In this document: positions 1 through 64,000 of the stretch, in pieces | Position numbering within the stretch: the first letter of the stretch is position 1 | Layout of the letters: every line of letters begins with the position of its first letter | Assembly (NCBI GenBank): GCA_963804815.1 | Contig: CAWDRU010000002.1 | Span: 450,754-514,753 of the forward strand | Direction of reading: 5' to 3' | Source of the DNA: Blastocatellia bacterium | GTDB lineage: Bacteria > Acidobacteriota > Blastocatellia > UBA7656 | DNA: 64,000 bases | Translations under genes and position numbers: made by a program | Notes under the pieces: model-generated | Told to the model about the DNA's origin: nothing | The model's database searches: none | Seen by the model: only the letters and a program-made list of their open reading frames with translations

Positions 1-24
1 CGACTATGACGGCAGATCAAATCA

Positions 25-357
25 TCAGGAACCCTCGTGAGGTCCGTCACACACATAACCGGGGGATGTTTCGCAAAGTATAACGTCATAACTTTCAAGC
101 ATCGGCATGGCAATCGCTTCCAGTTCGTTCTTCCACAACTCGCCTTCGTAAAACGCGCTCCTCATCCGCTCTCGCTCATCGAGCGAAGGGAAGCTGCGCA
201 GCCAGACGAATTTGTTGGGATTTTCAAGATCGAGCAAAGGACCGAGTATCTTCATTCCATGCGAGCGGAGCGCGGGCACGGCTCGCGTTTCAAAGAATCG
301 GATGAACTCTTCGCGACATCCCGGCTTGATTCGATAGGCTCGTACTTCTACTATCAT
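25..357 (-). CDS. NIPSNAP family protein. The in-frame ATG at 355-357 was chosen over the ORF start at 483.
   Basis: The segment MIVEVRAYRIKPGCREEFIRFFE...LWKNELEAIAMPMLESYDVILCE matches the NIPSNAP/Dabb-like stress-responsive fold. A GGAGG ribosome-binding site (reverse complement of tatctccctc) lies just upstream of the ATG at 355-357. Confidence 0.65.
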   Translation of the reverse strand: MIVEVRAYRIKPGCREEFIRFFETRAVPALRSHGMKILGPLLDLENPNKFVWLRSFPSLDERERMRSAFYEGELWKNELEAIAMPMLESYDVILCETSPGYVCDGPHEGS

Positions 358-427
358 GGTTATCTCCCTCTGGCCGTATGCAATAATCTGATCCGTAACC
401 CTGTCGAGAAGGAATATAATCTGACCT

Positions 428-868
428 ATGAACTCGATCAAGAAGGTACCTGCAGGTACCCCCCTCCGCCCTCGGCGACCCAATCAGGTCAGCGGATGTC
501 CGTTGACTGCCGCGCTGGCGGCAATCGGCGGTAAGTGGAAGCTGATCATCGTGTACTGGCTGGCAGAATCACCGAGGCACTTCGCTGCGCTTCGTCAAAT
601 TCTGTCGGGCATATCGCAGAAGGTGCTCACACAGCAACTCCGCGAGCTGATAAGCGACGGGATCGTGCATCGGCAACCGACGGGCGTGATTCCGGCTCCG
701 GTAGAGTATTCGCTGACAGACTATGGTCGATCTTTGCTGCCACTTGTGGAGAATATACGGCTCTGGGGCCGGGCCCATATCGAACGTTTAACGGCTCAGA
801 CTGATGATCCCCTCGGCAATCCTGCGGGAGAATCAATACCAGACCGTGATAGTTATTCTAAGCTATAG
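428..868 (+). CDS. HxlR family winged-helix transcriptional regulator
   Basis: The motif CPLTAALAAIGGKWKLIIVYWL...FAALRQILSGISQKVLTQQLRELISDGIVHR is the HxlR/DUF24 signature. The gene is divergent from the NIPSNAP gene, 70 bp away, which is the typical HxlR arrangement. The exact start is uncertain. Confidence 0.7.
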   Translation: MNSIKKVPAGTPLRPRRPNQVSGCPLTAALAAIGGKWKLIIVYWLAESPRHFAALRQILSGISQKVLTQQLRELISDGIVHRQPTGVIPAPVEYSLTDYGRSLLPLVENIRLWGRAHIERLTAQTDDPLGNPAGESIPDRDSYSKL

Positions 869-928
869 CATTGAAACAGGGTCTATTGTCAGGCATCCCC
901 GGAGCCAGTAGCGCATCTAACGGCTCCT

Positions 929-1468
929 GTGACAAACAAACTGCGAAACAGGATAACTATACCGGACAAAGTGTCGGCGATATTTAATCATCTACTGTTG
1001 CTGTCTGTATTAGCATTTGCTCTTCAAAGCTATACTCAACCGGTTGCAGCCCAAACCCGTTACTCGACAAGCCGATTTCAGGGTAGCTGGCATTGGGAGC
1101 ACTACCTTACCAGTCAGGATCTTCAGGATTCTGATATTGAACAACTCAGGAGATGGGCTGAAGGTATGGACATTAAAAAGGTCCCATTTGAGTCACTGCA
1201 CATTGATCTGATCCAGAGGGGAGCCAGATTAACAGGGAAGTGCTCAAGCACAATGCGATTTATTGATAAGCTTGACGGTGGCAGCTTCAGCACCAGGATT
1301 CGAGGAAGGGCGGCGCATTTCACGATAGAGAGTTCGCATGGCGGGATAGTAACAGTGGAATTAACGAGGCGGAGAAACAGGCTTTACTGGAAAATAATCA
1401 AGACTGAGGGCGAAGGCGATAACTGGCTTCCGAATGAGGCTATACTCCGAAGAGTTCAACGGAAGTGA
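929..1468 (+). CDS. hypothetical secreted protein
   Basis: 179-aa ORF with an N-terminal hydrophobic stretch (LLLLSVLAFALQSYTQPVAAQ) resembling a signal peptide. No family was recognised. A weak hairpin follows at about 1539-1556. Confidence 0.4.
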   Translation: MTNKLRNRITIPDKVSAIFNHLLLLSVLAFALQSYTQPVAAQTRYSTSRFQGSWHWEHYLTSQDLQDSDIEQLRRWAEGMDIKKVPFESLHIDLIQRGARLTGKCSSTMRFIDKLDGGSFSTRIRGRAAHFTIESSHGGIVTVELTRRRNRLYWKIIKTEGEGDNWLPNEAILRRVQRK

Positions 1469-1625
1469 CGTGATGCCTAACACGAGTATGCAGCGGGGGC
1501 TGTGGGCAGCGGAGCGGTTCTGCGTTGGTAGAAATAAAACAAGAGGCGCTCTTGTTGATTCTAAAATAGCCTGTTTTCTTATTTCTTGAGTTGGCGAAAA
1601 TTCGATTGTCAGCGATTAAGGTAGG

Positions 1626-1712
<87 letters not shown>

Positions 1713-1731
1713 ATTCGGAATTATCAATCAA

Positions 1732-2166
1732 CTAGGGCTTCTTTGTAGCCTCAGGCTTCGGAGCCTCTTTCTTCGCCGGTTCTTCTTTCTTCGCGCCCGG
1801 ATCAGCAGGCGTGACAGGAACTGCCGCAGGCTGATCGGTTGCAGCGGGCGGCGTCTGATCGGGGGCGGTTTGCAGCGGCGCTGGTGGAGCCGGAGCCTCT
1901 TCCGATGTCGTTACGCCTTCACCGACCGACCGCTCTTCAAACAATCCCGGTATAGAGAACAGAAATGCCGTCAAAAAGAAAATAATCGCTGCCGTGATCG
2001 TTATCTTAGCCATCACGGTCTGGGTGCCGCGCGGGCCGAATGCCGCCGAATTTGCGCCGCCACCGAAGACCTGCGCTGCGTCGGATTTGCCCGGCTGCAA
2101 GAGCACGAACATTATCAATACGAAGCAAGACAGAATATAAAGCGTGAGTAAAATATAATGTATCAC
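1732..2166 (-). CDS. secG: preprotein translocase subunit SecG
   Basis: LLTLYILSCFVLIMFVLLQPGKSDA...FGGGAN..FGPRG is the SecG signature. A Pro/Ala/Lys-rich tail follows. It is the last gene of the gap-pgk-tpiA-secG operon. Confidence 0.85.
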   Translation of the reverse strand: MIHYILLTLYILSCFVLIMFVLLQPGKSDAAQVFGGGANSAAFGPRGTQTVMAKITITAAIIFFLTAFLFSIPGLFEERSVGEGVTTSEEAPAPPAPLQTAPDQTPPAATDQPAAVPVTPADPGAKKEEPAKKEAPKPEATKKP

Positions 2167-2177
2167 CTGGTTGATTC

Positions 2178-2942
2178 CTACCTGTTCTCTTTGTAATTCA
2201 CAATCCGCGCAAACGAATCGGCCTCAAGGCTTGCGCCGCCAACCAGCGCGCCGTCAATATCGGCCTCGTTCATCAAGGTCGCGATGTTATCCGGCTTCAC
2301 GCTCCCGCCGTAAAGGATTCTTACGCTATCGGCCACCATTTCACCAAACATCTCTCGAACGCGGGAGCGGATGAAGGCGTGCATCTGCTGGGCTGTTTCC
2401 GGCGTTGCCGTTCGCCCGGTGCCGATTGCCCATACAGGCTCGTAAGCGATTATGATACGAGACGCTTCAGGCACTGTCAAGTTGCGCAACCCGCCGCCTA
2501 TCTGCTTTGCCACGACTGCTTCGGCGTGGCCAGCGTCTCGCTCTTCCAAACGCTCGCCGACGCAGCATATCACCCCAAGTTCCGCATTGAGAGCAGCGCG
2601 AATCTTCCGATTGACTGTCTCGTCCGTTTCGCAGTAATACTGCCGCCGCTCGGAATGGCCAATTATGGCCAATCGCGCGCCCGCATCGGAAATCATCGAT
2701 GCAGAGACCTCGCCTGTAAACGCGCCCGGCCCCGTATCAGCCGCAATATCCTGCGCAGCCACTTCGATGTTCGAGCCTTCCAGTCTATCGGCAACCGGCT
2801 TGATCGCAGTAAAGGCAGGTGCGACGATTATCTGGCAATGCGTTGAAGCGACGACCCCTGGTTTGAGCGCCTGAACGAATTCCAGAGCTTCTGAAATCGT
2901 CTTATACATTTTCCAGTTTCCGGCAATGATCGGTCTTCGCAT
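2178..2942 (-). CDS. tpiA: triose-phosphate isomerase
   Basis: Diagnostic TIM motifs [30 protein letters not shown] and GGSVKPDN are all present. Confidence 0.95.
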
Positions 2943-2957
2943 ATTCTTCTCACCTGA

Positions 2958-3551
2958 CTATTTTTTCTCACCCGATTCCGGTTTTGGCTGTGGCTGCGCC
3001 TGCGTCCGAGCTATGACAATAAACATCGTTTTTGCCTGCGGGTTTTTTCTCACTTCCACTTTCGCTTCACTGTCGCTGCCTTTTTTCAAGGTCCAGTTGG
3101 ATAGCTCCTGATCGTGGAGCTTATCACTAACCGTCCAGCCATTACTCTTAATGGCCTTCTCGTAGAAGGCCACTATCTTGTCCATCGTATCGCCCGTTTC
3201 AAGCATTAACGTTGCCGTGTCCTGTCCTTGCATCGGGCCATACTGCATGTTCACCCTGTTGGCCAGCGGATAGCTTGGAAGGTCTTTGATCTGGCCTGTT
3301 GCCATGTCCAGGAAAGGAGGCATCCTGAACTTCTCAGGCGGAGGCTGCGCCTGACCGGCGGCCTGTTGGCCTTCGCCGCCGGGAGCGTTGGCAAGCACGC
3401 TCGGTTGCTCGTTATTGTTTTGATTCCTGCCTGCCGCAGCCTGATTGGAATTCAGGCTGCCATAATTGGGCTTGCGCGGCCCGCAACTGATTACGCCGAT
3501 GCTGATCACAAAAACCAGAAAAGAGCAGAACAACCTCATTTGATTCTCCAA
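2958..3551 (-). CDS. hypothetical lipoprotein
   Basis: A signal peptide with a lipobox-like motif (VISIGVISCGP) is followed by a Gln/Asn/Gly-rich low-complexity region. The gene sits between pgk and tpiA. Confidence 0.55.
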   Translation of the reverse strand: MENQMRLFCSFLVFVISIGVISCGPRKPNYGSLNSNQAAAGRNQNNNEQPSVLANAPGGEGQQAAGQAQPPPEKFRMPPFLDMATGQIKDLPSYPLANRVNMQYGPMQGQDTATLMLETGDTMDKIVAFYEKAIKSNGWTVSDKLHDQELSNWTLKKGSDSEAKVEVRKNPQAKTMFIVIARTQAQPQPKPESGEKK

Positions 3552-3573
3552 TTCTAATGCGCCTTGTATTTAA

Positions 3574-4776
3574 TTATTTGTCCGTCAGAGCCTCTACGCC
3601 CGGCAGTCTGTCACCTGCCAGAAACTCAAGCGACGCGCCGCCGCCGGTCGAGACATGCGTTATGCGGTCGGCTACGGCTGCCTCTGTAATCGCAGCGACC
3701 GAATCGCCTCCTCCGACAATCGTAGTTGCATCTGCCGACGCAACAGCCTGAGCGATTGCGCGCGTTCCCTGATCAAAGGGCGGATGCTCGAACATGCCCA
3801 TCGGTCCGTTCCAGACAATCGTCTTCGCGTTTGCAATCTTTTCTGAAAACTCACTGACGGCATCCTTCCCGATGTCGAGGCCCGCTTCTTCCGCTTTGAT
3901 TTCGGTCACAGCGCAGAGTCGCGGCTTTACCGATTGCGGATCGCTATCCCACGCGCGTTTGTCAACGACCACATTATCGGATGGCAGCAGGAGCGCGACC
4001 TTGCCTTCACCTGTTCGCGCAAGCAGATCGCGCGCAAGATCGAGCCTGTCATCTTCGACGAGCGAACGACCGGTTTCCACACCCTGAGATTTCAAGAATG
4101 TGTAAGCCATCGCGCCGCCTATCAGGATTGCATCGGCGGACTTCATGAGGTTTTCGATCACGGCAATCTTGTCCGACACTTTTGCGCCGCCCAGTATAAC
4201 CACGAAAGGGTGCTCAGGGCTTTCGAGCACCTTGCCCAGATAGCGCAGTTCTTTCTCCATCAAAAAACCTGCGGCGGATTTTTCGACGTAATGCGTTATG
4301 CCTTCCGTCGATGCGTGAGCGCGATGGGCAGTGCCGAACGCATCGTTGACGTAAAGATCTGCAAGGTCTGCAAGCTCCCTGGCATACACGGGATCGTTTT
4401 TCTCTTCACCCTCGTGGAAGCGCAGGTTTTCAAGCATCAACGCGCTTGCAGGCTCAAGCTTGTCGGCCATCGCGCGCACCTCATCGCCCACGGAGTCGGG
4501 CGCGAGTGGTATCTCTTTTCCAAGCAACTCCGATAGTCGCCGCGCCGCCGGTTCAAGCGAATACTTCATATCGGGCTTGCCCTTCGGCCTGCCCAGATGC
4601 GACGCCAGTATCAATCGCGCGCCGTGGTCGAGCGCGTAGGTGATGCTTGGAAGCGCCGCGCGTATTCGATTATCGTCCGTGACACGGCGGTTCTCGTCGA
4701 GCGGAACGTTGAAATCAACGCGCATAAACACGCGCCTGCCTTCGAGGTCTAAATCTGTAATTGATAGTTTTGCCAT
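3574..4776 (-). CDS. pgk: phosphoglycerate kinase
   Basis: 400 aa. Contains [26 protein letters not shown]-like ([13 protein letters not shown]) and GGGDS motifs. Confidence 0.95.
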
Positions 4777-4830
4777 AATTCAAAACGCTGGAAACGGGAG
4801 ACAAACACCCGCGTCACCGTTTGCCGTCTC

Positions 4831-5838
4831 TCATATACCTTGCGCCACGATGTAGCGGATGAGGTCTACTACGCGCGAAGAGTAGCCCCACTCATTGTCA
4901 TACCACGAAAGCAGTTTGACGAGGTTGCCTTCGAGCACGCTCGTATACGGCGCGTCGAGTATGGAGGAGTGCGGGTTCTTGCGGAAGTCTATCGAAACCA
5001 GAGGCTCTTCCGAATATTGAAGGATTCCGCGCATCGGGCCGTCCGCGGCTTTTTTCATTGCGGCATTCACTTCATCTTTAGTAGTAGGCTTTTCGATCTC
5101 TGCAACAAGGTCAACGATTGAAACATTCGGCGTCGGCACGCGGAGCGAAATGCCGTCGAGCTTTCCTTTGAGTTCCGGCATGACCAGTCCGATGGCTTTT
5201 GCAGCGCCGGTCGAAGTCGGGATGATCGACAGCGCAGCCGCACGCGCGCGACGAAGATCTTTGTGCGGGAGGTCCAGCAACTGCTGGTCGTTTGTGTAAG
5301 AGTGAATCGTATTCATCAAGCCTTTTTTGATTGTGAAATTGTCGTGAAGAACCTTTGCAATCGGAGCAAGGCAGTTGGTCGTGCAGGAGGCGTTTGAGAT
5401 GACGTGATGTTCTTTCGGGTTGTAGGTGGCTTCGTTTACGCCGAGCACTATCGTCACATCTTCGTTTGTGGCAGGAGCCGAGATGATGACTTTTTTGACC
5501 GAGTCGCGCAGGTGTTTTTCAGCGTCTGCGCGCTTGGTGAACAAGCCTGTTGATTCGACTACGATTTCAGCGCCGACCGATGCCCAATCAATCTTGCCGG
5601 GGTCGCGCTCTGAAAAGACGCGGAACTCATCGCCGTCAACCGTGATGCTGTTTTCAGCCGCTTTGATGTCGGCGTCAAGATTGCCGAGCACCGAATCGTA
5701 TTTGAGCAGATGCGCGAGCGTTTTGGTGTCCGTGATGTCGTTGACCGCAACGAAATCGAAATCACCGCTTCCCATTGCCGCGCGAAAGATGTTTCTCCCG
5801 ATGCGACCGAATCCGTTTATACCAACTTTGATTCCCAT
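4831..5838 (-). CDS. gap: type I glyceraldehyde-3-phosphate dehydrogenase
   Basis: Contains INGFGRIGR, the active-site motif [12 protein letters not shown], and WYDNEWGYS. Confidence 0.95.
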
Positions 5839-6067
5839 CCTTAAAGCCTCCAGCCTGTTTTTTGATTTTTTCGTGCGCTACATGCCCGGAAAAACCCGGC
5901 AAGAGCAACAAACGAGGTTATCTAATGAAATAAATGATTGTCAAGTTAAGCCTTCCGCAATCTCGACATCTATGCGCAGCTATCCAAACAGACTTCACGA
6001 CGGAGCCAGTGGGATGGTAAATTGAATGGCTAACTAGAAAGGGTAAAAAGAGCCGCGCGCTCATCGG

Positions 6068-7024
6068 ATGAAACTCAGGATACTACACCACGATCATTGC
6101 TTTGACGGATTCGCTTCAGCCGCCGTCTTCTCTCGCTTCTTCACTGAAAAGATAATGCCGGAGGCTGATATCGCTTACACGGGACTGGCTCATAAGCCTA
6201 ACCAGAAACTCATCGAAGAAGAACTGTTCGACGGTGACCAGAACGCCATAGTCGATTTCAAGTACAGCCCGTCGCCCCGGCTGACCTGGTGGTTCGACCA
6301 TCACCAGAGCGCTTTCCTTTCGTCGGAAGACGAAACACAATATCGAACCGGAACCTGGCCTACGAAGTTCTATGACCCGGATTATAAGTCATGCACGAAG
6401 TTCATCGCCGATACAGTCGCTCGAAAGTATGGCTTTGCGCCCCCGGATCTTGCGGAATTGATCCACTGGGCAGACATAATTGACGGCGCGCAGTACGATA
6501 CGGCAAAGACCGCCGTCGAATTGAATTCTCCCGCGCTCAAACTGATGCTTGTGATCGAAGCGAGCCGCGATAAAGCGGTAATGGACAGGATCATTCAAGG
6601 CATGCAGTCGCGCCCGCTGCTTGACCTCATAGACGACCCTGTGATCGCCGCCGCCTTCCGCCCGCTTTACGAGCGCCACGTCAGGACCATAGATTTGATT
6701 CGCAATGCCGCAGAGTGCGAGCGCGGAGTCGTCTATTTTGATCTGAGCCGGGAAGACGCCGAAGGCTACAGCAAATTCATCCCCTACTACCTGTTTCCTG
6801 AATGCGTCTATTCGGTCGGCGTGAGCCTTTCGCCTTCGCGCTCAAAAGTCTCCGTGGGGTTCAATCCCTGGAGCCCGACGCCGCGCCGCCATAATCTCGC
6901 TTCGATTTGCGAGCGGTACGATGGCGGCGGCCACGCAGTCGTCGGGGCCATCTCTTTCCGGCCTGACCAGATCGAACACGCGCGAGAAACGGCGAAAGAC
7001 ATCGCGGCGGAACTGCGAGCCTGA
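6068..7024 (+). CDS. DHH/DHHA1 family phosphoesterase (NrnA-like)
   Basis: DHH-family motifs are present: ILHHDHCFDGFASAA, WFDHHQS and a C-terminal GGGH (DHHA1). Confidence 0.65.
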   Translation: MKLRILHHDHCFDGFASAAVFSRFFTEKIMPEADIAYTGLAHKPNQKLIEEELFDGDQNAIVDFKYSPSPRLTWWFDHHQSAFLSSEDETQYRTGTWPTKFYDPDYKSCTKFIADTVARKYGFAPPDLAELIHWADIIDGAQYDTAKTAVELNSPALKLMLVIEASRDKAVMDRIIQGMQSRPLLDLIDDPVIAAAFRPLYERHVRTIDLIRNAAECERGVVYFDLSREDAEGYSKFIPYYLFPECVYSVGVSLSPSRSKVSVGFNPWSPTPRRHNLASICERYDGGGHAVVGAISFRPDQIEHARETAKDIAAELRA

Positions 7025-7034
7025 ATATTTATTC

Positions 7035-7937
7035 CTACAGCAGGTTCATGGGCACGGGATTCTGAGGGTCTGCGTAGTCATAAAATCCCCGCCCGCTCTT
7101 GCGCCCGTGTAATCCCGCAAGCACCATTCGCTTCAACAGCGGCGGCGGCGCGAATCGCTTCTCTTTGAACTCGTCGAACATTATGTTCGCGATGTAGTAA
7201 GTCGTATCCAGCCCGACAAAATCATTGAGCGTGAGCGGCCCCATCGGATAACCGCAGCCAAGCTTCATCGCATTGTCTATGTCTACGATTGAGCCTGCGC
7301 CTTCTTCCAGCGCGCGGATGGAATCGAGCAGGTAAGGGACGAGCAGTCGATTGACTATGAATCCTGTGCGGTCGGAAGTCTGGACGGGGACTTTGCCTAT
7401 TTCGCGCGCAAACTCTGTCGCTGTGGTGAAGACTTCGGGGTCTGATAGAATCGTGCGAACTATTTCGACCAGCTTCATGACAGGTACGGGATTGAAAAAG
7501 TGCATGCCGATAAAGCGGCGCTGGCGCTCGGCGCTCGTTGCCGTCATCATCTGCGTGATCGAAAGGCTCGATGTATTGGATGCGAATATCGTTTCCGGTT
7601 TGCATATCTGATCGAGCCGCGAATAGGTGCGATTCTTCTCGTCGAGATTTTCGATTATCGCTTCGATTATCAGGTCGGCGTCCTTTGCCTCTTCCAACTG
7701 AGTAGCGCCGCGCAATCGCGCGAGGGTTTTATCCCGCTCGCCTGCTGCGAGCCTGCCTTTTTCGACCATACGGTCGAGCTGCGTCACTATGCCGGACATC
7801 CCCTTATTCAAATACTCTTCTGAGACTTCGATCACAGTCACATCGCGGCCTGCCTGAGCGCAGACCTGAGCAATGCCCGCGCCCATCAATCCGCAGCCAA
7901 GCACCGCGACTTTATTTATTGCTATATTTATTGCCAT
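7035..7937 (-). CDS. hbd: 3-hydroxybutyryl-CoA dehydrogenase (3-hydroxyacyl-CoA dehydrogenase, NAD-binding)
   Basis: The Rossmann motif VAVLGCGLMGAGIAQV and the HFFNPVPVMKLVE and GFIVNRLL motifs are typical of HBD/HADH. Confidence 0.9.
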   Translation of the reverse strand: MAINIAINKVAVLGCGLMGAGIAQVCAQAGRDVTVIEVSEEYLNKGMSGIVTQLDRMVEKGRLAAGERDKTLARLRGATQLEEAKDADLIIEAIIENLDEKNRTYSRLDQICKPETIFASNTSSLSITQMMTATSAERQRRFIGMHFFNPVPVMKLVEIVRTILSDPEVFTTATEFAREIGKVPVQTSDRTGFIVNRLLVPYLLDSIRALEEGAGSIVDIDNAMKLGCGYPMGPLTLNDFVGLDTTYYIANIMFDEFKEKRFAPPPLLKRMVLAGLHGRKSGRGFYDYADPQNPVPMNLL

Positions 7938-8034
7938 ATTGTTTGCCTCCGTCTGATATGAATTTCGTTCCTCCCGGAAACGGGTAGGTTATTATTTCGA
8001 GAGAGATTCTTCAACCATCGAACGCAGCTTTAGA

Positions 8035-9297
8035 TCAGATGCTCGATTTGTTATCCGCATCTTTCTCCATCCTGATGAATCCGTTTTTTTCGGCCTCTTT
8101 GATAAACGACTCTTCTTCGCTCTCGATTCTGTCCCAGTCTTTTGGATTCATCTGATTGAAGCGGTCAATGATCTCCTTATGCCGGGCTAAGGCACTGCTC
8201 AATCCCTTTCGGAAATTATCAAACTCGTTATTAATGTTCGGAATCTCCTTCAGCAAATCGATTCCGTGCCGGGCTGATTCGATGGCCGGGCTGGTATCAG
8301 CCTTTTCGTTCCTGCCGTCAAGTATCGACGTGAATGAGTTGATTGATTCAATCAGTGCTTTGTTGGCTTCTTTTATCTGATCAAAATAACCCGCGATCTC
8401 TGTGTGAGGCGTCGCCCTGAGATTTGCAAGTCTGAGTTCCGGCCCGTCGTAGTTGCGAAAGGCGGCAACAAACGAGATCAGGGTCACGGCGAGGCAGATG
8501 ATTTGAAGCGCGCGCCAGATGCCTGCCGTAGCTCTTTCATCAGGCCGTTTGTACGGGATGATAAAAGCGAGCGCCACGCCTGAGAGCAACCCGCCGAGGT
8601 GCGCCGAGTTGTCAACGATTCTTACTATGAACCCGAAAGCCAGATTGATAATAATAACGGGTATGATGCGACGCCTTATATCTTTGCTCAGAAACTCCGG
8701 CAACTCCTTTCTGTACTTGAAAGCGAATGTCGCCATCACGCCGAACAGTCCAAAGATCGACCCGGACGCTCCGGCAGATGTGGCGTCGGGGTTGAAATAA
8801 TAGCTCGCCATCGAAGCCACAAGCCCCGAAACGATGTAGAGAATAACGAATCGAGCAGAGCCGTAAATGCGCTCTATCTCCTGCCCGATTATAAAGAGCG
8901 CATAATTGTTAAACAGCAGGTGCAGAAAACCGATATGGATGAAACTTGAAGTGATAAACCGCCAGTATTCGTGCTGCGTGTTTATCAGCAGATTCTCTTT
9001 CGCGCCCATAGCTCTTAAGACCATTATGTCTGCCGACAGCGCGCTCATGCCGCCCGCAAGCCATTCCAGCGCGAAGACTCCGAGGTTTATGCCGATGAAG
9101 ATCATCGTGAATGGGTTTGAGCGGGCAAACAGCGCGTTGATGAAACGATTCGCTTTTGCGGCTTCCTGTTCAGCCGCTATTGCCTCAATCGATCTATTCC
9201 CGCAATGTATGCAGTCGGCTCTTTCGACGGGCGTTGGATTGCCGCAGGCGGGGCAATCTCTGAATGCAGGTTCGTTGCGAATTTTCTCAAGCGTCAT
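8035..9297 (-). CDS. rhomboid family intramembrane serine protease with N-terminal zinc ribbon and C-terminal soluble helical domain
   Basis: Zinc ribbon CPACGN...CIHCGN. Rhomboid core with the catalytic GASGSIFG serine motif and conserved histidines (HIGFLHLLFN; AHLGG). Confidence 0.85.
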   Translation of the reverse strand: MTLEKIRNEPAFRDCPACGNPTPVERADCIHCGNRSIEAIAAEQEAAKANRFINALFARSNPFTMIFIGINLGVFALEWLAGGMSALSADIMVLRAMGAKENLLINTQHEYWRFITSSFIHIGFLHLLFNNYALFIIGQEIERIYGSARFVILYIVSGLVASMASYYFNPDATSAGASGSIFGLFGVMATFAFKYRKELPEFLSKDIRRRIIPVIIINLAFGFIVRIVDNSAHLGGLLSGVALAFIIPYKRPDERATAGIWRALQIICLAVTLISFVAAFRNYDGPELRLANLRATPHTEIAGYFDQIKEANKALIESINSFTSILDGRNEKADTSPAIESARHGIDLLKEIPNINNEFDNFRKGLSSALARHKEIIDRFNQMNPKDWDRIESEEESFIKEAEKNGFIRMEKDADNKSSI

Positions 9298-9371
9298 GGG
9301 CAGAAATAAGAGTTATCATCAAACTGTGACATCGCAGGTTTTCTTATTGGCCGGAAGTCTTTAACATCGAA

Positions 9372-10565
9372 TCATCTCTTCCCGCGCACGAGTCCGTATT
9401 TTTCCAGAACGCTGTCTTCCCATCTGAAATAATCGTCAAACGCTTTGTCGGCTTCTACAGAATCGGCGATATCGGTCTGGACTAAAGCTTTTTCGTCCTT
9501 TCCAGCCGCATCAATTATGCCCGCCCGTTTATTAAAGATTTCGACGAGGCGTTTGCTTATTTCAGCGCTGGGCTGGTCAATCGGCGGAATTCTGTCGATG
9601 TCAGACGCAATGCCTTTCAAACGTTCGGCTACTTGATGCATATCCTGTTTCTGGCCGGGCGCACTGATTGACTCGTCCCATGCTTTTTTTCCATCTCGAA
9701 CGTGATTGGAAAGCAGTATCACGTTTCTGGTCTGGAACTCTCGCTCCTGAAGCTCGCCATAACCTTTGCCTGCCAGCGCAAAGCTCGATGCCAGAACCAG
9801 AATGCAAATGATTGCCACAGCGTTCCAACTCACGACTGCGCGGTTTGTTGCGGGCGCATCAGGATTGACCACGAATCCCAGACCGGCTCCGGCAATGAAG
9901 CCGCTCGCGTGAGCCACGTTGTTTGCGCCTATCATGATGCCGAACATGAATCCAATCGCTCCCCAGATGAGCATCTGCCTCATTATCGCTTTGCCGTAAG
10001 TCCCGCCCAGCTTGTAGCCGTAGACGGCCATCAAACCTATCAGTCCGAATATTGCCCCGCTCGCGCCCGCGCCGCCGATGTTAAAAAAATAAGATGCGAC
10101 GGCGCTCGTGACTCCGGTCAGCATATACAGGAATATGAATTTCTGAGAGCCGTAAAGCTCTTCGACCTGCGGCCCGATCTGGTAAAGGGCCGAGCTGTTG
10201 AACAGCAGGTGCATCAACCCTATGTGGAGAAAGTTGTATGTCACAAGCCTCCACCATTGGCCTGCTGTAACGGCTGGCGGATAGAGACCTCCGAAGTCGT
10301 AGAGCACAGCGCCGCTGGGGCTTTGAATAAAGGCATCGGCTCCGCGCCCGTTATTTACTTCGACTATTGCCATCAGCACGAAGAGCAGAAGGTTGATCGA
10401 AAGAATAATCAAAGAGATGAAAGAAGAACTCCCCACAGCCGCGCTCGCTCGCGCTCTGAGCGGGGGAACGGATTCTTTTCCGCACATGGGACAGGGATTT
10501 GCCGACGCTTCAACCAGCGCGCGACATGCCTGGCACATCACCAGTTTTTTTCGCTCACCAAACAT
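9372..10565 (-). CDS. rhomboid family intramembrane serine protease (paralogue of the upstream gene)
   Basis: Zinc ribbon CQAC...CPMCG. Rhomboid core with GASGAIFGLIG, HIGLMHLLFN and AHASG. Same architecture as 8035-9297. Confidence 0.85.
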   Translation of the reverse strand: MFGERKKLVMCQACRALVEASANPCPMCGKESVPPLRARASAAVGSSSFISLIILSINLLLFVLMAIVEVNNGRGADAFIQSPSGAVLYDFGGLYPPAVTAGQWWRLVTYNFLHIGLMHLLFNSSALYQIGPQVEELYGSQKFIFLYMLTGVTSAVASYFFNIGGAGASGAIFGLIGLMAVYGYKLGGTYGKAIMRQMLIWGAIGFMFGIMIGANNVAHASGFIAGAGLGFVVNPDAPATNRAVVSWNAVAIICILVLASSFALAGKGYGELQEREFQTRNVILLSNHVRDGKKAWDESISAPGQKQDMHQVAERLKGIASDIDRIPPIDQPSAEISKRLVEIFNKRAGIIDAAGKDEKALVQTDIADSVEADKAFDDYFRWEDSVLEKYGLVRGKR

Positions 10566-10656
10566 AGATCAAAAAAGGCCCGGATGAAAAACGATTGAAT
10601 AGTAATGATGAATGATGAACGAACGAAAAGCTCTTAATTCATCAGTCATCGTTTCT

Positions 10657-11838
10657 TTAGAATGCTTCGATAATCATGGCAATGCCCTGACCGCCGCCGA
10701 TGCAGGCCGTCGCAAGCCCTCGTTTTTTTCCTCGCCGCCGCAGTTCAAGCAACAGGGTCAGAACCAGACGTGTGCCCGATGCTCCGAGCGGGTGGCCGAG
10801 CGCAATCGCGCCGCCGTTGACATTCGTGCGTGTGCGGTCAAGCCCCAGTTCTCGCTCGACCGCAAGGTACTGGCCTGCGAATGCTTCGTTGACTTCGACC
10901 AGATCGATGTCGTCGAGGCTCAAGCTGGCGGCGGCGAGCGCTTTCTGCGAGGCAGGCACAGGGCCAATGCCCATTATCTCAGGCGGCACACCCGCGACGC
11001 CCCACGAGACTATGCGGCCAAGCGGACGCGCTTCAAGCCTGTGCGCAGTCTTTTCGTCTGCAATGACTACGGCTGCCGCGCCATCAACTATGCCCGAAGC
11101 ATTGCCCGCCGTGACAAGCCCGTCTTTTGCGAAAGCCGGTTTGAGTCTGGAAAGCCCTTCTATAGTTGTGTCGGGGCGCAGATGATCGTCGCGCTCAAAC
11201 ATCCGGGTTGCTTTGCGGCCTTTGATCTCGACCGGCACTATCTCGTCTGCAAACGCGCCTGCTTCCCACGCGGCGGCTGCGCGTTGCTGGCTCAGCAGCG
11301 CAAACTCGTCCTGCATTTCGCGCGAGATTTCAAATTTGCGCGCGAGGTTTTCTGCCGTCTGCGCCATATAGTAGCCGCAATGCGTATCGAGCAATGCGAC
11401 CATCAGCGAGTCTTCGAGTTTGCCTTCGCCGAGTTTCAGCCCCCATCGCGCTCCGCGAATGACGTGCGGGGCCTGGCTCATCGATTCCATGCCGCCTGCA
11501 AGCACCGTCTCTGCTTCGCCGAGTTGAATCATCTGCGCGCCGGAGATGATTGATTGAATCCCTGAGCCGCAAAGTCGATTGACCGTCAGCGCCGGTTTGT
11601 CGATCGGCACACCGGCTTTCAACGCGACGTGGCGCGCGCCGTAAATGGCGTCGCCCGAAGTCTGCAAAGCGTTTCCGATTACTGTGTGATCAATCGCATC
11701 GGGCGAAATGTTGCTGCGTTCAATCGCCGCGCGCGCGGCAATTGCTCCCAACTCGTTAGCCGTCAGATCGCGAAGCGCGCCGCCATATTCGCCCATCGGG
11801 GTTCGCGCGCCGCCGAGTATCAAAATCTCTTTTGCCAT
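10657..11838 (-). CDS. acetyl-CoA C-acetyltransferase (thiolase II)
   Basis: 393 aa. Contains the LCGSG active-site Cys region, NVNGGAIALGHPLGASG and GLATACIGGGQG thiolase signatures. Confidence 0.95.
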   Translation of the reverse strand: MAKEILILGGARTPMGEYGGALRDLTANELGAIAARAAIERSNISPDAIDHTVIGNALQTSGDAIYGARHVALKAGVPIDKPALTVNRLCGSGIQSIISGAQMIQLGEAETVLAGGMESMSQAPHVIRGARWGLKLGEGKLEDSLMVALLDTHCGYYMAQTAENLARKFEISREMQDEFALLSQQRAAAAWEAGAFADEIVPVEIKGRKATRMFERDDHLRPDTTIEGLSRLKPAFAKDGLVTAGNASGIVDGAAAVVIADEKTAHRLEARPLGRIVSWGVAGVPPEIMGIGPVPASQKALAAASLSLDDIDLVEVNEAFAGQYLAVERELGLDRTRTNVNGGAIALGHPLGASGTRLVLTLLLELRRRGKKRGLATACIGGGQGIAMIIEAF

Positions 11839-11990
11839 AAATTCTCCGAAATGTTAATGACTGAATTTAAATTAACAGAACGGCATCGCTCGTTCAAATA
11901 TCGTACGAAATAGACGATAAATAATTGGTCGATTGACAGTAAGTTTAATCTCAAATAGAATTACAAAGCCGCATTTAAGAAAGCTCCCTA

Positions 11991-12246
11991 TTAAAATAAC
12001 GTGAATTCGACATAATGATCGAAGTAAAAGCCCTGAAAGGGCGAAATTCAATAGCCGTGGGTGAAACCCACGGTATGCAATGCCACTACCACACAAGCCC
12101 TGTAAGGGCGAAATAAATCACTTGGTTTATTTCGCCCTTACAGGGCTTATAGTTTATCTTGATGCAAGACACAGGGCGATGCCCTGTGCTATTGAATTTC
12201 GCCCTTTCAGGGCTGATTATTATGTCGAATTCACGTTAAAATAATT
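11991..12246. repeat. structured palindromic element of about 256 bp. Imperfect terminal inverted repeats of about 60 bp enclose three internal hairpins, possibly a MITE or structured ncRNA.
   Basis: The left arm ttaaaataacgtgaattcgacataat...agccctgaaagggcgaaattcaatagc is mirrored by gctattgaatttcgccctttcagggct...attatgtcgaattcacgttaaaataatt. Internal hairpins: ccgtgggtgaaacccacgg (12055-12073), a perfect 21-bp-arm hairpin gccctgtaagggcgaaataaa/tttatttcgcccttacagggc (12097-12146), and cacagggcgatgccctgtg (12170-12188). Confidence 0.6.
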
Positions 12247-12503
12247 GAATTGTCCCGGAGTGATTGACTGAATTTTCAATATCGCTCTTCAATGCAGTTT
12301 TCAAAAATGTTCTCTGCAAAAGCATCCGAGGTTCGCTGGAAATCGATCAGTTGATTAGGGAAGATTTTGCTTTTGCAAGCGGTCTAAATAGATGTTGGGA
12401 AAGTAATATACGAGCAAAGGGAGAAAACATCGAAGACTGGCAGTAACTGCTAATCAAAGCCATTCCCATTGCCCTCTTGACTGGATAAAATAAGGAGAAA
12501 CGG

Positions 12504-15500
12504 ATGAAGAACCTGAACGACCGGACGCTTACAGAACTGTCTAAACGACTGGCATATATAAGAAATAAGCCGCTACTGGTAGTTTCGAGTATTATGCTTC
12601 TATCTTTTGCCGTCATAGCTTTGCCAGTAGCAATGCTTAAAGTCACCGCCGCCGGACAGCCCGCCGAATCCCAGATAAGCGAAGCCGCTCAACTACAGAT
12701 CAAGGCGCTGCTGGACGAAAAAGAGTCGCGCACGCCAGCGCAACAGAAAATAGATTCGCAACTTATTTATGCCAGCAAGATGTTTCGCGGGCAAAGTATT
12801 GCCGCCGGTGTGCCGACTCTTGAAGTAGAAGTCGGACTCGACAGCTCTGGAAAAGCTACAGTTGATATTATAACGATAATTGATGATAAGGTGCTGTCCG
12901 CGCTCAAATCAGTCGGAGCCGAAATCCTTTATTCCTCCGAAGTCTATCAGAGCATCCGCGCTGTTGTACCGATTGACAGACTTGAAACAATCGCGGCTCT
13001 TCAGCAGGTTCGATTCATTCAGCCGAAACAGGAATCCAGAACTTCCCAGCGTGTGCAGCGACCGCCGAGCTTGCCCGGTCAGGTTTCGCAAACTCCCGGC
13101 TTCGATGCGCGCGCCGCGCAGGTGCGCGCTCAAGTGTCGGAAGCGATGACTGATGCCATCCTGCCCAACGGCACTCTGAGCGTCGGCAGCGTCGCCTCCG
13201 AGGGCGATTCTACGCACAGAGCCTCGACCGCGCGCGGCACATTCAATGTTAACGGAACGGGCATCAAGATCGGTGTGATTTCAGACGGTGTAACCAATCT
13301 TGCAGCCTCTCAGGCTTTAGGTGATCTTGGAACGGTGACTGTGTTGCCGGGGCAGGTTGGGAGCGGCGACGAAGGCACGGCGATGCTGGAGATCATTCAT
13401 GACGTAGCGCCGGGCGCGCAGCTTTTCTTTGCGACTGCCGACCCTACGATCACGCAATTTGCTCAAAACATCCGCGATCTGCGGACAGCCGGTTGCGACA
13501 TCATAGTTGACGACGTGGGCTATTTCGTTGAATCGGCATTTCAGGACGGTACGCCGGGCGTCACGAATACCAACGGTGGTGCCGTCACTCAAGCCGTGAA
13601 TGATGTTGTGGCAGCGGGCGCGCTCTATTTCTCGTCGGCTGCGAATTCAGGCAACAAAAATGACAACACCTCAACCACGTGGGAAGGCGATTTCGCCAAC
13701 GGCGGCACGCTTGCCGTTGTCCCAGGCGGCGGCACTGTTCATGATTTCGATCCGTCAGCCGCTGTCGCGCAGATTGATATAATCACTGTCGGCGGGGGAA
13801 CAGGCGTTCCCATCAACCTTTCGTGGTCAGACGCGCTCGGCGCTTCATCCAACGATTATGATCTGTTCATTCTGAACAATGCCGGAACAGCTGTCAGCAC
13901 TTCTTCCACAAACATTCAGAGCGGCACGCAAGACCCTTATGAGCAGGTCAATACAAATAACACAACAGGCCGTCGCGTTGTGATTCGCCAGAAAGCGGGC
14001 GCGGCCAATCGCTTCGTTCATCTGAGCCTCAACGGCGGGCTGATAACTTTCAACACTCAGGGCGAAACGCACGGGCATGCTGCGGCCTCCGGTTGTTATG
14101 GCGTAGCGGCGACCCCTGCCTTTTCAGCTTTCAATTTCCCGCCGCCTCTGAACGTCGGGCCTTATCCGGGGGCTTATAACGGAACCAGTCAGGTGGAATT
14201 TTTCAGTTCTGACGGCCCGCGCAAGTTTTTCTATAACGGCAACGGTACAGCCATCACTCCGGGCGACTTTTCATCAACCGGCGGCACGACTATTCAGCAA
14301 CCTGTTATCTCGGCTGCCGACGGCGTAGTCGTCACCGGAGTCGGAGATTTCCCGGTTCCATTCTTCGGCACGTCAGCCGCAGCGCCGCACGCTGCCGCCA
14401 TCGCGGGCCTCATCAAATCAGCCAATCCGTCATTCACACAGGCGCAGATCAAGACGGCTCTGACCACGACGGCTATTGATATAGAGACGGCTGGAACAGA
14501 CCGCGACGCAGGGTTCGGCATCGTCATGCCTTACCCGGCGCTGCAATCGCTCGGCGTGACGGGCAAGGCGTTTCTCGAACCGGGTTCGATTACGGCGACA
14601 GAAGTTTGCTGCAACTCCAACGGATTGATCGAGCGCGGCGAAAGTGCTTCACTAAACGTCGTCTTGAATAATCCGGGGCTGTTGAACGCGACGGGCATCA
14701 CTTCAACTCTGGCTACATCAACGCCGGGCGTCACTGTACTGAGCGGCTCATCTGCTTATTCAGACCTTGCTGCAACCTCTGGCACAGGGACGAACGCGAC
14801 GCCGTTCAGCTTCTCGTTAGCCACGAATTCGGCGGTTGATCTGGTAATTAATTTTACCTTGACGGTTAGCTATGCGGGCGGATGGAATCCGTCGCAGGTA
14901 ATCAACTTCACAGTCGAAACCGGTCGCAAGCCGATCACTACGGTATTAGATACTACAACTCCGACGACCAGCACCAGCTTCCCAACATCCATAACCGGAA
15001 CGCAGACAAATCTTGTTTTCCCGGATGATCCGCCAAGCACCTGCGCGGTTCCTACAGCATTTCCGGGCACGCTTACGTCAACGACTCCAAGGTTTGATTC
15101 TTACACTTTGACGAACACAAGTGGGGCCACCGCCTGCGTAACAATTACGATAACGGCTGACAAAACCGCACTCGGCGCTGTTCAGGCAGTTGCGTATAAC
15201 GGAGCTTTCAATCCGGCAAGCGTCGGCACGAATTATCTGGCGGATCCCGGATTCAGCTCTATAGTCTTCCCCGGCTATCCCGGAGTTTTCTCCGGCAATA
15301 TTCCTGCCGCGGGAACCCTCACTGTTGTTGTGGTTGAATTGAAATCACCCGCGAATGGTTTCCCAAGCGCGGTCGGCAGCAGTTACACGCTCAAGGTGGC
15401 GGGTCTGCCCGTGACCGCTGCGCCGACGCTGGCAAAGGTCGGCTCGTTCGACGCGATAAATTCTAACGACGGGCGCGTGCTTCTGAAATGGAACTCGACT

Positions 15501-17903
15501 TATGAGGTAGAAAATCTCGGCTACAACGTCTACCGCGAAGTCGCTGGCCAGCGCACGAAAGTCAATCCTCAACTCATCGCCGGTTCGGCGCTGATCACCG
15601 GCGACAAGGTTGCGCTCGGTTCAGGAAAGGGCTATGCGTGGGGAGATCAGCCGCAGTCAACAGCCTCGGCCCGCTACTGGCTCGAAGCCGTTGACCTCAA
15701 CGGCCAGAGCACCTGGACCGGACCCGTTTCGGTCAAGTCTTTCTCCGGCAATCCCGCCGCTAACCTCGAACAGTCCGCCCTGCTGACCAGAATCGGTCTG
15801 GCTCAGGCTCAGATGACCCTCGGTCAGGGGTCAACTCCTGTCGAAGCGCGCGCGCAGGTGGCGGCGGTTTCCGCTGCGGGCTTGCAGACTCAAACGGGGC
15901 TGGCCGGTCAGGCAGCCGTCAAGATAGCTGTCAGGCGCGAAGGCTGGTATCGAATCTCGCAAGGCGAATTGGTTGCGGCGGGACTTGATTCGAGAGTCGA
16001 TCCGCGCAACCTCCAACTCTATGTTGACGGGCAGGCAGTCGGGATGGTTGTCAACGGCGAGCAGGACGGCAGATTCGAGGCTGCGGATTCACTGGAGTTC
16101 TACGGCGTGGGACTCAACAGCGCAGCCACAGACGCACACGTCTACTGGCTGGCGGCAAGCACACAACCCGGCACACGCATAAAGGCAACGCGGGCGACGG
16201 GCGGAACAGCGACCTCAGCAAGCTTCCCCTACAGCGTGGAACGCAAAGACCGGACGTTGTATTTCTCAGCCTTGAAAAACGGGGATGTGGAGAACTTCTT
16301 CGGGCCGGTCGTATCAGCGACGGGAATCGAGCAGACGCTGGCGCTGACAGGACTCGCGGCAGGGGCGGCATCTGCGAGCCTTGACGTGTCGCTGCAAGGG
16401 GTGACGGGACTGACGCATCAGGTGAGAGTGCTGCTCAATGGAGCGAACGTCGGAGTAGTGAACTTCACCGGGCAGAGTCAGGGCAAGGCTCGCCTTGCCC
16501 TATCACAGAGCCAGTTGCGAGAAGGAGTGAACACGGTGCAGCTGACGGCGCTGGGAGGCAGTTCGGACATAAGCCTTGTTGAAAGCCTGAGAGTCACCTA
16601 TCAGCGGAAGTACACGGCAGACAACAACGCGCTGAGGCTGAACGCGGCAGGCGGGCAGCAGGTGACGATAGGAGGGTTCACATCGACCGGCATACGAGTG
16701 ATGGATGTGACGGATTGGAACAACGTGCAGGAGTTGACCGGAGCAGTATTGGGAGGGAAGACGAACGGAAGCATCACAATAACGGTGCCGGGAACAGGGC
16801 CGCGAGTGTTGTATGCGTTTTCGTCAGACCGGGCGATGAGCGTGACGCCAAAGGCGAACACGCCGTCGAACCTGAGGGGAGGAAGCCCTGCCGCCGATTA
16901 CATAATGATAACGACAAGAGAGATGGCGGCGAGCCTGAATCCGTTGAAGACGTTGAGAGAGAGTCAGGGCCTTGCAGTAGCGGTCGTGGACGTAGAGGAC
17001 ATCTATGACGAGTTCAGCTACGGGAACAAGAATGCGCAGGCGGTGAAGGATTACCTGACGCTGGCCAACAGTAGTTTTGGAAGGCCGGTGAGATTCGTGC
17101 TGCTTGCAGGAGATGCGAGCTATGACCCGAAGAATTATCTGGGATACGGAGACAGCGACCTTGTGCCGACGAAGCTGTATGACAGCGGGTACATGGAAGC
17201 GGCGACAGATGATGGGTTCGTGGACTTCAATGGAGACAATGTGCCGGATGTGGCGATAGGGAGGTTGCCGGTGCGCAACGCGACGGAAGCGGCGGCAATG
17301 GTAGGAAAGATAGTTCGATATGAAAGCTCAGCAGGGTCGAATACGGTGCTGCTGTCATCAGATCTGGGAGACGGGTATAACTTCGGGTCAGTGAACACAG
17401 CGCTGAGAGGACTGCTGCCGTCCGGAGTGGGGGTGAGCGAAATAAACCGAGGAAGCGCGGATGACGGGGTAGTTAGAAATCAGCTTCTTGAGGCGATCAA
17501 CGCGGGACAGAAGATCGTGAATTATAATGGACACGGAAGCGTGACTCTGTTGAGAGGCAACATTCTGACAGGAAGTGATGCGGCAACAATGACAAACACC
17601 CAGAAGCTGTCGGTGTTTGTGATGATGACGTGTCTGAATGGATACTTTGATGATCCGGGAGTAGACAGCCTGAGCGAGAGCGTGATGAAGGCAGCGGGAG
17701 GAGCAGCGGGAGCGTGGGCATCAGCTGCGCAGTGCGAACCGTTCGGACAAGCACTGATGAATCAGGAGCTATATCGTTTGTTGTTTAACGGTCAGAATCT
17801 GACGCTGGGCGAAGCGACGGCGAAAGCAAAAGCCTCGGTCAGCGACGTTGACGTGCGAAGGTCGTGGATCTATTTCGGAGACCCGGCGATGAAGCTGAAG
17901 TAA
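12504..17903 (+). CDS. giant secreted dual-protease protein. Signal anchor, subtilase-like (S8) domain, Thr/Ser-rich beta and FN3-like middle region, C-terminal gingipain-like (peptidase C25) domain.
   Basis: 1799 aa with a ribosome-binding site ataaggaga. S8-like motifs: IGVISDGV (Asp), IIHDVAPGA (His), SAANSGN (Asn) and GTSAAAPHAAAIAGL (Ser). C25-like region: FVLLAGDASYDP...DVAIGRLPV...IVRYES...NYNGHGSV (His) ...MMTCLNGYF (Cys). A terminator hairpin lies downstream. Confidence 0.9.
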   Translation: MKNLNDRTLTELSKRLAYIRNKPLLVVSSIMLLSFAVIALPVAMLKVTAAGQPAESQISEAAQLQIKALLDEKESRTPAQQKIDSQLIYASKMFRGQSIAAGVPTLEVEVGLDSSGKATVDIITIIDDKVLSALKSVGAEILYSSEVYQSIRAVVPIDRLETIAALQQVRFIQPKQESRTSQRVQRPPSLPGQVSQTPGFDARAAQVRAQVSEAMTDAILPNGTLSVGSVASEGDSTHRASTARGTFNVNGTGIKIGVISDGVTNLAASQALGDLGTVTVLPGQVGSGDEGTAMLEIIHDVAPGAQLFFATADPTITQFAQNIRDLRTAGCDIIVDDVGYFVESAFQDGTPGVTNTNGGAVTQAVNDVVAAGALYFSSAANSGNKNDNTSTTWEGDFANGGTLAVVPGGGTVHDFDPSAAVAQIDIITVGGGTGVPINLSWSDALGASSNDYDLFILNNAGTAVSTSSTNIQSGTQDPYEQVNTNNTTGRRVVIRQKAGAANRFVHLSLNGGLITFNTQGETHGHAAASGCYGVAATPAFSAFNFPPPLNVGPYPGAYNGTSQVEFFSSDGPRKFFYNGNGTAITPGDFSSTGGTTIQQPVISAADGVVVTGVGDFPVPFFGTSAAAPHAAAIAGLIKSANPSFTQAQIKTALTTTAIDIETAGTDRDAGFGIVMPYPALQSLGVTGKAFLEPGSITATEVCCNSNGLIERGESASLNVVLNNPGLLNATGITSTLATSTPGVTVLSGSSAYSDLAATSGTGTNATPFSFSLATNSAVDLVINFTLTVSYAGGWNPSQVINFTVETGRKPITTVLDTTTPTTSTSFPTSITGTQTNLVFPDDPPSTCAVPTAFPGTLTSTTPRFDSYTLTNTSGATACVTITITADKTALGAVQAVAYNGAFNPASVGTNYLADPGFSSIVFPGYPGVFSGNIPAAGTLTVVVVELKSPANGFPSAVGSSYTLKVAGLPVTAAPTLAKVGSFDAINSNDGRVLLKWNSTYEVENLGYNVYREVAGQRTKVNPQLIAGSALITGDKVALGSGKGYAWGDQPQSTASARYWLEAVDLNGQSTWTGPVSVKSFSGNPAANLEQSALLTRIGLAQAQMTLGQGSTPVEARAQVAAVSAAGLQTQTGLAGQAAVKIAVRREGWYRISQGELVAAGLDSRVDPRNLQLYVDGQAVGMVVNGEQDGRFEAADSLEFYGVGLNSAATDAHVYWLAASTQPGTRIKATRATGGTATSASFPYSVERKDRTLYFSALKNGDVENFFGPVVSATGIEQTLALTGLAAGAASASLDVSLQGVTGLTHQVRVLLNGANVGVVNFTGQSQGKARLALSQSQLREGVNTVQLTALGGSSDISLVESLRVTYQRKYTADNNALRLNAAGGQQVTIGGFTSTGIRVMDVTDWNNVQELTGAVLGGKTNGSITITVPGTGPRVLYAFSSDRAMSVTPKANTPSNLRGGSPAADYIMITTREMAASLNPLKTLRESQGLAVAVVDVEDIYDEFSYGNKNAQAVKDYLTLANSSFGRPVRFVLLAGDASYDPKNYLGYGDSDLVPTKLYDSGYMEAATDDGFVDFNGDNVPDVAIGRLPVRNATEAAAMVGKIVRYESSAGSNTVLLSSDLGDGYNFGSVNTALRGLLPSGVGVSEINRGSADDGVVRNQLLEAINAGQKIVNYNGHGSVTLLRGNILTGSDAATMTNTQKLSVFVMMTCLNGYFDDPGVDSLSESVMKAAGGAAGAWASAAQCEPFGQALMNQELYRLLFNGQNLTLGEATAKAKASVSDVDVRRSWIYFGDPAMKLK

Positions 17904-17937
17904 GAAGGCAGCGTTCGTAATGATAGATTGTAAGAAA

Positions 17938-17972
17938 GGGCTGAGGAGGAAACTTCTCGGCCCTCTTTTTTT
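17938..17972 (+). terminator. rho-independent terminator after the first giant protease gene
   Basis: Hairpin agggctgag...ctcggccct followed by ttttttt. The same element is duplicated after the second copy. Confidence 0.6.
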
Positions 17973-18367
17973 GAAAGGGCCGATCAGTGGTTAAACGATG
18001 ATATTGATTATTGACAGTAGAGATGCATCACCTCTAGAATAAAGCCGCTGCATTATGGAGCAAATGTAGCTTGTTTGTCGGGTCAGGGCTAATGTGGCAA
18101 TTAACATAATTAAACCTGCGAGAGTAATTAGTTTTATTGCTCTTTAAATGGGTGATTGGACTTGACTGCTCTGTAAACTCAACCCCCTTTCTCAATCTGA
18201 ATAAAACGGTAGCCTGGCTAATCAGGCTGGCGCTATTCAATCGAACAATGGTTATTAACGCTTGCAACAGGAATAGACCTCCTGCAAAAGAAGTCGAATC
18301 TTCGACTGTCATCAAAATAAGGAAAGAAATAATTTTGCAAGAGGTCTAATAGAATAAGGAGAGACTT

Positions 18368-21300
18368 ATGAAAAAACTGAACGGCTCAAAGCTTACCAGA
18401 TTGCCGAATCGCCCGGCACATAAAAAGATCAACCCTGTTCTGATACTTTCGAGTATCCTTTTATTGTCGATTGCCATTATAGCTTTGCCAGGCCTGAGGA
18501 CGAGAGTCACCGCTGCGGGCCAGCCCCAAAAGAGCAGCGCCGAATCGCAGATAAGCGAAGCCGCTCAACTACAGATCAAAGCACTGCTGGACGAAAAAGA
18601 GTCGCGCACGCCAGCGCAACAGAAAATAGATTCGCAACTTATTTATGCCAGTAAGATGTATCGCGGGCAGAGCGTCGCCGCAGGGATTTCAACCCTCGAA
18701 GTGAATGTCGGACTTGAAAGCGACGGAAGAGTAGTCGTTGACCTGACGGCCTATGTGGTCGATGACAAACTGCTCGCCGGGATCAAGGCAGCCGGGGGCG
18801 AAGTCATGATCGTTTCCGCGCCTTATGGCAGCGTCCGCGTCAAAGTTTCCATAAATCAGTTAGAGACAATCGCGGGCTTCTCGCAGGTTCGGTTCATTCA
18901 GCCGGAGCAAAAAGCTCTGGTGTCGTCTCAGCGCACAAGGCCGACCGACAACGTGTCGGATCAGGCCGCGCAGTCTCCGAGTTTTGAAGCGCGCGCCGAG
19001 TCTGTGCGCGAACAACTCTCTGACGCACTGAATAACGCCATACTGCCCAACGGCACACTCAGCACCGGCAACTTCGCGTCCGAAGGCGACACCACGCATC
19101 GAGCCACAACCGCGCGGGGCACTTTCAATGTTGACGGAACGGGCATCAAGATCGGCGTCCTCTCAAACGGCGTGGTCAGTTTGGCTCAGGCTCAGGCGAC
19201 GGGCGATCTTGGACCGGTGACCGTGTTGGTGGGACAAACAGGTTCAGCCGACGAAGGCACGGCGATGCTTGAGATCGTTCACGACATCGCTCCGGGTGCG
19301 CAGCTTTTCTTTGCCACAGGCTTGCCGACCATCACCCAGTTTGCGCAAAACATCCGCGACCTGCGCACGGCGGGTTGCGACATCATCGTTGATGATCTGG
19401 GCTACTTTGTAGAATCGCCGTTTCAGGACGGGCAGACCGGAACCACCAACACCAACGGCGGCGTTGTCACTCAAGCCGTCAACGATGTCGTAGCCGCAGG
19501 CGCGCTGTATTTTTCGTCAGCGGCAAATTCGGGCAACAAGAATGACAACACGTCAGGCACGTGGGAAGGCGATTTCGTCAGCGGCGGCACGCTGGCCCTT
19601 ATCCCCGGCGGCGGATTAGTTAACGACTTCGACCCGTCGGCAGCGGTCGCGCAGAATAACCTGCTCACCCTCGGCGGAGGCGCAACCTCTCCCATCAGTA
19701 TTGCGTGGTCAGACCCGCTCGGCGGCTCATCGAACGATTATGACTTGTTCATCCTGAACAATGCGGGAACGACTGTGGTCGCGTCTTCGACCAATACTCA
19801 GAGCGGCACGCAGGACCCTTATGAACAGACGGGCAGCAACACGACTAACAACCGGGCCGTGATTCGCCAGAAAGCGGGTGCGCTCAATCGCTTCCTTCAC
19901 CTGTCAACCAACAGAGGGCGTCTAACTTTCAGCACCGATGGCGAAACGCACGGCCATGCCTGTGCCACCGGAGCCTACGGCGTGGCTGCAACGCCAGCCT
20001 ACTCGCCGTTCAACTTCGCGCCGCCGCCGGTATTCGGCCCTTTCCCCAACTTCTACAGCACAGCGGATAAAGTCGAAACCTTCAGTTCTGACGGCCCGCG
20101 CCGAATTTTCTTTAACGGTAATGGTACGGCCATAACCCCCGGCGATTTTTCATCGACTGGCGGTCAGGTCTTGCAGCAACCGCTCATCACGGCTGCCGAC
20201 GGCGTGGCTGTAACGGGCGTGGGAGGATTCGCGTCGCCGTTCTTCGGAACCTCGGCAGCAGCGCCGCACGCCGCCGCTATCGCGGGACTAATCAAATCGG
20301 CCAATCCGTCGTTTACGCAGGCGCAGATCAAGACGGCCCTGACCACGACGGCGCTTGATATTGAAGCGGCAGGCACAGACCGCGATTCCGGGTTCGGCAC
20401 CATCATGCCTTACGCCGCTCTGCAATCGCTCGGTGTGACCGGCAAAGCCTTTATCGAACTCGGCACGGCCACGGCCACGGAAACCTGTTGCAACCTGAAC
20501 GGTTTGATCGAACGAGGCGAAGGCGCTTCGCTCAACGTCGTTTTAAATAATCCGGGATTGTTGAACGCGACGGGCATCACTTCAACTCTGGCTACTACAA
20601 CACCGGGCGTAAGCATACTGAACAACACGTCAGCCTACACAGACCTTGTGGCGACCTCCGGCACAGCGGCGAACACAACGCCGTTCGCCTTCTCATTGTC
20701 CACAATTGCTGCGGTTGATGTGACGATTAATTTCACCTTGACGGTCAGTTACACGGGCGGGTGGAATCCGTCGCAGGTAATCAATTTCACGGTTGAAACA
20801 GGCCGTAAATCCATTACCACGACTATAGACACCACAGCGCCGACGACCAGCACCAGCTTCCCGACGACGGCGACAAACAACCAGACAGCGCGTCTGTTCC
20901 GCGCAGACCCGGCCAGCACCTGCGCCGTTCCGCACGCATTCCCCGGAACATCGGGAGCAGGAAACAGGAGGTTCGATTCTTACACCTTGACCAATCCTGC
21001 CGGTTCTCCGACGGCCTGCGTCACAGTAACGCTAACGATTGACAAAGCTGCGACAGACTTTTTACAGGCTGTCGCATATTCGGGCAGCTTTAACCCGGCC
21101 AGTTTGGGCACGAACTTCATAGCCGATATTGGGGCCAGTCCCAGTATTGGTTATGCCAAGTCTCTTTCTTTCAATCTTGCCGGAGGCGCGACTGTTGTTA
21201 TTGTCGTAAACGAAACAACAGCCGCTGGCGCGGGAACAAACACGCCTTACACGTTGAGGGTGGCGGGCATACCCATAACCGCTGCGCCGACGCTGGCAAA

Positions 21301-23767
21301 GGTCGGCTCGTTTGACGCGATAAATTCTAACGACGGGCGCGTGCTTCTGAAATGGAACTCGACTTACGAAGTAGAAAATCTCGGCTACAACGTCTACCGC
21401 GAAGCCAGCGGCCAGCGCACGAAAGTCAATCCTCAACTCATCGCCGGTTCGGCGCTGATCACCGGCGACAAGGTTGCGCTCGGTTCAGGAAAGGGCTATG
21501 CGTGGGGAGATCAGCCGCAGTCAACAGCCTCGGCCCGCTACTGGCTCGAAGCCATTGACCTCAACGGCCAGAGCACCTGGACCGGACCCGTTTCGGTCAA
21601 GTCTTTCTCCGGCAATCCCGCCGCTAACCTCGAACAGTCCGCCCTGCTGACCAGAATCGGGCTTGCTCAGGCTCAGATGACCCTCGGTCAAGGGTCAACT
21701 CCTGTTGAATCACGCGCGCAGGTGGCGGCGGTTTCCGCCGCGGGCTTGCAGACTCAAACGGGGCTGGCCGGTCAGGCAGCCGTCAAGATAGCTGTCAGGC
21801 GCGAAGGCTGGTATCGAATCTCGCAAGGCGAATTGGTTGCGGCGGGACTTGATTCGAGAGTCGATCCGCGCAACCTCCAACTCTATGTTGACGGGCAGGC
21901 AGTCGGGATGGTCGTCAACGGCGAGCAGGACGGCAGATTCGAGGCTGCGGATTCACTGGAGTTCTACGGCGTGGGACTCAACAGCGCAGCCACAGACGCG
22001 CACGTCTACTGGCTGGCGGCAAGCACACAACCCGGCACACGCATAAAGGCGACGCGGGCGACGGGCGGAACAGCGGCCTCGGCCAGCTTCCCCTACAGCG
22101 TGGAACGCAAAGACCGGACGTTGTATTTCTCGGCCCTGAAAAACGGGGATGTGGAGAACTTCTTCGGGCCGGTCGTATCAGGGACGGGAATCGAGCAGAC
22201 GCTGGCGCTGACAGGACTCGCGGCAGGGGCGGCATCTGCGAGCCTTGACGTGTCGCTGCAAGGGGTGACGGGACTGACGCATCAGGTGAGAGTGCTGCTC
22301 AACGGAGCGAACGTCGGAGTAGTGAACTTCACCGGGCAAAGTCAGGGCAAGTCGAGCCTTGTCATATCACAGAGCCAGTTGCGAGAAGGAGTGAACACGG
22401 TGCAGCTGACGGCGCTGGGAGGCAGTTCGGACATAAGCCTTGTTGAAAGCCTGAGAGTCACCTATCAGCGGAAGTACACGGCAGACAACAACGCGCTGAG
22501 GCTGAACGCGGCAGGCGGGCAGCAGGTGACGATAGGAGGGTTCACATCGACCGGCATACGAGTGATGGACGTGACGGATTGGAACAACGTGCAGGAGTTG
22601 ACCGGAGCAGTATTGGGAGGGAAGACGAACGGAAGCATCACAATAACGGTGGCTGGAACAGGGCCGCGAGTGTTGTATGCGTTTTCGTCAGACCGGGCGA
22701 TGAGTGTGACGCCAAAGGCGAACACGCCGTCAAACCTGAGAGGAGGAAGCCCTGCCGCCGACTACATAATGATAACGACAAGAGAGATGGCGGCGAGCCT
22801 GAATCCGTTGAAGACGTTGAGAGAGAGTCAGAGCCTTGCAGTAGCGGTCGTGGACGTAGAGGACATCTATGACGAGTTCAGCTACGGGAACAAGAATCCA
22901 CAGGCGGTGAAGGATTACCTGACGCTGGCCAACAGCAGTTTTGGAAGGCCGGTGAGATTCGTGCTGCTTGCAGGAGATGCGAGCTATGACCCGAAGAATT
23001 ATCTGGGATACGGAGACAGCGACCTTGTGCCGACGAAGCTGTATGACAGCGGGTACATGGAAGCGGCGACAGATGACGGGTTCGTGGACTTCAATGGAGA
23101 CAATGTGCCGGATGTGGCGATAGGGCGGTTGCCTGTGAAAAACGCGACGGAAGCGGCGGCAATGGTAGGAAAGATAGTTCGGTACGAAAGTTCAACAGGG
23201 TCGAATACGGTGCTGCTGTCATCAGATCTGGGAGACGGGTATAACTTCGGGTCAGTGAACACAGCGCTGAGAGGACTGCTGCCGTCTGGAGTGGGGGTGA
23301 GCGAAATAAACCGAGGCAGTGCGGATGACGGGGTAGTTAGAAATCAGCTTCTTGAGGCGATCAACGCGGGACAGAAGATCGTGAATTATAACGGGCACGG
23401 AAGCGTGACTCTGTTGAGAGGCAACATTCTGACAGGAAGTGATGCGGCAACAATGACAAACACCCAGAAGCTGACGGTGTTTGTGATGATGACGTGTCTG
23501 AACGGATACTTTGATGATCCGGGAGTAGACAGCCTGAGCGAGAGCGTGATGAAATCGAATGGAGGAGCAGCGGGAGCGTGGGCATCGACAGCGCAGTGCG
23601 AACCGTTCGGACAAGCACTGATGAATCAGGAGCTATATCGTTTGTTGTTTAACGGTCAGAATCTGACGCTGGGCGAAGCGACGGCGAAAGCAAAAGCCTC
23701 GGTCAGCGACGTTGACGTGCGAAGGTCGTGGATCTATTTCGGAGACCCGGCGATGAAGCTGAAGTAA
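18368..23767 (+). CDS. tandem paralogue of the giant S8 + C25 dual-protease protein
   Basis: Exactly 1799 aa, with the same motifs (GTSAAAPHAAAIAGL; NYNGHGSV; MMTCLNGYF). The C-terminal 830 aa are about 98 percent identical to the first copy. The N-terminal 970 aa are about 70 percent identical. Confidence 0.9.
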   Translation: MKKLNGSKLTRLPNRPAHKKINPVLILSSILLLSIAIIALPGLRTRVTAAGQPQKSSAESQISEAAQLQIKALLDEKESRTPAQQKIDSQLIYASKMYRGQSVAAGISTLEVNVGLESDGRVVVDLTAYVVDDKLLAGIKAAGGEVMIVSAPYGSVRVKVSINQLETIAGFSQVRFIQPEQKALVSSQRTRPTDNVSDQAAQSPSFEARAESVREQLSDALNNAILPNGTLSTGNFASEGDTTHRATTARGTFNVDGTGIKIGVLSNGVVSLAQAQATGDLGPVTVLVGQTGSADEGTAMLEIVHDIAPGAQLFFATGLPTITQFAQNIRDLRTAGCDIIVDDLGYFVESPFQDGQTGTTNTNGGVVTQAVNDVVAAGALYFSSAANSGNKNDNTSGTWEGDFVSGGTLALIPGGGLVNDFDPSAAVAQNNLLTLGGGATSPISIAWSDPLGGSSNDYDLFILNNAGTTVVASSTNTQSGTQDPYEQTGSNTTNNRAVIRQKAGALNRFLHLSTNRGRLTFSTDGETHGHACATGAYGVAATPAYSPFNFAPPPVFGPFPNFYSTADKVETFSSDGPRRIFFNGNGTAITPGDFSSTGGQVLQQPLITAADGVAVTGVGGFASPFFGTSAAAPHAAAIAGLIKSANPSFTQAQIKTALTTTALDIEAAGTDRDSGFGTIMPYAALQSLGVTGKAFIELGTATATETCCNLNGLIERGEGASLNVVLNNPGLLNATGITSTLATTTPGVSILNNTSAYTDLVATSGTAANTTPFAFSLSTIAAVDVTINFTLTVSYTGGWNPSQVINFTVETGRKSITTTIDTTAPTTSTSFPTTATNNQTARLFRADPASTCAVPHAFPGTSGAGNRRFDSYTLTNPAGSPTACVTVTLTIDKAATDFLQAVAYSGSFNPASLGTNFIADIGASPSIGYAKSLSFNLAGGATVVIVVNETTAAGAGTNTPYTLRVAGIPITAAPTLAKVGSFDAINSNDGRVLLKWNSTYEVENLGYNVYREASGQRTKVNPQLIAGSALITGDKVALGSGKGYAWGDQPQSTASARYWLEAIDLNGQSTWTGPVSVKSFSGNPAANLEQSALLTRIGLAQAQMTLGQGSTPVESRAQVAAVSAAGLQTQTGLAGQAAVKIAVRREGWYRISQGELVAAGLDSRVDPRNLQLYVDGQAVGMVVNGEQDGRFEAADSLEFYGVGLNSAATDAHVYWLAASTQPGTRIKATRATGGTAASASFPYSVERKDRTLYFSALKNGDVENFFGPVVSGTGIEQTLALTGLAAGAASASLDVSLQGVTGLTHQVRVLLNGANVGVVNFTGQSQGKSSLVISQSQLREGVNTVQLTALGGSSDISLVESLRVTYQRKYTADNNALRLNAAGGQQVTIGGFTSTGIRVMDVTDWNNVQELTGAVLGGKTNGSITITVAGTGPRVLYAFSSDRAMSVTPKANTPSNLRGGSPAADYIMITTREMAASLNPLKTLRESQSLAVAVVDVEDIYDEFSYGNKNPQAVKDYLTLANSSFGRPVRFVLLAGDASYDPKNYLGYGDSDLVPTKLYDSGYMEAATDDGFVDFNGDNVPDVAIGRLPVKNATEAAAMVGKIVRYESSTGSNTVLLSSDLGDGYNFGSVNTALRGLLPSGVGVSEINRGSADDGVVRNQLLEAINAGQKIVNYNGHGSVTLLRGNILTGSDAATMTNTQKLTVFVMMTCLNGYFDDPGVDSLSESVMKSNGGAAGAWASTAQCEPFGQALMNQELYRLLFNGQNLTLGEATAKAKASVSDVDVRRSWIYFGDPAMKLK

Positions 23768-23801
23768 GAAGGCTGCGTCCGATGTAATAAAATGTAAGAA
23801 A

Positions 23802-23836
23802 GGGCTGAGGAGGAAACTTCTCGGCCCTCTTTTTTT
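23802..23836 (+). terminator. rho-independent terminator after the second giant protease gene
   Basis: Identical hairpin plus T-run to the one at 17938-17972. Confidence 0.6.
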
Positions 23837-23995
23837 GGCTAAGGCCGGACACTGTTTGACTCCGGGATTGTTTTCTCTTAACCCTTCCGATAAAATCCTT
23901 GATGTCGTATTCTAGCCGTTATGGTCTCTCAGGCGGACAGAGAGCGAACGTGCCTGAATTCGCTCAATCTCATCGCTCAGAAGGACGGGCTTTTG

Positions 23996-25654
23996 ATGAC
24001 ACCGAAAAAACGACACTTGCTTCTCGTGGTGGCGTTGGTTTTGCCACTTACGTTTGCTGGCGCGCACCCCGCGCAACGTACAGCCGGGCAAACACAGGAT
24101 GATTCTGCTGGAAGAAAAAAGATAGCCGAAGATTTCGCGGAAGCCCTCCTGATGGCAAAAGACAAGTCCGCCGCCCAGATCGATTTTGACCGCATAACCA
24201 AATCTTCAATCTCAGGGATGCTGCGCACGCTCGACCCTCACTCTATGTATTTCGACCGGAAGCAATGGGAAGACTTTCAAAACGATCAGCACAGCCGTTA
24301 TTACGGCATCGGATCAGCCATCGTACAGCGTAACGGTAAAGTCTACATCTGGTCGCCTACGGACGGGACGGCCTCTTTTCGGGCAGGGCTTCGTTACGGC
24401 GATCATATCGTCGAGATCAATGGAGATTCGACCACCGGCTGGACTCAGGCGCAGGTCAGAAGCAAGCTGTTAGGCCCGGAAGGCACTCAACTGACCCTCA
24501 AGGTAGCGAGACTTGGTGTTGAAAAACCGCTCGAATTCAAGCTCACGCGCGGCGCTGTGCCGCTGCCTTCGGTGACCAACTATTTCATGCTCGGCAACGG
24601 CGTGGGCTACATAAACCTTGAGCGTGGATTCAATACGACTACATTTGAGGAAGTAGCAAAAGCGTTAGGCGAACTTCGCGATCAGGGAATGACCTCGCTG
24701 GTCTTCGACCTGCGCGGTAATCACGGCGGATTGGTAGATCAGGCGTGGCGCGTTTCAAATCTCTTCCTTTATCGCAATCAAAAGATACTTTCGATGCGAG
24801 GCCGCCCGACCGTCCTTCCCAACCGGGAATACAGCGCGAACAACCCTGCGCCCGACGACTACCCGATAGTCGTTTTGATCAACCGCGAGTCGGCATCGGC
24901 AGCAGAGATCGTCGCCGGAGCATTGCAGGATCATGACCGCGCGCGGCTGGTCGGCGAAAACAGCTTTGGCAAAGGGCTGGTCCAGAATCCATTCTCGCTG
25001 TCGGACGGTTCTGCGTTGATATTGACGACGGGGCACTATTACACGCCGAGCGGACGCTTGATTCAACGCGAATACAGCGGACGATCTTTTTATGACTACT
25101 ACCTCAAGCGCGGCGATAAAGAAGCGATCAATCGCACGGAAGAGAAACGCACCGACAGCGGGCGCACTGTTTACGGCGGCGGCGGAATCGACCCGGATGT
25201 CGAAGTAAAGGTGAGAATCACGCCTAAAGAGTTAGAGCTTCAGCGCGTGTGGTTCGAGCCTGTATTTGAGTTCGTGCATGTGCTCGTGGCGGGCAAGCTT
25301 TCGGGATTCGGCGAGTACAAGCTGGAACGTCCAGCCGATCACCAGCATCGCCTCTCGCCGAGTGAATACGCTATCAGCGACAAGCTGGTGGCTGCGTTCA
25401 AAAGTTTTATTCACGAGCGCAAAGACCTGAAAGCCGACGAGACACGCATAGACAAAGAAACGGATTTCATAAAGCGCCAGATTCGTTACGAACTCGTGAC
25501 GGCTGCATACGGCTCTGAGACTGCCTATCAGGTGCTGCTCGATGTGGACAATCAGGTTCAGCGCGCGATTACAGAGATGCCGAAAGCAAAGGTCATGGCC
25601 GAAGACATTCGCCGTTTGCGCGCCGGAGCCCGCGACGAGATCCGCAGACAATAA
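23996..25654 (+). CDS. S41 family C-terminal processing (tail-specific) peptidase
   Basis: Signal peptide MTPKKRHLLLVVALVLPLTFA, a PDZ-like region, and S41 catalytic motifs VFDLRGNHGGL and VLINRESASAAEIVAGALQD (Ser/Lys dyad region). The ORF track opens at 23921. The start at Met26 was chosen because of the signal peptide. Confidence 0.8.
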   Translation: MTPKKRHLLLVVALVLPLTFAGAHPAQRTAGQTQDDSAGRKKIAEDFAEALLMAKDKSAAQIDFDRITKSSISGMLRTLDPHSMYFDRKQWEDFQNDQHSRYYGIGSAIVQRNGKVYIWSPTDGTASFRAGLRYGDHIVEINGDSTTGWTQAQVRSKLLGPEGTQLTLKVARLGVEKPLEFKLTRGAVPLPSVTNYFMLGNGVGYINLERGFNTTTFEEVAKALGELRDQGMTSLVFDLRGNHGGLVDQAWRVSNLFLYRNQKILSMRGRPTVLPNREYSANNPAPDDYPIVVLINRESASAAEIVAGALQDHDRARLVGENSFGKGLVQNPFSLSDGSALILTTGHYYTPSGRLIQREYSGRSFYDYYLKRGDKEAINRTEEKRTDSGRTVYGGGGIDPDVEVKVRITPKELELQRVWFEPVFEFVHVLVAGKLSGFGEYKLERPADHQHRLSPSEYAISDKLVAAFKSFIHERKDLKADETRIDKETDFIKRQIRYELVTAAYGSETAYQVLLDVDNQVQRAITEMPKAKVMAEDIRRLRAGARDEIRRQ

Positions 25655-25673
25655 TCTGCGCAGCAAACTTTCA

Positions 25674-25723
25674 GGCTAAACAAAAATGGCTGAGTCCTCG
25701 GACTCAGCCATTTTTGTTTAGCC
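25674..25723. terminator. bidirectional terminator between convergent S41 and DinB genes
   Basis: Perfect inverted repeat ggctaaacaaaaatggctgagtcc / ggactcagccatttttgtttagcc with a 3-nt loop and T/A runs on both strands. Its right arm overlaps the DinB stop codon. Confidence 0.7.
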
Positions 25724-26242
25724 TGATGTTTCAGTCGGCCAATCGGGCGCGGGCCTGCCCAGCCATATCCACGCGATGTAATCTACTAAAGGCGGTGCGC
25801 CACCTACTTCGCGCAGCCGGGCATTGATCTGCCCTCGATGATAAAGGCTGTGCAGTGCTACCTGAAGCACAGTCTCGGAAATCGCTGCCACCTCCGGCGC
25901 GCGTCCCAATTGCTGCTCCACCATTTTAGCCCACGGCGTAAGTGCTGGCTCCGATATTTTTTCATCATCCAGAGTTGCAAGATGAGCGAATATTTCGTCG
26001 TAGTAATCGCGCCCCCACTTCATCAGCGACTGTGCATCATCGAATGTTGGAGGAGGCGTTTCGCGCCACTCATGTCGCCAGAGAAGCAGGAACGCACGTT
26101 GAACCAGGTGCAGGTGATAGAGGTAATCGCGCAACTTCGCATCCGTTTTTCCATTGTCGGACGCAAGCACAGCAGTCCACACCGCTGCATCAGCCCATTG
26201 CATATGATTGTAAAGATCCGTGAGAGTTTTTATGTCCGGCAT
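25718..26242 (-). CDS. DinB family (DinB_2/DUF664) damage-inducible protein
   Basis: Four-helix-bundle DinB/YfiT signature with conserved His residues (YLYHLHLVQRAF...SLYHRGQI). Confidence 0.75.
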   Translation of the reverse strand: MPDIKTLTDLYNHMQWADAAVWTAVLASDNGKTDAKLRDYLYHLHLVQRAFLLLWRHEWRETPPPTFDDAQSLMKWGRDYYDEIFAHLATLDDEKISEPALTPWAKMVEQQLGRAPEVAAISETVLQVALHSLYHRGQINARLREVGGAPPLVDYIAWIWLGRPAPDWPTETSG

Positions 26243-26278
26243 AAAGGTCTCGCTTTCTTATATAGATCTGGCAGCAAG

Positions 26279-29200
26279 CTATTTGTATTCGCCCTGTAAT
26301 ACAAATGCAGCCCAGTAGTAGGGCGCTTGCCACTGTTTTTGCTTCCACATTTTGATCTGCGCGGCTCTGAGCGCTGCCGTCGGACGCATCGCTTCTTTGA
26401 GCATTCCTTTGTAAAATGCAACCATCAATTCTTTTGTAGCTTCATCGTCTACGCTCCACAAGCTGACTACCACTCGTTTAGCGCCCGCGTACATGAAGCC
26501 GCGAGTCAGCCCGATAACCCCTTCTCCCCGGATCTGTTTCCCTAATCCTGTTTCGCATGCGCTCAGCACTACAAGCTCGGCTGGCAGTCTCAAATTGTAA
26601 ATCTCATGAGCGAGCAGAAATCCGTTTTCCGGCTCCCCTTTTTCATTCACCATGGAAAGCACTATCCCTGAGAGTTCCGGTCGTATGCTGTCGAGAAATC
26701 CATGTGTTGCAAAATGCAGGTATCGAAACTGCTCAAGCTCCTTACCCGTTGCTGTTTCGCGACTGGCCTTGAAACTGAGCGCTTCAAAGCGATCATCATA
26801 AGCAACAAGAGAGAGTATTTCGCCTGCCTCCTGCTTTGTGCCGGGCAATCTCTGAATGTGCAGTGACGGAAGCGCCGGTTGCGCCAGTGCGGCTTTCTCA
26901 ATTCGAGGCTCCAATGGTCTGATCCTCAAATTGCTTTCACCGCGAACGGTTGCGGGGCGTTCTTCAGGTGCAGATCGTCTTTCAGGTCCAGGTCGTCTTT
27001 CAGGCGCGGGTTGGCTTTGAGCCGGGGTCGGTTTTTCAGACGCGCTCATTTTGATGCCCGCCTGAATCCTTTCATCGCTTCTGTCGAAGACAGGGTCTGC
27101 CAGCACAGCGATTGTCTTGGTGGGTCTTATGCCCCGGCGCGATTCCTGTCGTATAACCGCAATGGTCGAAGCTGACGGAAGGCTCAGAATCTCGTGATCT
27201 ACAATCAGAGGCTGCGCGCCGGTTTTAAGGTCGAGCAGCGCGGCGAAGGGAATATATTGCAATGCTCCGTCGGCCACTATCAGCAATCGCTTTTTCCCTA
27301 ACTGCTGACTCGCCTGTCCGAGCAGCATTTGGCTCAATCTGGAATTTGCTTCTTCCAGTCGCTCGTCCTGCGCTTGAGCCTTCACAACGCGAAGCCCTCG
27401 ACTCTGCGGGGTTACCTGAGTGTTTGGCGCAATAAGCAATTCATAAAAACGCCTTGCTGCGGATTCGACAACGTCGCCCGCAGGCAGCTCATAACTGCTG
27501 ATAGCGGTCGCAGACACCACCCAGACATAGCTTCTGGTTTTGCCCAGCGAGTATTCCAGCAGCAGAGTATCAGCATCGAGAACCTGTTGTTGAATCTCTT
27601 TGAGAGAGAGCGGGCGAGGCTGCATCAACGCAGCATAGCGCGGACTGCTGGCTCTTATCTGCGCCTCGACCTGCTGATACTGTGCAAGCAGATCATCAAG
27701 CTCTTTCTTAATCACCGCAGCCTGCTCCGCTGTATGCTGGCCGTTGAGAAGCTGAAGCTGACGTTCGGATTTGCCGCTGATTGACCGTTGCAACGAACGC
27801 TCGCGCTCCAGCAGAGAAGGCTCGACCCCCTCACGTATGTCTGCGCCAGCTTCGGTCAACAGTTCGAGCAGAGAGCGTGCGTGAGCGCGTTCAACCGACT
27901 GAAGAGCATAAGCGTCATATCCGGCAGATGGATCGAGCCTGTGCAGTTGCATGAGCAGATCTGTGTAGAGTTCGTAGTAATCCTGAGCCGAAGCGAAAAA
28001 GGAAGTGCGAAGCTCCTGCCTGCGAATGCTGGCGCGTTGATTTTCGATTATGTCAATGGCCGCTTCTATGTGAGAGCGGGCGTCGTCGAGGTTATCAATA
28101 TCGCGGGCGACTATCGCCATATTGTAAAGCGTGTTGGCTTCGCCCGCGCGGTCGCCAATTTCCCGCGATAATGTCAGCGCCTGTTTGTAGAACTCCAACC
28201 CTTTTTGCTTTTCGCCCGATGACCATCGATTGGTTGCAATATTATTGATGGCTGTCGCCTGACCTTTGCGGTCGCCCTGCTCGCGAAAGACTCGAAGGGC
28301 ATCGTTATATAATTTAAGCGCATTAGCTCTGTCATTAGCCGCGTCATAAATCGCGCCCATATTATTGAGCGTTATGGCTTCACCCGCGAGGTCTCCGATT
28401 TCACGCCGCAGATTCAGAGACTGCGTATAGTATTCGACAGCTTTCTGCGTATTGCCCAAAACACGATAAGCCCCGCCTATGTTGTTCAAGGTCGCGGCTT
28501 CACCTTCTTTAGCCGCCCCGCCCTCTCTATTCGTAGAGCGCCAGTTTTTCAATGCCTGCTCGAAGTATTCAATCGCTCGCTCCGGTTCGCTGAAGTCTGC
28601 GTGCAGCAGTCCGATGCCGTTCAGTGTAACGGCTTCACCTTTCAGATCGCGCAGAGGTTTTATCTCGAACCTTGCAATAGGTGGCGGGCGTACAGGCGGC
28701 CTTACTGGCGGAAGCTGTGCTGCGTCGTAATAACTGATTACAGGAATGCCAAGATCGCCGTAAACGCCTTCGATTGTGAAAGAATAATTGAACTGCTTCG
28801 GCTCGAATCCTTCTTTGAAAAGCGGTAGCGCCCGTTCGTAATAATCAAGCGCCTTCTGCTTTTCGGCTATCGAATAATAAGCTGCGGCAAGGCCGTTCAG
28901 AATATATGCTTCGCCACGTTTGAACTTCACCTCTCGACTGAGCGCAAGCGCCTGATCGTAATATTCGATTGCCGTTTTCTTCTCGCCCAGCAAGTCGTAA
29001 AGCGCGCCGAGTTTTGAGAGCGTCGCTGTTTCATTGAATCGATCACGCGCGGCGCGATGTTTTTCCAGAGTCACTTCATTTTTATGGATTGTTTCCTTCA
29101 GCGAGCCTGCGAATCGTTCCTGCAATAATTGATCTCTTTCCTTATGCTCTTTCTGCAAGCGCTTTTTCTTTTCCTGCGAGGTCTCTTTTTTTTCACTTTT

Positions 29201-29389
29201 TCCACTTGAAGCAGGCTTGTCCTGAGCTGCGAATGCGATTTGCTGGAACGGCAGAAAGAGAAAAATAATTGACAGCAATTGCACAATGAGAACAATGTCT
29301 GATGAGCAATTCGCTTTGTTCTTTTTCTTCCTCAAACGCAAACCTCTCTTTTTCAATCGTGCGCGAATATTACGTCTATCGAACATCAA
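26279..29389 (-). CDS. TPR-repeat protein with C-terminal CHAT (caspase-like) domain
   Basis: An N-terminal membrane anchor is followed by multiple TPR repeats (e.g. ATLNNIGGAYRVLGNTQKAVEYY, NNMGAIYDAANDRANALKLY). The CHAT domain has a His/Cys dyad (LHFATHGF ... LVVLSACETGLG). Confidence 0.85.
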   Translation of the reverse strand: MMFDRRNIRARLKKRGLRLRKKKNKANCSSDIVLIVQLLSIIFLFLPFQQIAFAAQDKPASSGKSEKKETSQEKKKRLQKEHKERDQLLQERFAGSLKETIHKNEVTLEKHRAARDRFNETATLSKLGALYDLLGEKKTAIEYYDQALALSREVKFKRGEAYILNGLAAAYYSIAEKQKALDYYERALPLFKEGFEPKQFNYSFTIEGVYGDLGIPVISYYDAAQLPPVRPPVRPPPIARFEIKPLRDLKGEAVTLNGIGLLHADFSEPERAIEYFEQALKNWRSTNREGGAAKEGEAATLNNIGGAYRVLGNTQKAVEYYTQSLNLRREIGDLAGEAITLNNMGAIYDAANDRANALKLYNDALRVFREQGDRKGQATAINNIATNRWSSGEKQKGLEFYKQALTLSREIGDRAGEANTLYNMAIVARDIDNLDDARSHIEAAIDIIENQRASIRRQELRTSFFASAQDYYELYTDLLMQLHRLDPSAGYDAYALQSVERAHARSLLELLTEAGADIREGVEPSLLERERSLQRSISGKSERQLQLLNGQHTAEQAAVIKKELDDLLAQYQQVEAQIRASSPRYAALMQPRPLSLKEIQQQVLDADTLLLEYSLGKTRSYVWVVSATAISSYELPAGDVVESAARRFYELLIAPNTQVTPQSRGLRVVKAQAQDERLEEANSRLSQMLLGQASQQLGKKRLLIVADGALQYIPFAALLDLKTGAQPLIVDHEILSLPSASTIAVIRQESRRGIRPTKTIAVLADPVFDRSDERIQAGIKMSASEKPTPAQSQPAPERRPGPERRSAPEERPATVRGESNLRIRPLEPRIEKAALAQPALPSLHIQRLPGTKQEAGEILSLVAYDDRFEALSFKASRETATGKELEQFRYLHFATHGFLDSIRPELSGIVLSMVNEKGEPENGFLLAHEIYNLRLPAELVVLSACETGLGKQIRGEGVIGLTRGFMYAGAKRVVVSLWSVDDEATKELMVAFYKGMLKEAMRPTAALRAAQIKMWKQKQWQAPYYWAAFVLQGEYK

Positions 29390-29411
29390 TAATCAAGTTT
29401 CGACTTAATGC

Positions 29412-29439
29412 TTGACAAAGAGCCTCTCTGATATATACT
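29412..29439 (+). promoter_or_regulatory. sigma-70-like promoter of the TetR gene
   Basis: -35 TTGACA (29412-29417), 16-nt spacer, -10 TATACT (29434-29439). The -10 overlaps a palindromic operator. Confidence 0.5.
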
Positions 29440-29451
29440 TAACACTGTTAA
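29439..29451. promoter_or_regulatory. putative TetR operator, perfect palindrome TTAACA-c-TGTTAA
   Basis: ttaacactgttaa overlaps the -10/+1 of the TetR promoter. The identical 13-mer recurs at 30114-30126. Confidence 0.55.
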
Positions 29452-29477
29452 TTGATATGACGTTGTTAAACTGTTAG

Positions 29478-30095
29478 GTGATTATGGGACCGAAGCACAG
29501 GCGAGCGCGAGAGAAGGAAGCGTTGCGGCAGGACATACTTGACGCGGCGCGCGAGTTGTTTGTCAAAGAAGGGTACGAAAACGTCTCGATGCGGAGGATT
29601 GCCGAAAAGATAGAATATTCGCCCACGACCATCTATCTTTATTTTGAAGACAAAGCATCGCTGCTGTTTGCAATCTGCGAAGAGACCTTCGCCAAGCTTA
29701 CCAGGCGGATGGAGTCCATAACCCAACAGCAGAGTGACCCTGTCCAGGCGCTTAAAGAAGGCTGCCGCGCTTATATGGAATTCGGCTTGAAATACCCCAA
29801 TCATTATCGCGTGACTTTCATGAATAGCCCGAACCCCGATCTCGCCGCGAAGGTTCATATGCACGAAGGTTCGATGGGCATGAGAGCCTACGGCTGCCTT
29901 CGCGCGGCGGTCGAAGAGTGTATAAAGCAGGGAATATTCCACCAGACCGATGTGGAAGCGGTGAGCCAGATGATGTGGGCCGCCGGTCACGGCGTCACTT
30001 CGCTGCTTATCACAAAGCCTCATTTTCCCTGGATTAATAAGAAACAATTGATCGAGCTGACACTCGATACCATGATCGAAGGCTTGAAGGCTTAA
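29478..30095 (+). CDS. TetR/AcrR family transcriptional regulator
   Basis: The N-terminal HTH (ILDAARELFVKEGYENVSMRRIAEKIEYSPTTIYLYFEDK) is classic TetR_N. Confidence 0.85.
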   Translation: MIMGPKHRRAREKEALRQDILDAARELFVKEGYENVSMRRIAEKIEYSPTTIYLYFEDKASLLFAICEETFAKLTRRMESITQQQSDPVQALKEGCRAYMEFGLKYPNHYRVTFMNSPNPDLAAKVHMHEGSMGMRAYGCLRAAVEECIKQGIFHQTDVEAVSQMMWAAGHGVTSLLITKPHFPWINKKQLIELTLDTMIEGLKA

Positions 30096-30113
30096 ATTTT
30101 TTTGGAACCTGAC

Positions 30114-30145
30114 TTAACACTGTTAACGTACTAATGACTGTTAAC
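30114..30145. promoter_or_regulatory. second copy of the TTAACAcTGTTAA operator plus an adjacent half-site, upstream of the efflux operon
   Basis: ttaacactgttaa at 30114-30126, then actgttaac at 30137-30145. Located 30-60 bp upstream of the permease gene start. Confidence 0.5.
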
Positions 30146-30177
30146 GAGACGAATGGCGTAAAGTCGGAGCGAAAGAT

Positions 30178-31302
30178 ATGGCATCACTTGCTCGACGAAA
30201 TCTGTTTCACGATAAAATAAGACTGGCGGTAACGCTGACGGGGATAGTCTTCGCTGTTGTCTTGATAACCGTTCAACTCGGTCTGTTTACAGGGTTTGCG
30301 ACTACTACCTCAAACATCATAGATCATTCAGGCGCGGACCTCTGGATTGCAGCAAAGGGCCTGCGTAACTTCGATCAGGCCGCGCCTTTTTCCGAACGCA
30401 AGCTCTATCAGGCTCTTGCCACGCCGGGCGTAGCCGAGGCCGAAAAATACATAGTTCAATTCAGTCGCCTGAAACGCACGGACGGCGGAGAAGAGGGCGT
30501 AGGCATAGTCGGTTTCAATATCGATTCCGGTATGGGCGGCCCGTGGTTTCTGACGACAGGCAGGGTCGAAGATTTGAAAGCTGCCGACACGATCATCGTT
30601 GACGAGATATATCGCGAAAAGCTCGGCATCACTCGGATTGGGCAGGTGGTTGAAATAAATAATCATCGTGCTCGCGTCGTCGGATTTACGAAAGGCGTCC
30701 GTTCATTTACGACCAACCCGCGCGTATTCACTTCATTCAAGAACGCTTTGAATTACGCCCGGTTCGCCGAAGACCGGACCTCATTTATTCTGGTCAGGGC
30801 CGCAGCAGGAATAGATCTTCAGATATTGAAAGAGCAACTATCGGCTCAAATCGAAGATGTTGATGTTTACACGACCGAAGAGTTCGCGCGCAAGACTCAA
30901 ATCTACTGGATGTTCACGACGGGCGCAGGCGTGGCTGTGCTGATTGCGGCAGCGATGGGATTGATAGTCGGCGTCGTTGTCGTAGCCCAGACGATCTATG
31001 CCACGACGATTGATCATCTGCGTGAGTACGGCACTTTGAAAGCCATGGGCGCGTCGAACGGCTACATCTATCGCGTGATCATCAAGCAGGCGCTCATAAG
31101 CGCCGCAATCGGATACGCGCTCGGAATGATCGTGAGCCTGTTTATTGTCAGCGCGACAGGGAAAAGCGGCGCGGCGATAGTTTTGCCCTGGCAGATGTCT
31201 GTAGGGATGCTTGGGCTGACGCTTTTGATGTGCACAGCGGCGTCAATGGTTTCGATAAACAAAGTAACGCGCATTGATCCGGCGATGGTCTTCAAAGGAT
31301 AG
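30178..31302 (+). CDS. ABC transporter permease, FtsX/MacB/DevC-like
   Basis: 374 aa. N-terminal TM helix, large periplasmic domain, C-terminal FtsX-type 3-TM bundle. Followed 12 bp downstream by an ABC ATPase gene. Confidence 0.85.
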   Translation: MASLARRNLFHDKIRLAVTLTGIVFAVVLITVQLGLFTGFATTTSNIIDHSGADLWIAAKGLRNFDQAAPFSERKLYQALATPGVAEAEKYIVQFSRLKRTDGGEEGVGIVGFNIDSGMGGPWFLTTGRVEDLKAADTIIVDEIYREKLGITRIGQVVEINNHRARVVGFTKGVRSFTTNPRVFTSFKNALNYARFAEDRTSFILVRAAAGIDLQILKEQLSAQIEDVDVYTTEEFARKTQIYWMFTTGAGVAVLIAAAMGLIVGVVVVAQTIYATTIDHLREYGTLKAMGASNGYIYRVIIKQALISAAIGYALGMIVSLFIVSATGKSGAAIVLPWQMSVGMLGLTLLMCTAASMVSINKVTRIDPAMVFKG

Positions 31303-31313
31303 GAGAGGCGGAG

Positions 31314-32051
31314 ATGATCACAGCGGTTTGTGTGCAGGAATTAACGAAGACTTATGAATCAGGCGCAACAGCGGTGCACGCGCTCGATAATGTCAATCTG
31401 GATGTTGAGAGCGGCGAAGTGATGATGTTGATGGGGCCGTCGGGCAGCGGCAAGACGACCCTGCTTTCGATCATGGGATGCATACTGCGACCGACTTCTG
31501 GAAGCGTGAAGATTCGGGGCCGCGAAATCGCAGGGCTTGGAGAGAAAGAACTGCCGCGCATACGGCTCGATAACATCGGATTCATCTTTCAAGGCTTCAA
31601 TCTCTTTCCCACGCTGACGGCTGGCGAAAACGTCGAACTTGCGCTCGATCTGAAAAACATTCGAGGCCGTCAGGCGCGCCGCCGCGCGGGCGAGTTGTTG
31701 GAGCAGGTGAACCTGAGCGATAAGTACGGCAGTTACCCGGCAGATTTGAGTGGTGGGCAGAAACAGCGAGTTGCGATAGCGCGCGCGCTGGCAGGCGAGC
31801 CTGAAATCATCCTTGCCGATGAACCGACGGCTGCGCTCGATTCAATCAGTGGCCGTGTTGTGATGAAGTTGTTGCGCGATCTGGCGCACGAACGCGGGCG
31901 GGCAATCGTCACAGTCACTCACGATAATCGCGCGCTCGATTTTGCAGATCGTATCGTTCGCATCGAAGACGGAAAGATCACTGAATCACTACTCACGGAC
32001 ATGGCGCAGGTTGCAATTGATACGAGGCAGAGCGCTTCGTACAACGCTTGA
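31314..32051 (+). CDS. ABC transporter ATP-binding protein (DevA/MacB-ATPase/LolD-like)
   Basis: Walker A GPSGSGKTTL, ABC signature LSGGQKQRVAIARAL, Walker B IILADEPTAALD. Confidence 0.9.
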   Translation: MITAVCVQELTKTYESGATAVHALDNVNLDVESGEVMMLMGPSGSGKTTLLSIMGCILRPTSGSVKIRGREIAGLGEKELPRIRLDNIGFIFQGFNLFPTLTAGENVELALDLKNIRGRQARRRAGELLEQVNLSDKYGSYPADLSGGQKQRVAIARALAGEPEIILADEPTAALDSISGRVVMKLLRDLAHERGRAIVTVTHDNRALDFADRIVRIEDGKITESLLTDMAQVAIDTRQSASYNA

Positions 32052-32076
32052 TGAAGCAGGTCGGACAGGAAATTTT

Positions 32077-33132
32077 ATGAAGAGAACACTCTCATACTCA
32101 ATCGCGCTCTTTGCTATCGTTGGACTGTCAGCAGCTTTCTTCCTTGCGGGTAAGGGAAGAACTTCACCGACCGGCGCGGTGGTCAAAGCCGATTCCGAGC
32201 CTACGGCTTTAGTCGCTGCGCCGGGTCGCGTGGAGCCTGTATCGGAAGAGATAAAGATAAGCAGTGAGCTTCGCGGCAAACTCAAATCGGTGATGGTCGA
32301 AGAGGGAGATAGTGTTCATCAGGGACAGGCAATAGCGGTTCTTGTGAATGACGACTACCGGGCCGCAGTCGCTTCAGCCGAAGCGCAGTTGAAACAGAGA
32401 GAAGCCCAGTTGCGGCTCGTCATCAACGGCGCGCGCAATCAGGAGCGCCGCGAAGCGTGGCAGGGTGTTAAAGAGGCCGAAGCCATGCTTGAAAACGCGC
32501 ACGCAGAGATGGAGCGCCGCCAGTCGCTTTACGCGAAAGGGGTGATCGCGCGCGAAGAGGTAGACCGCGCAGACCGCGAGTACAAAGTTGCGAAAGCTCG
32601 CTTTGACGCGGCAGGCGAACGCCACGCGCTCGTTGACGACGCGGCGCGCGAAGAAGATCGCTCGAAGGCGGAGGCTGATGTGGCTCTTGCGCGCGCGCAA
32701 GTCGATGAAGCGCGGGCGCGGTTTGAAAAAACATTCATCCGCTCGCCCATCAACGGCATCGTGTTACGCAAGCACCTCAACAGCGGCGAAAGCGTATCGG
32801 ACATGCGCGATATGCCAATCGTGACCGTTGCCAATATCGCAACTCTGCGCGTGAGAGTCGATGTTGATGAAACGGACGTGAGCAGAATCGAGATGAATCA
32901 GGAGGCGTACGTGACCGCAGATGCTTTCGGCGACAGAAAGTTCCGGGGCCACGTGATTAGAATAGGGCAGGTGCTGGGCAAAAAGAACGTTCGCACGGAT
33001 GAGCCGAGCGAGCGCGTGGATACAAAGATTCTCGAAACGCTGATCGAATTGGACGGGGGGCAATATCTGCCCGCAGGTCTGCGTGTCGATTCGTTCATCA
33101 TCACCGGAAAATCATTACCGGTGGCAAGGTAA
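32077..33132 (+). CDS. HlyD/efflux membrane fusion (periplasmic adaptor) protein, DevB-like
   Basis: Signal anchor MKRTLSYSIALFAIVGLSAAFFLAG, then biotinyl-lipoyl-like, coiled-coil and beta-barrel regions. The ORF opens at 31942 inside the ATPase gene. Met46 was chosen as the start. Confidence 0.8.
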   Translation: MKRTLSYSIALFAIVGLSAAFFLAGKGRTSPTGAVVKADSEPTALVAAPGRVEPVSEEIKISSELRGKLKSVMVEEGDSVHQGQAIAVLVNDDYRAAVASAEAQLKQREAQLRLVINGARNQERREAWQGVKEAEAMLENAHAEMERRQSLYAKGVIAREEVDRADREYKVAKARFDAAGERHALVDDAAREEDRSKAEADVALARAQVDEARARFEKTFIRSPINGIVLRKHLNSGESVSDMRDMPIVTVANIATLRVRVDVDETDVSRIEMNQEAYVTADAFGDRKFRGHVIRIGQVLGKKNVRTDEPSERVDTKILETLIELDGGQYLPAGLRVDSFIITGKSLPVAR

Positions 33133-33164
33133 AATTTTTGATTGACTTTGAAAGGAGTCGAATT

Positions 33165-33539
33165 ATGAAACGATGGATTAATGTTCTGGTGTTGGGATTG
33201 GCAATAACGTTTTCCGCAATTGCGCAGGCTCAGGAAGTAAGCCGCAAAATTGAGATCAAGCGCGATACACGGCTGGGCACAGAGGTTTTGCCCAAAGGCG
33301 AATATGATGTCAAATTTGTCGAAGGCAAAGAAGGCGAATTAGTCTTCCTGCGAGGCAAGCGCGAAGTGTTGAAAGCTACCTACACGATTATGAAGCTGGA
33401 AAAAGACGCGGAAAACGGCGCTGTGGTTTCTACTGCCAATAACGACGGCTCGTATAACCTGAAGCGAATCGAGTTCCGAGGCAAGAGCGCTGCGCTGGTC
33501 TTTGACAACACGGTTGCAACAGCTATCTCGAAGCAGTAA
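33165..33539 (+). CDS. small hypothetical secreted protein
   Basis: Ribosome-binding site aaggag, then signal peptide MKRWINVLVLGLAITFSAIAQAQE. No family recognised. Confidence 0.5.
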   Translation: MKRWINVLVLGLAITFSAIAQAQEVSRKIEIKRDTRLGTEVLPKGEYDVKFVEGKEGELVFLRGKREVLKATYTIMKLEKDAENGAVVSTANNDGSYNLKRIEFRGKSAALVFDNTVATAISKQ

Positions 33540-33562
33540 ATGACATACGGCAGGCAGGGGTG

Positions 33563-33596
33563 AAGAGGATGCGGGGATTCATCCTCTTCGATTTTG
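33563..33596 (+). terminator. rho-independent terminator
   Basis: 10-bp stem gaagaggatg/catcctcttc, then gattttggg. A second hairpin aaaggcgattc...gaatcgccttt follows at 33601-33651. Confidence 0.55.
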
Positions 33597-33991
33597 GGAA
33601 AAGGCGATTCCACATACGGGCACTCGGCTGCCCTGTGCGAATCGCCTTTCTTGTTAAGTTGAGCTATTAATTCATTTAAGCGGCGCAATTCATCTGGCAC
33701 GACGCTTGATACTGACATTGTTTCAATCAATGGGCGATGTTTGAAAAATTATCGACTCAACCTCACGCATTTGGCTGTTTTAGCTCATGCGTGTAAACTT
33801 TATCTTTGCTGAAATTTGAAGCGCAGGTTCTGCTAAGTGAAATTGTTGAAACGGCATTTCCTGTGATGTCGTATCAACCTGTGATTAACCAGAACGTCAA
33901 CATTTTTAGTCAGTGGCAGCGAGCACCGCAATTTGAGTGCGAAATTCGTTGACCGAAATCATCGTCTGTATATTGATTCGAGAGGGAGTTC

Positions 33992-36046
33992 ATGAATTTA
34001 CTTATAAAGAAACTCAGACAATCAGGTCGCATCATAGCGAGCGTGGCTATGACGGCTTTGCTCACTGCATCAATGCCGATTGCCACCCTGGCGCAGGACG
34101 GCGTCGTGCGCGTGGCTCAGCAACAGCCGACACCGCCACCGCAACAGCCCAAGCCGCCTGAGACGCCGCCGGGTCAGAAAACAGACGTGCCAAAGCCCGA
34201 CATTCAAAGGCAGCGCGAGCAGCAGGAAGAACAGGGCGGCACGAACAAGGGCCTCTCGACCGAACGCGAGAAGCGCAACGTCCCGTCTCCGGGCGCGATA
34301 CCGGCCACGCCTTCCTCTCAGCAGCCTTCGACTGCAACGCCGTCGTCACAAGATGCTTCGGGGACGCAGAACCCCATCACGCAGCCGCTCGCGCTTTCGC
34401 CTGAAATAACAAAGGACCGCGTGGGTGTCACGCCGGGTCAGGTCCAATCGCTCGCTATACAGGATGCGATAGCGATGTCGCTTCAGAATAATCTCGACAT
34501 CGAGCAGTTCCGACAGGGAGTTCAGATAGCTCAATTCAATCTCTATTCCCTGCGCGGTATTTACGACATAGTCTCAAGCACTGAAATCAGCTATCGCAGC
34601 CAGACAATACCCGTAGCTTCGCTGTTTGCAGGCGGCGGCTCGACTTCTTCTGTTACGCAGCGCCAACTGACATGGAATCTTTCGACGAATCAGCTTTTTG
34701 AGCGCACAGGCGGATCGTGGCAGGTTGATTTCGACAACAATCGCATAAACACCAGTTCGACAGCTTCGACTTTGACGACTCAATACAGCCCGACCCTCAC
34801 GTTTACTTTTGTGCAGCCTTTGCTGCGCAATTTCAGCACCGACCTGAATCGTCGTCAAATCAATATAGCCAAGAAGTCGCTCGACCTGTCCGACAGTCAG
34901 TTTCGCCAGCGCGTCATAGAGATTATCAATCAGGTGCAGCGCGCATACTGGGATCTGGTCTTTGCCATCCGCAACGAACAGATCGCTCGCAAATCCGTCG
35001 AACTGACACGTACGCAGCTTGAGAACAATCAGAAGATGGTTGAAGCCGGAACGCTTCCTCCGATTGATCTGCGCTCGACAGAAGCCGCGCTCGAATCTCG
35101 CAAAGGTGATGTGGTCATCGCGCTACAGGGAATCACAACTGCCGAGAACGTGTTGAAAGGGCTTTTGATCAAGGATTCGGCTGACAAACTCTGGAACGCA
35201 GAGATTTCTCCGACCGACGAGCCTCTGCCAACGCAGACGCAGCAGTTCAATCTTGAAGACGCTACACGCCTTGCGCTCAAGAATCGCCCGGAGCTTGATC
35301 AGATGAGGCTTCAGCAGGAGCAGAAAGAGATTGACATCTCGTTCTTCAAGAATCAGACCAAACCGCAGCTGGACCTTGTCGGTTTCTATACGAATAACGG
35401 GTTGGCAGGCACGCCTTCATCTGTGGTTCGAGATCCCGGCGGTTTCGACGATACCACTCTGGGGCTGATTAACAATCTCAATCTTGCGCTGTCGAATCTC
35501 AACCTTCCCGCATTCAACCCGACTCCGCCCACGCCATCCACATCGGGGGTTCCGACCAGATTCGACGGCGGGTATTTTCAATCGTTGAGGAATCTGTTCG
35601 GACAGGATTTCAAAACTTATCAATTCGGTGTGCGATTGAGTTTCCCCTGGAAGAACCGCACGGCAGAAGGCAATCTCGGTCGCTCGCTTGCCGAAGCCCG
35701 ACAGCTTGATGCTCGACAGCGGCAGTTAGTGCAGAGCGTGCAGATAGATGTGCGCAACGCTCTACAGGCGGTCGAAGCATCGCGCCAGCGATTTGAAGCG
35801 GCGAGGGCCGCCAAAATCGCCGCCGAAGCTCAGCTTGCAGGCGAGCAGGAGAAGTTCCGCGCGGGACTTTCGTCGAACTTTTTTGTCCTGCAACGACAGA
35901 CCGATCTGGCTATCGCGGAAGGCACAGAGGTTCGCGCGCTGACGGATTACAACAAGGCGCTGGCTGATCTTCAACGCGTCACAGGAATGACGCTCATGAA
36001 CAATAACGTGCAGGTCACAGCACTTGCGCCTGATGCGAGGAAATAA
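33992..36046 (+). CDS. TolC family outer-membrane efflux protein
   Basis: Signal peptide, a Pro/Gln-rich linker, then two TolC repeats with the typical coiled-coil motifs (e.g. AIQDAIAMSLQNNLDIEQFRQGVQIAQ, LEDATRLALKNRPELDQ). Confidence 0.85.
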   Translation: MNLLIKKLRQSGRIIASVAMTALLTASMPIATLAQDGVVRVAQQQPTPPPQQPKPPETPPGQKTDVPKPDIQRQREQQEEQGGTNKGLSTEREKRNVPSPGAIPATPSSQQPSTATPSSQDASGTQNPITQPLALSPEITKDRVGVTPGQVQSLAIQDAIAMSLQNNLDIEQFRQGVQIAQFNLYSLRGIYDIVSSTEISYRSQTIPVASLFAGGGSTSSVTQRQLTWNLSTNQLFERTGGSWQVDFDNNRINTSSTASTLTTQYSPTLTFTFVQPLLRNFSTDLNRRQINIAKKSLDLSDSQFRQRVIEIINQVQRAYWDLVFAIRNEQIARKSVELTRTQLENNQKMVEAGTLPPIDLRSTEAALESRKGDVVIALQGITTAENVLKGLLIKDSADKLWNAEISPTDEPLPTQTQQFNLEDATRLALKNRPELDQMRLQQEQKEIDISFFKNQTKPQLDLVGFYTNNGLAGTPSSVVRDPGGFDDTTLGLINNLNLALSNLNLPAFNPTPPTPSTSGVPTRFDGGYFQSLRNLFGQDFKTYQFGVRLSFPWKNRTAEGNLGRSLAEARQLDARQRQLVQSVQIDVRNALQAVEASRQRFEAARAAKIAAEAQLAGEQEKFRAGLSSNFFVLQRQTDLAIAEGTEVRALTDYNKALADLQRVTGMTLMNNNVQVTALAPDARK

Positions 36047-36092
36047 TCGCATCTGATCGTTTATCGGCTCGATAATCGTTGGTTTCCTCTAT

Positions 36093-36137
36093 CGAACCTG
36101 AAGCACCCGGAAGGTGTTTCAGGTTCGATTTGTTTTT
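36093..36137 (+). terminator. rho-independent terminator after tolC
   Basis: Arms cgaacctgaagcacc / ggtgtttcaggttcg, then atttgttttt. Confidence 0.55.
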
Positions 36138-36226
36138 AATGCCTTCAGATCATTCCAATTCGCATTCGTTTGACAATGGTAATTCCCCGATGGTAAACAA
36201 CCCGCAAGCTGGAACTGGAAATCGGT

Positions 36227-38404
36227 ATGACCTTCAAGCATGTGAAATATCTTTGGCAGGACGAAATCGCAAGCCATCTATCAGAGCTTGATCGGCTGGT
36301 CTATCGCTCCAATAAACTCGGCGAAGACCTGACGCTGACCAACACAGGCGGCGGCAACACCTCTGCCAAGTTGATTGAGAAAGACCCGCTGACAGATCAA
36401 TCGGTCGAGGTTCTGTGGATCAAAGGCTCCGGAGGCGATCTGCGAACTGCCCGGCGCGATTCTTTCGCGTCGCTTTACCTCGACCGGGTGCGAGCGATGA
36501 AATCGCGCTACCTCAATGATCCCGAACGCGGGCCAAAGACCAGAATCGAAGACGACATGTATTCGAGCTACAGCCATTGCGTCTTCAATCTAAACCCGCG
36601 CGCCTGTTCCATAGATACGCCGCTGCACACCTTCGTTCCTTATCGGCACGTAGACCATCTTCATCCGAACGCGGTTATAGCTATTGCCGCCTCGGTCAAT
36701 CAGGAACGGCTCTGCAAAGAAATTTATGGCGACGAAATGATCTACGTCCCGTGGCAACGCCCCGGCTTTGACATAGGACTTGTGATCGAAGCTCTCATAA
36801 AAGATAACCCGCGGGCCAGAGGCGTGATGCTCGGCCATCACGGCATGAGTTCCTGGAGCAACGACGATAAAACCTGTTACGAGACGGCGCTGGAAATCAT
36901 CGACCGGGCCACAGACTATATCGAATCAAGAGATCGGGGCGAGATGACTTTTGGCGGGCCAAAGCATCGACCGCTTGCCGACGCTGAACGAGAGCGCATC
37001 CTTGTCGATCTGCTTCCATGGCTGCGAGGGCAGATGTCTGGTGAGAGAAGGTTCGTAGCAACGATTCAGAGTGATGAGAAGATGCTTCGGTTTGTCTCCA
37101 GCATTGACGGGCCGCGACTGGCCGCGCTCGGAACTTCGTGCCCCGATCATTTTTTGCGCACCAAGATCAAACCATTATTCGCCGACTGGAATCCTGAAAG
37201 CTGCGATTCAGATTCGCTCAAACAGGCCATAAAAGAAGGTCTGGTCGAGTATCGCAAGGACTACGAGGCTTACTATAACCGATGCAGGCGTTCTGATTCG
37301 CCGCCGATGCGCGACCTGAATCCGACTGTAGTGTTGATTCCGGGACTGGGGATGATTACATGGGGCAAGAACAAGAGCGAGTCTCGCGTGACCGCAGAGT
37401 TTTATAACTGCGCCATCGAGGTGATGCGCGGCGCGGAAGCGATTGATCAATACGAAGCGATGGACGAACAGGAAGCCTTCGACATTGAGTACTGGTCGCT
37501 TGAAGAAGCAAAGCTCCGACGGCTGCCGCCTGAGCGCGAGCTTGACCGGCAGATCATCGCAGTCATCGGTGCGGGAAGCGGAATCGGTAAAGCCACCGCT
37601 CACCGACTTGTTAAGGAAGGCGCGCACATCGTCTGCGTTGATCTGGACGAGGCTGCGGCCATAGCTACTGCCCGCGAGATCATCGAAAAATACGGCGAAG
37701 GCATCGGAGTCGCGGGTACAGGTATAAGCAACTGCGGCCCTGCAATCGGGCTTGCCTGCGACATCACTGATCGAAAGAGCGTCGCGCGCATGTTCGGCGA
37801 TGCGATGCTTGCCTACGGCGGGCTTGACGCTGTGGTCGTTACGGCAGGCATATTCGTTTCGCCCGACAAAACCGGGCACATCGAAGACAGCGCGTGGACG
37901 CGCACTTTTGCAATTAACGTCACAGGGGCTTATATCGTAGCTGACGAAGCGCACAGGATTTTCAAACGGCAGGGGCTTCCGACGAGCATCGTTCTGACGA
38001 CGAGCGCAAACGCCGTAGTGGCCAAAAAAGGGAGCATCGCTTACGATACGAGCAAAGCGGCGGCAAATCATCTTGTGCGCGAACTGGCCGTTGAGATGTC
38101 GCCGCTTGTTCGCGTCAACGCAGTGGCCCCGGCAACGGTCGTCAAAGGCAGCACAATGTTTCCACGCGAACGCGTGATCGCTTCGCTCGTGAAATACGAA
38201 ATAGCATACGGTGAAGATGAATCAACCGAAGCCTTGCGCGAGAGGCTCTCGGCGTTCTACGCCAAACGCTCGCTCACCGGAGCAGCAATCGAACCGGAGG
38301 ATCAGGCAGAAGCGATCTTTTTGCTCGTCAGCGAGCGGTTATCGAAAACCACCGGTCATGTGATTCCGGTTGACGGCGGCTTGCCGGATGGATTCTTGAG
38401 ATAA
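36227..38404 (+). CDS. bifunctional rhamnulose-1-phosphate aldolase / short-chain dehydrogenase (RhaEW/YuxG type)
   Basis: 725 aa. The N-terminal class II aldolase/adducin domain is fused to a C-terminal SDR domain with a Rossmann motif (IAVIGAGSGIGKA) and a YDTSKAA catalytic Tyr-Lys. Confidence 0.9.
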   Translation: MTFKHVKYLWQDEIASHLSELDRLVYRSNKLGEDLTLTNTGGGNTSAKLIEKDPLTDQSVEVLWIKGSGGDLRTARRDSFASLYLDRVRAMKSRYLNDPERGPKTRIEDDMYSSYSHCVFNLNPRACSIDTPLHTFVPYRHVDHLHPNAVIAIAASVNQERLCKEIYGDEMIYVPWQRPGFDIGLVIEALIKDNPRARGVMLGHHGMSSWSNDDKTCYETALEIIDRATDYIESRDRGEMTFGGPKHRPLADAERERILVDLLPWLRGQMSGERRFVATIQSDEKMLRFVSSIDGPRLAALGTSCPDHFLRTKIKPLFADWNPESCDSDSLKQAIKEGLVEYRKDYEAYYNRCRRSDSPPMRDLNPTVVLIPGLGMITWGKNKSESRVTAEFYNCAIEVMRGAEAIDQYEAMDEQEAFDIEYWSLEEAKLRRLPPERELDRQIIAVIGAGSGIGKATAHRLVKEGAHIVCVDLDEAAAIATAREIIEKYGEGIGVAGTGISNCGPAIGLACDITDRKSVARMFGDAMLAYGGLDAVVVTAGIFVSPDKTGHIEDSAWTRTFAINVTGAYIVADEAHRIFKRQGLPTSIVLTTSANAVVAKKGSIAYDTSKAAANHLVRELAVEMSPLVRVNAVAPATVVKGSTMFPRERVIASLVKYEIAYGEDESTEALRERLSAFYAKRSLTGAAIEPEDQAEAIFLLVSERLSKTTGHVIPVDGGLPDGFLR

Positions 38405-38419
38405 TTAAGGAGCACACCG

Positions 38420-39718
38420 ATGGCAGCACATTTCGAGATAGGCGATGAGTTCATCGCTGAGCATAACCGGAAAGCGAAAGCATGGCTCGATGAAGATTAC
38501 AATCACCTCTCAAAGAGACTCCGGCGGCGAAACGTAGAGATCGAAGACCTCGTAACCCTCGCTCAATCATTCAGCGTAGCCGTGCCGTCGTGGGGAGTTG
38601 GAACCGGAGGAACTCGCTTTGCGCGCTTTCCCGGCGCGGGTGAGCCGCGCGACGTTTATGAAAAGCTCGAAGACTGTGCCGCGATCTTTAAACTTGTGCG
38701 CGCGACCCCAGCCGTCTCGCTGCACATACCGTGGGACAAACCCGTTGACGCTGCTGACCTGCGTGACTTTGCCCGTGCGCGCGGGCTGCGATTCGATGCG
38801 ATGAACTCCAATACGTTTCAAGATCAACCGGGACAGGCACTGTCATACAAATTCGGCAGCCTCACTCATCCCAATCGTGAGGTGCGTCGTCAGGCAATCG
38901 AGCACAACATCGAGTGCATCGAGATAGGCAAATCGCTCGGCTCGAAATCCCTGACGGTGTGGATTGCCGACGGCGGAAACTTTCCCGGACAGATGAACTT
39001 TCGCCGCGCGCTTGAGCGATACCTTGAAAGCGCGCGCGCGATTTATAACGCGCTGCCCGACGACTGGCGAATGTTTTTAGAGCATAAGTTTTACGAACCG
39101 GCTTTCTATTCGACAGTGATCAACGACTGGGGAACGAGCTATATTTGCGCAACCGAGCTTGGGCCGAAAGCGTTTTGTCTGGTCGATCTCGGCCACCACG
39201 CGCCGAACGTCAATATCGAGATGATCGTCTCGCGCCTGATTCAGTTCGGCAAACTCGCGGGGTTTCATTTCAACGACAGCAAATACGGCGACGACGATCT
39301 GGATGCAGGCTCGATCAAGCCGTTTCAACTCTTCCTGATTTTTAACGAACTGGTTGATGCGGAGTTAAACCATGCGGCGAACTTCTCTCCGTCTTATATG
39401 CTCGATCAATCGCACAACGTCACAGACCCCATAGAATCGTTGACGATGAGCGCAATAGAACTGGTGCGCGCATATGTTCAAGCTCATCTGGTTGATCGTC
39501 AGGCTCTGGAGGAAGCGCAGGAAAACTGTGACCCGCTCCTGGCGCTGGCCACTTTGAAGCAGGCGTTCACAACGGACGTATCAGTGATACTTGCGGTGGC
39601 GCGCGAGCGAGCGGGCGGAGCGATTGATCCGATAGCGGTGTATCGCGCGAGCGGTTATCGCAAACGCAAAGCCGAAGAGCGCCCGGCGCAGGTACAAATA
39701 GCCGCCGGGATTGTGTGA
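38420..39718 (+). CDS. rhaI: L-rhamnose isomerase, xylose-isomerase-like TIM-barrel type (P. stutzeri/Bacillus-like L-RhI)
   Basis: 432 aa. It lies between the RhaEW-type aldolase and the rhamnosidase. The last 107 bp are duplicated at 40331-40437. Confidence 0.8.
   Translation: MAAHFEIGDEFIAEHNRKAKAWLDEDYNHLSKRLRRRNVEIEDLVTLAQSFSVAVPSWGVGTGGTRFARFPGAGEPRDVYEKLEDCAAIFKLVRATPAVSLHIPWDKPVDAADLRDFARARGLRFDAMNSNTFQDQPGQALSYKFGSLTHPNREVRRQAIEHNIECIEIGKSLGSKSLTVWIADGGNFPGQMNFRRALERYLESARAIYNALPDDWRMFLEHKFYEPAFYSTVINDWGTSYICATELGPKAFCLVDLGHHAPNVNIEMIVSRLIQFGKLAGFHFNDSKYGDDDLDAGSIKPFQLFLIFNELVDAELNHAANFSPSYMLDQSHNVTDPIESLTMSAIELVRAYVQAHLVDRQALEEAQENCDPLLALATLKQAFTTDVSVILAVARERAGGAIDPIAVYRASGYRKRKAEERPAQVQIAAGIV
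39611..39717 (+). repeat. left copy of a 107-bp direct repeat (3-prime end of rhaI)
   Basis: gcgggcggagcgattgatccgatagcggtgtatcgcgcgagcggttatcgcaaacgcaaagccgaagagcgcccggcgcaggtacaaatagccgccgggattgtgtga recurs with about 5 mismatches at 40331-40437. Confidence 0.8.
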
Positions 39719-39779
39719 GCCGGTTAAGCCTTCCGCGATCAGATGAAGTAAATGCAAGCCTGATGGATGAGGAGAACAG

Positions 39780-40313
39780 ATGAAGATTGAAGGTATCATC
39801 TGGTTGCAGGAAATTGTCGATAAACTTGCCTTAAAACACCATGTTGAACCCGATGAAGTCGAGGAAGTATTTGATAAGAAACCTAAGATTCGATTCGTTG
39901 AGAAAGGCGAGCGAAAAGGCGAGAATGTTTATCTGGCTTTGGGACAAACGGATGCAGGCAGATACCTGTCCGTGCTTTTTATATACAAGAAAACGAAAGA
40001 GGCATTGATAATGAGCGCCAGAGACATGGCAGACAAAGAAAGAAGGCAATATGGCAAAAGTAAATCTTCAACCTTGCCGAAGTTTGAATCGCTTGATGAA
40101 CTCGTGAGCTTCTTCGACACACATGATATGGGCGAGCACTGGGAGCAACTGCCCGAAGCGTCTTTTGATATAAAGATCAAAAGACGAAAGCATCTGGTCG
40201 CCATTGATGAAGAGATCGTTCCGAAACTGAATGAAATCGCGAAGTCCAGAAAGGTATCTTCGGAGAAGCTGATCAATACGTGGTTGAAAGAAAAACTTTC
40301 CAAGGCGAGCTAG
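39780..40313 (+). CDS. fused BrnT-like toxin (DUF497) / BrnA-like antitoxin, as a single ORF
   Basis: The N-terminal roughly 90 aa match BrnT (KHHVEPDEVEEVF ... GRYLSVLFIYKKTKEALIMSARDMADKERRQY). The C-terminal roughly 85 aa match BrnA (LPKFESLDELVSFFDTHDMGEHWEQL ... LVAIDEEIVPKLNEIAKSRKVSSEKLINTWLKEKL). There is no stop codon between the two parts. Confidence 0.6.
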   Translation: MKIEGIIWLQEIVDKLALKHHVEPDEVEEVFDKKPKIRFVEKGERKGENVYLALGQTDAGRYLSVLFIYKKTKEALIMSARDMADKERRQYGKSKSSTLPKFESLDELVSFFDTHDMGEHWEQLPEASFDIKIKRRKHLVAIDEEIVPKLNEIAKSRKVSSEKLINTWLKEKLSKAS

Positions 40314-40330
40314 CCACTTCGAGGGCTACA

Positions 40331-40437
40331 CGCGCGGAGCGATTGACCCGATAGCGGTGTATCGCGCGAGCGATTATCGCAAACGCAAAGCCGAAGAACG
40401 CCCGGCGCAGGCCCAAATAGCCGCCGGGATTGTTTAA
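40331..40437 (+). repeat. right copy of the 107-bp direct repeat flanking the brnTA insertion
   Basis: cgcgcggagcgattgacccgatagcggtgtatcgcgcgagcgattatcgcaaacgcaaagccgaagaacgcccggcgcaggcccaaatagccgccgggattgtttaa. Confidence 0.8.
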
Positions 40438-40498
40438 GAGGTTGTTTTAGACAACCTGTTTTCCATACTAAATTCAGAAGGTTGAATAAATAAATCCG

Positions 40499-43282
40499 AT
40501 GAAGAAAATTGCCTGCCTTTTGGTCGCCTCTTTATGGTTGTTGTCTTCGATTCCAATCAAGATATTTGCGAAGGCAAACAACGACATTAAAGCCGTATCG
40601 CTGCGGTGCGAATATCTGGCCTCGCCGCTTGCAATAGAAACGCGCGAGCCGCGTCTCAGCTGGACGATTGAAAGCGCGACGCGCGGTGCAAAGCAGACTG
40701 CCTATCAGATCATCGTCGCAGGCAGCGCAAACGAATTGGCCGCAGGCAGGGGCGATTTGTGGGATACGGGCAAGGTCATTGGAAATCAAACTATTCAAAT
40801 TATTTATAAGGGCAAGCCGCTGTCCTCGCGCCAGGAATGCTTCTGGAAAGTGCGCGCGTGGGATCAAAATAATAATCCTTCGGCGTGGAGCGCGCCCGCG
40901 CGATTCCTGATGGGGCTTATGCAGTCGGGCGATTGGTCGGCAAAATGGATCGGCGACAAACTGCCTTCGGTCGATATTATCTCTGCGACCATGCTGCGTC
41001 GCCCGTTCAAGCTTGACGGAAAAGCGAAACGGGCGATCATTTACGCTTCGGCGCTTGGAGTTTATGAACTTCGGATCAACGGGCAGCGTGTCGGCGATCA
41101 ACTGCTCGCGCCGGAATTCACCGATTATCACGCGCGTACACAGTATCAGGCATACGATGTGACTTCGCTTTTGCGGGCGGGAGATAACGCTATTGGCGCG
41201 ACGGTTGGCGACGGTTGGTATGCGGGCGGCATAGGATTGAGTCAGGCTCTGATAAAAAAACCGCGCAACATTTACGGCAATCATCCACGATTTATCGCGC
41301 AGCTTGAAATCGAACTGGCCGACGGAAAGAAAAATCAAATTGTAACTGACGCTTCATGGCGGGTGACGCGCGAAGGGCCGATTCTCAGTTCCGACATCCT
41401 GAACGGCGAAGCCTACGACGCGCGCCGCGAGATGTCCGGATGGGACGCGCCCGGCTATGACGATAAAGCGTGGCAGGCGGCGGATACGGCGGAAAACATC
41501 AGCACGAAACTGGTCGCGCAACCGAATGAACCCATTCGCATAACCAGAGAGATCAAACCGATTTCAGTCAGCGAACCGAAGCCCGGCGTTTATGTTTTCG
41601 ATATGGGGCAGAACATGGTCGGCTGGTGTCGCTTGAAAACACAATCTGCGGCAGGAGCTACTGTGCAGCTGCGCCATGCAGAGATGCTCAACCCTGACGG
41701 CACGATCTACACAGACAACCTTCGCATTGCAAAGCAGACCGATACCTACACGACTCGCGGCGACCGAAACGAAATCTTCGAGCCGCATTTCACTTATCAC
41801 GGTTTCCGTTACGTCGAAGTCACAGGGCTTCGAGCCAAACCGCAAATCGACGCGCTCACAGGCCGAGTCTTCAACTCTGCTATGACTGAAACCGGCAGCT
41901 TCACCTCTTCAGATGCCACGCTAAACAAACTCTGGCAGAACATACTATGGACGCAGCGCGGCAATATGCACAGCATCCCAACCGATTGCCCGCAGCGAGA
42001 CGAGCGATTGGGCTGGATGGGCGACATCCAGATTTTTGTCGGCACAGGCATATTCAACATGGACATGGCCGCGTTCTTCACAAAGTGGATGCGTGACGTG
42101 CGCGACGCGCAGGCCGAAGACGGGCGCTTCGCCGATTTCTCGCCTCACCCGTTCGGCAAAGACAGATTCTTTACAGGCGTGCCCGGCTGGGGCGATGCGG
42201 GGCTGGTCGTGCCCTGGCGCGTGTGGCAACACTATGGCGATAAACGATTGCTGGCCGAGAGCTTTGAATCGGCAAAACGATGGGTCGAGTTTATTCGCGG
42301 CAACAATCCCGATCTGCTTTGGAAGAACAAACGCGGCAACGACTACGGCGACTGGCTGAATTCGGATACGCTTGTCTACGAAGGCTTTCCCCGAAAGGGC
42401 GGTCAGGTTCCAAAAGAGATATTTGCTACGATGATGTTTGCTTATGCTACGGACCTGCTCTCGCGAATGAGCGTAGTGTTAAGCCGTGATGATGATGCGA
42501 AAAAGTACGCTGCGCTGTTTGATGACATCAAGGCGGCTTTCAACAAAGCTTATGTCAGCACTGACGGCCACATACAAGGCGACACGCAGGCTGGTTACGC
42601 GCTGGCTCTGCACTTCGAGCTGTTGCCGGAAAAACTGCGCCCGCTGGCTTTCAAATATATGCTTGACGGGATCGCACGCTACAACGGACATATGTCAACA
42701 GGCTTTCACTCTACGTATCGCATGATGCTTGAATTGACGCACGCGGGTCATAATGAAGTGGCTTATGACCTGATCAACAATCGCACGTTTCCGTCGTGGG
42801 GTTATTCGATTGAAAACGGAGCGACGACGATCTGGGAGCGATGGGATGGATACGTAAAGGGTCGCGGCTTTCAGGATAAAGGGATGAACTCGTTCAATCA
42901 TTACGCAATCGGCGCGGTAGGCGAATGGATGTATCGAGTCATACTTGGCATCAACGACGATGACGCGCATCCGGCTTACGAGCATTTTACGCTGCGCCCG
43001 CATCCGGGCGGCGGACTCAAATGGGCGCGGGGGTATTATGATTCGATTCGTGGGCGCATCGAATCGAGTTGGAGCGCTGCGGCGGAAGGCCGTCTGAAAT
43101 TCGACGTGACGATTCCGGCCAACACAACGGCTACGGTTTATGTGCCTGCCAAAGATGCGGCGAGCGTGATGGAAAGCGGAAAGCCTGCGAGCGCATCTTC
43201 GGGCGTGCAGTTTGTGCGAATGGAAGAAGGCGCGGCTGTCTTTGTTGTGCAATCGGGGAAATACAGCTTCGAGACGCGATGA
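40499..43282 (+). CDS. alpha-L-rhamnosidase, glycoside hydrolase family 78
   Basis: 927 aa with a signal peptide. GH78 architecture: N-terminal beta-sandwich domains, an (alpha/alpha)6 catalytic domain (...DCPQRDERLGWMGD...), and a C-terminal beta domain. Confidence 0.9.
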   Translation: MKKIACLLVASLWLLSSIPIKIFAKANNDIKAVSLRCEYLASPLAIETREPRLSWTIESATRGAKQTAYQIIVAGSANELAAGRGDLWDTGKVIGNQTIQIIYKGKPLSSRQECFWKVRAWDQNNNPSAWSAPARFLMGLMQSGDWSAKWIGDKLPSVDIISATMLRRPFKLDGKAKRAIIYASALGVYELRINGQRVGDQLLAPEFTDYHARTQYQAYDVTSLLRAGDNAIGATVGDGWYAGGIGLSQALIKKPRNIYGNHPRFIAQLEIELADGKKNQIVTDASWRVTREGPILSSDILNGEAYDARREMSGWDAPGYDDKAWQAADTAENISTKLVAQPNEPIRITREIKPISVSEPKPGVYVFDMGQNMVGWCRLKTQSAAGATVQLRHAEMLNPDGTIYTDNLRIAKQTDTYTTRGDRNEIFEPHFTYHGFRYVEVTGLRAKPQIDALTGRVFNSAMTETGSFTSSDATLNKLWQNILWTQRGNMHSIPTDCPQRDERLGWMGDIQIFVGTGIFNMDMAAFFTKWMRDVRDAQAEDGRFADFSPHPFGKDRFFTGVPGWGDAGLVVPWRVWQHYGDKRLLAESFESAKRWVEFIRGNNPDLLWKNKRGNDYGDWLNSDTLVYEGFPRKGGQVPKEIFATMMFAYATDLLSRMSVVLSRDDDAKKYAALFDDIKAAFNKAYVSTDGHIQGDTQAGYALALHFELLPEKLRPLAFKYMLDGIARYNGHMSTGFHSTYRMMLELTHAGHNEVAYDLINNRTFPSWGYSIENGATTIWERWDGYVKGRGFQDKGMNSFNHYAIGAVGEWMYRVILGINDDDAHPAYEHFTLRPHPGGGLKWARGYYDSIRGRIESSWSAAAEGRLKFDVTIPANTTATVYVPAKDAASVMESGKPASASSGVQFVRMEEGAAVFVVQSGKYSFETR

Positions 43283-43291
43283 CGAAAACGA

Positions 43292-44797
43292 ATGCGCCAT
43301 TTTATACGGATGAACGACCCTCTATACATCGCGGTTGATCTGGGCGCAGGCAGCGGGCGAGTGTTTCTGGCAGGAGTGACGCCGGGCCAGTTTCTGCTTG
43401 AAGAAGCGCACAGGTTTCATTATCCGCCGAGCCGTTCAGCCGGGCATCTTCGATGGAATTTCCCGAAAATTTTTCAGGAGATAAAAACGGGCCTGCGTCT
43501 GGCAGCCGAGCGCGCGCACACTCTCAACCGACCGATTCAAAGCATCGGTGTTGATAGCTGGGCCGTTGATTACGGATTGATAGACGAGGATGGAAAGCTC
43601 GTCGAGCATCCCGTCTGCTACAGAGACGAACGAACTCAGGCAGTGATGGAAGCGGTCTTTGCGCGCATCCCGCGTGAAGAAATATTCGAGCGCACTGGCA
43701 TTCAGTTTCAGATTTTTAACACTCTATTTCAACTCTACGCTCACGCGCAGGAGGGGATACCCGGCGCTCGGTCACGGCTTCTGCTGATTCCTGATCTGAT
43801 TAATTTTTTTCTCACGGGCAGGGCCGTCACAGAGTATACGAACGCCACTACGACTCAACTTGTAAACGCAAAGAGCCGAACGTGGGATTGTGAATTGATA
43901 GACCGCCCCGGATTGCCGTTCGATCTGCTGACTGAAATCGTTTCGGCAGGCACAGATCTCGGCTCCGTCAAAGCGCCACTTGCCGATGAACTTTATCTGG
44001 AAGGCGCGCGAGTCATAGCGACGGCTACGCACGACACGGCAAGCGCTGTCGCGGGCGCGCCGCTCAAAGACGGGTGGGCTTATATATCTTCGGGCACATG
44101 GTCGCTGGTCGGCGTGGAGCGTGACAGCGCGTTCATCAACAGTGATGTCGCGCGCCATAACTTCACCAATGAAGGCGGCGCGTTCGGCACGATTCGATTT
44201 CTCAAAAACGTGACGGGGCTATGGATTCTGGAATCGTGCCGCAGAGAATGGATTGAACGCGGACTGGATTACGACTACACGGCGCTGCTTGGTCAGGTAG
44301 AAACTGTTGACGGTTATCGCGCGTTGATCTTTCCAGATGACCCGCGCTTCTTCAATCCGCCGAGCATGCTCCGTGCGATAGCCGAACAACTTGCCGAAAG
44401 CGGTCAGAGCGCAACAATGGAGCCGCCAGTGATAACTAAAATGATAGTTGATTCGCTGGCTTTTCGTTATGCGTCTGTTCTTCGCACAATCGAATCGGTG
44501 ACGAATCGGAATATCAACGGCGTGCATATCATCGGCGGCGGCAGTCGTAATGATTATCTCAATCAGATGACGGCGACGGCGACGGGTAAGCCTGTGCTCG
44601 CAGGCCCTGTGGAAGCAACTGTTATCGGAAATGTGCTCGTTCAGGCAATAGCCGCAGGACGATTTGTATCTTTGCCGGAGGCGCGCGAATATGTAGCTCG
44701 AAATGTAGAGCTTCAGAGATTCAATCCGCGCCCGTCTCCTGAGAGTGAAGAGGCGGCCCATCGTTACGAGATGATCGAAGCGCGGTTTTCGAGGTGA
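43292..44797 (+). CDS. rhaB: rhamnulokinase (FGGY carbohydrate kinase family)
   Basis: FGGY N-terminal motif IAVDLGAGSGRV and C-terminal GGGSRN. An alternative start is the ATG at 43310. Confidence 0.85.
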   Translation: MRHFIRMNDPLYIAVDLGAGSGRVFLAGVTPGQFLLEEAHRFHYPPSRSAGHLRWNFPKIFQEIKTGLRLAAERAHTLNRPIQSIGVDSWAVDYGLIDEDGKLVEHPVCYRDERTQAVMEAVFARIPREEIFERTGIQFQIFNTLFQLYAHAQEGIPGARSRLLLIPDLINFFLTGRAVTEYTNATTTQLVNAKSRTWDCELIDRPGLPFDLLTEIVSAGTDLGSVKAPLADELYLEGARVIATATHDTASAVAGAPLKDGWAYISSGTWSLVGVERDSAFINSDVARHNFTNEGGAFGTIRFLKNVTGLWILESCRREWIERGLDYDYTALLGQVETVDGYRALIFPDDPRFFNPPSMLRAIAEQLAESGQSATMEPPVITKMIVDSLAFRYASVLRTIESVTNRNINGVHIIGGGSRNDYLNQMTATATGKPVLAGPVEATVIGNVLVQAIAAGRFVSLPEAREYVARNVELQRFNPRPSPESEEAAHRYEMIEARFSR

Positions 44798-46317
44798 AGT
44801 TTGTGACTGAAAGCGTTCTGCTGCACGCGGTCAATATCACTAAATCTTATGCCGGAGCGCGTGCGCTCGATGCCGCTTCCTTCGAGTTGCGCGCAGGCGA
44901 AGTGCACGCGCTGATCGGCGAAAACGGAGCGGGGAAGTCTACGCTGATCAGGATCATCACGGGCGCGGTTGAGGCCGACAGCGGCGAAATCAGGTTGAAC
45001 GGACAAACCATCACGCACAATTCGCCGCGCCTTGCGAAATCGCTTGGCATCGCCGCGATCTATCAGCAACCGGCGCTCTTTGCTGAACTCACTGTCGCAG
45101 AAAATATCGCGCTTGGCATTGAACCACAGGGTTTATGGAAGCGCGTCAACTGGAAGGCGCGCCATAGTAAAGTCCGCGATCTGCTCGATCAGGTTGGCGC
45201 GAATATTGATACGACTGCTCTGGCGTGCGACCTGACGATGCCGCAGCAACAACTGGTCGAAATCGCGCGCGCTCTCGGAGCCGACGCTAAAGTTCTAATA
45301 ATGGACGAGCCGACGGCTTCGCTCTCCGAAGCAGACACGCAGAATCTCTTCAGCGTGATTCGCAAACTCCGCGCGCAGTCTGTCGGCATCATCTATATTT
45401 CACATCGTCTGGAAGAACTCGCTTTGATCGCCGACCGCGTGACGGTGTTGCGCGACGGGGCAACGATTGACACGCGACAGATGTCAGCAGTGGATCGACA
45501 TGAGTTGATTCGCTTGATGGTCGGGCGCGAGTTGTCGGCGGTATTCCCCAAAAGAGCAGTCGAGCTGGGCGAAACGGTTTTAGAACTTCGCCATCTCTGT
45601 TCGCGCGCCGCGAGTGTGAGCGATATAAATCTGACTGTGCGCGCAGGCGAGATCGTGGGCCTTGCCGGTCTTGTAGGCGCAGGGCGCACGGAACTTGCTC
45701 GAACGATTTTCGGATTGACCCCTGCGGATGCAGGCCAGATTTTATTACGCGGCGAAACGATCAACATCAACAGTCCTGCCGATGCAATCAAACGCGGCAT
45801 CGCTTACCTGCCCGAAGACCGCCGCCGTTACGGCGTGATTTTAGAGATGCCCGTCAGCGCAAACATCAGCCTTGCATCGCTCGATCAACTATCACGATTC
45901 GGCGTGATGGATTTCCGGCGCGAAAAAGAGATCGCCGCAGACTACACACGGCGACTGGGCATCAAGACGCCCGCGATTTTCTCTGCGGCTGCGACGCTTT
46001 CAGGCGGCAATCAGCAAAAAGTGGCTTTAAGTCGCTGGCTTGCTATCGAACCGTCGGTGCTGATTTTAGATGAGCCGACGCAGGGAATTGATGTCGGCGC
46101 GAAGTCCGAAATTCATGCGTTGATGGGGAAACTGGCCGCAAAAGGCGTAGCGATTCTGATGATCTCGTCTGAGTTGCCGGAGGTTTTAGGGATGAGCGAC
46201 CGCATAGCCGTTATGCGCAACAAAACGATTGCCGGAATACTGGAGCGAGAGAATGCCACACAACAAAATATCCTTGCGCTTGCCCTCTATGATGCGAGCG
46301 CGACACCACGGCAGTAA
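44794..46317 (+). CDS. sugar ABC transporter ATP-binding protein with tandem ABC domains (RhaT-like)
   Basis: Two Walker A motifs (GENGAGKST; GLVGAGRTE) and two signature motifs (LSGGNQQKV). Typical of CUT2 monosaccharide importers. Confidence 0.9.
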   Translation: MKFVTESVLLHAVNITKSYAGARALDAASFELRAGEVHALIGENGAGKSTLIRIITGAVEADSGEIRLNGQTITHNSPRLAKSLGIAAIYQQPALFAELTVAENIALGIEPQGLWKRVNWKARHSKVRDLLDQVGANIDTTALACDLTMPQQQLVEIARALGADAKVLIMDEPTASLSEADTQNLFSVIRKLRAQSVGIIYISHRLEELALIADRVTVLRDGATIDTRQMSAVDRHELIRLMVGRELSAVFPKRAVELGETVLELRHLCSRAASVSDINLTVRAGEIVGLAGLVGAGRTELARTIFGLTPADAGQILLRGETININSPADAIKRGIAYLPEDRRRYGVILEMPVSANISLASLDQLSRFGVMDFRREKEIAADYTRRLGIKTPAIFSAAATLSGGNQQKVALSRWLAIEPSVLILDEPTQGIDVGAKSEIHALMGKLAAKGVAILMISSELPEVLGMSDRIAVMRNKTIAGILERENATQQNILALALYDASATPRQ

Positions 46318-46329
46318 GTTCGTAGAAAG

Positions 46330-47298
46330 ATGATTTACAAACGAGAACTATCAGCGGCCCTCGCTTACGCAGGGCTTTTGGCGCTGGTCGCAGTTATTGC
46401 GCCGTCCTTTTTCAGCGCCGCGAACCTGCGCGACATGGCCTTGAACAATGCGCCTGCGTTGATCATCGCCACAGGGATGACGATTGTAATTCTGACCGGG
46501 CAGATTGACATCTCTGTCGGCTCGCAGTTTGCGGTCGCCAGTGTCGCATTGGGCTGGCTGGCAAAGTCAGGCTTGCCCGCGCCTGTGCTGTTGCTTTGCG
46601 CGCTTTTGATCGGCGCGGCAATGGGCGCAGTCAACGGAGTTCTGGCGGGCTATCTACACCTGCCTTCGATCATTGTGACGCTTGCTATGCTGGCGGTATG
46701 GCGCGACCTGTTACGCTGGATAACAGAAGGCGCGTGGGTGCAGGGTCTGCCCGCTGACTTTCAATGGTTCGGCTTAGGGCAGGGCGTGGGGCAATGGCTG
46801 ATCGTCGGGGTTGCGCTATTTGTGCTGATCGGTTTCATCTGGACGCTGCGCAACCTGACGGCAGGACGCGCGATTTATGCAGTCGGTTCTGACAACGAAG
46901 CCGCGCGGCTGGCAGGCATCGAGCCGCCTCGTATTGTATTTGGCGTGTTCGTATTGATGGGCGCGCTCACAGGGCTTGCGGCGTTGCTCAATGCCGCGCG
47001 GTTTTCTGTCGTGCCGGGCAATGCAGGGTTGGGTCTTGAATTGAAAGCGATTGCAGCGGTTGTGGTCGGCGGGGCAGCGATCACAGGCGGGCGCGGCACG
47101 CTCGTCGGCACGCTCATCGGCGTAATGATGCTGGGCACAATCGGCACGGCGCTGACCTTTCTGGGGATAAATCCATTCTGGGAGCGGAGCATTCAAGGGG
47201 CGATCATACTGGCCGCGCTGGTTTCAGATGTTGCGCTGGGACGCATTGAACGAGTGCGGATTTCAGATTCCGGTTTGCAGACTGAGAGAGCCAGATGA
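46330..47298 (+). CDS. sugar ABC transporter permease (RhaP-like)
   Basis: 322 aa. About 10 TM helices. Branched-chain/monosaccharide (CUT2) permease family. Confidence 0.85.
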   Translation: MIYKRELSAALAYAGLLALVAVIAPSFFSAANLRDMALNNAPALIIATGMTIVILTGQIDISVGSQFAVASVALGWLAKSGLPAPVLLLCALLIGAAMGAVNGVLAGYLHLPSIIVTLAMLAVWRDLLRWITEGAWVQGLPADFQWFGLGQGVGQWLIVGVALFVLIGFIWTLRNLTAGRAIYAVGSDNEAARLAGIEPPRIVFGVFVLMGALTGLAALLNAARFSVVPGNAGLGLELKAIAAVVVGGAAITGGRGTLVGTLIGVMMLGTIGTALTFLGINPFWERSIQGAIILAALVSDVALGRIERVRISDSGLQTERAR

Positions 47299-49391
47299 AT
47301 AAGCCCATTCAGCAATCCGAAATCCGCGACCTGCAATTGACAGCCCCCTTGCGCGAACGTCTGTTTCCGAACAACGAATGGATATTGCTGCTCGTGCTTG
47401 CAGCCGAATGCAGCATATTCTCTTTGACCGGAAACAATTTTCTCACTTCGGCCAATGCGTTCGAGGTGACGCGGTTGAGCGCAGAGATAGGATTGCTCGC
47501 GCTTGCGCTTACGCCCGTTATCATAACAGGGGGGATCGATCTTTCGGTCGGCTCGATGATGGGGCTGTCGGCTGTTGTGTTGGGGAGTCTATGGCGCGAC
47601 GCTCACCTGCCGATGCCGCTGGCGATTCTTATCACGTTGCTTATAGGACTGTCAGGCGGCGGTTTGAACGCGCTGATGATCGCACGATTGAAGTTCCCGC
47701 CGCTGATCGTAACGCTGGGGACGTTCTCTCTGTTTCGCGGAATTGCCGAAGGGCTGACGCGCGGCATCGAGAACTATTCGGGGTTTTCATCTGCGTTCCT
47801 GTTTCTGGGGCAGGGCTATGTGGGCGGCGTGATCCCCGCTCAGTTATTTATTTTGATCGCGGCAATCGCTGGCTGCGCAGGTTTGTTACACCTGACAAGC
47901 ATCGGGCGCAGCCTTTACAGTATCGGGTATTCCGCAGAAGGGTCGCGTTATGCGGGCATTCCCGTCGAGCGACGGCTCGTATTGGTTTACGCGCTTGCGG
48001 GGCTTTCGTCGAGCCTCGCGGCTGTAGTTTATGTCGCGCATCTTGGGCAGGCGAAATCGGATGCGGGCACAGGATACGAATTGACTGCAATTACTGCCGT
48101 CGTGCTGGGCGGCGCGTCGATCTTTGGCGGACGCGGCACTGTGCCTGGAACGGTGCTGGGATTATTTGCCATCGTGATTTTGCAGAATGGATTGCGATTG
48201 AGCGCGCAGCCTGCTGAACTGGCCGGGATATTGACGGGCGCGCTGCTGCTCACCCCCATATTGCTTGACCGTTTATCCAGGCACGCAAAGACGCCGCCAC
48301 GCGACGAACTTATTTCAGAGGAGGCCGAGGTGAAGAATTCTCAAGTCGCCATCCTGAGCGCGGTCATTCTGGCCGCTGCATTGATCGTGGCCGGGAGCAA
48401 CTGGTATCTGGCCCGCTCGCTAAAAGATCAATTGAGCCATGCCGCCGTTTTGAACAATTCATCTGCAACCACGACGACTGCCGCGCGCAGAACCGTGATT
48501 GCGATGATGCCGAAAGCGAAAGGCGACCCCTATTTCATCAGTTGCAGGCAGGGAGCCGAAGAAGCGGCAAAGGAACTGGGCGTGGAGTTATTGTGGGATG
48601 GGCCGACCGATCTCGACCCCGCAAAGCAGAACGAAGTGGTCGAAGCGTGGATCACAAGCGGAGTGGATGTGATTGCCGTGAGCGTCGAAAATCAGGTCGC
48701 TATCTCTACAGTGCTTCGCAAGGCGCGCGAGCGCGGCATCCGCGTCCTCAGCTGGGATGCGGATGCTGAGCAGGACGCGCGCGATTTTTTTATCAATCAG
48801 GCGACGGCGCAGGGCATAGGGTACGCGCTCACGGACGAGGCCGCCAGAATCCTCAACAACAAAGGCGAATTTGCCATCATCACAGCCTCTTTGAGCGCAG
48901 GCAATCAGAACGAATGGATCAAACATATCAAGGCGCGGCTTGCAGAAAAGTACCCTGATCTTAAACTCGTGGCGATTCAGCCGAGCGAAGGCGACCGCGA
49001 CCGCGCGTTTGCCGAAACACAGACGGTGCTGAAGGTTTATCCACAGGTGAAATTGATTATGGCGATTGCGGCTCCAGCAGTTCCCGGCGCTGCCGAAGCC
49101 GTCAAACAATCGGGCCGCACGGATGTCAAAGTCACCGGACTGTCGCTTCCGAATATGTGCAAGCCTTACGTTCACGACGGCGTGATCGAAAGCATCGTAT
49201 TGTGGGATACGGCCAGTCTCGGTTACCTGACCGTTTATGCCGCGCGCGCGCTGAGCGCCGGAGAACTCAAACCGGGCGACCGTCAGATTCAGGCCGGGCG
49301 ACTCGGCAAAATCGAGGTGCAAAACAGCGAAGTGATGCTCGGCGCTCCGTTTATCTTCAACAAGAGCAATATCGACCGATTCAATTTTTAA
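47295..49391 (+). CDS. fusion protein: CUT2 ABC permease (RhaQ-like), an extra TM anchor, then a periplasmic rhamnose-binding protein (RhaS-like)
   Basis: Residues 1-330 are a permease. An additional hydrophobic helix VAILSAVILAAALIVAGSNWYL follows. Residues 370-698 are a periplasmic binding protein type 1 fold (RTVIAMMPKAKGDPYF ... SWDADAE ... rhamnose-binding-protein-like). Confidence 0.8.
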   Translation: MNKPIQQSEIRDLQLTAPLRERLFPNNEWILLLVLAAECSIFSLTGNNFLTSANAFEVTRLSAEIGLLALALTPVIITGGIDLSVGSMMGLSAVVLGSLWRDAHLPMPLAILITLLIGLSGGGLNALMIARLKFPPLIVTLGTFSLFRGIAEGLTRGIENYSGFSSAFLFLGQGYVGGVIPAQLFILIAAIAGCAGLLHLTSIGRSLYSIGYSAEGSRYAGIPVERRLVLVYALAGLSSSLAAVVYVAHLGQAKSDAGTGYELTAITAVVLGGASIFGGRGTVPGTVLGLFAIVILQNGLRLSAQPAELAGILTGALLLTPILLDRLSRHAKTPPRDELISEEAEVKNSQVAILSAVILAAALIVAGSNWYLARSLKDQLSHAAVLNNSSATTTTAARRTVIAMMPKAKGDPYFISCRQGAEEAAKELGVELLWDGPTDLDPAKQNEVVEAWITSGVDVIAVSVENQVAISTVLRKARERGIRVLSWDADAEQDARDFFINQATAQGIGYALTDEAARILNNKGEFAIITASLSAGNQNEWIKHIKARLAEKYPDLKLVAIQPSEGDRDRAFAETQTVLKVYPQVKLIMAIAAPAVPGAAEAVKQSGRTDVKVTGLSLPNMCKPYVHDGVIESIVLWDTASLGYLTVYAARALSAGELKPGDRQIQAGRLGKIEVQNSEVMLGAPFIFNKSNIDRFNF

Positions 49392-49412
49392 CCCACTCGC
49401 CCTTCGCAGGCG

Positions 49413-49847
49413 TTATATCTTCACTGATGCATGAACATGCAACTCATCCTCGAAAAAGACCCAGTCAAATTCGGCTTCAACTGCAAGCCCTGCCAGACGG
49501 CCAAGCTTTCTTCTATCCCGATCTGATACAGTGATATCAACGGCTCTGCCTTCACGATGCCTGCTGGTCGCTGCGTGAATGCCGCTGTTGTCCCACGCCT
49601 CGGTGATTCGCAACTTGAGGCCCGGAAACTCATTCAAAACCAGAGCAGCCAGAGCGTCAACCTTTTCGCTCAGATTGGCTGTCATCAATTGAGCCTCCTG
49701 ATTTTTAAAGACGATGTCAGGATTAGAATGCCTCACAAGCTGGCGGAATTGTGTAGAGTTGCGCACAATGGCTGCACTGAATGCCCCAACTGCGCTTGCT
49801 TCGGTCACATTCGGAACTTTCTGATTTAAAACGAAAACACGTGGCAT
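49413..49847 (-). CDS. Hedgehog N-terminal signalling domain homologue (Hh/DD-peptidase zinc-binding fold)
   Basis: 144 aa. It aligns along its whole length to metazoan ShhN: [88 protein letters not shown] versus Shh [87 protein letters not shown]. The zinc ligands His/Asp/His and the Glu are conserved. Ribosome-binding site aaaggaaaaa. Confidence 0.75.
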   Translation of the reverse strand: [144 protein letters not shown]

Positions 49848-50605
49848 GACTTTTTCCTTTCTCTAATCATATAACTTTCACCCTCAGAGCGATTCGATTC
49901 CGGCTTAAAGACAGCCTGTCGCCATCGCCGCATCGGTCTGCTCTATAATCGAATGATAATTTTAACAATTCTATTACCAGCCAGTTTTTAACCGCAGATG
50001 TGAAACTAAGGATTGGTTTGACCTATTAGACGAAGGCAGAATTGTCGTTCAACTGGAATTTATAAATAAGGTGGTTCTATATCGCCATTAAACGGACCGC
50101 TGTAAGGAGTGGAGATGTCGAGGTATTCTTAATTGGTCTTACCGTCACAAAATGAAATTGTTAATTGGTTATAAAAGAGCTTGACATCAGAAGTCGCTTG
50201 ATAGAAAATAGGCGTCTCCAAGCGACATCAGAAAAGGGTATTGAAAATCCTTCCTAGAGTTAGGCCGGTTGTGAAAAGAATGCTCTTAGCACAATGTCCG
50301 GTTGGGCCGTGTCGAGATTGCTCGCGCAACGGTCTACGTCTGGATTTCGCCGTCCGGTCCCGCTCAATGCCAATCTCCCTCCATTTTACATTGGTCAGAC
50401 CAATATTGTCTCGCACCATCAACAGTCGGTTCCAATGTCTGTTTGGCGGGAAGTGGAATTTCCCCTCGGCGCATCATGGACCAGACGGAACCAAACCGAT
50501 TTCATCAGCTCGCACATCAATCGAAATAAGTTCGGAGGGGCTTCGGAATGTCTCGCGCCGGGCGCAGGCGCATGTAGGAATTTACGCTCACCAGGAGGAG
50601 AAAAA

Positions 50606-53600
50606 ATGAGATCAGCGACAACAAAGCCAGTGCAGGTTTTAGCCGTAGTTGCTTCCTTGATCATTGCCCTGTTTCCTGCTGCGACACTCGGCCAGGAAGC
50701 GCGCGGCAGCATAACAGGCAAAGTCACGGATGCGGGTCAATCGATCATCGCAGGGGCGATTGTGAAAGTCGAAAACGTTGCGATGGGGACCAGCGTCTCT
50801 GTAGCAACCAACGATTCAGGTCTTTTCGCAGCGCCTTACCTCGTCCCCGGAACCTATCAGATCATTGTCGAGTTCCGAGGGTTCAAGAGATACGTTCGTG
50901 CGAATGTTGCTCTGCGCATCGGCGAAACTCTCGATCTTCCGATTGCCCTTGAGACGGGAGGCACGGAAGAATCAATCACTGTTACAGCCGAATCGGCGAG
51001 GCTCGACACGACGACTGCTTCGCTGGGGCAGACGGTTGACGGGCGACGTGTGGCCGAGCTTCCATTAGTGCATGGCGACCCGTACACGTTGATCAGTCTG
51101 TCTCCCGGCGCAAGCTTTGCGCGAGACCCCAGACTCGACCGCCCGTTCGAGCCGACTCACATCGTCGGTTATGCGATGGACGGGACGCGAGCCAATCGCA
51201 GCGACCTTACCATTGACGGCGTTCCGAGCACGGCGACCGCAAACCCTTTCGAGGTGATCGCTTCGTATGTTCCGCCGACAGACATCATTCAGGAATTCAA
51301 AGTGCAGACGGCCACCTTTGATGCGAGCTTTGGCAACACCGAAGGCGGAGTCACAACCATCAGCATCAAATCGGGCACGAACGCTTTTCACGGCACAGCC
51401 TATTTCTGGGAAGAACCGGCGGGCATCTCTGCCAACGACTTCTTCGGCAATGCCAACAGGCAAGGTCGCCCGGATGCGTTCTCTAATCGCTGGGGAGGCT
51501 CGCTGAGCGGCCCCGTGTGGCTGCCGAAACTCTACAACGGAAAGAACAAGACCTTCTTTTTGTGGGGATATGAAGGCATCCGCGATGCCCGCCCGCGAAA
51601 TAACGGCACGCCGACGACGGCGACCGAAGCCATGCTGCGGGGGGATTTTTCGGAACTGCTGAAGCTCGGCCCGCAATACCAGATATACAATCCCTTCACG
51701 CGCCGCGCTGCCGCAAACGGTCGCTTTCAACAGGACCCGTTCCCGAACAACATCATCCCCGCCAATCTTATCAACCCGGTTTCCAGAGCGTTGATCAGCC
51801 AGTACTGGCCTCAGCCTACATCTCCGAATATCGCAGGCCCGGACGGCACGGGCAATTTCCAGCAGCCCAATCTACAGGAGCGGGCCAAATACGCAAACAA
51901 CACGATTCGCGTAGACCAGATCCTTGGCGACAAGCACAGGGTATTCGCGCGCGCCAGCTGGTATGATCGAACGAGCGACTACAACAACTACTTCAATAAT
52001 ATCGCTACCGGCGAACTGTTCTACTTTATCTCGCGGCAGGGCGCGATTGATGAAGTCTGGACCATCAACCCGACGACCGTGTTCAACGTGCGATACGGCT
52101 ATAACCGTTTCATCAGGTCAACGGATTCAAATCTCGGCAATCACGAATTCGATCTGACCTCTGTGGGCTTCCCCTCGGCCTACAACAATCTGATACCGCC
52201 CGACAAGCGACGTTTTCCGAGGCTCGACTTCGTTATTAATGGCACGACCACAGCCAACTATCAGGGCACGGGGCAGAACGTCGAGTTCAGGCCGAACGAT
52301 ATTCACTCGGTTATCTCGACTGTCAACAAAATCCTCGGCTCGCATTCTTTGAAAACCGGGGTAGAGTTCCGGGCTTATCGCGAGACGGATTCTTTTGCCA
52401 TCAACGATGTGACCGGTCGCTTCCAGTTCGATTCGACGTGGACGCGCGGGCCGTTTGACAATTCAGCCATCTCGCCCAACAGCATTGGTCAATCCTTCGC
52501 CTCGTTCCTGCTGGGATTGCCGAGTCCTACGAACAGCTTTGTCGCGCGACTCGCAGACTATGCCGAGCAGTCAACATCGTGGGGCTTCTTCGTGCAGGAT
52601 GACTGGAAGATCAGCCAGAAGCTCACTGTAAATCTTGGGCTGAGGTACGAATTTGAAACGCCGATGACCGAACGCTACAACCGCAGCGTAAGCGGCTTTG
52701 ATGCCACCTACACTCAGCCATTCGAGGCAGCGGCGCGAGCGGCTTTTAACGGTGCGCAGGGCAACCCCGCAACGGCTACACCCGAAATCGCTCAACTCAA
52801 TGTTAGAGGCGGGCTGTTGTTTGCGGGCGATGGCGCGCGCGGGTTATATCGAACTCCAAAGAATAACTTTGCGCCGCGACTGGGGATCGCATATCAGATC
52901 AATGACAAAACTTTGCTTCGCGCAGGCTATGGCATCTTCTATGGATTTCTGGGCCAGCGGCGCGGCGATGTCATTCAAAGCGGGTTCAGTCAGAACACGC
53001 CGTTCATTCCAACCTTAGACAACGGATTGCATTTTACATCGACTCTCACAGACCCATTCCCCACGGGAATAGTCGAGCCGGTCGGAGCGGCTAATGGCCC
53101 GCAGACGTTCATCGGCCAGAACGTCACGTTCTTTAATCCGCGCCCGCTTTCGCCGTATATGCAACGCTGGCAATTTGGATTCCAGCGCGAACTGCCCGGC
53201 GGATTTATGATAGAAGCCGCTTATGTCGGCAATCGCGGCACGCACATTGAACTCAGTTGCAATTCCGGAATCGGCACGCCCGGCTGCAACGTGAACGTCA
53301 CGCCGCAGGAGTTTTTGAGCCGAAGTTCCGTGCGCGATACTGTAACGCTCAATCGTCTGACAGCCGCCGTGCCAAACCCGTTCCGCAATCTGCTGCCCGC
53401 AGGCGCAAGCGGAACCTTCACCGGAACGACCATTGCGCGGGAGCGATTGCTTCGGCCCTTCCCACAGTTCGATCAGGTGAACACGACAAGAAACGATGGC
53501 TATTCATGGTATCACGGGTTGCAGATGAGACTTGAGAAACGGTTCTCGAAGGGCTACACGCTGGGCGCGAGCTACACCTATTCAAAGTACATGCAGGCCA

Positions 53601-54358
53601 CAGAGCTATTGAATCAGGATGACGCGCGACCGACCGAGGTAATCTCTGATCAGGATTATCCTCACCGCTTCACTTTGAGCAGTATCTACGAACTCCCGTT
53701 CGGTTCGGGTCATCAATTCTTCGCCAACGCGAACAGTGTTGCCTCGCGCATCATAAGCGGGTGGCAGGTGCAGGGCGTGTACACATATCAAAGCGGCCAG
53801 CCGCTGAGCTGGGGCAATATCATCTACAACGGCAATGTGGGTGATATAAAGCTCGACGGAAGCTCGGTTGAAAAATGGTTCAACAACACGGGCTTTGTGG
53901 CGCTGCGCGATGCGAGCAAGACCAACTCTCCGCTCGTGACCGACAGCAGCGGGCAGCCAGTGTGGGTCGATTTCAACGATCCGTGTAAGACCAATCCTTC
54001 CTGTGCGAAGCCGCTTGCGTCGCCTGTCGGGTTCAACCGGGACGCGGCGTTCCAGCTAGATCACAACGTCAGGACTTTCCCGTTGCGATTCGGGTTCCTG
54101 CGCGGCGATGCCACCAACAACTTTGACCTGTCGCTGGTCAAGAACACGGCGATCAATGAACGGATGAAGCTGCAATTGAGATTCGAGGCCATAAACGCAT
54201 TAAATCATGTGTGGTTCCCCACGGGCGTTAATGCGAACGGGGTAACGACCAACGGCGTAGTGACATCTCCGACTGCGGCTACGTTTGGACAGGTCGTTCA
54301 ATCGAATCAGGCGAACTATCCGCGTCGAATTCAGATGGGCATCAAGTTCCTGTTCTGA
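50606..54358 (+). CDS. TonB-dependent receptor with N-terminal carboxypeptidase-regulatory-like domain (Acidobacteria type)
   Basis: A perfect AGGAGG ribosome-binding site sits before the ATG at 50606. Signal peptide, then GSITGKVTD...VKVENVAMGTSVSVATNDSGLF (CarboxypepD_reg), then plug and beta-barrel, ending with a C-terminal Phe (KFLF). The ORF track starts at 50294, upstream of the true start. Confidence 0.9.
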   Translation: MRSATTKPVQVLAVVASLIIALFPAATLGQEARGSITGKVTDAGQSIIAGAIVKVENVAMGTSVSVATNDSGLFAAPYLVPGTYQIIVEFRGFKRYVRANVALRIGETLDLPIALETGGTEESITVTAESARLDTTTASLGQTVDGRRVAELPLVHGDPYTLISLSPGASFARDPRLDRPFEPTHIVGYAMDGTRANRSDLTIDGVPSTATANPFEVIASYVPPTDIIQEFKVQTATFDASFGNTEGGVTTISIKSGTNAFHGTAYFWEEPAGISANDFFGNANRQGRPDAFSNRWGGSLSGPVWLPKLYNGKNKTFFLWGYEGIRDARPRNNGTPTTATEAMLRGDFSELLKLGPQYQIYNPFTRRAAANGRFQQDPFPNNIIPANLINPVSRALISQYWPQPTSPNIAGPDGTGNFQQPNLQERAKYANNTIRVDQILGDKHRVFARASWYDRTSDYNNYFNNIATGELFYFISRQGAIDEVWTINPTTVFNVRYGYNRFIRSTDSNLGNHEFDLTSVGFPSAYNNLIPPDKRRFPRLDFVINGTTTANYQGTGQNVEFRPNDIHSVISTVNKILGSHSLKTGVEFRAYRETDSFAINDVTGRFQFDSTWTRGPFDNSAISPNSIGQSFASFLLGLPSPTNSFVARLADYAEQSTSWGFFVQDDWKISQKLTVNLGLRYEFETPMTERYNRSVSGFDATYTQPFEAAARAAFNGAQGNPATATPEIAQLNVRGGLLFAGDGARGLYRTPKNNFAPRLGIAYQINDKTLLRAGYGIFYGFLGQRRGDVIQSGFSQNTPFIPTLDNGLHFTSTLTDPFPTGIVEPVGAANGPQTFIGQNVTFFNPRPLSPYMQRWQFGFQRELPGGFMIEAAYVGNRGTHIELSCNSGIGTPGCNVNVTPQEFLSRSSVRDTVTLNRLTAAVPNPFRNLLPAGASGTFTGTTIARERLLRPFPQFDQVNTTRNDGYSWYHGLQMRLEKRFSKGYTLGASYTYSKYMQATELLNQDDARPTEVISDQDYPHRFTLSSIYELPFGSGHQFFANANSVASRIISGWQVQGVYTYQSGQPLSWGNIIYNGNVGDIKLDGSSVEKWFNNTGFVALRDASKTNSPLVTDSSGQPVWVDFNDPCKTNPSCAKPLASPVGFNRDAAFQLDHNVRTFPLRFGFLRGDATNNFDLSLVKNTAINERMKLQLRFEAINALNHVWFPTGVNANGVTTNGVVTSPTAATFGQVVQSNQANYPRRIQMGIKFLF

Positions 54359-54458
54359 AAACAAGATGGTAGCAGATCAATGAGGAAGCGCGTTCCGAGT
54401 GCCGATATCAGGCAAACAGCAGCATTCGGCCTGACATCGGCGCTCCGCATTGTTGGCA

Positions 54459-54600
54459 GGGCTGTAACAAAGTCGGTTGACAGACATGGTAGGGGCAGGG
54501 CTTGTCCCTGCCCGAATGGCTGAAAGCCATGACAGATCATCGCCTATCGGCGATCCGGGCAGGGACAAGCCCTGCCCCTACAGTTACTTTGTTACAGCCC
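54459..54600. mobile_element. MITE-like element: 16-bp perfect terminal inverted repeats flanked by an 11-bp direct repeat, with a nested palindromic interior
   Basis: TIRs agggctgtaacaaagt (left) / actttgttacagccct (right). Flanking direct repeat gcattgttggc at 54448-54458 and 54602-54612. Internal 26-bp inverted repeat gtaggggcagggcttgtccctgcccg / cgggcagggacaagccctgcccctac, plus small hairpins atggctgaaagccat and atcgcctatcggcgat. Confidence 0.6.
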
Positions 54601-54645
54601 TGGCATTGTTGGCTCTTGCCTTTGAATTTAAGGAAAGCGTCGGTT

Positions 54646-54715
54646 ACAGTACCGCGAGCGGTAGCGAGCGGGTCTGCGGTCAAGCCAACCTGCTCGCTAC
54701 CGCTCGCGGTACTGT
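54646..54715. repeat. perfect 24-bp inverted repeat with a 22-nt spacer immediately upstream of apbE
   Basis: acagtaccgcgagcggtagcgagc ... gctcgctaccgctcgcggtactgt, followed by a further palindrome cctgtacagg. Confidence 0.6.
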
Positions 54716-54745
54716 GTCCTGTACAGGGTTGTAATTTGCTCTAAG

Positions 54746-55753
54746 GTGAAGATGCTAACCAGACGGCAACTACTGAGATTTTCCGGGAGCCAAAAAAAAA
54801 CCGAGGACGGTTACTGGCTTCACCTGAGCCGACAGGCAATGGCCTGCCGCTTTGAAGCGACTTTGCCGATCTCGGATCAGACGGGCGTAAATTTGACTCG
54901 CGATGCACTGGCCACGGTTGGCGGACTCGAACAGCAACTGACCGTCTTCAAAGAAAATAGTGAAGTAAGTTATATCAATCGCACAGCCGCTACGGGCGCG
55001 GTTCGCGTCGAAAAATCTCTGTTCGCATTATTGCTTCTGTGTCAGAAGTTATCCATCGAAACTAAAGGCGCATTCGATATAACCTCCGGGCCATTGAGCG
55101 ACTGCTGGGGATTTCTGCGCAGGCAAGGCAGCATCCCTGAGCCGCACGCTATCGAAGCGGCTCGCGCGCTTGTCGGAGCCGACCGGTTGATGCTTGACCC
55201 CGCGTCCCGCACGATTCGCTTCGAGCGCGCGGGCGTGCAGATCAATCTCGGCAGCATCGGCAAAGGCTACGCGCTTGATCGCATCGGCGCGACTATCGAA
55301 AAGCGTGTGCGAGCCTGCCTGCTTACGGCAGGCTCAAGCAGCATGCGCGCCATAGGGAGCGGAGATCGTGACGATGCCGGATGGATTATTGGCGTCCGGC
55401 ATCCGAGGTGTAATACTCGTCGCCTTGCCGTCTTAAGAATGCGCGACTGCGCGATGGCGACAAGCGGAGGTGAGGAACAATACTTTGAGCACAAAGGCAA
55501 ACGCTACTGCCACATCATTGATCCGCGTTCGGGGATGCCTGCGGATCGCGTTTCAAGTGTAACCGTCGTCACGCGGTCAGCGGCGTGTGCTGATGCGCTC
55601 GCCACTGCTTTTTTTGTCGGCGGCCCTGAACTGGCCGAAAGCTACTGCTCGATTCATACAGGTGTTTTGGCCGTAATGCTGGAAACGGGGTCTGAACGCG
55701 CAGTCGTCTTTGGCCAAAACGATCAATGCGAGGTGGAGATCATCGGTGAGTAG
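54746..55753 (+). CDS. apbE: FAD:protein FMN transferase (ApbE family)
   Basis: Tat-like N-terminus TRRQLL. ApbE motifs [11 protein letters not shown] and a C-terminal Mg/FAD-binding region ([10 protein letters not shown]). Confidence 0.85.
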
Positions 55754-56368
55754 CGGAACGCATAATCGTCTCTTCTCCGCGCAGCAGTTGGCGCTGCTGG
55801 CCCTGCGCACAGTTGTGGGCTGGCATTTTTTATACGAAGGCTATTATAAACTTGCGCTTCCCGGCTGGAGCGCAGACGGCGTGCCGCTTGGGCGGTGGAC
55901 TTCGACCGGTTATCTGAAGAGCGGGTCGGGGCCGCTCGCCTGGTTTTTCGGGCGGTTGATCGATGCGGGTTGGGGCAGTTTTCTGGACAATACGGTCAAA
56001 ATAGGGCTACTGCTGATCGGTATGTCGCTTATGCTGGGGCTACTGACGAAGGCGGGATGTTGGGGCGCGTTGATATTCCTGACTCTGTTTTATACGGTGA
56101 CCGTGCCCCTGTCAGGGATTCAGCAACCGGGCAGCGAAGGCGCGTATCTGATCGTCAACAAAACCCTGATCGAAGGCGTCGCTGTGTGCGTACTGCTGGT
56201 TTTTCGGACTGGCGAAATCGCTGGCCTCGACCTGCTGCTGGCAAACAGAAAAGAAAGGCGTAGGGCGCTGTCCGAAAGTGTTCCGAGTCTGGTTCCCGTT
56301 ACTGTGGTTGAATCCAAAACGGTTTTAGATTCCAGTGATAAGTCTGGTTCTCAGACAGCGAGAGGTTA

Positions 56369-56369
<1 letters not shown>
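55746..56369 (+). CDS. DoxX family membrane protein
   Basis: Four predicted TM helices, with [19 protein letters not shown] typical of DoxX. A GTG start overlapping the apbE stop (GTGAGTAG) was chosen. An ATG at 55710 is the alternative. Confidence 0.6.
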
Positions 56370-57658
<1,289 letters not shown>

Positions 57659-57777
57659 GCGGGAGTATCAGTTTGGAGTACCGCCTTCAGGCGGAATGTT
57701 ACAAGTGCGATACATTCCGCCTGTAAGACGGTACTCCAAACTTTTTCATCATTACCAACTTTCATTCGAGGTATGTT

Positions 57778-59094
57778 ATGTCAGAATCAACTAATTTGAC
57801 ACGCCGCCAGTTCGTCAAACTGGCGGGCAGCACGGCAACCGCGTCACTCATCTCCGTTGCGCAAGTTCCCGCTGCCCGCCGCCGCTACGCGCTTGTCGGT
57901 ACAGGGGACAGGGGCACGGGCATGTGGGGGAAACCTGTAATGCAGTCTTACTCCGATGTTCTGGAATTTGCCGGACTTTGCGATGTTAATCATAAACGGG
58001 TAGCGGTGGGTAAGGAATTTATCGGCGCGAAATGTCCCACCTTTACCGACTTCGATGAGATGTGCGACAAGGTCAAACCGGAACTTGTGATGGTCACGAC
58101 CGTCGATGCTTTCCACAGCCAGTATATTGTTAATGCTTTAGATCGCGGCATTGACGTGATGACAGAAAAACCGATGGTGATTGATGAATCGCAGTGTCAG
58201 GCGGTGATAGATGCCGAAAAGCGCAACAGGCGAAAGATCGTCGTTACGTTCAATTATCGTTATGCGCCAAAACACCAGAAGATCAAAGAGATTTTGATGG
58301 CCGGAGAGATTGGCCGCGTGCTGTCGGTCGATTTCAGCTGGTATCTGGATGTCTATCACGGCGCAGATTATTTTCGCCGATGGCACAGGCTTAGAAACAG
58401 AAGCGGCAGTCTGCTGGTTCATAAAGCGAGCCACCATTTCGATCTGATGAACTGGTGGCTCGCGGCTGATCCGGTCGAAGTTATGGGTCAGGCCGGTCTG
58501 AAAGTTTACGGCAAACAGGGACCGTTTCGCTCAGCGACCTGCCGCCAGTGCCCTCATAAATCAAAATGTGATTTTTATTACGACATGACGAAGGACGCCA
58601 GAAGGATGAAACTCTATGCCGGTTGTGAAGACGTAGACGGATACCACCGCGACGGGTGCGTCTTTCGTGAAGACATAGACATCTTCGATACGATGTCGGC
58701 GCTGGTGACATACTCGAACAACGTCACGATGAATTATTCATTGAACGCCGCCATGCCGTTTGAAGGCTATCGGGTCGCCTTCAACGGCGAGAAAGGTCGC
58801 CTTGAGATACGAGATTACGAACGCCAGCCCTGGCCCGTGCAGGATGAAACGGAAATATATATCACCAGAAGTTTCGACAAGCGTAAACAGATCCCTGTGC
58901 CAAAACCCGAAGGCGGACATGGCGGCGGCGACGAGCGATTGCGCGACCTGATCTTCAGGCAGATTGCGATGCCTGAGTATATGCAGTTGCCCGATTCGCG
59001 TGCCGGTGCGATGTCGTGTCTGACAGGAATTGCGGCGCGCAAGAGCGTCGATCAGAAACGACCCGTCAAAATAGCCGAGCTTGTCAGCTTTTAA
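57778..59094 (+). CDS. Gfo/Idh/MocA family oxidoreductase with twin-arginine signal
   Basis: Tat motif TRRQFVKLAGSTATASL. ALVGTGDRGTGMW Rossmann motif. The EKPM motif is in DVMTEKPMV. Confidence 0.85.
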   Translation: MSESTNLTRRQFVKLAGSTATASLISVAQVPAARRRYALVGTGDRGTGMWGKPVMQSYSDVLEFAGLCDVNHKRVAVGKEFIGAKCPTFTDFDEMCDKVKPELVMVTTVDAFHSQYIVNALDRGIDVMTEKPMVIDESQCQAVIDAEKRNRRKIVVTFNYRYAPKHQKIKEILMAGEIGRVLSVDFSWYLDVYHGADYFRRWHRLRNRSGSLLVHKASHHFDLMNWWLAADPVEVMGQAGLKVYGKQGPFRSATCRQCPHKSKCDFYYDMTKDARRMKLYAGCEDVDGYHRDGCVFREDIDIFDTMSALVTYSNNVTMNYSLNAAMPFEGYRVAFNGEKGRLEIRDYERQPWPVQDETEIYITRSFDKRKQIPVPKPEGGHGGGDERLRDLIFRQIAMPEYMQLPDSRAGAMSCLTGIAARKSVDQKRPVKIAELVSF

Positions 59095-59126
59095 CCCGTA
59101 CATCGAACACCCGGAGAAAAGAGCGA

Positions 59127-60353
59127 ATGCGCAAACTCTATTTCTGTCTTCTGATAATCGCGCTTGCCACGCTGATTCCTCGATTCGAGACCGGCGCATC
59201 CGGCCTGCGCGCATACGTCAAGGTTGCAGCCGGGTCGCTCGACCGCCGCGAAACCATCGTCACTTTTTCATTGCCCAAAGACCTGAAAGCTAAATCTTAC
59301 GCATTGCGCGACGAATCAGGCCGCATGATTGCGCTGCAAGTGGATGCCGAGCGTCAAGCAACCTTTGTGCTGTCTGAGTTGAAGGCCGGTGCAACGAAGA
59401 ACTATCGATTGGTTGAGTCGAAAGCCAGCGCAGCAATCGGAGGTAATGTTCATGTCGCACGCATAGATGACCAGCTTACGATTGATGTGGCGGGTCGGCG
59501 GGCATTCAGTTATCGGGAACAGCCGAGCCGGATTCTTAAGAGCGACATCAAAGAAATCTTTCGACGTGGTGGATACCTTGATTCTGTCTATACGCCTTTG
59601 GGACGATCTGTTACGGACGACTACCCGCCGGATCATTATCACCATCACGGCATCTGGTTCGCCTGGACCAAAACTGAATTTGAAGGCCGTCATCCGGATT
59701 TCTGGAACATGGGCGATGGCACGGGCAAAGTCGAATTTGTCGCAGTGGATTCGACATGGAGCGGGTCCGTGCATGGCGGTTTCACGTCTAGTCATCGTTA
59801 TGTCGATCTGAGCGGTTCAAAGCCGATGACCGTGTTGAATGAAGAGTGGAAAGTTGCGGTCTACAAGATTGGCCTTGGCGAAAAACCGTATTCGATGTTC
59901 GATATGATCGTGACTCACGAGTGCGCGGCCTCCAGCCCGCTCGTCTTGCCTGAGTATCGTTATGGCGGGATCGGGTTTCGCGGCCACCGCCAGTGGCTTG
60001 AGAAAGATAATTGTTTCTTCCTCACGTCAGAGGGGAAAGATCGCAGCAACGGCCACGGGACGCGCGCGCGGTGGTGTCACATCGGAGGCCGAATAGATGG
60101 GCAACTCGCGGGGATTGCTATTTTAGATCACCCGGCAAATTTTCGCGCGCCTCAGCCGATGCGCATAAATCCAGACCAGCCGTTCTTCTGTTACGCGCCG
60201 TCATTGATGGGGCAATGGGAGATCACCCCCGGCAAGCCCTATGTCTCGCGTTATCGTTTCATCGTTTATGATGGGGGGCCGGACAAAGTCGAACTTGACC
60301 GGCTCTGGAATGATTATGCCAACCCGCCGCAGATTGCAATTACGGTTGAGTGA
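59127..60353 (+). CDS. hypothetical secreted protein (His-rich motif HHHGIWFAW; possible PmoA/DUF6807-like)
   Basis: Ribosome-binding site ggagaaaag. Signal peptide MRKLYFCLLIIALATLIP. The ORF track opens at 59016 inside the upstream gene. Met38 was chosen as the start. Confidence 0.55.
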   Translation: MRKLYFCLLIIALATLIPRFETGASGLRAYVKVAAGSLDRRETIVTFSLPKDLKAKSYALRDESGRMIALQVDAERQATFVLSELKAGATKNYRLVESKASAAIGGNVHVARIDDQLTIDVAGRRAFSYREQPSRILKSDIKEIFRRGGYLDSVYTPLGRSVTDDYPPDHYHHHGIWFAWTKTEFEGRHPDFWNMGDGTGKVEFVAVDSTWSGSVHGGFTSSHRYVDLSGSKPMTVLNEEWKVAVYKIGLGEKPYSMFDMIVTHECAASSPLVLPEYRYGGIGFRGHRQWLEKDNCFFLTSEGKDRSNGHGTRARWCHIGGRIDGQLAGIAILDHPANFRAPQPMRINPDQPFFCYAPSLMGQWEITPGKPYVSRYRFIVYDGGPDKVELDRLWNDYANPPQIAITVE

Positions 60354-60356
60354 AAT

Positions 60357-61595
60357 ATGTTAGAACGTTCACGCTCGGCGCAGTACCGTGTTGCCGCCAC
60401 AGCCTTTCTCGCCCTCTTCTCAATCGTGGGATTCGCGCTGTACGGGCTGCCTTACTATTACAATTTATGGGTTGAAGAATTCGGCTGGTCGCGCACGCAG
60501 GTCACGTCGGGCAATGCGTTGAGCAAACTGCTGATCGGCCCCTTGTTCGGATTCATCGCCGGATGGGTTGTAGATCGGTTTGGCCCGCGCAGATTGATGC
60601 TGATCGGAATAGTGATGGGTGGCGGCGCGCTGATCGGATTGAGCAGTATGACAGCGCTATGGATGTTTTATCTCTTTTATATTTTCAACGCGCTCGGCTA
60701 TGTGTGCGGCGGGCCGTTGCCGAATCAGGTATTGCTGTCGCGGTGGTTCGATAAGTCGCGCGGCAAAGCTATGGGGTTTGCCTATGTGGGCATCGGAATC
60801 GGCGGAGCCGTTGCGCTGAAGCTGGCTCCTTTCCTGAACGAGGCATTCGGCTGGCGCGGCGGGCTGCGGGGACTTGGTATTTTGATGATCGTGCTGGCGC
60901 TGCCAATGGCTTACTTTGTAAAAGAGTCGCCGGAAGAGCAGACGGAAAAGAAAAAAGACGATCACGCGCTTGCCCCTATGAGCGGCGTCTTTCGCGCGCG
61001 CGCTTTTTATCTGCTCGCGCTTGGCAGTATGTGCTCAATCGGCGCGGTCGGCGGAACCAATCAACATCTCAAGCTGTTTCTCAGTAAGGATCAAAATTTC
61101 TCTGAAGTCGATGCTGCGAATATCATGTCGCTGGTGTTGACATTCAGTATAATCGGGCGATTGTTTATGGGATGGCTTGCTGATCGCATACCGAAGAAGC
61201 ACGTGATGCTGTTGATATATCTTCTGGTCGCCGCAGCCATACCCTTATTGTTTTTCGCTTCAACGCAGTCTGCGATCTACATATTCGCCGCCGTATTCGG
61301 GCTGGGGCTGGGCGGCGAGTATCTGATTATCCCTTTGATGGCAGCCGAGTTGTTCGGCGTTAAAGTGCTGGGGCGGCTGATGGGCATAATTCTGACCGCT
61401 GACGGAGTTGCGGAAGCCGTCTGCCCCATGCTGATCGGCTATCTGCGAGATCGCACGGGCAGCTATCAAACAGGATTTATAACGCTGATCGGCATAGCGT
61501 TGCTGGGCGCGCTTGCCGTGACCTTTTTATCTGGAAGAGGATTACCGGCGACGCCAGATGTTGCAGCAACGGCAAAACCTGTTGAAGCGGATTGA
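60357..61595 (+). CDS. MFS transporter
   Basis: 412 aa. 12 predicted TM helices. MFS motif GWVVDRFGPRRLMLIG. Confidence 0.85.
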   Translation: MLERSRSAQYRVAATAFLALFSIVGFALYGLPYYYNLWVEEFGWSRTQVTSGNALSKLLIGPLFGFIAGWVVDRFGPRRLMLIGIVMGGGALIGLSSMTALWMFYLFYIFNALGYVCGGPLPNQVLLSRWFDKSRGKAMGFAYVGIGIGGAVALKLAPFLNEAFGWRGGLRGLGILMIVLALPMAYFVKESPEEQTEKKKDDHALAPMSGVFRARAFYLLALGSMCSIGAVGGTNQHLKLFLSKDQNFSEVDAANIMSLVLTFSIIGRLFMGWLADRIPKKHVMLLIYLLVAAAIPLLFFASTQSAIYIFAAVFGLGLGGEYLIIPLMAAELFGVKVLGRLMGIILTADGVAEAVCPMLIGYLRDRTGSYQTGFITLIGIALLGALAVTFLSGRGLPATPDVAATAKPVEAD

Positions 61596-61604
61596 TAGAA
61601 AATT

Positions 61605-63071
61605 ATGACTTACCTGCACATCGGCAGCCTGCGCCACGCGGCGGACTTTAAGCGTTACCTGCGCGAGCACGAAATCGATATCCCCTGTGATGATGAGATG
61701 ATAACTGGTAGCAGTTCGCCGCTGGCCCAGCCGTTGCGCCTGAACGAGATCACGATTGGGAACCGATTTGCGATTCACCCGATGGAAGGATGGGACGCAA
61801 CGCTCGATGGCAGGCCGAGCGATCTGACCATCAGGCGCTGGCAAAACTTCGGGCGAAGCGGCGCGAAACTGATATGGGGCGGGGAAGCCGTCGCGGTTCT
61901 TCACGAAGGCCGCGCCAATCCAAATCAACTCTTAATCAACGAACGCACGCGCGATGATCTGGCACGCCTGCGCGACGTGTTGATTGCTGAGCATAAAAAA
62001 ACAACAGGCTCTGCGGATGATCTGCTTGTCGGTTTGCAACTGACGCATTCGGGCCGTTACAGTCGCCCGGATGCCAGTGGCCGCGCCGCGCCGCGCATAC
62101 TTTATCATCACCCCTTTCTCGACAGGCGATTAGGGCTGTCGAACGATTACCCCGTGCTTACAGACGGCGAGATTCGCCAGATCACAGGAGCGTTTCACCG
62201 GGCGGCGCAGATTGCTCGCGAGATCGGTTTTGATTTTGTGGATGTGAAACACTGTCACGGTTATCTGGGGCATGAGTTTTTGAGCGCACATGTGCGTGAT
62301 GGTGATTACGGTGGAAGCTTTGAAAATCGAACGCGCTTCCTGAGGGAGATTGTAGAAGGCATTCGCGCATACGCACAGGGTCTGGAAATCGGCGTGCGGC
62401 TTTCGGCGTTTGACCTTGTGCCGTTTCATCCGGCCCCTGATACTTCTGCGCCCGGCAAACCCGGCCCCGGCGTTCCCGAATCTTTTCAAGAGATGTTGCC
62501 TTATCGCTGGGGCTTCGGAGTGAACGTTGAAAACCCCGCCGAATATGATTTAACAGAGCCGGAGCGATTTCTGGCGCTGCTCGCTCAACTGGGAATCCAT
62601 CTCGTCAATCTTTCAGCCGGTTCGCCTTATTACAATCCTCACGTCCAGCGCCCGGCGTTGTTTCCGCCGTCGGATGGATACAGACCTCCCGAAGACCCTC
62701 TGGCGGGCGTTGCAAGACAGATGGCGGCGACGCGCATATTGAAAAAGCAGTTTCCGCAATTGCTGTTCGTCGGCACGGCCTACACATACTTGCAGGACTT
62801 CCTGCCCAACGTAGCGCAGGCAATCATTCGCGAAGGCTGGGCCGACAGTGTAGGATTGGGGCGCATGGCGCTGTCATATCCCGAACTACCCTGGCACGTG
62901 TTGCAGGATCGCCCGCTCGAACGAAAGCGCCTTTGCCGCACGTTCAGCGATTGCACGACCGCGCCGCGCAATGGATTGGTTTCGGGGTGTTATCCGCTCG
63001 ACGGACATTACAGGAATTCCGAAGCGGCTGAACAGTTGAAACAGATCAAGCTACGCTCGCGAAAAAAGTGA
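61605..63071 (+). CDS. NADH:flavin oxidoreductase / Old Yellow Enzyme family TIM-barrel protein
   Basis: 488 aa. OYE-like N-terminal barrel ([15 protein letters not shown]...; [10 protein letters not shown]; [15 protein letters not shown]). Confidence 0.75.
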
Positions 63072-63081
63072 GAACGCTCGG

Positions 63082-63873
63082 ATGAAAAAAAGACCTGTTG
63101 CATTTGTTACAGGCGCAAGCCGAGGCATAGGGCGCGCAATAGCCATCGAACTGGCAGCGCGCGGATATGACATTGCGGGCAGTTCTCGCGTCTTCGATTC
63201 GGAATCAAACGCAACCGGCATAGGTGAGGTCAAAGCGCGCGTCGAAGAACTGGGCGCGACTTTTCTGCCGCTTCAGGGAGATGTTTCCGTACTCGAAGAC
63301 CACGAGCGAATGATCGATGTGATACTGGAGAAGTTCGGGCAGATCGATCTTCTCGTCAACAATGCCGGTGTCGCGCCCGAACAACGATTAGACGTTCTTG
63401 AAACGACGCCCGCGAGCTTTGATCGAGTCCTGTCGATAAACCTGAGGGGGCCTTTCTTTTTGACTCAAGCTGTTGCCGCACGCATGATCGCTCATAAAAA
63501 ACAGCATCCCGAATCCAGACCGTGCATAATCTTCATCACCTCGGTTTCCGCTTATATGTCATCCCCCTCGCGTGCTGAATACTGTTTATCGAAAGCCGGG
63601 CTCAGCATACTCTCGGCTATTTTCGCTGATCGGTTATCGGAGTTCGGGATCAATGTCTACGAGATTCGACCGGGCATAATCAAGACGGATATGACAGCTC
63701 CCGTTGAAAGCAAGTACGACAAATTGATCGACGAAGGGTTGATACCTCAAAAGCGGTGGGGCACGCCGGAAGATGTCGGGAAGGCAGTCGCGATGCTTGC
63801 GAGCGGAGCCTTCGACTATTCGACAGGGCTGGTTGTAGAGGTGAGCGGAGGGATGAACATACGGAGACTTTGA
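63082..63873 (+). CDS. SDR family NAD(P)-dependent oxidoreductase
   Basis: TGASRGIGRAIA glycine motif, NNAG, and a catalytic S...YCLSKAG (YxxxK). Confidence 0.9.
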   Translation: MKKRPVAFVTGASRGIGRAIAIELAARGYDIAGSSRVFDSESNATGIGEVKARVEELGATFLPLQGDVSVLEDHERMIDVILEKFGQIDLLVNNAGVAPEQRLDVLETTPASFDRVLSINLRGPFFLTQAVAARMIAHKKQHPESRPCIIFITSVSAYMSSPSRAEYCLSKAGLSILSAIFADRLSEFGINVYEIRPGIIKTDMTAPVESKYDKLIDEGLIPQKRWGTPEDVGKAVAMLASGAFDYSTGLVVEVSGGMNIRRL

Positions 63874-63879
63874 CGCGCG

Positions 63880-64000
63880 ATGAAGATCGAACGAGACATC
63901 GATGAGAAGACGCTGCATCTGAAACTTGAACGGGCATTCGGTTTCGGAGTCGCTCAGCTGGAAAAGACGCTCGCCAAATGGCCGAGCACGCGTGCGGCCC
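63880..64000 (+). CDS. hypothetical protein, 5-prime partial at window edge
   Basis: An ATG at 63880 opens a reading frame (MKIERDIDEKTLHLKLERAFGFGVAQLEKTLAKW...) that runs to the end of the window. Confidence 0.3.
   Translation, partial: MKIERDIDEKTLHLKLERAFGFGVAQLEKTLAKWPSTRAA

Follow-up and report, generated by a model that had tools for sequence, protein, structure and literature searches.

The window analysed in this work is a 64-kb stretch of DNA from a Blastocatellia bacterium (Acidobacteriota), in which a thiolase-rhomboid operon on the minus strand (10657-11838; thiolase MGA9768072.1) and a gene for a 1799-aa S8 and C25 peptidase on the plus strand (12504-17903) enclose an elaborate palindromic element. 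The region of the element was found to be identical in an NCBI MAG contig (L001). The 256-bp palindrome announced in the preliminary description was confirmed at window positions 11990-12245, where it is near-perfect and far beyond chance expectation. A repeat search of the window resolved it into outer arms (11990-12020 and 12215-12245; 31 nt, 87% complementary), inner arms (12029-12055 and 12188-12214; 27 nt, 100% complementary) and a central hairpin (12095-12120 and 12123-12148; 26 nt, 96%, the first 23 bp being perfect). The outer arms of about 60 bp that had been proposed thus do pair, but as two separate blocks rather than one, the left side carrying an insertion of 8 nt. These eight nucleotides, GAAGTAAA (12021-12028), are present on the left side only, have no partner on the right and form an unpaired bulge in the predicted fold. 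A Logan contig ends exactly at position 12020, i.e., at the inner edge of the left outer arm.

The three internal stem-loops of the preliminary description were recovered as well, at 12056-12073, in the centre and at 12170-12188. The motif GCCCT-NNN-AGGGC, said to recur five times, occurs four times (at 12030, 12097, 12134 and 12201), which is still to be compared with a chance expectation of 0.06; the supposed fifth copy is probably the reversed motif AGGGC-GAT-GCCCT in the right 8-bp hairpin. Structure prediction, proposed as a check on the palindrome, yielded an RNA fold of -154.6 kcal/mol versus -60 kcal/mol for shuffled sequences (z -20.2), about -154 kcal/mol for RNA of the opposite strand (z -21.9) and -97.6 kcal/mol for the DNA fold (z -20.9).

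The two halves of the palindrome are not simple mirror copies of each other, since neither the sequence of the 8-bp hairpin nor that of the 22-nt spacer is shared by left and right, while the 8-bp hairpins remain fully base-paired in both halves (CCGTGGGT/ACCCACGG versus CACAGGGC/GCCCTGTG). The core of the element (12028-12215) consists of two inverted copies of a 91-nt unit, in which a small hairpin, a 22-nt spacer, the 8-bp hairpin, a 12-nt linker and a further small hairpin follow one another. Scored with R1, our own covariance model built from the alignment of 24 instances of the 91-nt unit, the left half-unit (12028-12118, minus strand) reached 93.6 bits (E 1.7e-21) and the right one (12125-12215, plus strand) 95.9 bits (E 4.6e-22). 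In the order of the minus strand, the left half-unit comprises the inner small hairpin (12097-12109), the spacer, the 8-bp hairpin (12056-12073), the linker GCTATTGAATTTC and the outer small hairpin (12030-12042); the right half-unit comprises the inner small hairpin (12134-12146), the spacer, the 8-bp hairpin (12170-12188), the linker and the outer small hairpin (12201-12213). The DNA fold of the left half-unit is made up of three hairpins, and that of the right one has an energy of -20 kcal/mol (z -6.7). The inner gap between the half-units is 7 nt, and the central hairpin (12095-12148) is composed of the two inner small hairpins, their GAAAT and ATTTC feet placed face to face.

No unit beyond these two was found by R1 in the 64-kb window, and four thiolase loci of relatives (L126-L129, about 25 kb), which together with the rest of the window served as a background for the model, gave no match. 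Conserved feet of the unit are ATTTCG on the 5' side of the small hairpin and, on the 3' side of the 8-bp hairpin, GCTA, which reads TAGC on the opposite strand; the GT[AG]G foot of REPs is absent from the unit. In line with one of the candidates of the preliminary description, the element is distinct from the repeat family near position 54459: the palindromes at 54454-54715 carry a GTAG foot and share no modules with it. A CRISPR-like array, considered in view of the 67-nt spacing of the small hairpins, was rejected because of only two direct copies per half and the mirror symmetry, and an Rfam match to CRISPR-DR6 nearby is noise (E 5.8).

An Rfam search, likewise proposed earlier, showed that both halves match the family RF01687, Acido-Lenti-1, above its gathering score of 37. 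Both matches span the full length of the model (1-46), one on the minus strand at 12029-12073 (43.5 bits; the 8-bp hairpin, the linker and the small hairpin) and the other on the plus strand at 12170-12214 (42.0 bits), while the central hairpin is made of partial Acido-Lenti-1 matches (linker and small hairpin). The element of the window shares with Acido-Lenti-1 the layout of two hairpins and the conserved GCUA...AU..CG linker, and its host, a member of Blastocatellia, lies inside the stated host range of the family, which includes acidobacteria. In Rfam, Acido-Lenti-1 is filed as 'Gene; sRNA' of unknown function, and it was described by Weinberg et al. 2010 (PMC2864571), who found many copies per genome, some of them in tandem arrays, and noted an association with group II introns for Lentisphaerae. 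The latter association was rejected for the window, as Rfam models detected no intron RNA there.

The 46-nt Acido-Lenti-1 motif is the outer part of the 91-nt unit, which has a third hairpin. Sequences flanking the original seeds likewise show an additional small hairpin, some 24 nt upstream of the motif. The conserved unit has twice the length of the Rfam model and contains a second copy of the small hairpin. Unlike the sRNA entry of Rfam, the units form inverted doublets and flank a gene of a Y1 transposase (see below). At Y1 loci of Bacteroidota the Rfam model gave no match at gathering level, though units were found there by R1; because these units stay below the threshold, the Rfam model covers only a part of the family. 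A search of the literature naming Acido-Lenti-1 returned the original description and unrelated studies, in which the name occurs once or twice, and none of them concerned transposases or repeats.

The distribution of the repeat was studied by a DNA-pattern scan of 185,579 species-representative genomes for ATTTCGCCCTNNCAGGGCT, a 17-base core, which gave at least 117 loci, their genomes bearing the labels of 10 or more phyla. Among the phyla named in the locus titles are Bacteroidota, Acidobacteriota, Planctomycetota, Verrucomicrobiota, Omnitrophota and Pseudomonadota. The 19-nt core of the unit, ATTTCGCCCTTTCAGGGCT, is common to genomes labelled with at least 10 phyla, the apparent conservation of the small hairpin being inflated, as the pattern that picked the loci was derived from the element's own sequence. 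In most of the pattern matches listed, the small hairpin is followed about 22 nt further on by an 8-bp GC-rich hairpin, then by GCTA and then by a second small hairpin. R1 gave 177 unit matches in the first 100 fetched loci (of at least 117) and 44 matches in 24 further loci, the full 91-nt unit being present in 89 of the first 100. In these 100 loci the inner gap measures -7 to 54 nt in 27 gene-less head-to-head doublets and 452-502 nt in 7 pairs, the latter with a Y1 gene inside; with 27 doublets against 7 gene-holding pairs, the gene-less doublet is the commonest arrangement of the family. Units at separate loci of one genome are 84-100% identical, even in their unconstrained spacers. One Blastocatellia MAG possesses 8 units in 4 loci, and three gene-less doublets (L019, L027 and L031) share a Blastocatellia MAG with a gene-carrying locus (L006). 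The 14-nt centre of the doublet in the window, AAATCACTTGGTTT, resembles the centres of other doublets, e.g., AAATCGTTCGGATT in L031.

In 10 of the at least 117 loci the core directly abuts the start or the stop of a 150-aa open reading frame: at several loci the motif stands directly after a frame ending in ...YDEKYVWD, or its inverted copy directly before a frame beginning with MGQSLVKNY. Both open reading frames that were scanned (from L068 and L006) matched the Y1_Tnp profile PF01797 (E about 1e-23) and the NCBIfam IS200/IS605 transposase model NF033573 (57-58 bits versus the cut-off of 55). The NCBIfam REP_Tyr_transpos model scored 22.4 bits versus the cut-off of 80, which places the protein outside the RAYT/TnpA-REP clade as defined by this model. 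The closest solved structures to the 150-aa protein are the IS608 TnpA transposases with hairpin single-stranded DNA. The motifs D/N-H-[VI]-H, WQ and Y---Q--HH and a conserved C-terminal tail, all recognized in the alignment, fit class 1, subclass 1.2 of Y1 transposases. Each protein search retrieved at least 6,000-7,800 distinct Y1 proteins, and the contigs carrying Y1 genes were mostly short among the matches listed, as would be expected if assemblies broke at repeats.

The layout of the gene-carrying loci is best seen in L006, from Blastocatellia. On the left side of the gene it comprises the outer small hairpin, GAAATTCAATAGC, the 8-bp hairpin, the spacer and the inner small hairpin with GAAAT; 14 nt, the Y1 gene and 5 nt follow; and on the right side come ATTTC with the inner small hairpin, the spacer, the 8-bp hairpin, GCTATTGAATTTC and the outer small hairpin. 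The order of parts in the element of the window is that of L006, with 14 nt replacing the gene, so that the central hairpin occupies the position held by the Y1 gene in gene-carrying relatives (a 453-nt gene in L006, L121-L125 and others). This centre merely continues the palindrome and is uninformative as to a deletion scar of a Y1 leader. In terms of the Rfam model, L006 presents a minus-strand Acido-Lenti-1 match, 553 nt including the 453-nt gene, and a plus-strand match, the two matches in the window being 96 nt apart. Inverted units flank the Y1 gene, which is the layout of a REPtron, in L006, L023, L028, L044, L068 and L080, and Rfam matches to Acido-Lenti-1 divergently flank it in L006, L122, L123 and L125.

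A sample independent of the DNA motif was obtained by picking seven Y1 homologues by protein similarity alone, four of them Acidobacteriota-like (L121, L122, L123 and L125) and three from Bacteroidota (L130-L132). Unit matches adjoin the gene in all seven loci: the four Acidobacteriota-like loci display the full layout on both sides of the gene, and the three Bacteroidota loci have R1 unit matches next to it. No Y1 gene was found in the 64-kb window itself.

Comparison with orthologous intergenic regions, another check proposed earlier, was performed on four thiolase loci in metagenome contigs of relatives (L126-L129, at least 90% protein identity), and the element is absent from all of them. 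The homology of the window to these loci stops about 95 nt upstream of the thiolase start codon. A clean empty site was not found among the four relatives because each of them has a different upstream neighbour. As for the other side, the protein collection contained no relatives of the protease except partial copies from the NCBI MAG of the same organism. The thiolase has a promoter-like region of its own (TTGAAC-17-TAATTT), which is situated no further than about 60 nt from the start codon, is kept in the relatives and lies outside the element. The suggestion that the palindrome acts as a cruciform-forming regulatory region for the two operons gained no support from this comparison, in which four orthologous thiolase loci do without the element and retain the proximal promoter-like region only. 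A sigma-70-like site, TTGACA-17-TAGAAT (11933-11961, plus strand, 11 of 12 consensus positions), is directed rightward through the element to the protease; it represents no more than a match to the consensus, and such sites were as numerous in the scan as expected from shuffled sequences. The element may interfere with transcription from this promoter-like site on its left, and an effect on transcription of the protease is possible. We consider the doublet most likely to be a passenger, situated upstream of the thiolase promoter and between two divergent operons. The central hairpin with the T-rich sequence after it scores as terminator-like. A simple terminator had been judged insufficient to explain the structure in the preliminary description, and a bidirectional one was rejected here too, since the genes on the two sides of the element diverge and the same architecture is met at other loci whatever their neighbours.

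Conservation of the stems in related genomes, on which the case against a neutral local palindrome was in part to depend, proved to be pronounced. Among 147 distinct sequences, 96.9% of the stem cells are standard pairs, both partners vary in 16 of the 18 stem pairs, and the number of compensatory cells is 355; controls with slid positions attained at most 63% pairing, and no shuffle reached the observed values. These covariation figures lean towards structure, as the alignment was fitted to it and the sequences are related. Even so, covariation extends to all eight pairs of the 8-bp hairpin, on which the search pattern had placed no constraint. Such conservation also counts in favour of a functional structured RNA, i.e., of two divergent copies of an sRNA, each directed at one of the flanking genes, acting in trans or serving as 5' leaders, as the Rfam classification implies. 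Along with the covariation, this reading draws on the two Rfam matches above the gathering score, on the promoter-like site at 11933-11961, which would transcribe the element, and on the terminator-like score of the central hairpin and the T-rich stretch.

The composition of the stems points the other way. They contain 2411 Watson-Crick cells, 20 G.T and 70 A.C cells; G.U thus accounts for 0.8% of the stem cells, and on the strand modelled by Rfam A.C is 3.5-fold commoner than G.U. That wobble pairs are so few suggests that the constraint acts on DNA and not on a single RNA strand, and the excess of A.C implies that the wobble-tolerant strand, if there is any, is the complement of the strand modelled by Rfam, the bias being suggestive only, as the copies share ancestry. 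Further, the divergent orientation of the two matches follows from the palindrome itself and recurs at doublets whatever their neighbours, a transposase gene stands between the units, the conserved unit has double the length of the Rfam model with its second small hairpin included, nothing of the kind is found upstream of the orthologous thiolase genes, and many copies per genome, some in tandem arrays, were recorded already by Weinberg et al. (PMC2864571). Considering all these points, a functional RNA at this locus is highly improbable. The 'structured small RNA' of the preliminary description therefore holds as far as the database label is concerned, but the comparative evidence (flanking of a transposase gene, symmetric doublets, almost purely Watson-Crick stems and a mismatch bias on the strand opposite to the Rfam model) favours a DNA repeat. 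Judged by these sequence features, the label Acido-Lenti-1 seems to describe a mobile DNA repeat of REP type and not an RNA gene.

The architecture of the element, the association of its units with Y1 genes, the compensatory conservation of the stems, the similar copies within genomes and the absence from orthologous loci are direct observations. With the Y1 gene absent, the two inner hairpins abut and make up a long hairpin similar to those of REPINs and BIMEs. The core is quite probably a gene-less doublet, similar to REPINs and BIMEs, of the repeat belonging to subclass-1.2 Y1 transposases, and a Y1 enzyme whose gene lies at another place in the genome would probably mobilise it in single-stranded form. 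By analogy with IS608 TnpA and with TnpA(REP) of E. coli, single-stranded DNA, for instance the lagging-strand template, would be where the hairpins form and where this enzyme recognises them. Its likely binding site is the small hairpin, nearly invariant and provided with the ATTTCG foot, the variable 8-bp hairpin being probably a purely structural element. Cutting and rejoining of the strand by the enzyme would result in the doublet being copied or moved. Of the candidates listed in the preliminary description, a MITE of a different family came closest: the element is indeed a non-autonomous repeat, and its family is very large, but it is of the REP/REPIN type linked to a Y1 (HUH) transposase instead of a classical MITE with terminal inverted repeats and target-site duplications.

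The same architecture, being that of a gene-carrying locus minus the gene, would also result if a Y1 gene had once resided between the half-units and been deleted in situ, the doublet itself never having moved; the failure to find a Y1 gene in the window agrees with such a decay. Tight palindromic gene-less doublets are, however, the commonest form of the family (27 in 100 loci) and occur several per genome beside a gene-carrying copy; the centre AAATCACTTGGTTT is like other doublet centres (AAATCGTTCGGATT in L031) and not like a deletion scar, and nothing is present at this position in the four related thiolase loci. Decay in place is accordingly improbable, and mobilisation of a ready-made doublet is preferred for the core.

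The doublet is located inside a locus-specific 21-bp inverted repeat with a 9-bp direct repeat at its border. The left outer arm, CGTGAATTCGACATAATGATC (12000-12020), lies outside the repeat family, and the right outer arm, GATTATTATGTCGAATTCACG (12215-12235), is complementary to it at 20 of 21 positions. The stretch homologous to family members by BLAST is limited to about 12025-12214. Immediately outside the left arm stands the 9-mer TTAAAATAA (11991-11999), identical at 9 of 9 positions to that at 12236-12244, as read from the sequence. If the 9-mer is read as a continuation of the palindrome, it matches at 6 of 9 positions only, and all three mismatches are exactly those which give the direct repeat. 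The latter looks like a target-site duplication. HUH transposition yields neither terminal inverted repeats nor target duplications, and for this reason the outer arms and the 9-bp direct repeat are left unexplained by it.

Terminal inverted repeats together with a target-site duplication are the hallmark of DDE-type MITEs, and the shell fits it, though shared ends in further copies were not found. The element could accordingly be a cut-and-paste MITE with 21-bp ends CGTGAATTCGACATAAT(G/A)ATC and a 9-bp duplication of TTAAAATAA, the doublet being its cargo or a later insertion. This proposal is consistent with the inverted repeats matching at 20 of 21 positions, with the abutting 9/9 direct repeat and its three palindrome-breaking mismatches, and with the lineage-specific outer modules around doublets elsewhere (in L013 and L032, and in L049 and L052, the latter with at least 125 nt). 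At the same time, no second copy of the outer arms was detected in the window (up to 3 mismatches) or in 130 fetched loci (up to 4 mismatches), the exact 21-nt arm pattern with one position free was absent from viral contigs, and its single match in JGI metagenomes is a chance one inside a hydrolase-like coding region. Moreover, such a MITE would be only 50 bp long without the doublet, and no DDE transposase with these ends was seen. A DDE-type origin of the shell is thus rather unlikely.

The uniqueness of the outer arms to this locus would be natural if they were of local origin, either through extension of the palindrome by template switching, or because the doublet inserted in the loop of a pre-existing 21-bp hairpin serving as a cruciform, operator or attenuator of the protease operon. 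In agreement with the latter variant, the doublet stands exactly at the place of the outer-hairpin loop, 8 nt of the loop being left on one side, and the promoter-like site at 11933-11961 lies just upstream. This explanation concerns the outer 50 bp only, the core being a member of the family regardless; it receives no support from comparative data, as no relative having the protease as a neighbour was found in the protein collection, and a simple pre-existing hairpin does not predict the 9-bp direct repeat. We regard a local origin, too, as rather unlikely. The readings considered for the shell are a lineage-specific outer module or the shell of a DDE-type MITE, a pre-existing hairpin whose loop received the doublet, and extension of the palindrome by template switching.

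At the level of the family, we see roughly even chances that Acido-Lenti-1 is the missing cognate DNA repeat of subclass-1.2 Y1 transposases and belongs to an unrecognised system of REPtron/REPIN type. The unit of this system would be the 91-nt module with three hairpins, and its functional strand probably the one complementary to the strand in the Rfam model. If this is true, a family of sRNAs in Rfam is to be re-filed as a mobile DNA repeat; annotation pipelines report Acido-Lenti-1 as an sRNA gene, which would therefore be a likely mis-annotation in Acidobacteriota and probably in other phyla. The repeat would also offer a candidate DNA substrate for a widespread subclass of Y1/HUH enzymes, testable with defined oligonucleotides, and it bears on the question of how often HUH enzymes became paired with genomic hairpin repeats. 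The consequence for the locus in the window itself is modest.

The general kind of system, a Y1 gene with cognate hairpin repeats and gene-less doublets, is well known. In the case of the enzymes concerned here, Quentin et al. 2018 (PMC6006769), the only systematic study found in the literature searched, recorded neither associated repeats nor end structures for subclass 1.2 of TnpA-Y1, whose genes were characterized as being of low copy number and 'without IS properties'; no later paper returning to this subclass was found there. The proteins of our loci resemble the published subclass (PMC6006769) in length (about 148-150 aa), in the HuH motif D/N-H-[VI]-H, in WQ and Y---Q--HH and in the conserved C-terminal tail; unlike it as published, they have three-hairpin units beside the gene at all seven protein-picked loci, and their family abounds in Acidobacteriota as well as in other phyla. 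In the literature outside subscription journals, neither the pairing of a subclass-1.2 enzyme with repeats nor the three-hairpin unit seems to have been reported before. Di Nocera et al. 2013 (PMC3733652) described TIRtrons (TIRYT), i.e., Y1 genes flanked by longer inverted repeats, some of which are partly self-complementary and some of which form dispersed families arranged as dimers, acidobacterial cases included. According to Quentin et al. (PMC6006769), TIRYTs belong to subclasses 2.1, 2.2 and 2.5 and not to 1.2, with longer proteins, HTH domains and a GGGGWSAS motif in the repeats.

With the IS200/IS605 elements and PATEs our system has in common the IS200-type Y1 transposase (in the relatives), the hairpins beside the gene ends and the gene-less derivatives. 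The ends of IS200/IS605 elements are hairpins of the same orientation on one strand, with no inverted repeats, whereas here the flanks are inverted and multi-modular.

The known cases of REP/BIME/REPIN-RAYT systems are the REPtron of E. coli and the REPINs of Pseudomonas fluorescens. The repeats studied here are similar to them in being short GC-rich intergenic hairpins arranged as inverted doublets that form a long hairpin, in flanking a Y1/HUH gene in inverted orientation (in the loci of relatives), and in the presence of many gene-less copies per gene-carrying copy, with assemblies tending to break at the repeats. They differ in three respects that make up the contrast with the REP-RAYT systems of E. 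coli and Pseudomonas, namely enzyme class, unit complexity and breadth of core conservation. Unlike RAYTs, the enzyme belongs to the IS200-like subclass 1.2 of class 1, not to class 2; unlike REPs, the repeat has no GTAG/GTGG foot at its 5' end and is a composite unit with three hairpins over 91 nt instead of one palindrome of 20-40 nt; and unlike lineage-specific REPs, it possesses a small-hairpin core common to genomes labelled with many phyla.

Three similar boxes of the form GATTGAC(A/T)G(T/A)A..TTT lie on both sides of the palindromic doublet (window positions 11931-11952, 12262-12283 and 11853-11868), and one of them constitutes the -35 region of the sigma-70-like promoter match. They may be copies of a repeated promoter or operator sequence, or else matches arising by chance. 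A rearrangement hotspot lies at the junction on the upstream side of the thiolase promoter. At one of the orthologous thiolase loci (L129), an apparent small helix-turn-helix (XRE-like) gene was observed upstream of the thiolase (230-520, minus strand), and this putative gene occupies the place held elsewhere by the protease or by an S41 peptidase. The same organism was also assembled independently, and in that assembly the Logan contig SRR28022924_16564 (L002) terminates at window position 12020, precisely where the left outer arm of the element has its inner edge; such a break could stem either from a repeat-induced branch in the assembly graph or from a polymorphism within the population at the edge of the doublet.

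On the protease side of the element, two tandem ORFs (12504-17903 and 18368-23767) each encode exactly 1799 amino acids. The domain scan, performed for the first ORF only, revealed a subtilase S8 domain and a C-terminal gingipain-like C25 domain; a cluster relative of the second one carries the NCBI name S8 family peptidase. Relatives of these proteins at 90% identity were not found in the protein collection, except for partial copies from the NCBI MAG of the same organism.

Two other intergenic palindromes of the window, a nested one at 54454-54605 and a hairpin at 54646-54715 with 28-bp arms of 96% complementarity, belong to families other than that of the doublet, sharing no modules with it. 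The inner arms of the nested palindrome begin with GTAG (GTAGGGGCAGGGCTTGTCCCTGCCC...), in which they resemble canonical GTAG-foot REPs.

In Bacteroidota, the Y1 transposase gene and its hairpin arrays were observed within or adjoining defence-type loci. They are located, in L130 (1074-2640), between the hsdS and hsdR genes of a type I restriction system, in L132 (1313-2007) between Fic and Schlafen/AlbA_2 genes, and, in L080 (6270-7925), beside a duplicated N-terminal fragment of a putative type I restriction hsdR, recognized by eye; in the latter locus the entire Y1 unit is tandemly duplicated.

In a Planctomycetaceae MAG (L052, 5990-6440; L049, 2460-2770), the doublet forms the middle of a much longer inverted repeat, which extends it by at least 125 nt in both directions, with about 75% identity. 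A portion of this extension was found again at a second locus; larger composite elements thus exist in some lineages. In L121, a locus retrieved by Y1 protein similarity, at least five half-units (the three-hairpin repeats) follow the Y1 gene downstream as a same-strand tandem array (1950-2530). With its period of about 66 nt, this array is similar to the Acido-Lenti-1 arrays, with a 74-nt period, that the original seed alignment shows for Lentisphaera araneosa.

Follow-up and report, generated by a model that had tools for sequence, protein, structure and literature searches.

Two genes in tandem in a Blastocatellia bacterium join a subtilisin-fold head with a candidate Ser/Glu active site to a C-terminal C25 peptidase cassette

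Can two classes of protease work on a single exported polypeptide, and how did one member of the Blastocatellia, which are abundant soil bacteria, come to carry two such genes next to each other? Both questions are raised by a pair of open reading frames in the 64-kb window (the whole stretch of DNA that was analysed), for which a first-pass annotation had proposed a head-to-tail tandem of 1799-aa proteins, each combining a subtilase-like and a gingipain-like domain. Both reading frames are indeed present on the + strand, and their full-length products share 82% identity. The central proposal of two protease-type domains on one chain was also borne out, as each member of the pair has a domain of subtilisin fold together with a complete C25 domain, with export a prediction. 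The genes and their signals are located as follows.

12504..17903, + strand: gene A, 1799 aa, bearing the additional (A-type) head at the locus
18368..23767, + strand: gene B, 1799 aa, ortholog of the single gene at the locus in relatives
11933..11961, + strand: gene A promoter-like site, TTGACA, 17-nt spacer, TAGAAT (11/12 matches)
18011..18040, + strand: gene B promoter-like site, TTGACA, 18-nt spacer, TAGAAT (hexamer pair common to gene A)
12492-12497, + strand: gene A ribosome-binding site AAGGAG, 6 nt before the ATG
18356-18361, + strand: gene B ribosome-binding site AAGGAG, 6 nt before the ATG
17937..17964, + strand: gene A intrinsic-terminator-like GC-rich hairpin and T run
23801..23828, + strand: gene B intrinsic-terminator-like hairpin and T run, same sequence as that of gene A
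12504..12653, + strand: gene A N-terminal basic stretch and hydrophobic segment (aa 24-42), then VTAAG
12666..13175, + strand: gene A conserved N-terminal region (aa 55-224), without Pfam match

As had been suggested, each copy possesses its own ribosome-binding site, with AAGGAG found 6 nt 5' of either ATG, and its own terminator, the GC-rich hairpin and T run behind the genes being identical between the copies. Both N-termini have a basic stretch and then a hydrophobic segment of 19 aa (aa 24-42; mean Kyte-Doolittle approximately 2.6, 2.58 in gene A), a putative Sec signal peptide or signal anchor. Downstream of this segment, aa 55-224 of gene A are conserved throughout the family, as judged from the family consensus, and may by their position constitute a propeptide; the N-terminal 229 aa gave no Pfam match, Inhibitor_I9 included. 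The product of each gene would be a modular protein of some 190 kDa, exported by the Sec route and divided into a head (aa 1-960) and a cassette (aa 961-1799).

The head is made up of the conserved N-terminal region, a subtilisin-fold domain interrupted by an insertion, and two beta modules.

13176..14579, + strand: gene A subtilisin-fold domain, aa 225-692, with Ser260, Asp261, Glu290, Asn381, His525 and Ser624
19058..20458, + strand: gene B subtilisin-fold domain, aa 231-697, with Ser266, Asn267, Glu296, Asn387 and Ser629
13677..14063, + strand: beta-rich insertion of gene A, about 130 aa (aa 392-520), strands in the AlphaFold model
14580..15383, + strand: gene A head modules of unassigned family, aa 693-960

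An HMM scan of the N-terminal domain agreed with the proposed subtilase, as Pfam Peptidase_S8 (PF00082) was detected in both copies (E 1e-16 and 8e-15; 61.5 and 55.4 bits against a curated cut-off of 21.8), the match spanning HMM positions 72-288 in copy A and merely 135-288 in copy B. The AlphaFold model of the domain, based on an alignment of 106 sequences, reached a pLDDT of 92.2 and displays the subtilisin alpha/beta fold of the S8 family; an input of 8 sequences had given a pLDDT of 40 and was set aside in favour of the deeper one. Strand 255-260 of the model terminates at S260, while helices begin at E290 and T623, and the beta-rich insertion is located inside the fold, after the oxyanion Asn and before the presumed catalytic Ser. 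The remainder of the head, aa 693-960 of gene A, shows the greatest divergence between the copies (47-78% identity in a windowed profile). The CARDB and FN3 modules that had been suggested beyond the subtilisin-fold domain were detected by Pfam nowhere in aa 690-1134, a region with no Pfam match even at E 10 and no PDB sequence match.

A full S8 catalytic set had been read from motifs in each protein, and only half of it stood. The motifs themselves were located at the places given, and the Ser and Asn align with their subtilisin counterparts, whereas the Asp and His positions are occupied by Ser and Glu. The mapping comes from an hhalign comparison between the family profile and subtilisin BPN', the sequence of which was verified against PDB entry 1sbn. 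A global alignment with the insertion retained placed the template onto the insertion and was discarded; deleting aa 392-519 cured this and thereby provided a reliable subtilisin alignment (95-97% probability), in which D32 corresponds to S260, S33 to D261, H64-G-T to E290-G-T, N155 to N381 and S221 to S624. The secondary structure of the model is in agreement with this mapping, Glu290 opening the helix equivalent to that of His64. With an 8-sequence profile, hhalign aligned the Ser helix alone to subtilisin or kumamolisin, and phmmer and profile searches against the PDB recovered only the Ser region and weak fragments of the Asp region, leaving the His region unaligned. When His64 was located in the Pfam HMM via subtilisin fragments, the S8 match was seen to begin beyond the His position.

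Conservation among 367 relatives follows the same mapping. Ser624 and Asn381, the equivalents of Ser221 and Asn155 and the predicted S8-type nucleophile and oxyanion residue, are each kept in 363 of them, and Glu290, which stands at the position of the catalytic His64, in 362. The His of IIHDVAPGA, previously named as catalytic, is His299, nine residues past the His64-equivalent position, and its column is variable (H in 300, Y in 40 and F in 18 relatives). The Asp of GVISDGV, claimed for each protein, is an Asn in copy B, which reads GVLSNGV; this column (D in 290 relatives, N in 73, or 20%) aligns with Ser33 and not with the catalytic Asp32, the counterpart of which is Ser260. With Ser and Glu at the canonical positions, His299 unconserved and the Asp replaced in copy B, the claim of a complete Asp/His/Ser triad therefore fails. 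Motif reading alone produced a wrong triad in this case, and copy B would have been labelled 'complete' in error.

The four relatives that have lost S624 are instructive, as all four also lack E290 and three also lack N381, while H525 and D336 are retained. Such joint loss of Ser624, Glu290 and Asn381 in degenerate members is the behaviour expected of a working active site. The invariant His525 was considered as the missing catalytic His and rejected, since its alignment places it near subtilisin Gly166, which forms the floor of the S1 pocket, and since it stays in relatives devoid of the other three residues; a catalytic part for it is still conceivable, though not as the leading idea. We infer from these residue patterns that the head is an active serine protease with a Ser/Glu active site, in which Ser624 would be the nucleophile, Glu290 the general base and Asn381 part of the oxyanion hole; where subtilisins have Asp32, the head has Ser260. 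Residue 261, be it Asp or Asn, may orient Glu290.

Such an arrangement sets the head apart from the subtilases proper (S8, PF00082; e.g. subtilisin BPN' and Tk-SP), with which it shares the GTSxAxPH nucleophile motif and the oxyanion Asn, but not the catalytic His64 and Asp32 or the absence of a beta-rich insertion of approximately 130 aa. Between helix C and the strand that follows it, the head has a short link, as do the 266-aa chains of subtilisin BPN' at the top of the Foldseek list, which are nine residues shorter than the wild type. Sedolisins (S53; kumamolisin, PSCP) likewise combine the subtilisin fold with a Glu at the subtilisin His position, where it serves as general base, and in kumamolisin the distance from this Glu to the APGA strand is presumably the same as in the head (12 residues). 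Sedolisins differ, however, in having an Asp four residues, or one helix turn, past the Glu, where the head has Met294 (345/367), and an Asp in the oxyanion hole, where the head has Asn381. The Ser/Glu/Asp triad and oxyanion Asp that characterise S53 are thus not found in the head. An hhalign comparison with kumamolisin gave a probability of 2.3%, an unreliable value used only against S53 membership. Two triad types are recognised in a recent review, Ser/His/Asp and the acid-active Ser/Glu/Asp (PMC11593635). If Glu290 is the general base, the head would represent a third catalytic solution in the subtilisin clan beside these two. The family at issue counts 5026 representatives of 50%-identity clusters at E<=1e-30, with named clade members from Acidobacteriota, Phycisphaerae, Nitrospirales and proteobacterial MAGs, and the clade carries the database label 'S8 family serine peptidase' although the classical His and Asp are missing.

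The longest structural alignments were obtained with the germination subtilases CspB, CspA and CspC (352-362 residues, compared to about 260 for plain subtilases), which like the head combine a subtilisin fold with a large beta insertion. Their sequence identity to the head is just 16-17%, CspB has the classical triad that the head lacks, and their biology, spore germination in Firmicutes, is unlike that of the head. CspA and CspC are pseudoproteases, and subtilase pseudoproteases are on record (PMC7200643), which brings up the possibility that the head is a binding or regulatory pseudoprotease like C. difficile CspC and CspA, in which case only the C25 domain would be catalytic and the idea of two protease classes would be void. 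That these proteins, of all structures, align over the largest number of residues would fit such a role, as would the occurrence of neither Asp nor His at the Asp32 and His64 positions and a His region that no sequence profile could align to a solved subtilase. A head relieved of catalysis would, however, hardly be expected to keep Ser624, Asn381 and Glu290 at about 99% each across diverse relatives, to lose the three together in the few degenerate members, and still to present the GTSAAAPH motif and the conserved N-terminal region. A pseudoprotease is considered unlikely on these grounds, if worth bearing in mind, and an active Ser/Glu head is preferred.

The second protease-type domain resides in the C-terminal cassette.

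15384..17900, + strand: gene A C-terminal cassette, aa 961-1799 (839 aa), with His1677 and Cys1710
21248..23764, + strand: gene B C-terminal cassette, aa 961-1799, with His1677 and Cys1710

The cassette combines a conserved beta module (consensus PT.A.L.SF.A..DG.VLL.W..G.EV.NLG(F/Y)NV) and a linker with a PorU-like stretch at aa 1134-1465 and a C25 catalytic domain at aa 1466-1798. The spacer of some 700 aa that had been drawn between the two protease domains is accordingly shorter, since aa 1134-1465, about 330 residues of what had been counted as spacer, form the PorU-like portion of the C25 module. The gingipain-like domain itself was confirmed by HMM search, with Pfam Peptidase_C25 (PF01364) matched at E 2e-75 in both copies, at 255-258 bits against a cut-off of 23 and over model positions 1-374 of 374. 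The proposed His/Cys dyad also proved sound: H1677 (NYNGH) and C1710 (MMTC) align with those of PorU (6za2) and gingipain R RgpB (1cvr, 4ief) and are invariant in 129/129 relatives, and the AGDASYDP and GRLPV motifs pair with FGDGAHD and GRFPV of PorU. The residues of the Arg- or Lys-specific S1 pocket lie beyond the reliably aligned part. A whole-model score and a His followed by a Cys, the hallmarks of gingipain-type C25 enzymes, are both seen, and the domain, with an intact dyad, is a putative active peptidase. The cassette would constitute a PorU/gingipain-type C25 cysteine protease with His1677 and Cys1710 as catalytic residues.

Its closest kin differ in layout. The gingipains RgpB and Kgp (C25) have the full-length C25 model match, the His/Cys alignment and the multidomain exported type in common with the present proteins, but carry C25 near the N-terminus, followed by Ig-like/adhesin domains and a T9SS CTD, whereas here C25 is at the extreme C-terminus. 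For aa 1134-1799, no solved structure and no NCBIfam model matches better than PorU (6za2, NF033707), whose N-terminal region and C25 domain come in the same order and whose His/Cys dyad, GD..D motif and GR.P motif align. The PorU equivalog models NF033707 and NF052324 were nevertheless matched below their cut-offs (253-257 bits against 420 and 201-204 against 450). The best-matching stretch of the PorU model comprises positions 3-536 of 1095, and the protein stops 1 residue past the C25 domain. The C-terminal half and the CTD of PorU are missing from the cassette, which moreover is fused behind large heads. Neither protein gave a Pfam match to Por_Secre_tail, and no T9SS genes were found in the 64-kb window. 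To our knowledge, no type IX secretion system is known from the Acidobacteriota, the phylum of the host.

The cassette is placed at the protein end in 130 of 133 cases. Across the reference genomes, 97 cassette ORFs were distributed over 73 loci, 20 of which hold at least two, and an S8 head was present on only one of the 97 genes, other heads being Ig, FG-GAP, cohesin, CarboxypepD_reg, LTD plus Exo_endo_phos, and Sortilin/BNR. Besides the present two genes, 13 database cluster representatives contain both Pfam domains (S8 and C25). What had been described as an unusual architecture is hence real and rare, but already in the databases as one of many head-cassette combinations; the S8-C25 fusion is a rare combination of known kinds, machine-annotated in public databases, and not a unique invention. 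In the library searched, no paper united C25, subtilase, Acidobacteria and PorU.

In the Blastocatellia, a single conserved protease module at the C-terminus is thus combined with many unrelated heads, and these swappable heads would amount either to an extracellular proteolysis toolkit or to a new sorting device. In the former case, which is the one favoured here, the product of each gene would be an extracellular or cell-surface protein whose two protease domains degrade or process proteins. In the latter, the cassette would not be degradative but would act in the manner of PorU, as a processing or transpeptidase module by which the heads of its own chain or of sister proteins are matured, released or anchored, with the subtilisin head as one cargo among many. 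The best matches in NCBIfam and the PDB, which are to the T9SS sortase PorU, would suit such a function, as would the near-constant C-terminal position, the numerous and often tandem paralogs per genome, the discordance between head and cassette phylogenies, and heads that resemble cargo and have no link to proteolysis (Ig, FG-GAP, BNR, cohesin, LTD plus Exo_endo_phos). Since LTD plus nuclease heads fit poorly with targeting of the C25 domain, they are a hint that the cassette serves the heads. The scores well under the PorU cut-offs, the absent PorU C-terminal half and CTD and the lack of a T9SS gene in the window speak against it, however, and varied accessory domains are common on modular secreted enzymes, which is a simpler account of the heads. 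A processing module is therefore judged quite improbable. Decidedly doubtful is a bolder version, according to which the cassette is a built-in PorU-like sorting protease displaying swappable heads and the subtilisin head is, in addition, a third (Ser/Glu, Asn oxyanion) catalytic type. If it were true, the cassette would cut within the linker that precedes it, either in its own chain or in sister proteins, and then release the head or anchor it covalently to the cell surface, and the Blastocatellia would possess a previously unrecognised surface-display system for subtilisin-fold enzymes, nucleases, and Ig, FG-GAP and BNR adhesins.

The origin of the pair can be approached through a long repeat shared by the two genes.

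15383..17973, + strand: A side of the high-identity tract, 2594 bp, 96.8% identity to 21247-23837

The tract extends 70 bp beyond the stop codon and across the terminator. The heads of A and B are only 71.6% identical in protein (76% in DNA), compared to 97.5% for the cassettes. Such similar cassettes on heads that are just 72% identical point to homogenisation, either by gene conversion or by a swap of cassettes in the recent past, with the head-cassette junction as the apparent place where recombination happens. The head of gene A is 91.1% identical to P0001, while the cassette of A and that of P0001 share 78%; the head of gene B is 88-92% identical to P0002, P0003 and P0004 (92.3% for P0002), and B and P0004 have heads at 88% and cassettes at 57.5% identity. 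Gene B as a whole is 87% identical to the genes of L001 and L002. The slot at this locus is filled by a B-type gene alone in L002, by an A-type gene alone in L007, and by a B-type gene plus a cassette gene with a BNR head in L001. Two head lineages hold this locus in different relatives, with both present here. Short-read assemblies of the locus break at the 2.6-kb repeat.

A repeat of this kind raises the suspicion that the tandem is an assembly artefact, a collapsed or chimeric repeat. A second, independent assembly at NCBI, of what is essentially the same organism, has both genes broken at aa 1056 (P0005, P0008), about 290 bp inside the repeat, which indicates that the repeat is hard to assemble. 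The same assembly, however, contains both heads, each continuing into a cassette; between the tracts there are 77 differing positions and 5 gaps, the flanking DNA that follows each is distinct, and in relatives the corresponding slot is filled by one cassette gene or by two. An artefact is, in view of this, extremely improbable. The model as a whole, that is, an exported two-protease protein of head and cassette, with a Ser/Glu head and a tandem origin by cassette homogenisation, builds on an architecture, a fold, a residue mapping, a conservation and recombination patterns that are established, from which activity, export and biological role are extrapolated, and we hold it to be probable, with ample room for revision.

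The surroundings of the pair had been described as a dense protease locus. The adjacent S41 and CHAT proteins are present as described, the neighbours comprising an S41 peptidase with PDZ, a CHAT-TPR protein and two rhomboids, but this arrangement is conserved among close relatives only. The S41 peptidase was for this reason dismissed as a functional partner, its gene being adjacent in the close relatives L001, L002 and L007 and not in L003, L004 and L005. The gene order at the locus could simply be inherited rather than functional.

The tandem pair of 1799-aa genes reported in the first-pass annotation, each with its own ribosome-binding site and terminator, was found as described for both copies (A and B), and the observation as a whole proved largely real. 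Its interpretation needs three corrections, concerning the S8 triad, the extent and labels of the spacer, and the place of the fusion as a rare family member; two points merit testing, namely the active site with Glu in place of His and what the cassette does. The genes and their surroundings are laid out as follows.

1626-1710, minus strand: tRNA-Leu (GAG), the sole tRNA in the window
8035-9297 and 9372-10565, minus strand: two tandem rhomboid-family intramembrane protease genes
11933 (A) and 18011 (B): promoter-like TTGACA-N17/18-TAGAAT, by sequence match
12504-17903, plus strand: gene A, ORF of 1799 codons
18368-23767, plus strand: gene B, ORF of 1799 codons, head to tail with A
17937-17964 (A) and 23801-23828 (B): hairpin-plus-T terminator, identical in both
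23921-25654, plus strand: S41/PDZ C-terminal processing peptidase
25718-26242, minus strand: DinB-family protein
26279-29389, minus strand: 1036-aa TPR-CHAT protein
30178-36046, plus strand: tripartite export set (MacB-type permease, ABC ATPase, HlyD-type adaptor, outer-membrane efflux protein)
36227-49391 and 50294-54358, plus strand: rhamnose-type sugar utilisation cluster, the span including a CarboxypepD_reg/beta-barrel gene

Both genes carry an AAGGAG box 6 nt 5' of the ATG, and both proteins begin with basic residues, a strongly hydrophobic 19-mer and VTAAG, a pattern that fits Sec export. Peptidase_S8 and Peptidase_C25 were matched in each by Pfam. In sequence searches, solved subtilases align to the S8 half over the Ser region only. 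An AlphaFold model of this half, built from 106 family members, reached a pLDDT of 92.2, and the Csp germination subtilases, which likewise have a large beta insertion within the fold, align with it over 352-362 residues. Given this confident model and the structural alignments, the subtilisin fold predicted for the N-terminal domain holds.

The complete S8 catalytic set read from motifs did not survive alignment. A profile of 367 family sequences, from which a 128-aa insertion (aa 392-519) had been removed, was aligned to subtilisin BPN' (sequence verified as identical to 1sbn) with 95-97% probability.

Residues of subtilisin BPN' and their counterparts in copy A in the profile alignment, with occurrence among the 367 relatives
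Asp32: Ser260, kept in 363
Ser33: Asp261, Asp in 290 and Asn in 73 (Asn in copy B)
His64-Gly-Thr: Glu290-Gly-Thr, Glu290 kept in 362
Asn155: Asn381, kept in 363
Gly166: His525, kept in 366
Ser221: Ser624, kept in 363

The secondary structure of the model is consistent with this mapping, with the first strand ending at Ser260 and helices starting at Glu290 and Thr623. The Asn and Ser originally proposed are thus upheld, while the proposed Asp is residue 261, next to the Asp32 position, and the proposed His is His299, a variable residue (His in 300, Tyr in 40 and Phe in 18 relatives) away from the His64 position. On this alignment, the S8 domain is not a classical-triad enzyme, since the His64 and Asp32 positions are held by Glu290 and Ser260. 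It also differs from the sedolisins, having an invariant Met four positions beyond the Glu and Asn as its oxyanion residue; a 2024 review recognised only these two types, the classical S8 triad and sedolisin, in the subtilisin fold (PMC11593635).

We infer that catalysis would proceed through a Ser624/Glu290 pair, with Asn381 forming the oxyanion hole and residue 261 (Asp or Asn) perhaps serving as an orienting partner. That the S8 head is a pseudo-protease is a live rival, to be weighed with the loss of both classical positions on the one hand and the pattern of decay on the other: in the four sequences lacking Ser624, Glu290 is also gone in all four and Asn381 in three, as expected of residues working together, and His525 and Asp336 are retained in every one. 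These naturally "dead" clade members outside the window (P0014, P0017, P0264 and P0306), in which Ser624 and Glu290, and usually Asn381 too, have been substituted jointly, would be useful negative controls. Separately, the near-invariant His525 (nt 14076-14078) aligns with a residue at the floor of the S1 specificity pocket, and may be a P1 specificity determinant or have a structural role.

For the C25 half, the assignment made from the His/Cys dyad and the AGDASYD and GRLPV motifs was correct. Among solved structures, PorU (6za2) gives the best sequence match and gingipain R the next; H1677 (NYNGHGS) and C1710 (MMTCLNG) align with the catalytic dyad of both and are invariant across 129 relatives, and the AGDASYD and GRLPV motifs align with conserved motifs of PorU. 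Among NCBIfam models, aa 1134-1798 come closest to that of the type IX sortase PorU and to one related to it, although the scores fall far under the cut-offs.

The region common to all C25 relatives extends to the protein end from near aa 965-972, where it opens with a conserved beta module (PT.A.L.SF.A..DG.VLL.W..G.EV.NLG(F/Y)NV); in 130 of 133 cases, the C25 module stops no more than 10 residues short of the C-terminus. Part of the spacer of about 700 aa falls within the C25 module, and the labels CARDB and FN3 given to it lack support. When one genome per species was scanned, 97 ORFs with a cassette turned up, spread over 73 loci and nearly all of them in MAGs of Blastocatellia or Pyrinomonadaceae, with many per genome and two or more in 20 of the loci. 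Only one of the 97 had a subtilisin-fold head; the others included Ig repeats, FG-GAP repeats, cohesin, CarboxypepD_reg, Sortilin/BNR, and LTD with an endonuclease/exonuclease/phosphatase enzyme. Tandem cassette genes with differing heads occur in relatives (S8 and BNR in locus L001, G8 and S8 in L003). Many Blastocatellia-type cassettes (46-64% identity) were also seen in MAGs labelled "uncultured Clostridia bacterium" (L009, L010, L015, L019, L021, L025, L038, L044, L046, L053, L061, L072), at least nine of these loci coming from one MAG, and the label looks doubtful.

The subtilisin-fold clade is itself large, with 5026 representatives of 50%-identity clusters (E<=1e-30), its named members coming from Acidobacteriota, Phycisphaerae, Nitrospirales and proteobacterial MAGs. 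The domains that accompany it on the C-terminal side are highly diverse (e.g. CarboxypepD_reg, DUF4214, Calx-beta, HYR, FG-GAP, DUF11 and P-domain). Besides A and B, the matches listed include 13 cluster representatives in which S8 and C25 occur together: six Blastocatellia-type fusions (P0001-4, P0006, P0007) and seven more distant ones (P0101, P0383, P0023, P0024, P0025, P0043 and P0174, the last found in the cassette search only), the first two of the seven carrying a Deltaproteobacteria or Pseudomonadota label. By nearest neighbour, fusion S8 domains are scattered among non-fusion heads, that of copy A lying at 15% distance from heads with other tails versus 22% from copy B. The architecture first called unusual is indeed rare, but judged from these comparisons it is one member of a modular head-plus-cassette family and not an isolated oddity.

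Heads (aa 1-960) and cassettes (aa 961-1799) of the two copies and their relatives differ markedly in identity.

Identity of heads and cassettes
A vs B: head 71.6%, cassette 97.5%
A vs P0001: head 91.1%, cassette 78.0%
B vs P0002: head 92.3%, cassette 82.9%
B vs P0003: head 91.7%, cassette 82.2%
B vs P0004: head 88.2%, cassette 57.5%

These conflicting identities argue that heads and cassettes have separate histories. Synonymous sites are near saturation between the A and B heads (~72% identical), while the DNA from aa 961 to 70 bp past the stop codon is 96.8% identical over 2594 bp, which points to homogenisation of the cassettes in this Blastocatellia (Acidobacteriota) genome by gene conversion or a recent swap. 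Occupancy of the slot between the thiolase and S41 genes varies among relatives: a B-type gene alone in L002, an A-type gene alone in L007, a B-type gene plus a BNR-head cassette gene in L001, and an A-type plus a B-type gene in the window. Two NCBI MAG fragments, P0005 (1056 aa, 1055/1056 residues matching A) and P0008 (an exact prefix of B), are both cut ~290 bp into the repeat common to A and B.

On the minus strand 5' of A lie a thiolase, the two rhomboids, whose position is conserved in L001, L002 and L007, and a 3-hydroxyacyl-CoA dehydrogenase. The S41 and CHAT neighbours cited for a dense protease locus are present, but the S41/DinB/CHAT order 3' of B is kept in close relatives only and both genes are absent from L003-L005; we do not read the surroundings as a functional protease island. 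No evidence ties the MacB/HlyD/OEP export genes to the protease genes. The rhamnose cluster comprises an aldolase/dehydrogenase fusion, alpha-L-rhamnosidase, FGGY kinase and ABC sugar transporter, and is followed by a giant, TonB-type 1354-aa CarboxypepD_reg and outer-membrane beta-barrel protein.

Both leaders are long (~540 nt for A, ~330 nt for B). That of A contains a nested palindrome of 256 bp (11990-12245) with four copies of AGCCCTGNAAGGGCGAAAT, a unit with no further occurrence within the window, and two inverted matches to Acido-Lenti-1 RNA (Rfam RF01687; 12029-12073, minus strand, and 12170-12214, plus strand) lie inside it. The palindrome looks like an insertion, because the B leader is without it. 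Short conserved boxes are common to both leaders, namely TTTTGCAAG(C/A)GGTCTAA, CTGCAAAAG and the promoter-like ATTGACAGTA...TAGAAT..AAAGCCGC (12369-12390 and 18334-18350; also 11930-11970 and 18008-18050), and may form a common regulatory element. Finally, the coding strand is strikingly purine-rich at the C25 end of each cassette (16001-18000 and 22001-24000), with a GC skew of +0.21 to +0.23 and an AT skew of +0.16 to +0.18, compared with ~0 elsewhere.

Follow-up and report, generated by a model that had tools for sequence, protein, structure and literature searches.

The window analyzed, a 64,000-nt stretch of DNA from an uncultured soil acidobacterium (Blastocatellia), carries two giant protease genes as tandem neighbors on the forward strand. 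Both open reading frames, copy 1 at 12504–17903 and copy 2 at 18368–23767, encode proteins of exactly 1799 aa, as the original prediction had stated. Copy 1 consists of an N-terminal signal or anchor, a type-1 S8 head (residues 1–970), and a C25 module (residues 971–1799); copy 2 joins a type-2 S8 head to a C25 module. The neighboring genes encode a thiolase, rhomboids, an S41 peptidase, DinB, and a CHAT-TPR protein. A search of the window for a third copy found none, and exact-protein look-ups of the two full 1799-aa proteins found neither on record.

The two genes lie in abutting units (approximately 11932–17974 and 18010–23838), each with its own promoter-like site, coding sequence, and terminator-like hairpin. 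The promoter-like sites are putative and based on consensus matches, TTGACA-17-TAGAAT at 11933–11961 for copy 1 and TTGACA-18-TAGAAT at 18011–18040 for copy 2, both on the forward strand, and they are homologous to each other. Intrinsic-terminator-like hairpins with T-runs are found on the same strand at 17937–17973 (hairpin 17937–17964) and 23801–23837 (hairpin 23801–23828).

The heads matched the subtilase profile PF00082 partially (profile positions 72–288 and 135–288) and scored 61.5 and 55.4 bits (cutoff 21.8). The domain of copy 1 is located at 13380–14519 (E = 1e-16), and its Ser motif GTSAAAPH (Ser624) aligns to solved subtilases; the sequence ISDGV contains a candidate Asp, and no canonical HGTH motif was seen by eye. 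The C25 catalytic domain, at 16899–17897 in copy 1 (PF01364, E = 2e-75), was matched by residues 1466–1798 with 254.9 and 258.1 bits in the two proteins against a cutoff of 23. His1677 (nt 17532, in NGHGS) and Cys1710 (nt 17631, in MTCLNG) occupy the positions of the PorU and RgpB His and Cys when aligned with these proteins, and they are invariant in an alignment of 82 sequences. An AlphaFold2 model of the module had a pLDDT of 88, with a confident fold from residue ~977, and Foldseek matched this predicted structure to PorU (6za2, E = 8e-31 over 815 columns), RgpB (8e-16), and Kgp (3e-13). PorU 6za2 was also the best PDB match of the tail in phmmer (1e-8); the sequence identity to PorU and the gingipains is only 16–19%. 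By profile, catalytic dyad, and modeled fold, the tail thus appears to be a PorU/gingipain-like member of peptidase family C25 and a predicted peptidase.

Sequence Identity between the Two Copies

We aligned copy 1 and copy 2 with MAFFT and computed their identity in sliding windows. Nucleotide identity was 47–86% in the 5′ part, save for one patch of 91–97%, and 91–100% from 15403 on. The maximum chi-square breakpoint fell after 15413 in copy 1 and 21277 in copy 2, with a chi-square of 614.5 (200 shuffles reached no more than 16.6); 799 of the 2889 columns (27.7%) differed to its left and 68 of 2490 to its right. The transition from 14–16 to 30 identical positions per 30 nt spans ~60 nt, and the boundary is therefore sharp rather than gradual and lies, as claimed before, at codon 970/971, between LPV and TAAPTLAKV. 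The most diverged stretch of the gene, with 47–56% nucleotide identity and indels, is found directly upstream of the linker between the head and the C25 module.

The near-identical tract (15414–17973 in copy 1 and 21278–23837 in copy 2) is ungapped at an offset of 5864 and takes in the C25 module and stop codon together with the 3′ UTR and terminator, ending with the T-run. The figure of ~98% in the original prediction was slightly high, as 76 of the 2560 nucleotides differ (3.0%) and the identity is 97.0%. Within the 3′ UTR, 8 of 70 nucleotides differ, the last 45 nt with the hairpin and T-run being identical; beyond 17973/23837, the identity is random, and 71 of 100 positions differ. The heads are 70% identical in amino acids (residues 96–971), within the 65–75% given earlier, but the many indels described there amount to just seven small ones. 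These sum to +7 aa and –7 aa, and the equal length of the two proteins is therefore coincidental. The earlier account also omitted the short homogenized patch in the 5′ part, at 12662–12787 (codons 54–95) in copy 1 and 18538–18663 in copy 2, both on the forward strand, in which 5 of 126 nucleotides differ between the copies and 10–18 in all other pairs, whatever the head type.

The synonymous divergence between the copies reached 1.06 in the heads but was 14-fold lower, at 0.076, in the tails. The 68 coding differences in the tract fall in 37 synonymous and 19 nonsynonymous codons, with a dN/dS of 0.16. They are clustered, with differences of 2–3 nt at codons 1014, 1591, 1731, and others, a pattern that one clean event with subsequent point mutation would not predict; a search for templated origins of the clustered multinucleotide differences found derived states without a clear match to any sampled paralog. 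The differences involve all base types with no adenine bias, and no reverse transcriptase is found among the neighboring genes, leading us to reject a diversity-generating retroelement as their source. Derived states within the tract are split 19/18 between the copies.

The original prediction named the near-identical repeats as a likely site of assembly collapse and recombination. In GCA_049590935.1, an independent short-read assembly (MAG) of the same strain with contigs covering 2504–15672 and 17783–21536 of the window, one contig indeed ends inside the repeat at 15672 and another spans 17783–21536. These contigs confirm that both head–tail junctions are physically real and that both copies are present in one genome.

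Comparison with Other Genomes

Each head is 91–92% identical in amino acids to an ortholog in another genome; the tails are 98% identical to each other and 78–84% to orthologs. In neighbor-joining trees of the heads, copy 1 grouped with P0001 and copy 2 with P0002, P0003, and P0004, both with 100% bootstrap support. The tree of the tails was incongruent with this and joined copy 1 with copy 2, again at 100%. The dS of the heads to their orthologs, 0.51 for type 1 and 0.30–0.36 for type 2, is comparable with that of the flanking genes for thiolase, 3HCDH, rhomboid, S41, and DinB (0.34–0.85), indicating that both heads are older than the splits between the species, whereas coalescence of the tails is at ~0.08. 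The tails of both copies are farther from every ortholog (dS 0.71–0.96) than the heads are, which places the source lineage of the tails outside the sampled set.

A comparison of orthologous loci for copy number and conversion, as proposed with the original prediction, supported conversion through the incongruent trees but recovered the tandem in none of the relatives. At the syntenic loci, L082 has type 1 alone and L084 type 2 alone, L083 has type 2 with another C25 gene, and the combination of types 1 and 2 in tandem was absent from all sampled relatives; the ancestral tandem state is for this reason deduced rather than observed. The head of copy 2 contains patches of 95–100% nucleotide identity to L083, and in the chimeric P0004 a type-2 head is joined to a tail from another lineage. 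In a metagenome scan for close relatives bearing the tandem, the best match was 54% over the C25 module, the only closer one being a 76% head fragment (L149), and the scan revealed no new homogenized pairs within a genome.

Several features of the tails bear on the direction of copying. They are type-2-like at 72% of the informative sites and group with type-2 orthologs with 99% bootstrap support, and their GC3 of 66.5–67.1% matches that of the type-2 head (65.8%). The affinity and GC3 are suggestive of type 2 having been copied onto copy 1, a signal confounded by the species tree, as the adjacent flanking genes also place the type-2 genomes nearer. We rejected repeated bidirectional conversion producing a type-1/type-2 patchwork, as a runs test counted 130 runs where 136.8 were expected, a nonsignificant difference.

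Looking for positive selection on the heads, we found no 60-codon window reaching a pN/pS of 1, the maximum being ~0.5. Between genomes, the C25 half is the faster part, with pN mostly 0.10–0.18 past its first ~110 codons versus mostly 0.00–0.08 in the heads. As a control, more than 25 orthologous pairs at 88–92% identity had equally similar heads and tails and thus no intrinsic difference in rate. A ~10-fold slower evolution of synonymous sites in the C25 half than in the heads is contradicted by the orthologue comparisons of dS, pN/pS, and head and tail identity. The original prediction considered the S8 half to be diversifying and suggested that this may be a mechanism of diversification of the secreted protease; the data do not support active diversification, the two heads being old, stable lineages and conserved alternatives.

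The C25 module of ~830 aa is found across Acidobacteriota, fused to many different heads. Family-wide homology begins at residues 971–975, with a consensus starting PTAA (junction motif PTAAxLxSF), and in tblastn searches of 79 genome loci, most matches, namely those at loci that include the 5′ part of the gene, began at module residues 1–4. The gene pair reveals the head–module junction to be an evolutionary seam in this large uncharacterized family of giant secreted proteins. A literature search for an acidobacterial C25 family returned nothing relevant.

The same junction-bounded pattern was observed in two unrelated genomes. In one MAG, two dispersed copies (L028 and L029) have heads of 58–96% nucleotide identity and tails of 100% from ~40 nt before the module start; in the other genome, a tandem pair (L051) has heads of 62–87% and tails of 96–100% from the module start. 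Beside the junction, the heads of the dispersed copies are still ~88% identical, and limited homology alone may thus not account for the boundary there. Homogenization is no general rule for tandem C25 genes, as the L083 pair is 52% identical in amino acids and those at L001, L009, L089, and L100 have also diverged; most multicopy loci of the family are not homogenized (e.g., L083, L001, and L009 at ~50% amino acid identity). In two further pairs, L111/L114 and L124/L130, the break lies upstream of the junction, and these may represent orthologous regions. Among 139 modules, we found no near-identical tails on unrelated heads of the kind expected from true recent head swapping.

Discussion

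We consider it highly probable that the locus has undergone segmental concerted evolution, with gene conversion copying the C25 half and terminator between the tandem genes on the background of an old whole-gene duplicate. The breakpoint, the contrast at synonymous sites, the incongruence of the trees, the reality of both junctions, and the junction-bounded recurrence in other genomes are direct observations; we infer a RecA-type mechanism, a boundary limited by homology, and an ancestral tandem state. According to this history, an old tandem duplication would have created two units, each with a promoter, coding sequence, and terminator, and the S8 heads would then have diverged into the type-1 and type-2 lineages before the split from the related species. 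Much later, nonreciprocal homologous recombination, presumably dependent on RecA, would have copied the C25 module, stop codon, and terminator onto the other gene, after which the 68 coding differences would have accumulated about equally in the two copies. All homology still able to recombine would be contained in the tract: its 3′ limit would be the end of the duplicated unit just past the T-run, and its 5′ limit the linker before the C25 module, where the diverged stretch upstream would block the extension of the heteroduplex. The conversion would be a single and fairly recent event, with a dS of 0.076, rather than a long-lasting one.

The original prediction had left a choice between recent gene conversion and partial re-duplication as the cause of the homogenized C25 half. 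Recombination is supported by the low dS, the inclusion of noncoding 3′ sequence, and the fully supported incongruence of the trees, but simple re-duplication is less likely than conversion because the heads show species-level divergence from their orthologs and the tails coalesce much later. A different order of events, a recent duplication of the full gene followed by the replacement of the promoter and head of one copy through homologous recombination with DNA of a related strain, strikes us as unlikely. Its crossovers would fall at two places, the upstream flank and the beginning of the C25 module. The alternation of types 1 and 2 in the same syntenic slot resembles an allelic exchange of heads in a population, the patches shared by copy 2 and L083 indicate recent recombination between lineages at the locus, and the chimeric P0004 fits as well. 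Nevertheless, both heads are at species-level dS (0.30–0.51) from the nearest sampled orthologs and no close donor is known; the replacement needs two events and conversion one; and the homologous promoter-like sites and abutting units fit an old whole-gene duplication. Head replacement would still require a breakpoint at the same junction, differing only in the segment moved.

Purifying selection alone, keeping the C25 half similar while the heads drift, has next to no chance of being correct. The module does contain invariant catalytic and structural residues, but the contrast in dS already refutes the idea: selection on the protein cannot explain a low dS in the tails and a homogenized 3′ UTR and terminator, and among orthologs the tail evolves faster than the head or, in the control pairs, the two are equally similar. 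An artifact of assembly or polishing, in which repeat collapse or cross-mapped reads made the tails falsely similar or built the tandem from one copy, is very improbable. Repeats of 2.5 kb and 97% identity do pose difficulties in assembly, and it is precisely there that the short-read MAG of this strain is fragmented. Its contigs, however, continue from each head for 258 nt into the tract, one of them runs from the last 191 nt of copy 1 into copy 2, and they match the window at 99.99–100%, copy-specific SNPs included. The coding differences are also biologically patterned, dominated by synonymous codons under a low dN/dS, and the pattern recurs in two other assemblies.

Under the preferred reading of gene conversion, the locus provides a clean and well-controlled case from an uncultured soil acidobacterium, with a sharp boundary, orthologs for both heads, and replicates elsewhere. 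There is also a practical consequence: 2.5-kb repeats of 97–100% identity fragment short-read MAGs at genes with the C25 module, and such genes are therefore likely to be undercounted or truncated in metagenome catalogs.

A broader interpretation, which we regard as speculative and rather unlikely, is that of a family-wide system in Acidobacteriota, in which a constant PorU-like C25 "carrier" of ~830 aa bears exchangeable N-terminal heads (S8 protease, BNR/sortilin propeller, LTD, beta-helix, nuclease-like, and others) and the junction DNA is a preferred recombination point, shuffling heads and keeping some co-resident carriers identical. The identity would possibly be maintained because carriers have to fit a common partner or act upon one another in cis/trans sortase-like processing. 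If true, the family would represent a novel type of modular secretion or anchoring system whose evolutionary logic is the inverse of that seen in Rhs/CdiA toxins.

The C25 match, the fold, and the His–Cys dyad of the tail resemble PorU and the gingipains of Porphyromonas gingivalis; here, however, the host is an acidobacterium and not a member of Bacteroidota, the module is C-terminal in proteins with variable N-terminal heads, and no T9SS context was seen. A role in autoprocessing, sortase-like activity, or anchoring is conjectural.

Rhs/CdiA polymorphic toxins and autotransporters are modular families of a constant carrier and a variable payload. The C25 family resembles these families in having a conserved module on many alternative modules, recombination at the junction, and clustered genes, but its order is the reverse of that in Rhs/CdiA, with the variable part N-terminal and the constant part C-terminal. 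It also differs in that no immunity genes or orphan cassettes were seen and the near-identical tails on unrelated heads were missing from the 139 modules.

Concerted evolution in prokaryotes makes paralogs in a genome closer to each other than to their orthologs (PMC6053082); the locus departs from the general case in that only a part of the gene is affected and most multicopy loci of the family are unhomogenized. The closest parallel is found in babA/babB and homA/homB of Helicobacter pylori, in which the 5′ and middle regions show orthologous similarity between strains and a 3′ segment is similar within a strain; the review PMC3960876, with reference to Pride and Blaser 2002, attributes this pattern to intragenomic gene conversion that depends on RecA. 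Both copies here have the same signature as babA/babB, plus a short conserved 5′ patch. Unlike the dispersed H. pylori genes, those of the Blastocatellia bacterium are in tandem and no phase variation or expression switching is evident; their predicted products are giant secreted two-protease proteins, and the homogenized part is a PorU-like C25 module instead of a beta-barrel. Partial gene conversion is thus a known phenomenon, and here it ends exactly at the boundary of a protein module.

Results

The window carries two adjoining plus-strand ORFs, copy 1 (12504–17903) and copy 2 (18368–23767), each of 1,799 aa. Both have Pfam matches, to Peptidase_S8 within the N-terminal half and to Peptidase_C25 over residues 1466–1798; no third copy of the gene was found in the 64 kb. 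We call residues 1–970 the head and the C-terminal C25 module of ~830 aa (residues 971–1799) the tail. The promoter-like sites of the copies (TTGACA-17-TAGAAT at 11933; TTGACA-18-TAGAAT at 18011) are mutually homologous and the two gene units abut, which fits an old whole-gene tandem duplication. The Pfam match of the S8 domain starts only at profile position 72 in copy 1 (13380–14519) and 135 in copy 2; the serine motif GTSAAAPH is clear, the canonical HGTH histidine motif was not recognized in the domain, and 'GDEGTAMLEIIHD' occupies its expected place.

Sliding identity along a global alignment of the copies ranged from 47 to 86% across the 5′ 2.9 kb and rose abruptly to 91–100% from about 15403/21267 (copy 1/copy 2), and the original prediction had located and described this mosaic correctly. 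A maximum chi-square scan placed the breakpoint after 15413/21277, with 799 of 2,889 aligned positions differing to its left and 68 of 2,490 to its right (chi-square 614.5; highest value among 200 shuffles, 16.6); matches per 30-nt window climbed from 14–16 to 30 within about 60 nt. The near-identical tract is ungapped at an offset of 5,864 and runs past the stop codon to 17973/23837, beyond which 71 of 100 positions differ. As predicted, it takes in 3′ UTR with the terminator hairpin (17937–17964 and 23801–23828): the 70 nt of UTR hold eight differences, and the final 45 nt, comprising the hairpin and T-run, are identical. Over the whole tract, 76 differences in 2,560 nt give 97.0% identity, so the claimed near-identity stood and the figure of about 98% did not. 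The heads are as divergent as proposed (70% aa identity), with seven small indels rather than many; since these cancel (+7/−7 aa), the equal protein lengths are a coincidence. A second, short homogenized patch covers codons 54–95 (12662–12787/18538–18663), where the copies differ at 5 of 126 nt and every other pair of homologs, whatever the head type, at 10–18. The patch directly follows the signal or anchor region, and the distinction between the two head lineages, type 1 (copy 1) and type 2 (copy 2), vanishes there in all homologs.

Synonymous divergence between the copies (Nei–Gojobori) was 1.06 in the heads (codons 96–971) versus 0.076 in the tails (codons 972–1799), where dN/dS was 0.16. 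Given this contrast and the noncoding 3′ sequence within the tract, protein-level constraint is insufficient and was ruled out as the cause of the tail identity. Nor does the DNA of the C25 module have a low intrinsic rate of change: in a control of more than 25 orthologous pairs from other genomes with 88–92% identity, the module and the 1.5 kb upstream of it were equally similar. When orthologues of this gene are compared, the tail in fact outpaces the head in evolutionary rate, pN being mostly 0.10–0.18 in the tail beyond its first ~110 codons and mostly 0.00–0.08 in the heads. Both heads belong to conserved lineages and are under purifying selection (pN/pS ≤0.5 in every 60-codon window), so the proposed mechanism for diversifying the protease is not supported.

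An independent short-read Blastocatellia MAG of the same strain, GCA_049590935.1, has one contig matching window 2504–15672 with one mismatch and another of 3,754 nt matching 17783–21536 exactly, which confirms the junction of head and tail in each copy and the one between tail 1 and gene 2, copy-specific SNPs included. Its contigs terminate within the repeat, the assembly hazard that had been foreseen.

Full-length homologous proteins from other genomes (P0001–P0004) separated the histories of heads and tails. Type 1 heads (copy 1 and P0001) are 91% identical in amino acids and type 2 heads (copy 2 and P0002–P0004) 89–92%, with 70–72% between types. The two tails are 98% identical to each other, 83–84% to P0002 and P0003, 78% to P0001, and 57% to P0004. 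In neighbor-joining (NJ) trees with 300 bootstraps, the heads grouped as (copy 1, P0001) and (copy 2, P0002, P0003, P0004) and the tails as (copy 1, copy 2), each with 100% support. Head dS to orthologues (0.51 for type 1; 0.30–0.36 for type 2) is comparable to that of flanking housekeeping genes (0.34–0.85), so neither head is younger than the species splits; the tails coalesce at a dS of about 0.08.

The homologs occupy a syntenic slot with thiolase, rhomboids, and 3HCDH upstream and S41/PDZ, DinB, and CHAT-TPR downstream. Its content varies among loci in other genomes: L082 has type 1 only, L084 has type 2 only, and L083 (10001–21799) pairs type 2 with a BNR/sortilin-headed C25 gene, versus type 1 plus type 2 in the window. 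Around the copies, two rhomboid genes (8035–10565, minus strand) lie upstream and further genes of protease type directly downstream, one for an S41/PDZ peptidase (23921–25654) and one for a TPR-CHAT protein of 1,036 aa (26279–29389, minus strand), a neighborhood kept in L083 and L084. The copy 1 leader holds, between promoter-like site and ATG, a near-perfect palindrome of ~245 nt (11997–12238) with four GCCCTnnnAGGGC mini-hairpins and a single-stranded DNA fold of −97.6 kcal/mol (z = −19.9). The palindrome occurs once in the window, is missing from L082, the locus of the type-1 orthologue, and has the appearance of a MITE-type insertion.

The head of copy 2 is 95–100% identical in nucleotides to P0003, encoded at L083, over codons ~82–141 and ~804–935 (18611–18790 and 20777–21172) and ~90% elsewhere, which suggests recent between-lineage recombination inside the head. 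P0004 (L085/L086) is an older chimera, with a type-2 head to about residue 1105 and then a different tail lineage: nucleotide identity to P0003 is 84% across its head and the initial ~130 codons of its C25 module, and in amino acids the other tail lineage shares 65% identity with L083 gene 2 and 57% with the window.

Across the family, the tail is a mobile module. In a tblastn survey of 79 genome loci, mostly from MAGs of Blastocatellia and other Acidobacteriota, matches start at module residues 1–4 in most loci, whenever the 5′ part of the gene is present, and the consensus of an 82-sequence alignment is featureless before 'PTAAxLxSFxA..DGxVLLxWxTGxEVDNLGFNVYRE' and conserved from there on. 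The heads on the module are highly varied (LTD, GSDH, beta-helix, exo/endo-phosphatase, P-domain, cohesin/dockerin-like, CarboxypepD_reg, or none), and the S8 head is joined to many other tails (CarboxypepD_reg, DUF4214, Calx-beta, HYR). An AlphaFold2 model of residues 920–1799 (mean pLDDT 88) has low confidence as far as residue ~975, with a beta-sandwich modelled confidently from ~977, placing the breakpoint, codon 970/971, in an inter-module linker. As a whole, the module is most similar to PorU (6za2; phmmer 1e-8; Foldseek E = 8e-31 over 815 columns) and next to the gingipains, with His1677 and Cys1710 conserved.

The same junction-bounded mosaic was found in two unrelated genomes. L028/L029, dispersed copies in one Acidobacteriota MAG with heads 58–96% identical in nucleotides, are 100% identical from about 40 nt 5′ of the module start and 95–100% until shortly before the stop codon; L051, a tandem pair with heads at 62–87%, reaches 96–100% from module start to gene end. 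Homogenization is not the rule among copies of C25 genes, the L083 pair (52% aa identity) and L001, L009, L089, L100, and others having diverged.

Within the coding tract (15414–17903), 39 of the 68 differences have a neighbor within 3 nt (10 expected; maximum 23 in 1,000 randomizations), and nine codons, for example 1014, 1591, and 1731, carry two or three changes. Three of these codons differ at every position, and in each case one copy has the derived state when compared with all orthologues. The clustering could reflect multinucleotide mutation or micro-conversion from paralogues outside the sample.

Discussion

The best explanation of the mosaic, we infer, is gene conversion between tandem paralogues, as originally predicted for the C25 half: the dS contrast and the fully supported, discordant trees agree with it. 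Nonreciprocal homologous recombination would homogenize all homology still recombinable, with the 3′ end of the tract at the end of the duplicated unit and the 5′ end in the linker, adjoining the most diverged head sequence of the gene (47–56% nucleotide identity, with indels). The boundary would thus be set by the remaining homology. The L028/L029 heads beside the junction are still ~88% identical, and therefore selection against head homogenization, or a junction preference, may contribute.

A recent full duplication followed by head replacement is the main rival and a possible one, as head exchange between lineages is clear at the syntenic slot and the head of copy 2 bears the near-identical patches to L083, but it needs two events and a close donor outside the sampled set. 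The direction of the proposed conversion is blurred: the tails are type-2-like at 72% of informative sites and with 99% bootstrap, and GC3 is 66.5–67.1% in the tails, 65.8% in the type-2 head, and 58.7% in the type-1 head, signals confounded by the type-2-bearing genomes also being the closer relatives by adjacent flanking genes. Polarized with orthologues, the 56 differing tail codons are derived in copy 2 in 19 cases, in copy 1 in 18, and ambiguous in 19, as expected from independent divergence after one homogenizing event.

A literature search found no published work on the acidobacterial C25 family. The mosaic matches the segmental concerted evolution of Helicobacter pylori babA/babB and homA/homB, in which the 5′ and middle parts are similar between strains and the 3′ segment within a strain, a pattern attributed to RecA-dependent gene conversion (PMC3960876), and it agrees with how concerted evolution in prokaryotes is generally defined (PMC6053082). 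The phenomenon is therefore already known; what is new is the gene family, the way the boundary falls exactly on the module seam, and the recurrence.

Follow-up and report, generated by a model that had tools for sequence, protein, structure and literature searches.

Chromosomal toxin-antitoxin (TA) genes are often found at variable positions, without a transposase, an integrase or terminal repeats, and their mode of movement has long been unclear. Site-specific integrative elements leave a classic footprint, namely, a duplicated target gene 3' end that carries substitutions. At icd of Escherichia coli, for instance, the integrase elements e14 and phage 21 bring along a replacement 3' end whose substitutions are mostly silent, while the native end that they displace stays behind as a pseudo-copy at the far junction. 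The cassette analyzed here has a duplicated target gene 3' end in common with these elements; however, e14 and phage 21 are kilobases long and bring their own integrase, whereas the cassette has 611 bp and lacks both a recombinase and a recognizable core site. On Acinetobacter plasmids, dif modules have 28-bp pdif sites (XerC-6 nt-XerD) as their boundaries (PMC6449649, PMC13141974). These modules resemble the cassette in being small, integrase-free and often nothing but a TA pair, and they are moved by host recombination functions, as proposed below for our case; brnT/brnA genes also occur on Acinetobacter plasmids. The boundaries differ, however, since 108-nt direct repeats of a chromosomal gene end take the place of pdif sites. 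Integron TA cassettes are likewise promoter-less, of ~0.6 kb and oriented with upstream transcription, but they come with attC, attI and intI, none of which is present at our cassette, and a 108-nt duplication of the target, as seen with this insertion, is not what integron recombination produces.

A further class has been described for restriction-modification units as 'insertion with long target duplication' (Nobusato 2000, Gene 259:99; Furuta 2010, NAR 38:2428, PMC2853133). PMC2853133 gives repeats of 46-423 bp and no integrase or transposase, and includes repeats that span stop codons as well as insertions into operons. With these cases our locus shares a small addiction-type unit, long direct repeats (108 bp here), an intact target gene, an operon-like gene row and a deviant GC content of the insert. 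There the class is defined by repeats of >30 bp (here 108 nt, 93-94% identical); by a single-copy repeat at a related empty site (here at four loci, L090, L092, L177 and L178, which belong to other species); by an insert of <20 kb without mobile-element genes (here 611 bp with one ORF); and by a restriction-modification cargo of R and M genes, in place of which we find BrnT/BrnA. The cases published there come mostly from naturally competent Proteobacteria, whereas ours is a type II TA system in Blastocatellia (Acidobacteriota). A cassette that takes a target-derived arm to a second genomic context, as seen here, was not found described in the available part of PMC2853133. The locus is a member of this known but obscure class, here with a TA cargo, and represents a rarely documented recombinase-free pattern. 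It would provide a clean TA example of a route documented for restriction-modification genes, with empty-site comparators and with sister copies that still bear the target-derived arm.

The target gene, rhaI (38420-39718, + strand, as are all features given below), lies in the window, by which we mean the whole 64-kb stretch of DNA analyzed. It is an intact ORF of 432 aa for an L-rhamnose catabolism isomerase, identified from the ORF list, Pfam and database names. Pfam matches are weak and only to AP_endonuc_2 and RhaA; P0120, a database protein with 100% identity, bears the name 'L-rhamnose catabolism isomerase', as do database relatives, homologs number in the thousands, and the RhaI C-terminus fits the family consensus ...YRASGYRKRKAEERPAQ..AAGIV. 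Repeat searches and alignment place the last 35 codons plus TGA of rhaI in copy A (39612-39719), which recurs as a direct repeat, copy B (40331-40438), at an offset of 719 bp; each copy has 108 nt, and the repeat boundary coincides with the rhaI stop codon. Identity between both copies is 93% by the repeat finder and 94.2% over 103 nt by blastn within the 64-kb window (E = 4e-41), and a MAFFT alignment agrees with these searches. A previous reading of the sequence alone had noted that the rhaI end recurs after the BrnT/BrnA ORF with 'about 5' substitutions, and had proposed aligning the repeats; the repeat is borne out, but the count is not, as there are eight differences across 107 coding-plus-stop positions. 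Copy B, a non-functional second rhaI 3' end that the rhaI DNA profile matches with E = 2.7e-21, has no indel, keeps frame and stop, and reads TRGAIDPIAVYRASDYRKRKAEERPAQAQIAAGIV then TAA, such that it would re-create the C-terminal peptide as that reading had it. Its claim that the duplication preserves rhaI agrees with the intact 432-aa ORF: the end of the target gene is duplicated by the insertion, so the catabolic operon is left working.

An assembly artefact was rejected as unlikely because three independent assemblies, namely, NCBI GCA_049590935.1 and the Logan assemblies of SRR28022924 and ERR11593888, match the locus with 100% identity along 1.8-2.0 kb. Further copies of the cassette, the search for which had been proposed for the genome and was run over the 64-kb window, were not found there, nor were further copies of the repeat. 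Copy B, together with the flank downstream of it, shows collinearity with the native rhaI end plus spacer in the relatives L090 and L092, and this collinearity runs beyond the stop codon (40334-40451 of the window against 6196-6313 of L090, by blastn); the sequence 3' of copy A has no counterpart in the empty-site relatives. Judged by this collinearity, the 3' part of copy B and the downstream flank are the native ones. The flank starts with a terminator-like hairpin (AGGTTGT-TTTAG-ACAACCT, with a T-rich tail; 40439-40464, from terminator scan and fold), which is the native one of rhaI, now 3' of the cassette; a similar ...TTGTTTT... follows the rhaI stop in L090 and L092. Thereafter comes the next operon gene, an alpha-L-rhamnosidase with Pfam Bac_rhamnosid domains (40499-43282), a right-hand native neighbor that also adjoins rhaI in L005, L090, L092 and L178.

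The segment between both copies (39720-40330) measures 611 bp, is AT-rich and holds a single ORF of 177 aa (39780-40313). This agrees with the ~610-bp cassette and brnT-brnA-like gene of the sequence-only reading, as both Pfam domains score above their gathering cut-offs. The BrnT toxin part takes up approximately residues 1-94 (BrnT_toxin, PF04365, residues 18-87, 41.1 bits against a cut-off of 34.5), and the BrnA/CopG antitoxin part approximately residues 96-177 (CopG_antitoxin, BrnA type, PF12441, residues 98-172, 37.6 bits against a cut-off of 28). The best database relatives are BrnT and BrnA proteins, 76-83% identical. GC content is 43% in the ORF and 44% in the whole insert, and 55% in both flanks. 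A leader of 61 nt (39719-39779) runs from the rhaI stop to the brnT start, with a GAGGAG ribosome-binding site ~6 nt before the ATG. It does not align with anything in L090, L091, L092 or L005; it is ~77% conserved with the cassette of a second lineage (L093, L102, L111 and L112). A scan found neither a terminator-like site after copy A nor a promoter-like site in the leader, and the cassette is probably carried on the transcript of rhaI. A linker of 17 nt (CCACTTCGAGGGCTACA; 40314-40330), which alignment shows to be common to the second lineage, separates the brnA stop from copy B.

The type II TA system BrnT/BrnA, whose prototype is from Brucella abortus, shares both domains with our ORF, but here the two genes are fused into one ORF. 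The fusion maps to an A4 run (40056-40059): adding one A in silico restores both ORFs, with brnT ending ...RRQYGKK* and an overlapping brnA starting MAKSKSSTLPKF... This is exactly the two-gene form of the L111 and L112 homologs (...RRQYGKK* and MAKSKSATLPKF), and a canonical overlapping brnT-brnA pair is found in the closest TA relatives. Together with Pfam and GC content, these comparisons indicate that the 177-aa ORF is a frameshift fusion of a two-gene operon, caused by the loss of 1 nt where the brnT stop and the brnA start overlap. The usual ATG of brnA lies out of frame, two separate coupled genes are absent and, by prediction, a free antitoxin cannot come from its normal start. A natural, selected BrnT-BrnA fusion protein was mostly rejected, as the junction is this very 1-nt deletion; the junctions of other database 'fusions' differ, which fits independent frameshifts, except that P0005 and P0008 have one in common. 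With toxin and antitoxin fused into one polypeptide, the TA system is predicted to be decaying. Cassettes of the sister lineage are broken in three other ways, and relatives have retained this rhamnose operon while lacking any TA. Therefore, the suggestion that an addiction module stabilizes the rhamnose island is not supported.

Among the five closest relatives, four have an empty site, in which a single rhaI end is separated from the rhamnosidase gene by a short spacer. In L090, L092, L177 and L178, a single rhaI 3' end is followed by a spacer of 150-240 bp and by the rhamnosidase or next gene; their RhaI protein identities, 93% and 89%, are those of other species and not of same-species strains. 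As these closest sites are empty, the cassette is an insertion, which answers the comparison of the rhaI-rhamnosidase junction that the sequence-only reading had put forward. None of the 85 related rhaI loci examined has a second rhaI end or the window TA at this junction. An old duplication without TA in relatives, which that reading had held against its own proposal, was likewise not found in these 85 loci. What it had missed is that, in relatives, other TA genes have repeatedly landed at the rhaI 3' junction. In L009, L033 and L091, the inserts after rhaI lack rhaI-tail repeats at their boundaries, and an att site shared with them was rejected, given that short rhaI-tail repeats were not found. 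The second rhaI-end copy seen in L061 (Dongiaceae) seems to stem from a tandem segmental duplication, in which a paralogous gene was included, rather than from a cassette insertion.

We found no integrase or transposase in the cassette, within 6 kb of it or in the 64-kb window, in agreement with the sequence-only reading; the recombinase-domain search covered the 50 window ORFs of at least 170 aa, that is, 64 kb of a roughly 7.9-Mb genome. Terminal inverted repeats are absent from the cassette ends. A transposon or IS was rejected on these grounds, and because the duplication has 108 nt rather than being short (2-14 bp). The best matches to three dif consensus sequences reach 15-16 of 28 positions, no more than the shuffled mean best, in a test that is approximate for Acidobacteria. 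The attC inverse core RYYYAAC is absent from 39500-40600, where a single GTTRRRY (GTTAAGC, at 39723) lies on the 5' side of the cassette only. The fold of 40305-40440 is no more stable than shuffled sequence (z = -1.0), and no imperfect palindrome follows the ORF. A dif module or an integron cassette was thus rejected, and so was a plasmid or phage origin, there being no DNA match in PLSDB or INPHARED.

On balance, the likely explanation is insertion of a horizontally acquired brnT-brnA TA cassette into the 3' end of rhaI 'with long target duplication'; the cassette now has the rhaI stop codon on one side and the terminator native to rhaI on the other. As to the mechanism of insertion, we infer the following. 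The incoming DNA would have carried the TA genes already beside a rhaI 3' end from a related bacterium, as a circular or repeated molecule of roughly 719 bp, and host homologous recombination with the resident rhaI would have proceeded through a single reciprocal (Campbell-type) crossover, somewhere in 39693-39715, with no need for a dedicated recombinase. Because the crossover would fall inside the repeat, the left copy would consist of a native 5' part and a foreign ending, rhaI remaining complete, and the right copy of a foreign start followed by the native stop codon and terminator. Repeats of this length allow precise loss of the cassette as well as gene conversion between copies. A circular intermediate or a mixed population, empty plus filled, was not observed.

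Differences between both copies were polarized on five outgroups, which left seven informative sites. First, at the five sites on the 5' side (39614-39693), copy A has the ancestral (outgroup) state and copy B is derived. Second, at the two sites on the 3' side (39694 and 39715), copy A is derived and copy B ancestral. The derived side thus switches between 39693 and 39694, an arrangement expected by chance in about one in 21 cases (p about 0.05), and therefore foreign-type bases adjoin the cassette on both sides. We infer that copy A may carry 'foreign-type' variants from ~39694 onward. This pattern matches the prediction of a single homologous crossover and is suggestive of it, and gene conversion could be an alternative source. 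The derived changes in copy A are synonymous only (GTC>GTA, GTT>GTG), and both non-synonymous changes lie in copy B, including a unique Gly-to-Asp change that is absent from 120 RhaI homologs.

The second lineage has the cassette with, on its left, the last 27-43 nt of a rhaI-type gene and, on its right, a degenerate rhaI 3' copy. Its cassettes share 76-83% DNA identity with that of the window, and the rhaI profile matches the right copy with E = 6e-10. No rhaI lies upstream of the cassette; a decayed one was rejected, as protein and DNA profiles find these last 27-43 nt at most. The flanks have no match among the other sequences compared. Since arm and TA occur together here, the rhaI-derived arm was inherited or transferred with the TA, and by this comparison cassette plus arm, which the sequence-only reading had missed, are older than the window genome and occur elsewhere. 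The arm is decayed, ~70% identical to the rhaI end, and is about equally like many Blastocatellia-type rhaI ends (72-78 of 106 nt), so its source cannot be pinned down. The left remnant edge corresponds to window positions ~39685-39700, within ~10-20 nt of the polarity switch; this nearness might point to one specific site of breakage or crossing-over, in a lineage that may share ancestry with the window rather than represent an independent event. One finding counts against the single-crossover insertion that we favor: the TA-arm junction is old, being shared with a lineage in which the TA has diverged by ~20%. For copy B to be 94% identical to the resident rhaI beside so old a junction, gene conversion or re-integration at a later time has to be assumed in addition.

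Other members of this TA family are bracketed by other gene ends. In L119, a duplicated Zn-ribbon gene end of at least 98 nt (90% identical) flanks the TA, and its right copy begins at the brnA stop (within 3 nt); in L167, the duplicated end belongs to a CarboxypepD_reg-domain gene and has ~440 nt. Differences between these copies are distributed over codon positions as 1/2/8 and 29/24/52, respectively, a third-position bias from which it follows that the copies diverged as functional coding DNA, in different genomes or as paralogs. Repeats of at least 90 nt flank 3/77 loci of the TA family and 3/300 random segments, which is no significant enrichment. With rhaI, the Zn-ribbon gene and the CarboxypepD_reg-domain gene as examples, it is tempting to speculate, if only tentatively and as a somewhat unlikely generalization, that the brnTA lineage consists of integrase-free mobile cassettes that use a target 3' end as a portable homology arm, inserting by a RecA single crossover and excising to a circle via the repeats. 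[quoted passage not shown] A general pattern would offer a testable mechanism of TA mobility (RecA dependence, a 719-bp circle) and a search signature, namely, a gene-end duplication around a small AT-rich insert; if the pattern is not general, the locus is simply a further case, from a soil acidobacterium, of a TA insertion in decay.

An alternative that we consider unlikely is one-ended homologous recombination plus illegitimate joining (HFIR, or SDSA break repair on a foreign template). A linear fragment from a relative, consisting of a rhaI 3' end followed by the TA, would have been anchored in the resident rhaI, and its far end after brnA joined ~108 nt (possibly ~125 nt) upstream of the rhaI stop, with copy A wholly donor-derived and copy B wholly native. 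This would explain the observed structure without a circular molecule, and the right copies start close to the brnA stop, at most 3 nt after it in L119 and after the 17-nt linker in the window, which suggests that the antitoxin gene is immediately followed by the end of the foreign fragment. The coding-type divergence of the L119 and L167 copies is what donor and recipient orthologs should show, the Gly-to-Asp change in copy B fits post-insertion decay of a useless native end, and the long target duplications published in PMC2853133 are mostly from naturally competent species. However, the 5'/3' switch in polarity, with its chance of ~1/21, is not predicted by such an event. The linker-arm junction is common to the second lineage, so the joining would be ancient, and copy B should by now have decayed to ~70%, as it has there, unless converted by copy A.

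Somewhat less probable in our view is a remnant or satellite of a site-specific integrative element, with its integrase deleted or acting in trans and an attP that carried the replacement rhaI end; copies A and B would then be attL and attR, and only the TA cargo would have survived. The window does show the classic 3'-end duplication, foreign-type variants lie on both sides of the cassette, the left remnant of the second lineage ends near the proposed crossover zone, as expected with one exchange site, and the same TA family occurs in L150 in an integron-like array beside a tyrosine-recombinase fragment. Against this, an integrase is absent from the cassette, its 6-kb surroundings and the 64-kb window; dif-like, attC-like and inverted-repeat recombinase sites were not found; a deletion that spared the TA operon with just 61 nt and 17 nt of flank would be very tidy; and the post-rhaI inserts of L009, L033 and L091 lack rhaI-tail repeats. 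Moreover, L119 and L167 have unrelated targets and repeats from 98 to ~440 nt, unlike the work of a sequence-specific recombinase. The sequence-only reading had left the choice between a decayed site-specific element and a recombination-mediated capture, and the latter fits better, because the repeat is long and ends at the stop codon and because there is no recombinase, dif/attC-like site or terminal inverted repeat.

A purely local origin, by in-place duplication of the rhaI end or by a mechanism making a staggered 108-nt duplication, followed by drift, is highly improbable: it fits the synonymous-only changes of copy A and both non-synonymous ones of copy B, if A is selected and B neutral, but no relative has the duplication without the TA, no transposition mechanism known to us makes 108-nt duplications, the locus lacks a transposase and terminal repeats, the L119 and L167 copies diverged under coding constraint, unlike the drift of a dead copy, and the derived sites are ordered by position rather than scattered.

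Returning to the linker, which adjoins copy B in the insertion with long target duplication that we favor, the window, L093 and L112 all keep the motif CACT[T/C]CGAGGGC, of which L108 has a degenerate form. The linker may be a degenerate continuation of the rhaI-derived arm. By eye, it resembles rhaI at 39589-39602.

The 432-aa open reading frame (ORF) at 38420-39718 encodes a member of the isomerase family of L-rhamnose catabolism (rhaI), and its last 35 codons plus TGA (copy A, 39612-39719) recur at 40331-40438 (copy B), where the frame is kept, ends in TAA and would encode ...AIDPIAVYRASDYRKRKAEERPAQAQIAAGIV. The copies form a direct repeat of 108 nt, offset by 719 bp, with 93-94% identity and no indels (E = 4e-41, blastn within the window), so that the second rhaI 3' end proposed by a sequence-only reading, including its re-creation of the same C-terminal peptide after the BrnT/BrnA ORF, is borne out by alignment. 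A segment of 611 bp with a single ORF of 177 aa, hereafter the cassette, separates the copies. Since the locus is 100% identical across three independent assemblies, one of them GCA_049590935.1, a Blastocatellia (Acidobacteriota) MAG, neither repeat nor cassette is an assembly artefact.

The locus is an insertion of foreign origin that preserves its target gene. Among 80 species-level rhaI loci, and five closer loci found via near-identical RhaI proteins, none carries at this junction either the brnTA of the window or a further rhaI end, as expected from the insertion that had been proposed. In the four closest syntenic relatives, L090 and L092 (RhaI 93% identical) and L177 and L178 (89%), a single rhaI end is followed by a spacer of 150-240 bp and then by the rhamnosidase gene or the next gene. 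The native sequence of these relatives stays collinear with copy B, and with the DNA downstream of it, beyond the stop codon (...ATTGTT-stop-...TTGTTTT...), and alignment revealed in them no counterpart of the 61 nt that follow copy A. The GC content is 44% in the insert vs 55% in both flanks. The sole convincing plus-strand hairpin of terminator type, at 40439-40457, lies immediately 3' of copy B; the cassette thus separates the rhaI coding sequence from its native terminator, and rhaI transcription probably runs through it. The empty-site rhaI-rhamnosidase spacers of L090 (6300-6537) and L092 (1898-2131) are full of REP-like palindromes, e.g. AGCTCCGTAGGAGCGACCT...AGGTCGCTCCTACGGAGCT, which are missing from the 60-nt spacer of the window.

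The ORF of the cassette (39780-40313) matches the Pfam BrnT_toxin and CopG_antitoxin (BrnA type) domains, both above cut-offs. Its relatives in a database of 5.8 billion proteins are mostly separate BrnT and BrnA proteins of ~100 aa each; the two-gene relatives have overlapping genes, with brnT ending in ...RRYGRK* and brnA starting with MAKSKSK.... Lengthening the A4 run (40056-40059) in silico by one A yields BrnT ...RRQYGKK* and BrnA MAKSKSSTLPKF..., exactly the layout of these relatives, and therefore the single ORF is a -1 frameshift fusion, in which the normal brnA start is out of frame. This toxin-antitoxin (TA) module has decayed. Because it is fused here, broken in its sister copies, and absent from relatives that retain the operon, there is no support for the suggestion that it stabilises the rhamnose genes. 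Public data contain further single-ORF BrnT-BrnA 'fusions' (P0002-P0010) with several different junctions; most resemble independent frameshifts at the overlap of brnT stop and brnA start, and some come from low-coverage long-read contigs. One junction (…KLYAK…) is common to P0005 and P0008, whose identity, on visual inspection of the alignment, is about 80%; fused lineages have thus persisted in at least one case.

Of the TA homologues, the closest (P0001) is located on L093, and a metagenome scan added L102, L111 and L112; being 93-99% identical to each other, these contigs represent one locus of a second organism. They match window positions 39701-40395 with 76-83% DNA identity, a span that exceeds the TA genes: it comprises the last ~20 nt and stop codon of a rhaI-type gene, the 61-nt leader, a short linker (CACT[T/C]CGAGGGC) and a rhaI-like segment, or arm, after brnA. 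This right-hand segment was recognized by rhaI 3' end profiles of DNA (E = 6e-10) and protein (E = 1e-4); the left side is rhaI-like only over the last 27-43 nt, and neither type of profile detected such sequence further upstream of the cassette. In this lineage the arm has decayed (~70% identical, frameshifted), and the TA is broken in a different way per allele, by a brnT frameshift in L111 and L112 and by junction deletions in L093 and L102. The linker and the start of the arm are degenerate in L108, which is a third, more distant cassette. The junction of TA and rhaI-derived arm thus goes back to a common ancestral cassette and travels with the TA.

To polarise the eight differences between copies A and B, five outgroups were used. 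Copy A agrees with the outgroups, and copy B is derived, at 39614, 39628, 39654, 39679 and 39693; the reverse holds at 39694 and 39715, and the stop-codon site 39717 is ambiguous. Non-native variants thus adjoin the inserted DNA on both sides, with an implied foreign tract of 719 bp (39694-40412). Such a pattern would follow from a single reciprocal crossover of the resident rhaI with incoming DNA that itself carried a rhaI end. It is suggestive rather than decisive: by chance alone, the two A-derived sites would be the 3'-most pair of the seven with a probability of 1/21.

On balance, we lean towards a foreign brnTA cassette that brought its own rhaI end and was inserted in a homology-dependent manner. 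Most simply, we infer a small circle that would integrate by a single Campbell-type crossover, with host recombination functions acting. The old TA-arm junction is at odds with the 94% identity of copy B to the resident rhaI, yet the two could be reconciled by gene conversion from copy A that halted at the 40330/40331 heterology, or by several rounds of re-integration. One-ended homologous recombination plus end joining would leave the same final structure, and we regard it as unlikely, the two-sided polarity pattern being the one predicted for a reciprocal event. The same structure would be left by a site-specific integrase, trans-acting or lost, which we consider distinctly doubtful: none of the 50 window ORFs of 170 aa or more, all ordinary genes of housekeeping, transport and catabolism, has an integrase or transposase domain, leaving no local recombinase among them. 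The cassette, just as had been noticed by eye, contains no second ORF, and no inverted repeats occur at its ends; no integron attC inverse core was found at it, and its DNA has no match among known plasmids or phages. The best dif-like site scores 16/28, no better than shuffled sequence, with a consensus that may not fit Acidobacteria, and the predicted fold 3' of the BrnT-BrnA ORF is not unusual. Integrase-mediated elements that sit at the 3' ends of genes resemble the locus in part, as do dif modules and integron cassettes, but each comparison fails on at least one tested defining feature. A purely local duplication, although it too would end in this structure, is highly improbable.

The structure has a published precedent. 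Insertion with long target duplication is defined by direct target repeats > 30 bp, no mobility genes and a repeat that is single-copy in a relative (Nobusato 2000; Furuta, Abe and Kobayashi 2010, PMC2853133), and all three features are found at the window locus. The latter paper lists operon-like structures among the insertion places and calls the mechanism unknown. The published cases have restriction-modification cargo, whereas the cargo here is a TA. In the papers found to contain both this term and 'toxin-antitoxin', the former occurs only in the reference list. What is new, relative to the published cases, is the TA cargo, the acidobacterial host and the transfer of a target-derived arm into other contexts, and the locus is a real, tidy new example of a known, little-studied insertion mode.

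When 77 loci of this TA family were screened for flanking direct repeats, repeats of at least 90 nt were found in three, vs 3 of 300 random-segment controls, an excess that is not significant; any generality would rest on specific architecture rather than on counts. A Zn-ribbon gene has its 3' part repeated in L119 (at least 98 nt, 90%), starting at most 3 nt from the brnA stop; in L167, the sequence repeated after brnA is the 3' end (~440 nt) of a CarboxypepD_reg-domain gene, with an open frame and an in-frame 24-nt indel. Differences by codon position (1/2/3) are 1/2/8 and 29/24/52, respectively, and this third-position excess shows that both copies diverged as functional coding DNA, and hence that the second came from another genome or paralogue and not from decay in place. 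Unlike these two loci and the window, L150 is a putative integron-like array, judging by its gene order: a minus-strand tyrosine-recombinase fragment (L150:204-2671; Phage_int_SAM_4 and partial Phage_integrase domains), a 244-nt repeat, brnT/brnA, the repeat again (94% identical) and a RelB/YafQ pair.

Other small genes follow rhaI in related Blastocatellia: a DUF4258 toxin-like gene with a MqsA/YgiT-like zinc-finger gene (L009:6368-6896, L033:6381-8056), an Unstab_antitox and ParE pair (L033), and a DSP-type phosphatase (L009; L091:6364-7142). No rhaI-end repeat bounds these inserts in L009, L033 or L091. The TA-type genes among them mark the rhaI-rhamnosidase junction as a recurrent landing spot.

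In a Dongiaceae (alphaproteobacterial) MAG (L061:1230-3265), the last ~110 nt of the resident rhaI are present again in degenerate form ~1.7 kb downstream, flanked by two paralogous genes on the minus strand that are rich in Gly, Ser and Asp. The arrangement resembles a tandem segmental duplication, and the left edge of the second copy nearly coincides, in terms of rhaI codons (D-A-G-G-A-I-D-P), with that of the window repeat. In L170:3141-3804, and also in L169, a 35-nt repeat with a palindrome (CAGGRTTGGAGCGGRTGCTCCAACCTACCCG), which may be a REP-like or recombination site, flanks brnT/brnA 51 nt before and 19 nt after, and a HicB-like antitoxin gene comes next. A further example of TA genes in an operon spacer is L094:5001-6183 (also L095 and L096), where brnT/brnA (BrnT 83% identical to that of the window), DUF433 and HicA genes are lodged between cdhD-type genes of the CO dehydrogenase/acetyl-CoA synthase operon of an unrelated organism. 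Elsewhere in the window, tandem paralogous genes at 12504-17903 and 18368-23767, of 1799 aa each with Peptidase_S8 and Peptidase_C25 domains, have 71-95% DNA identity by block, highest at their 3' ends.
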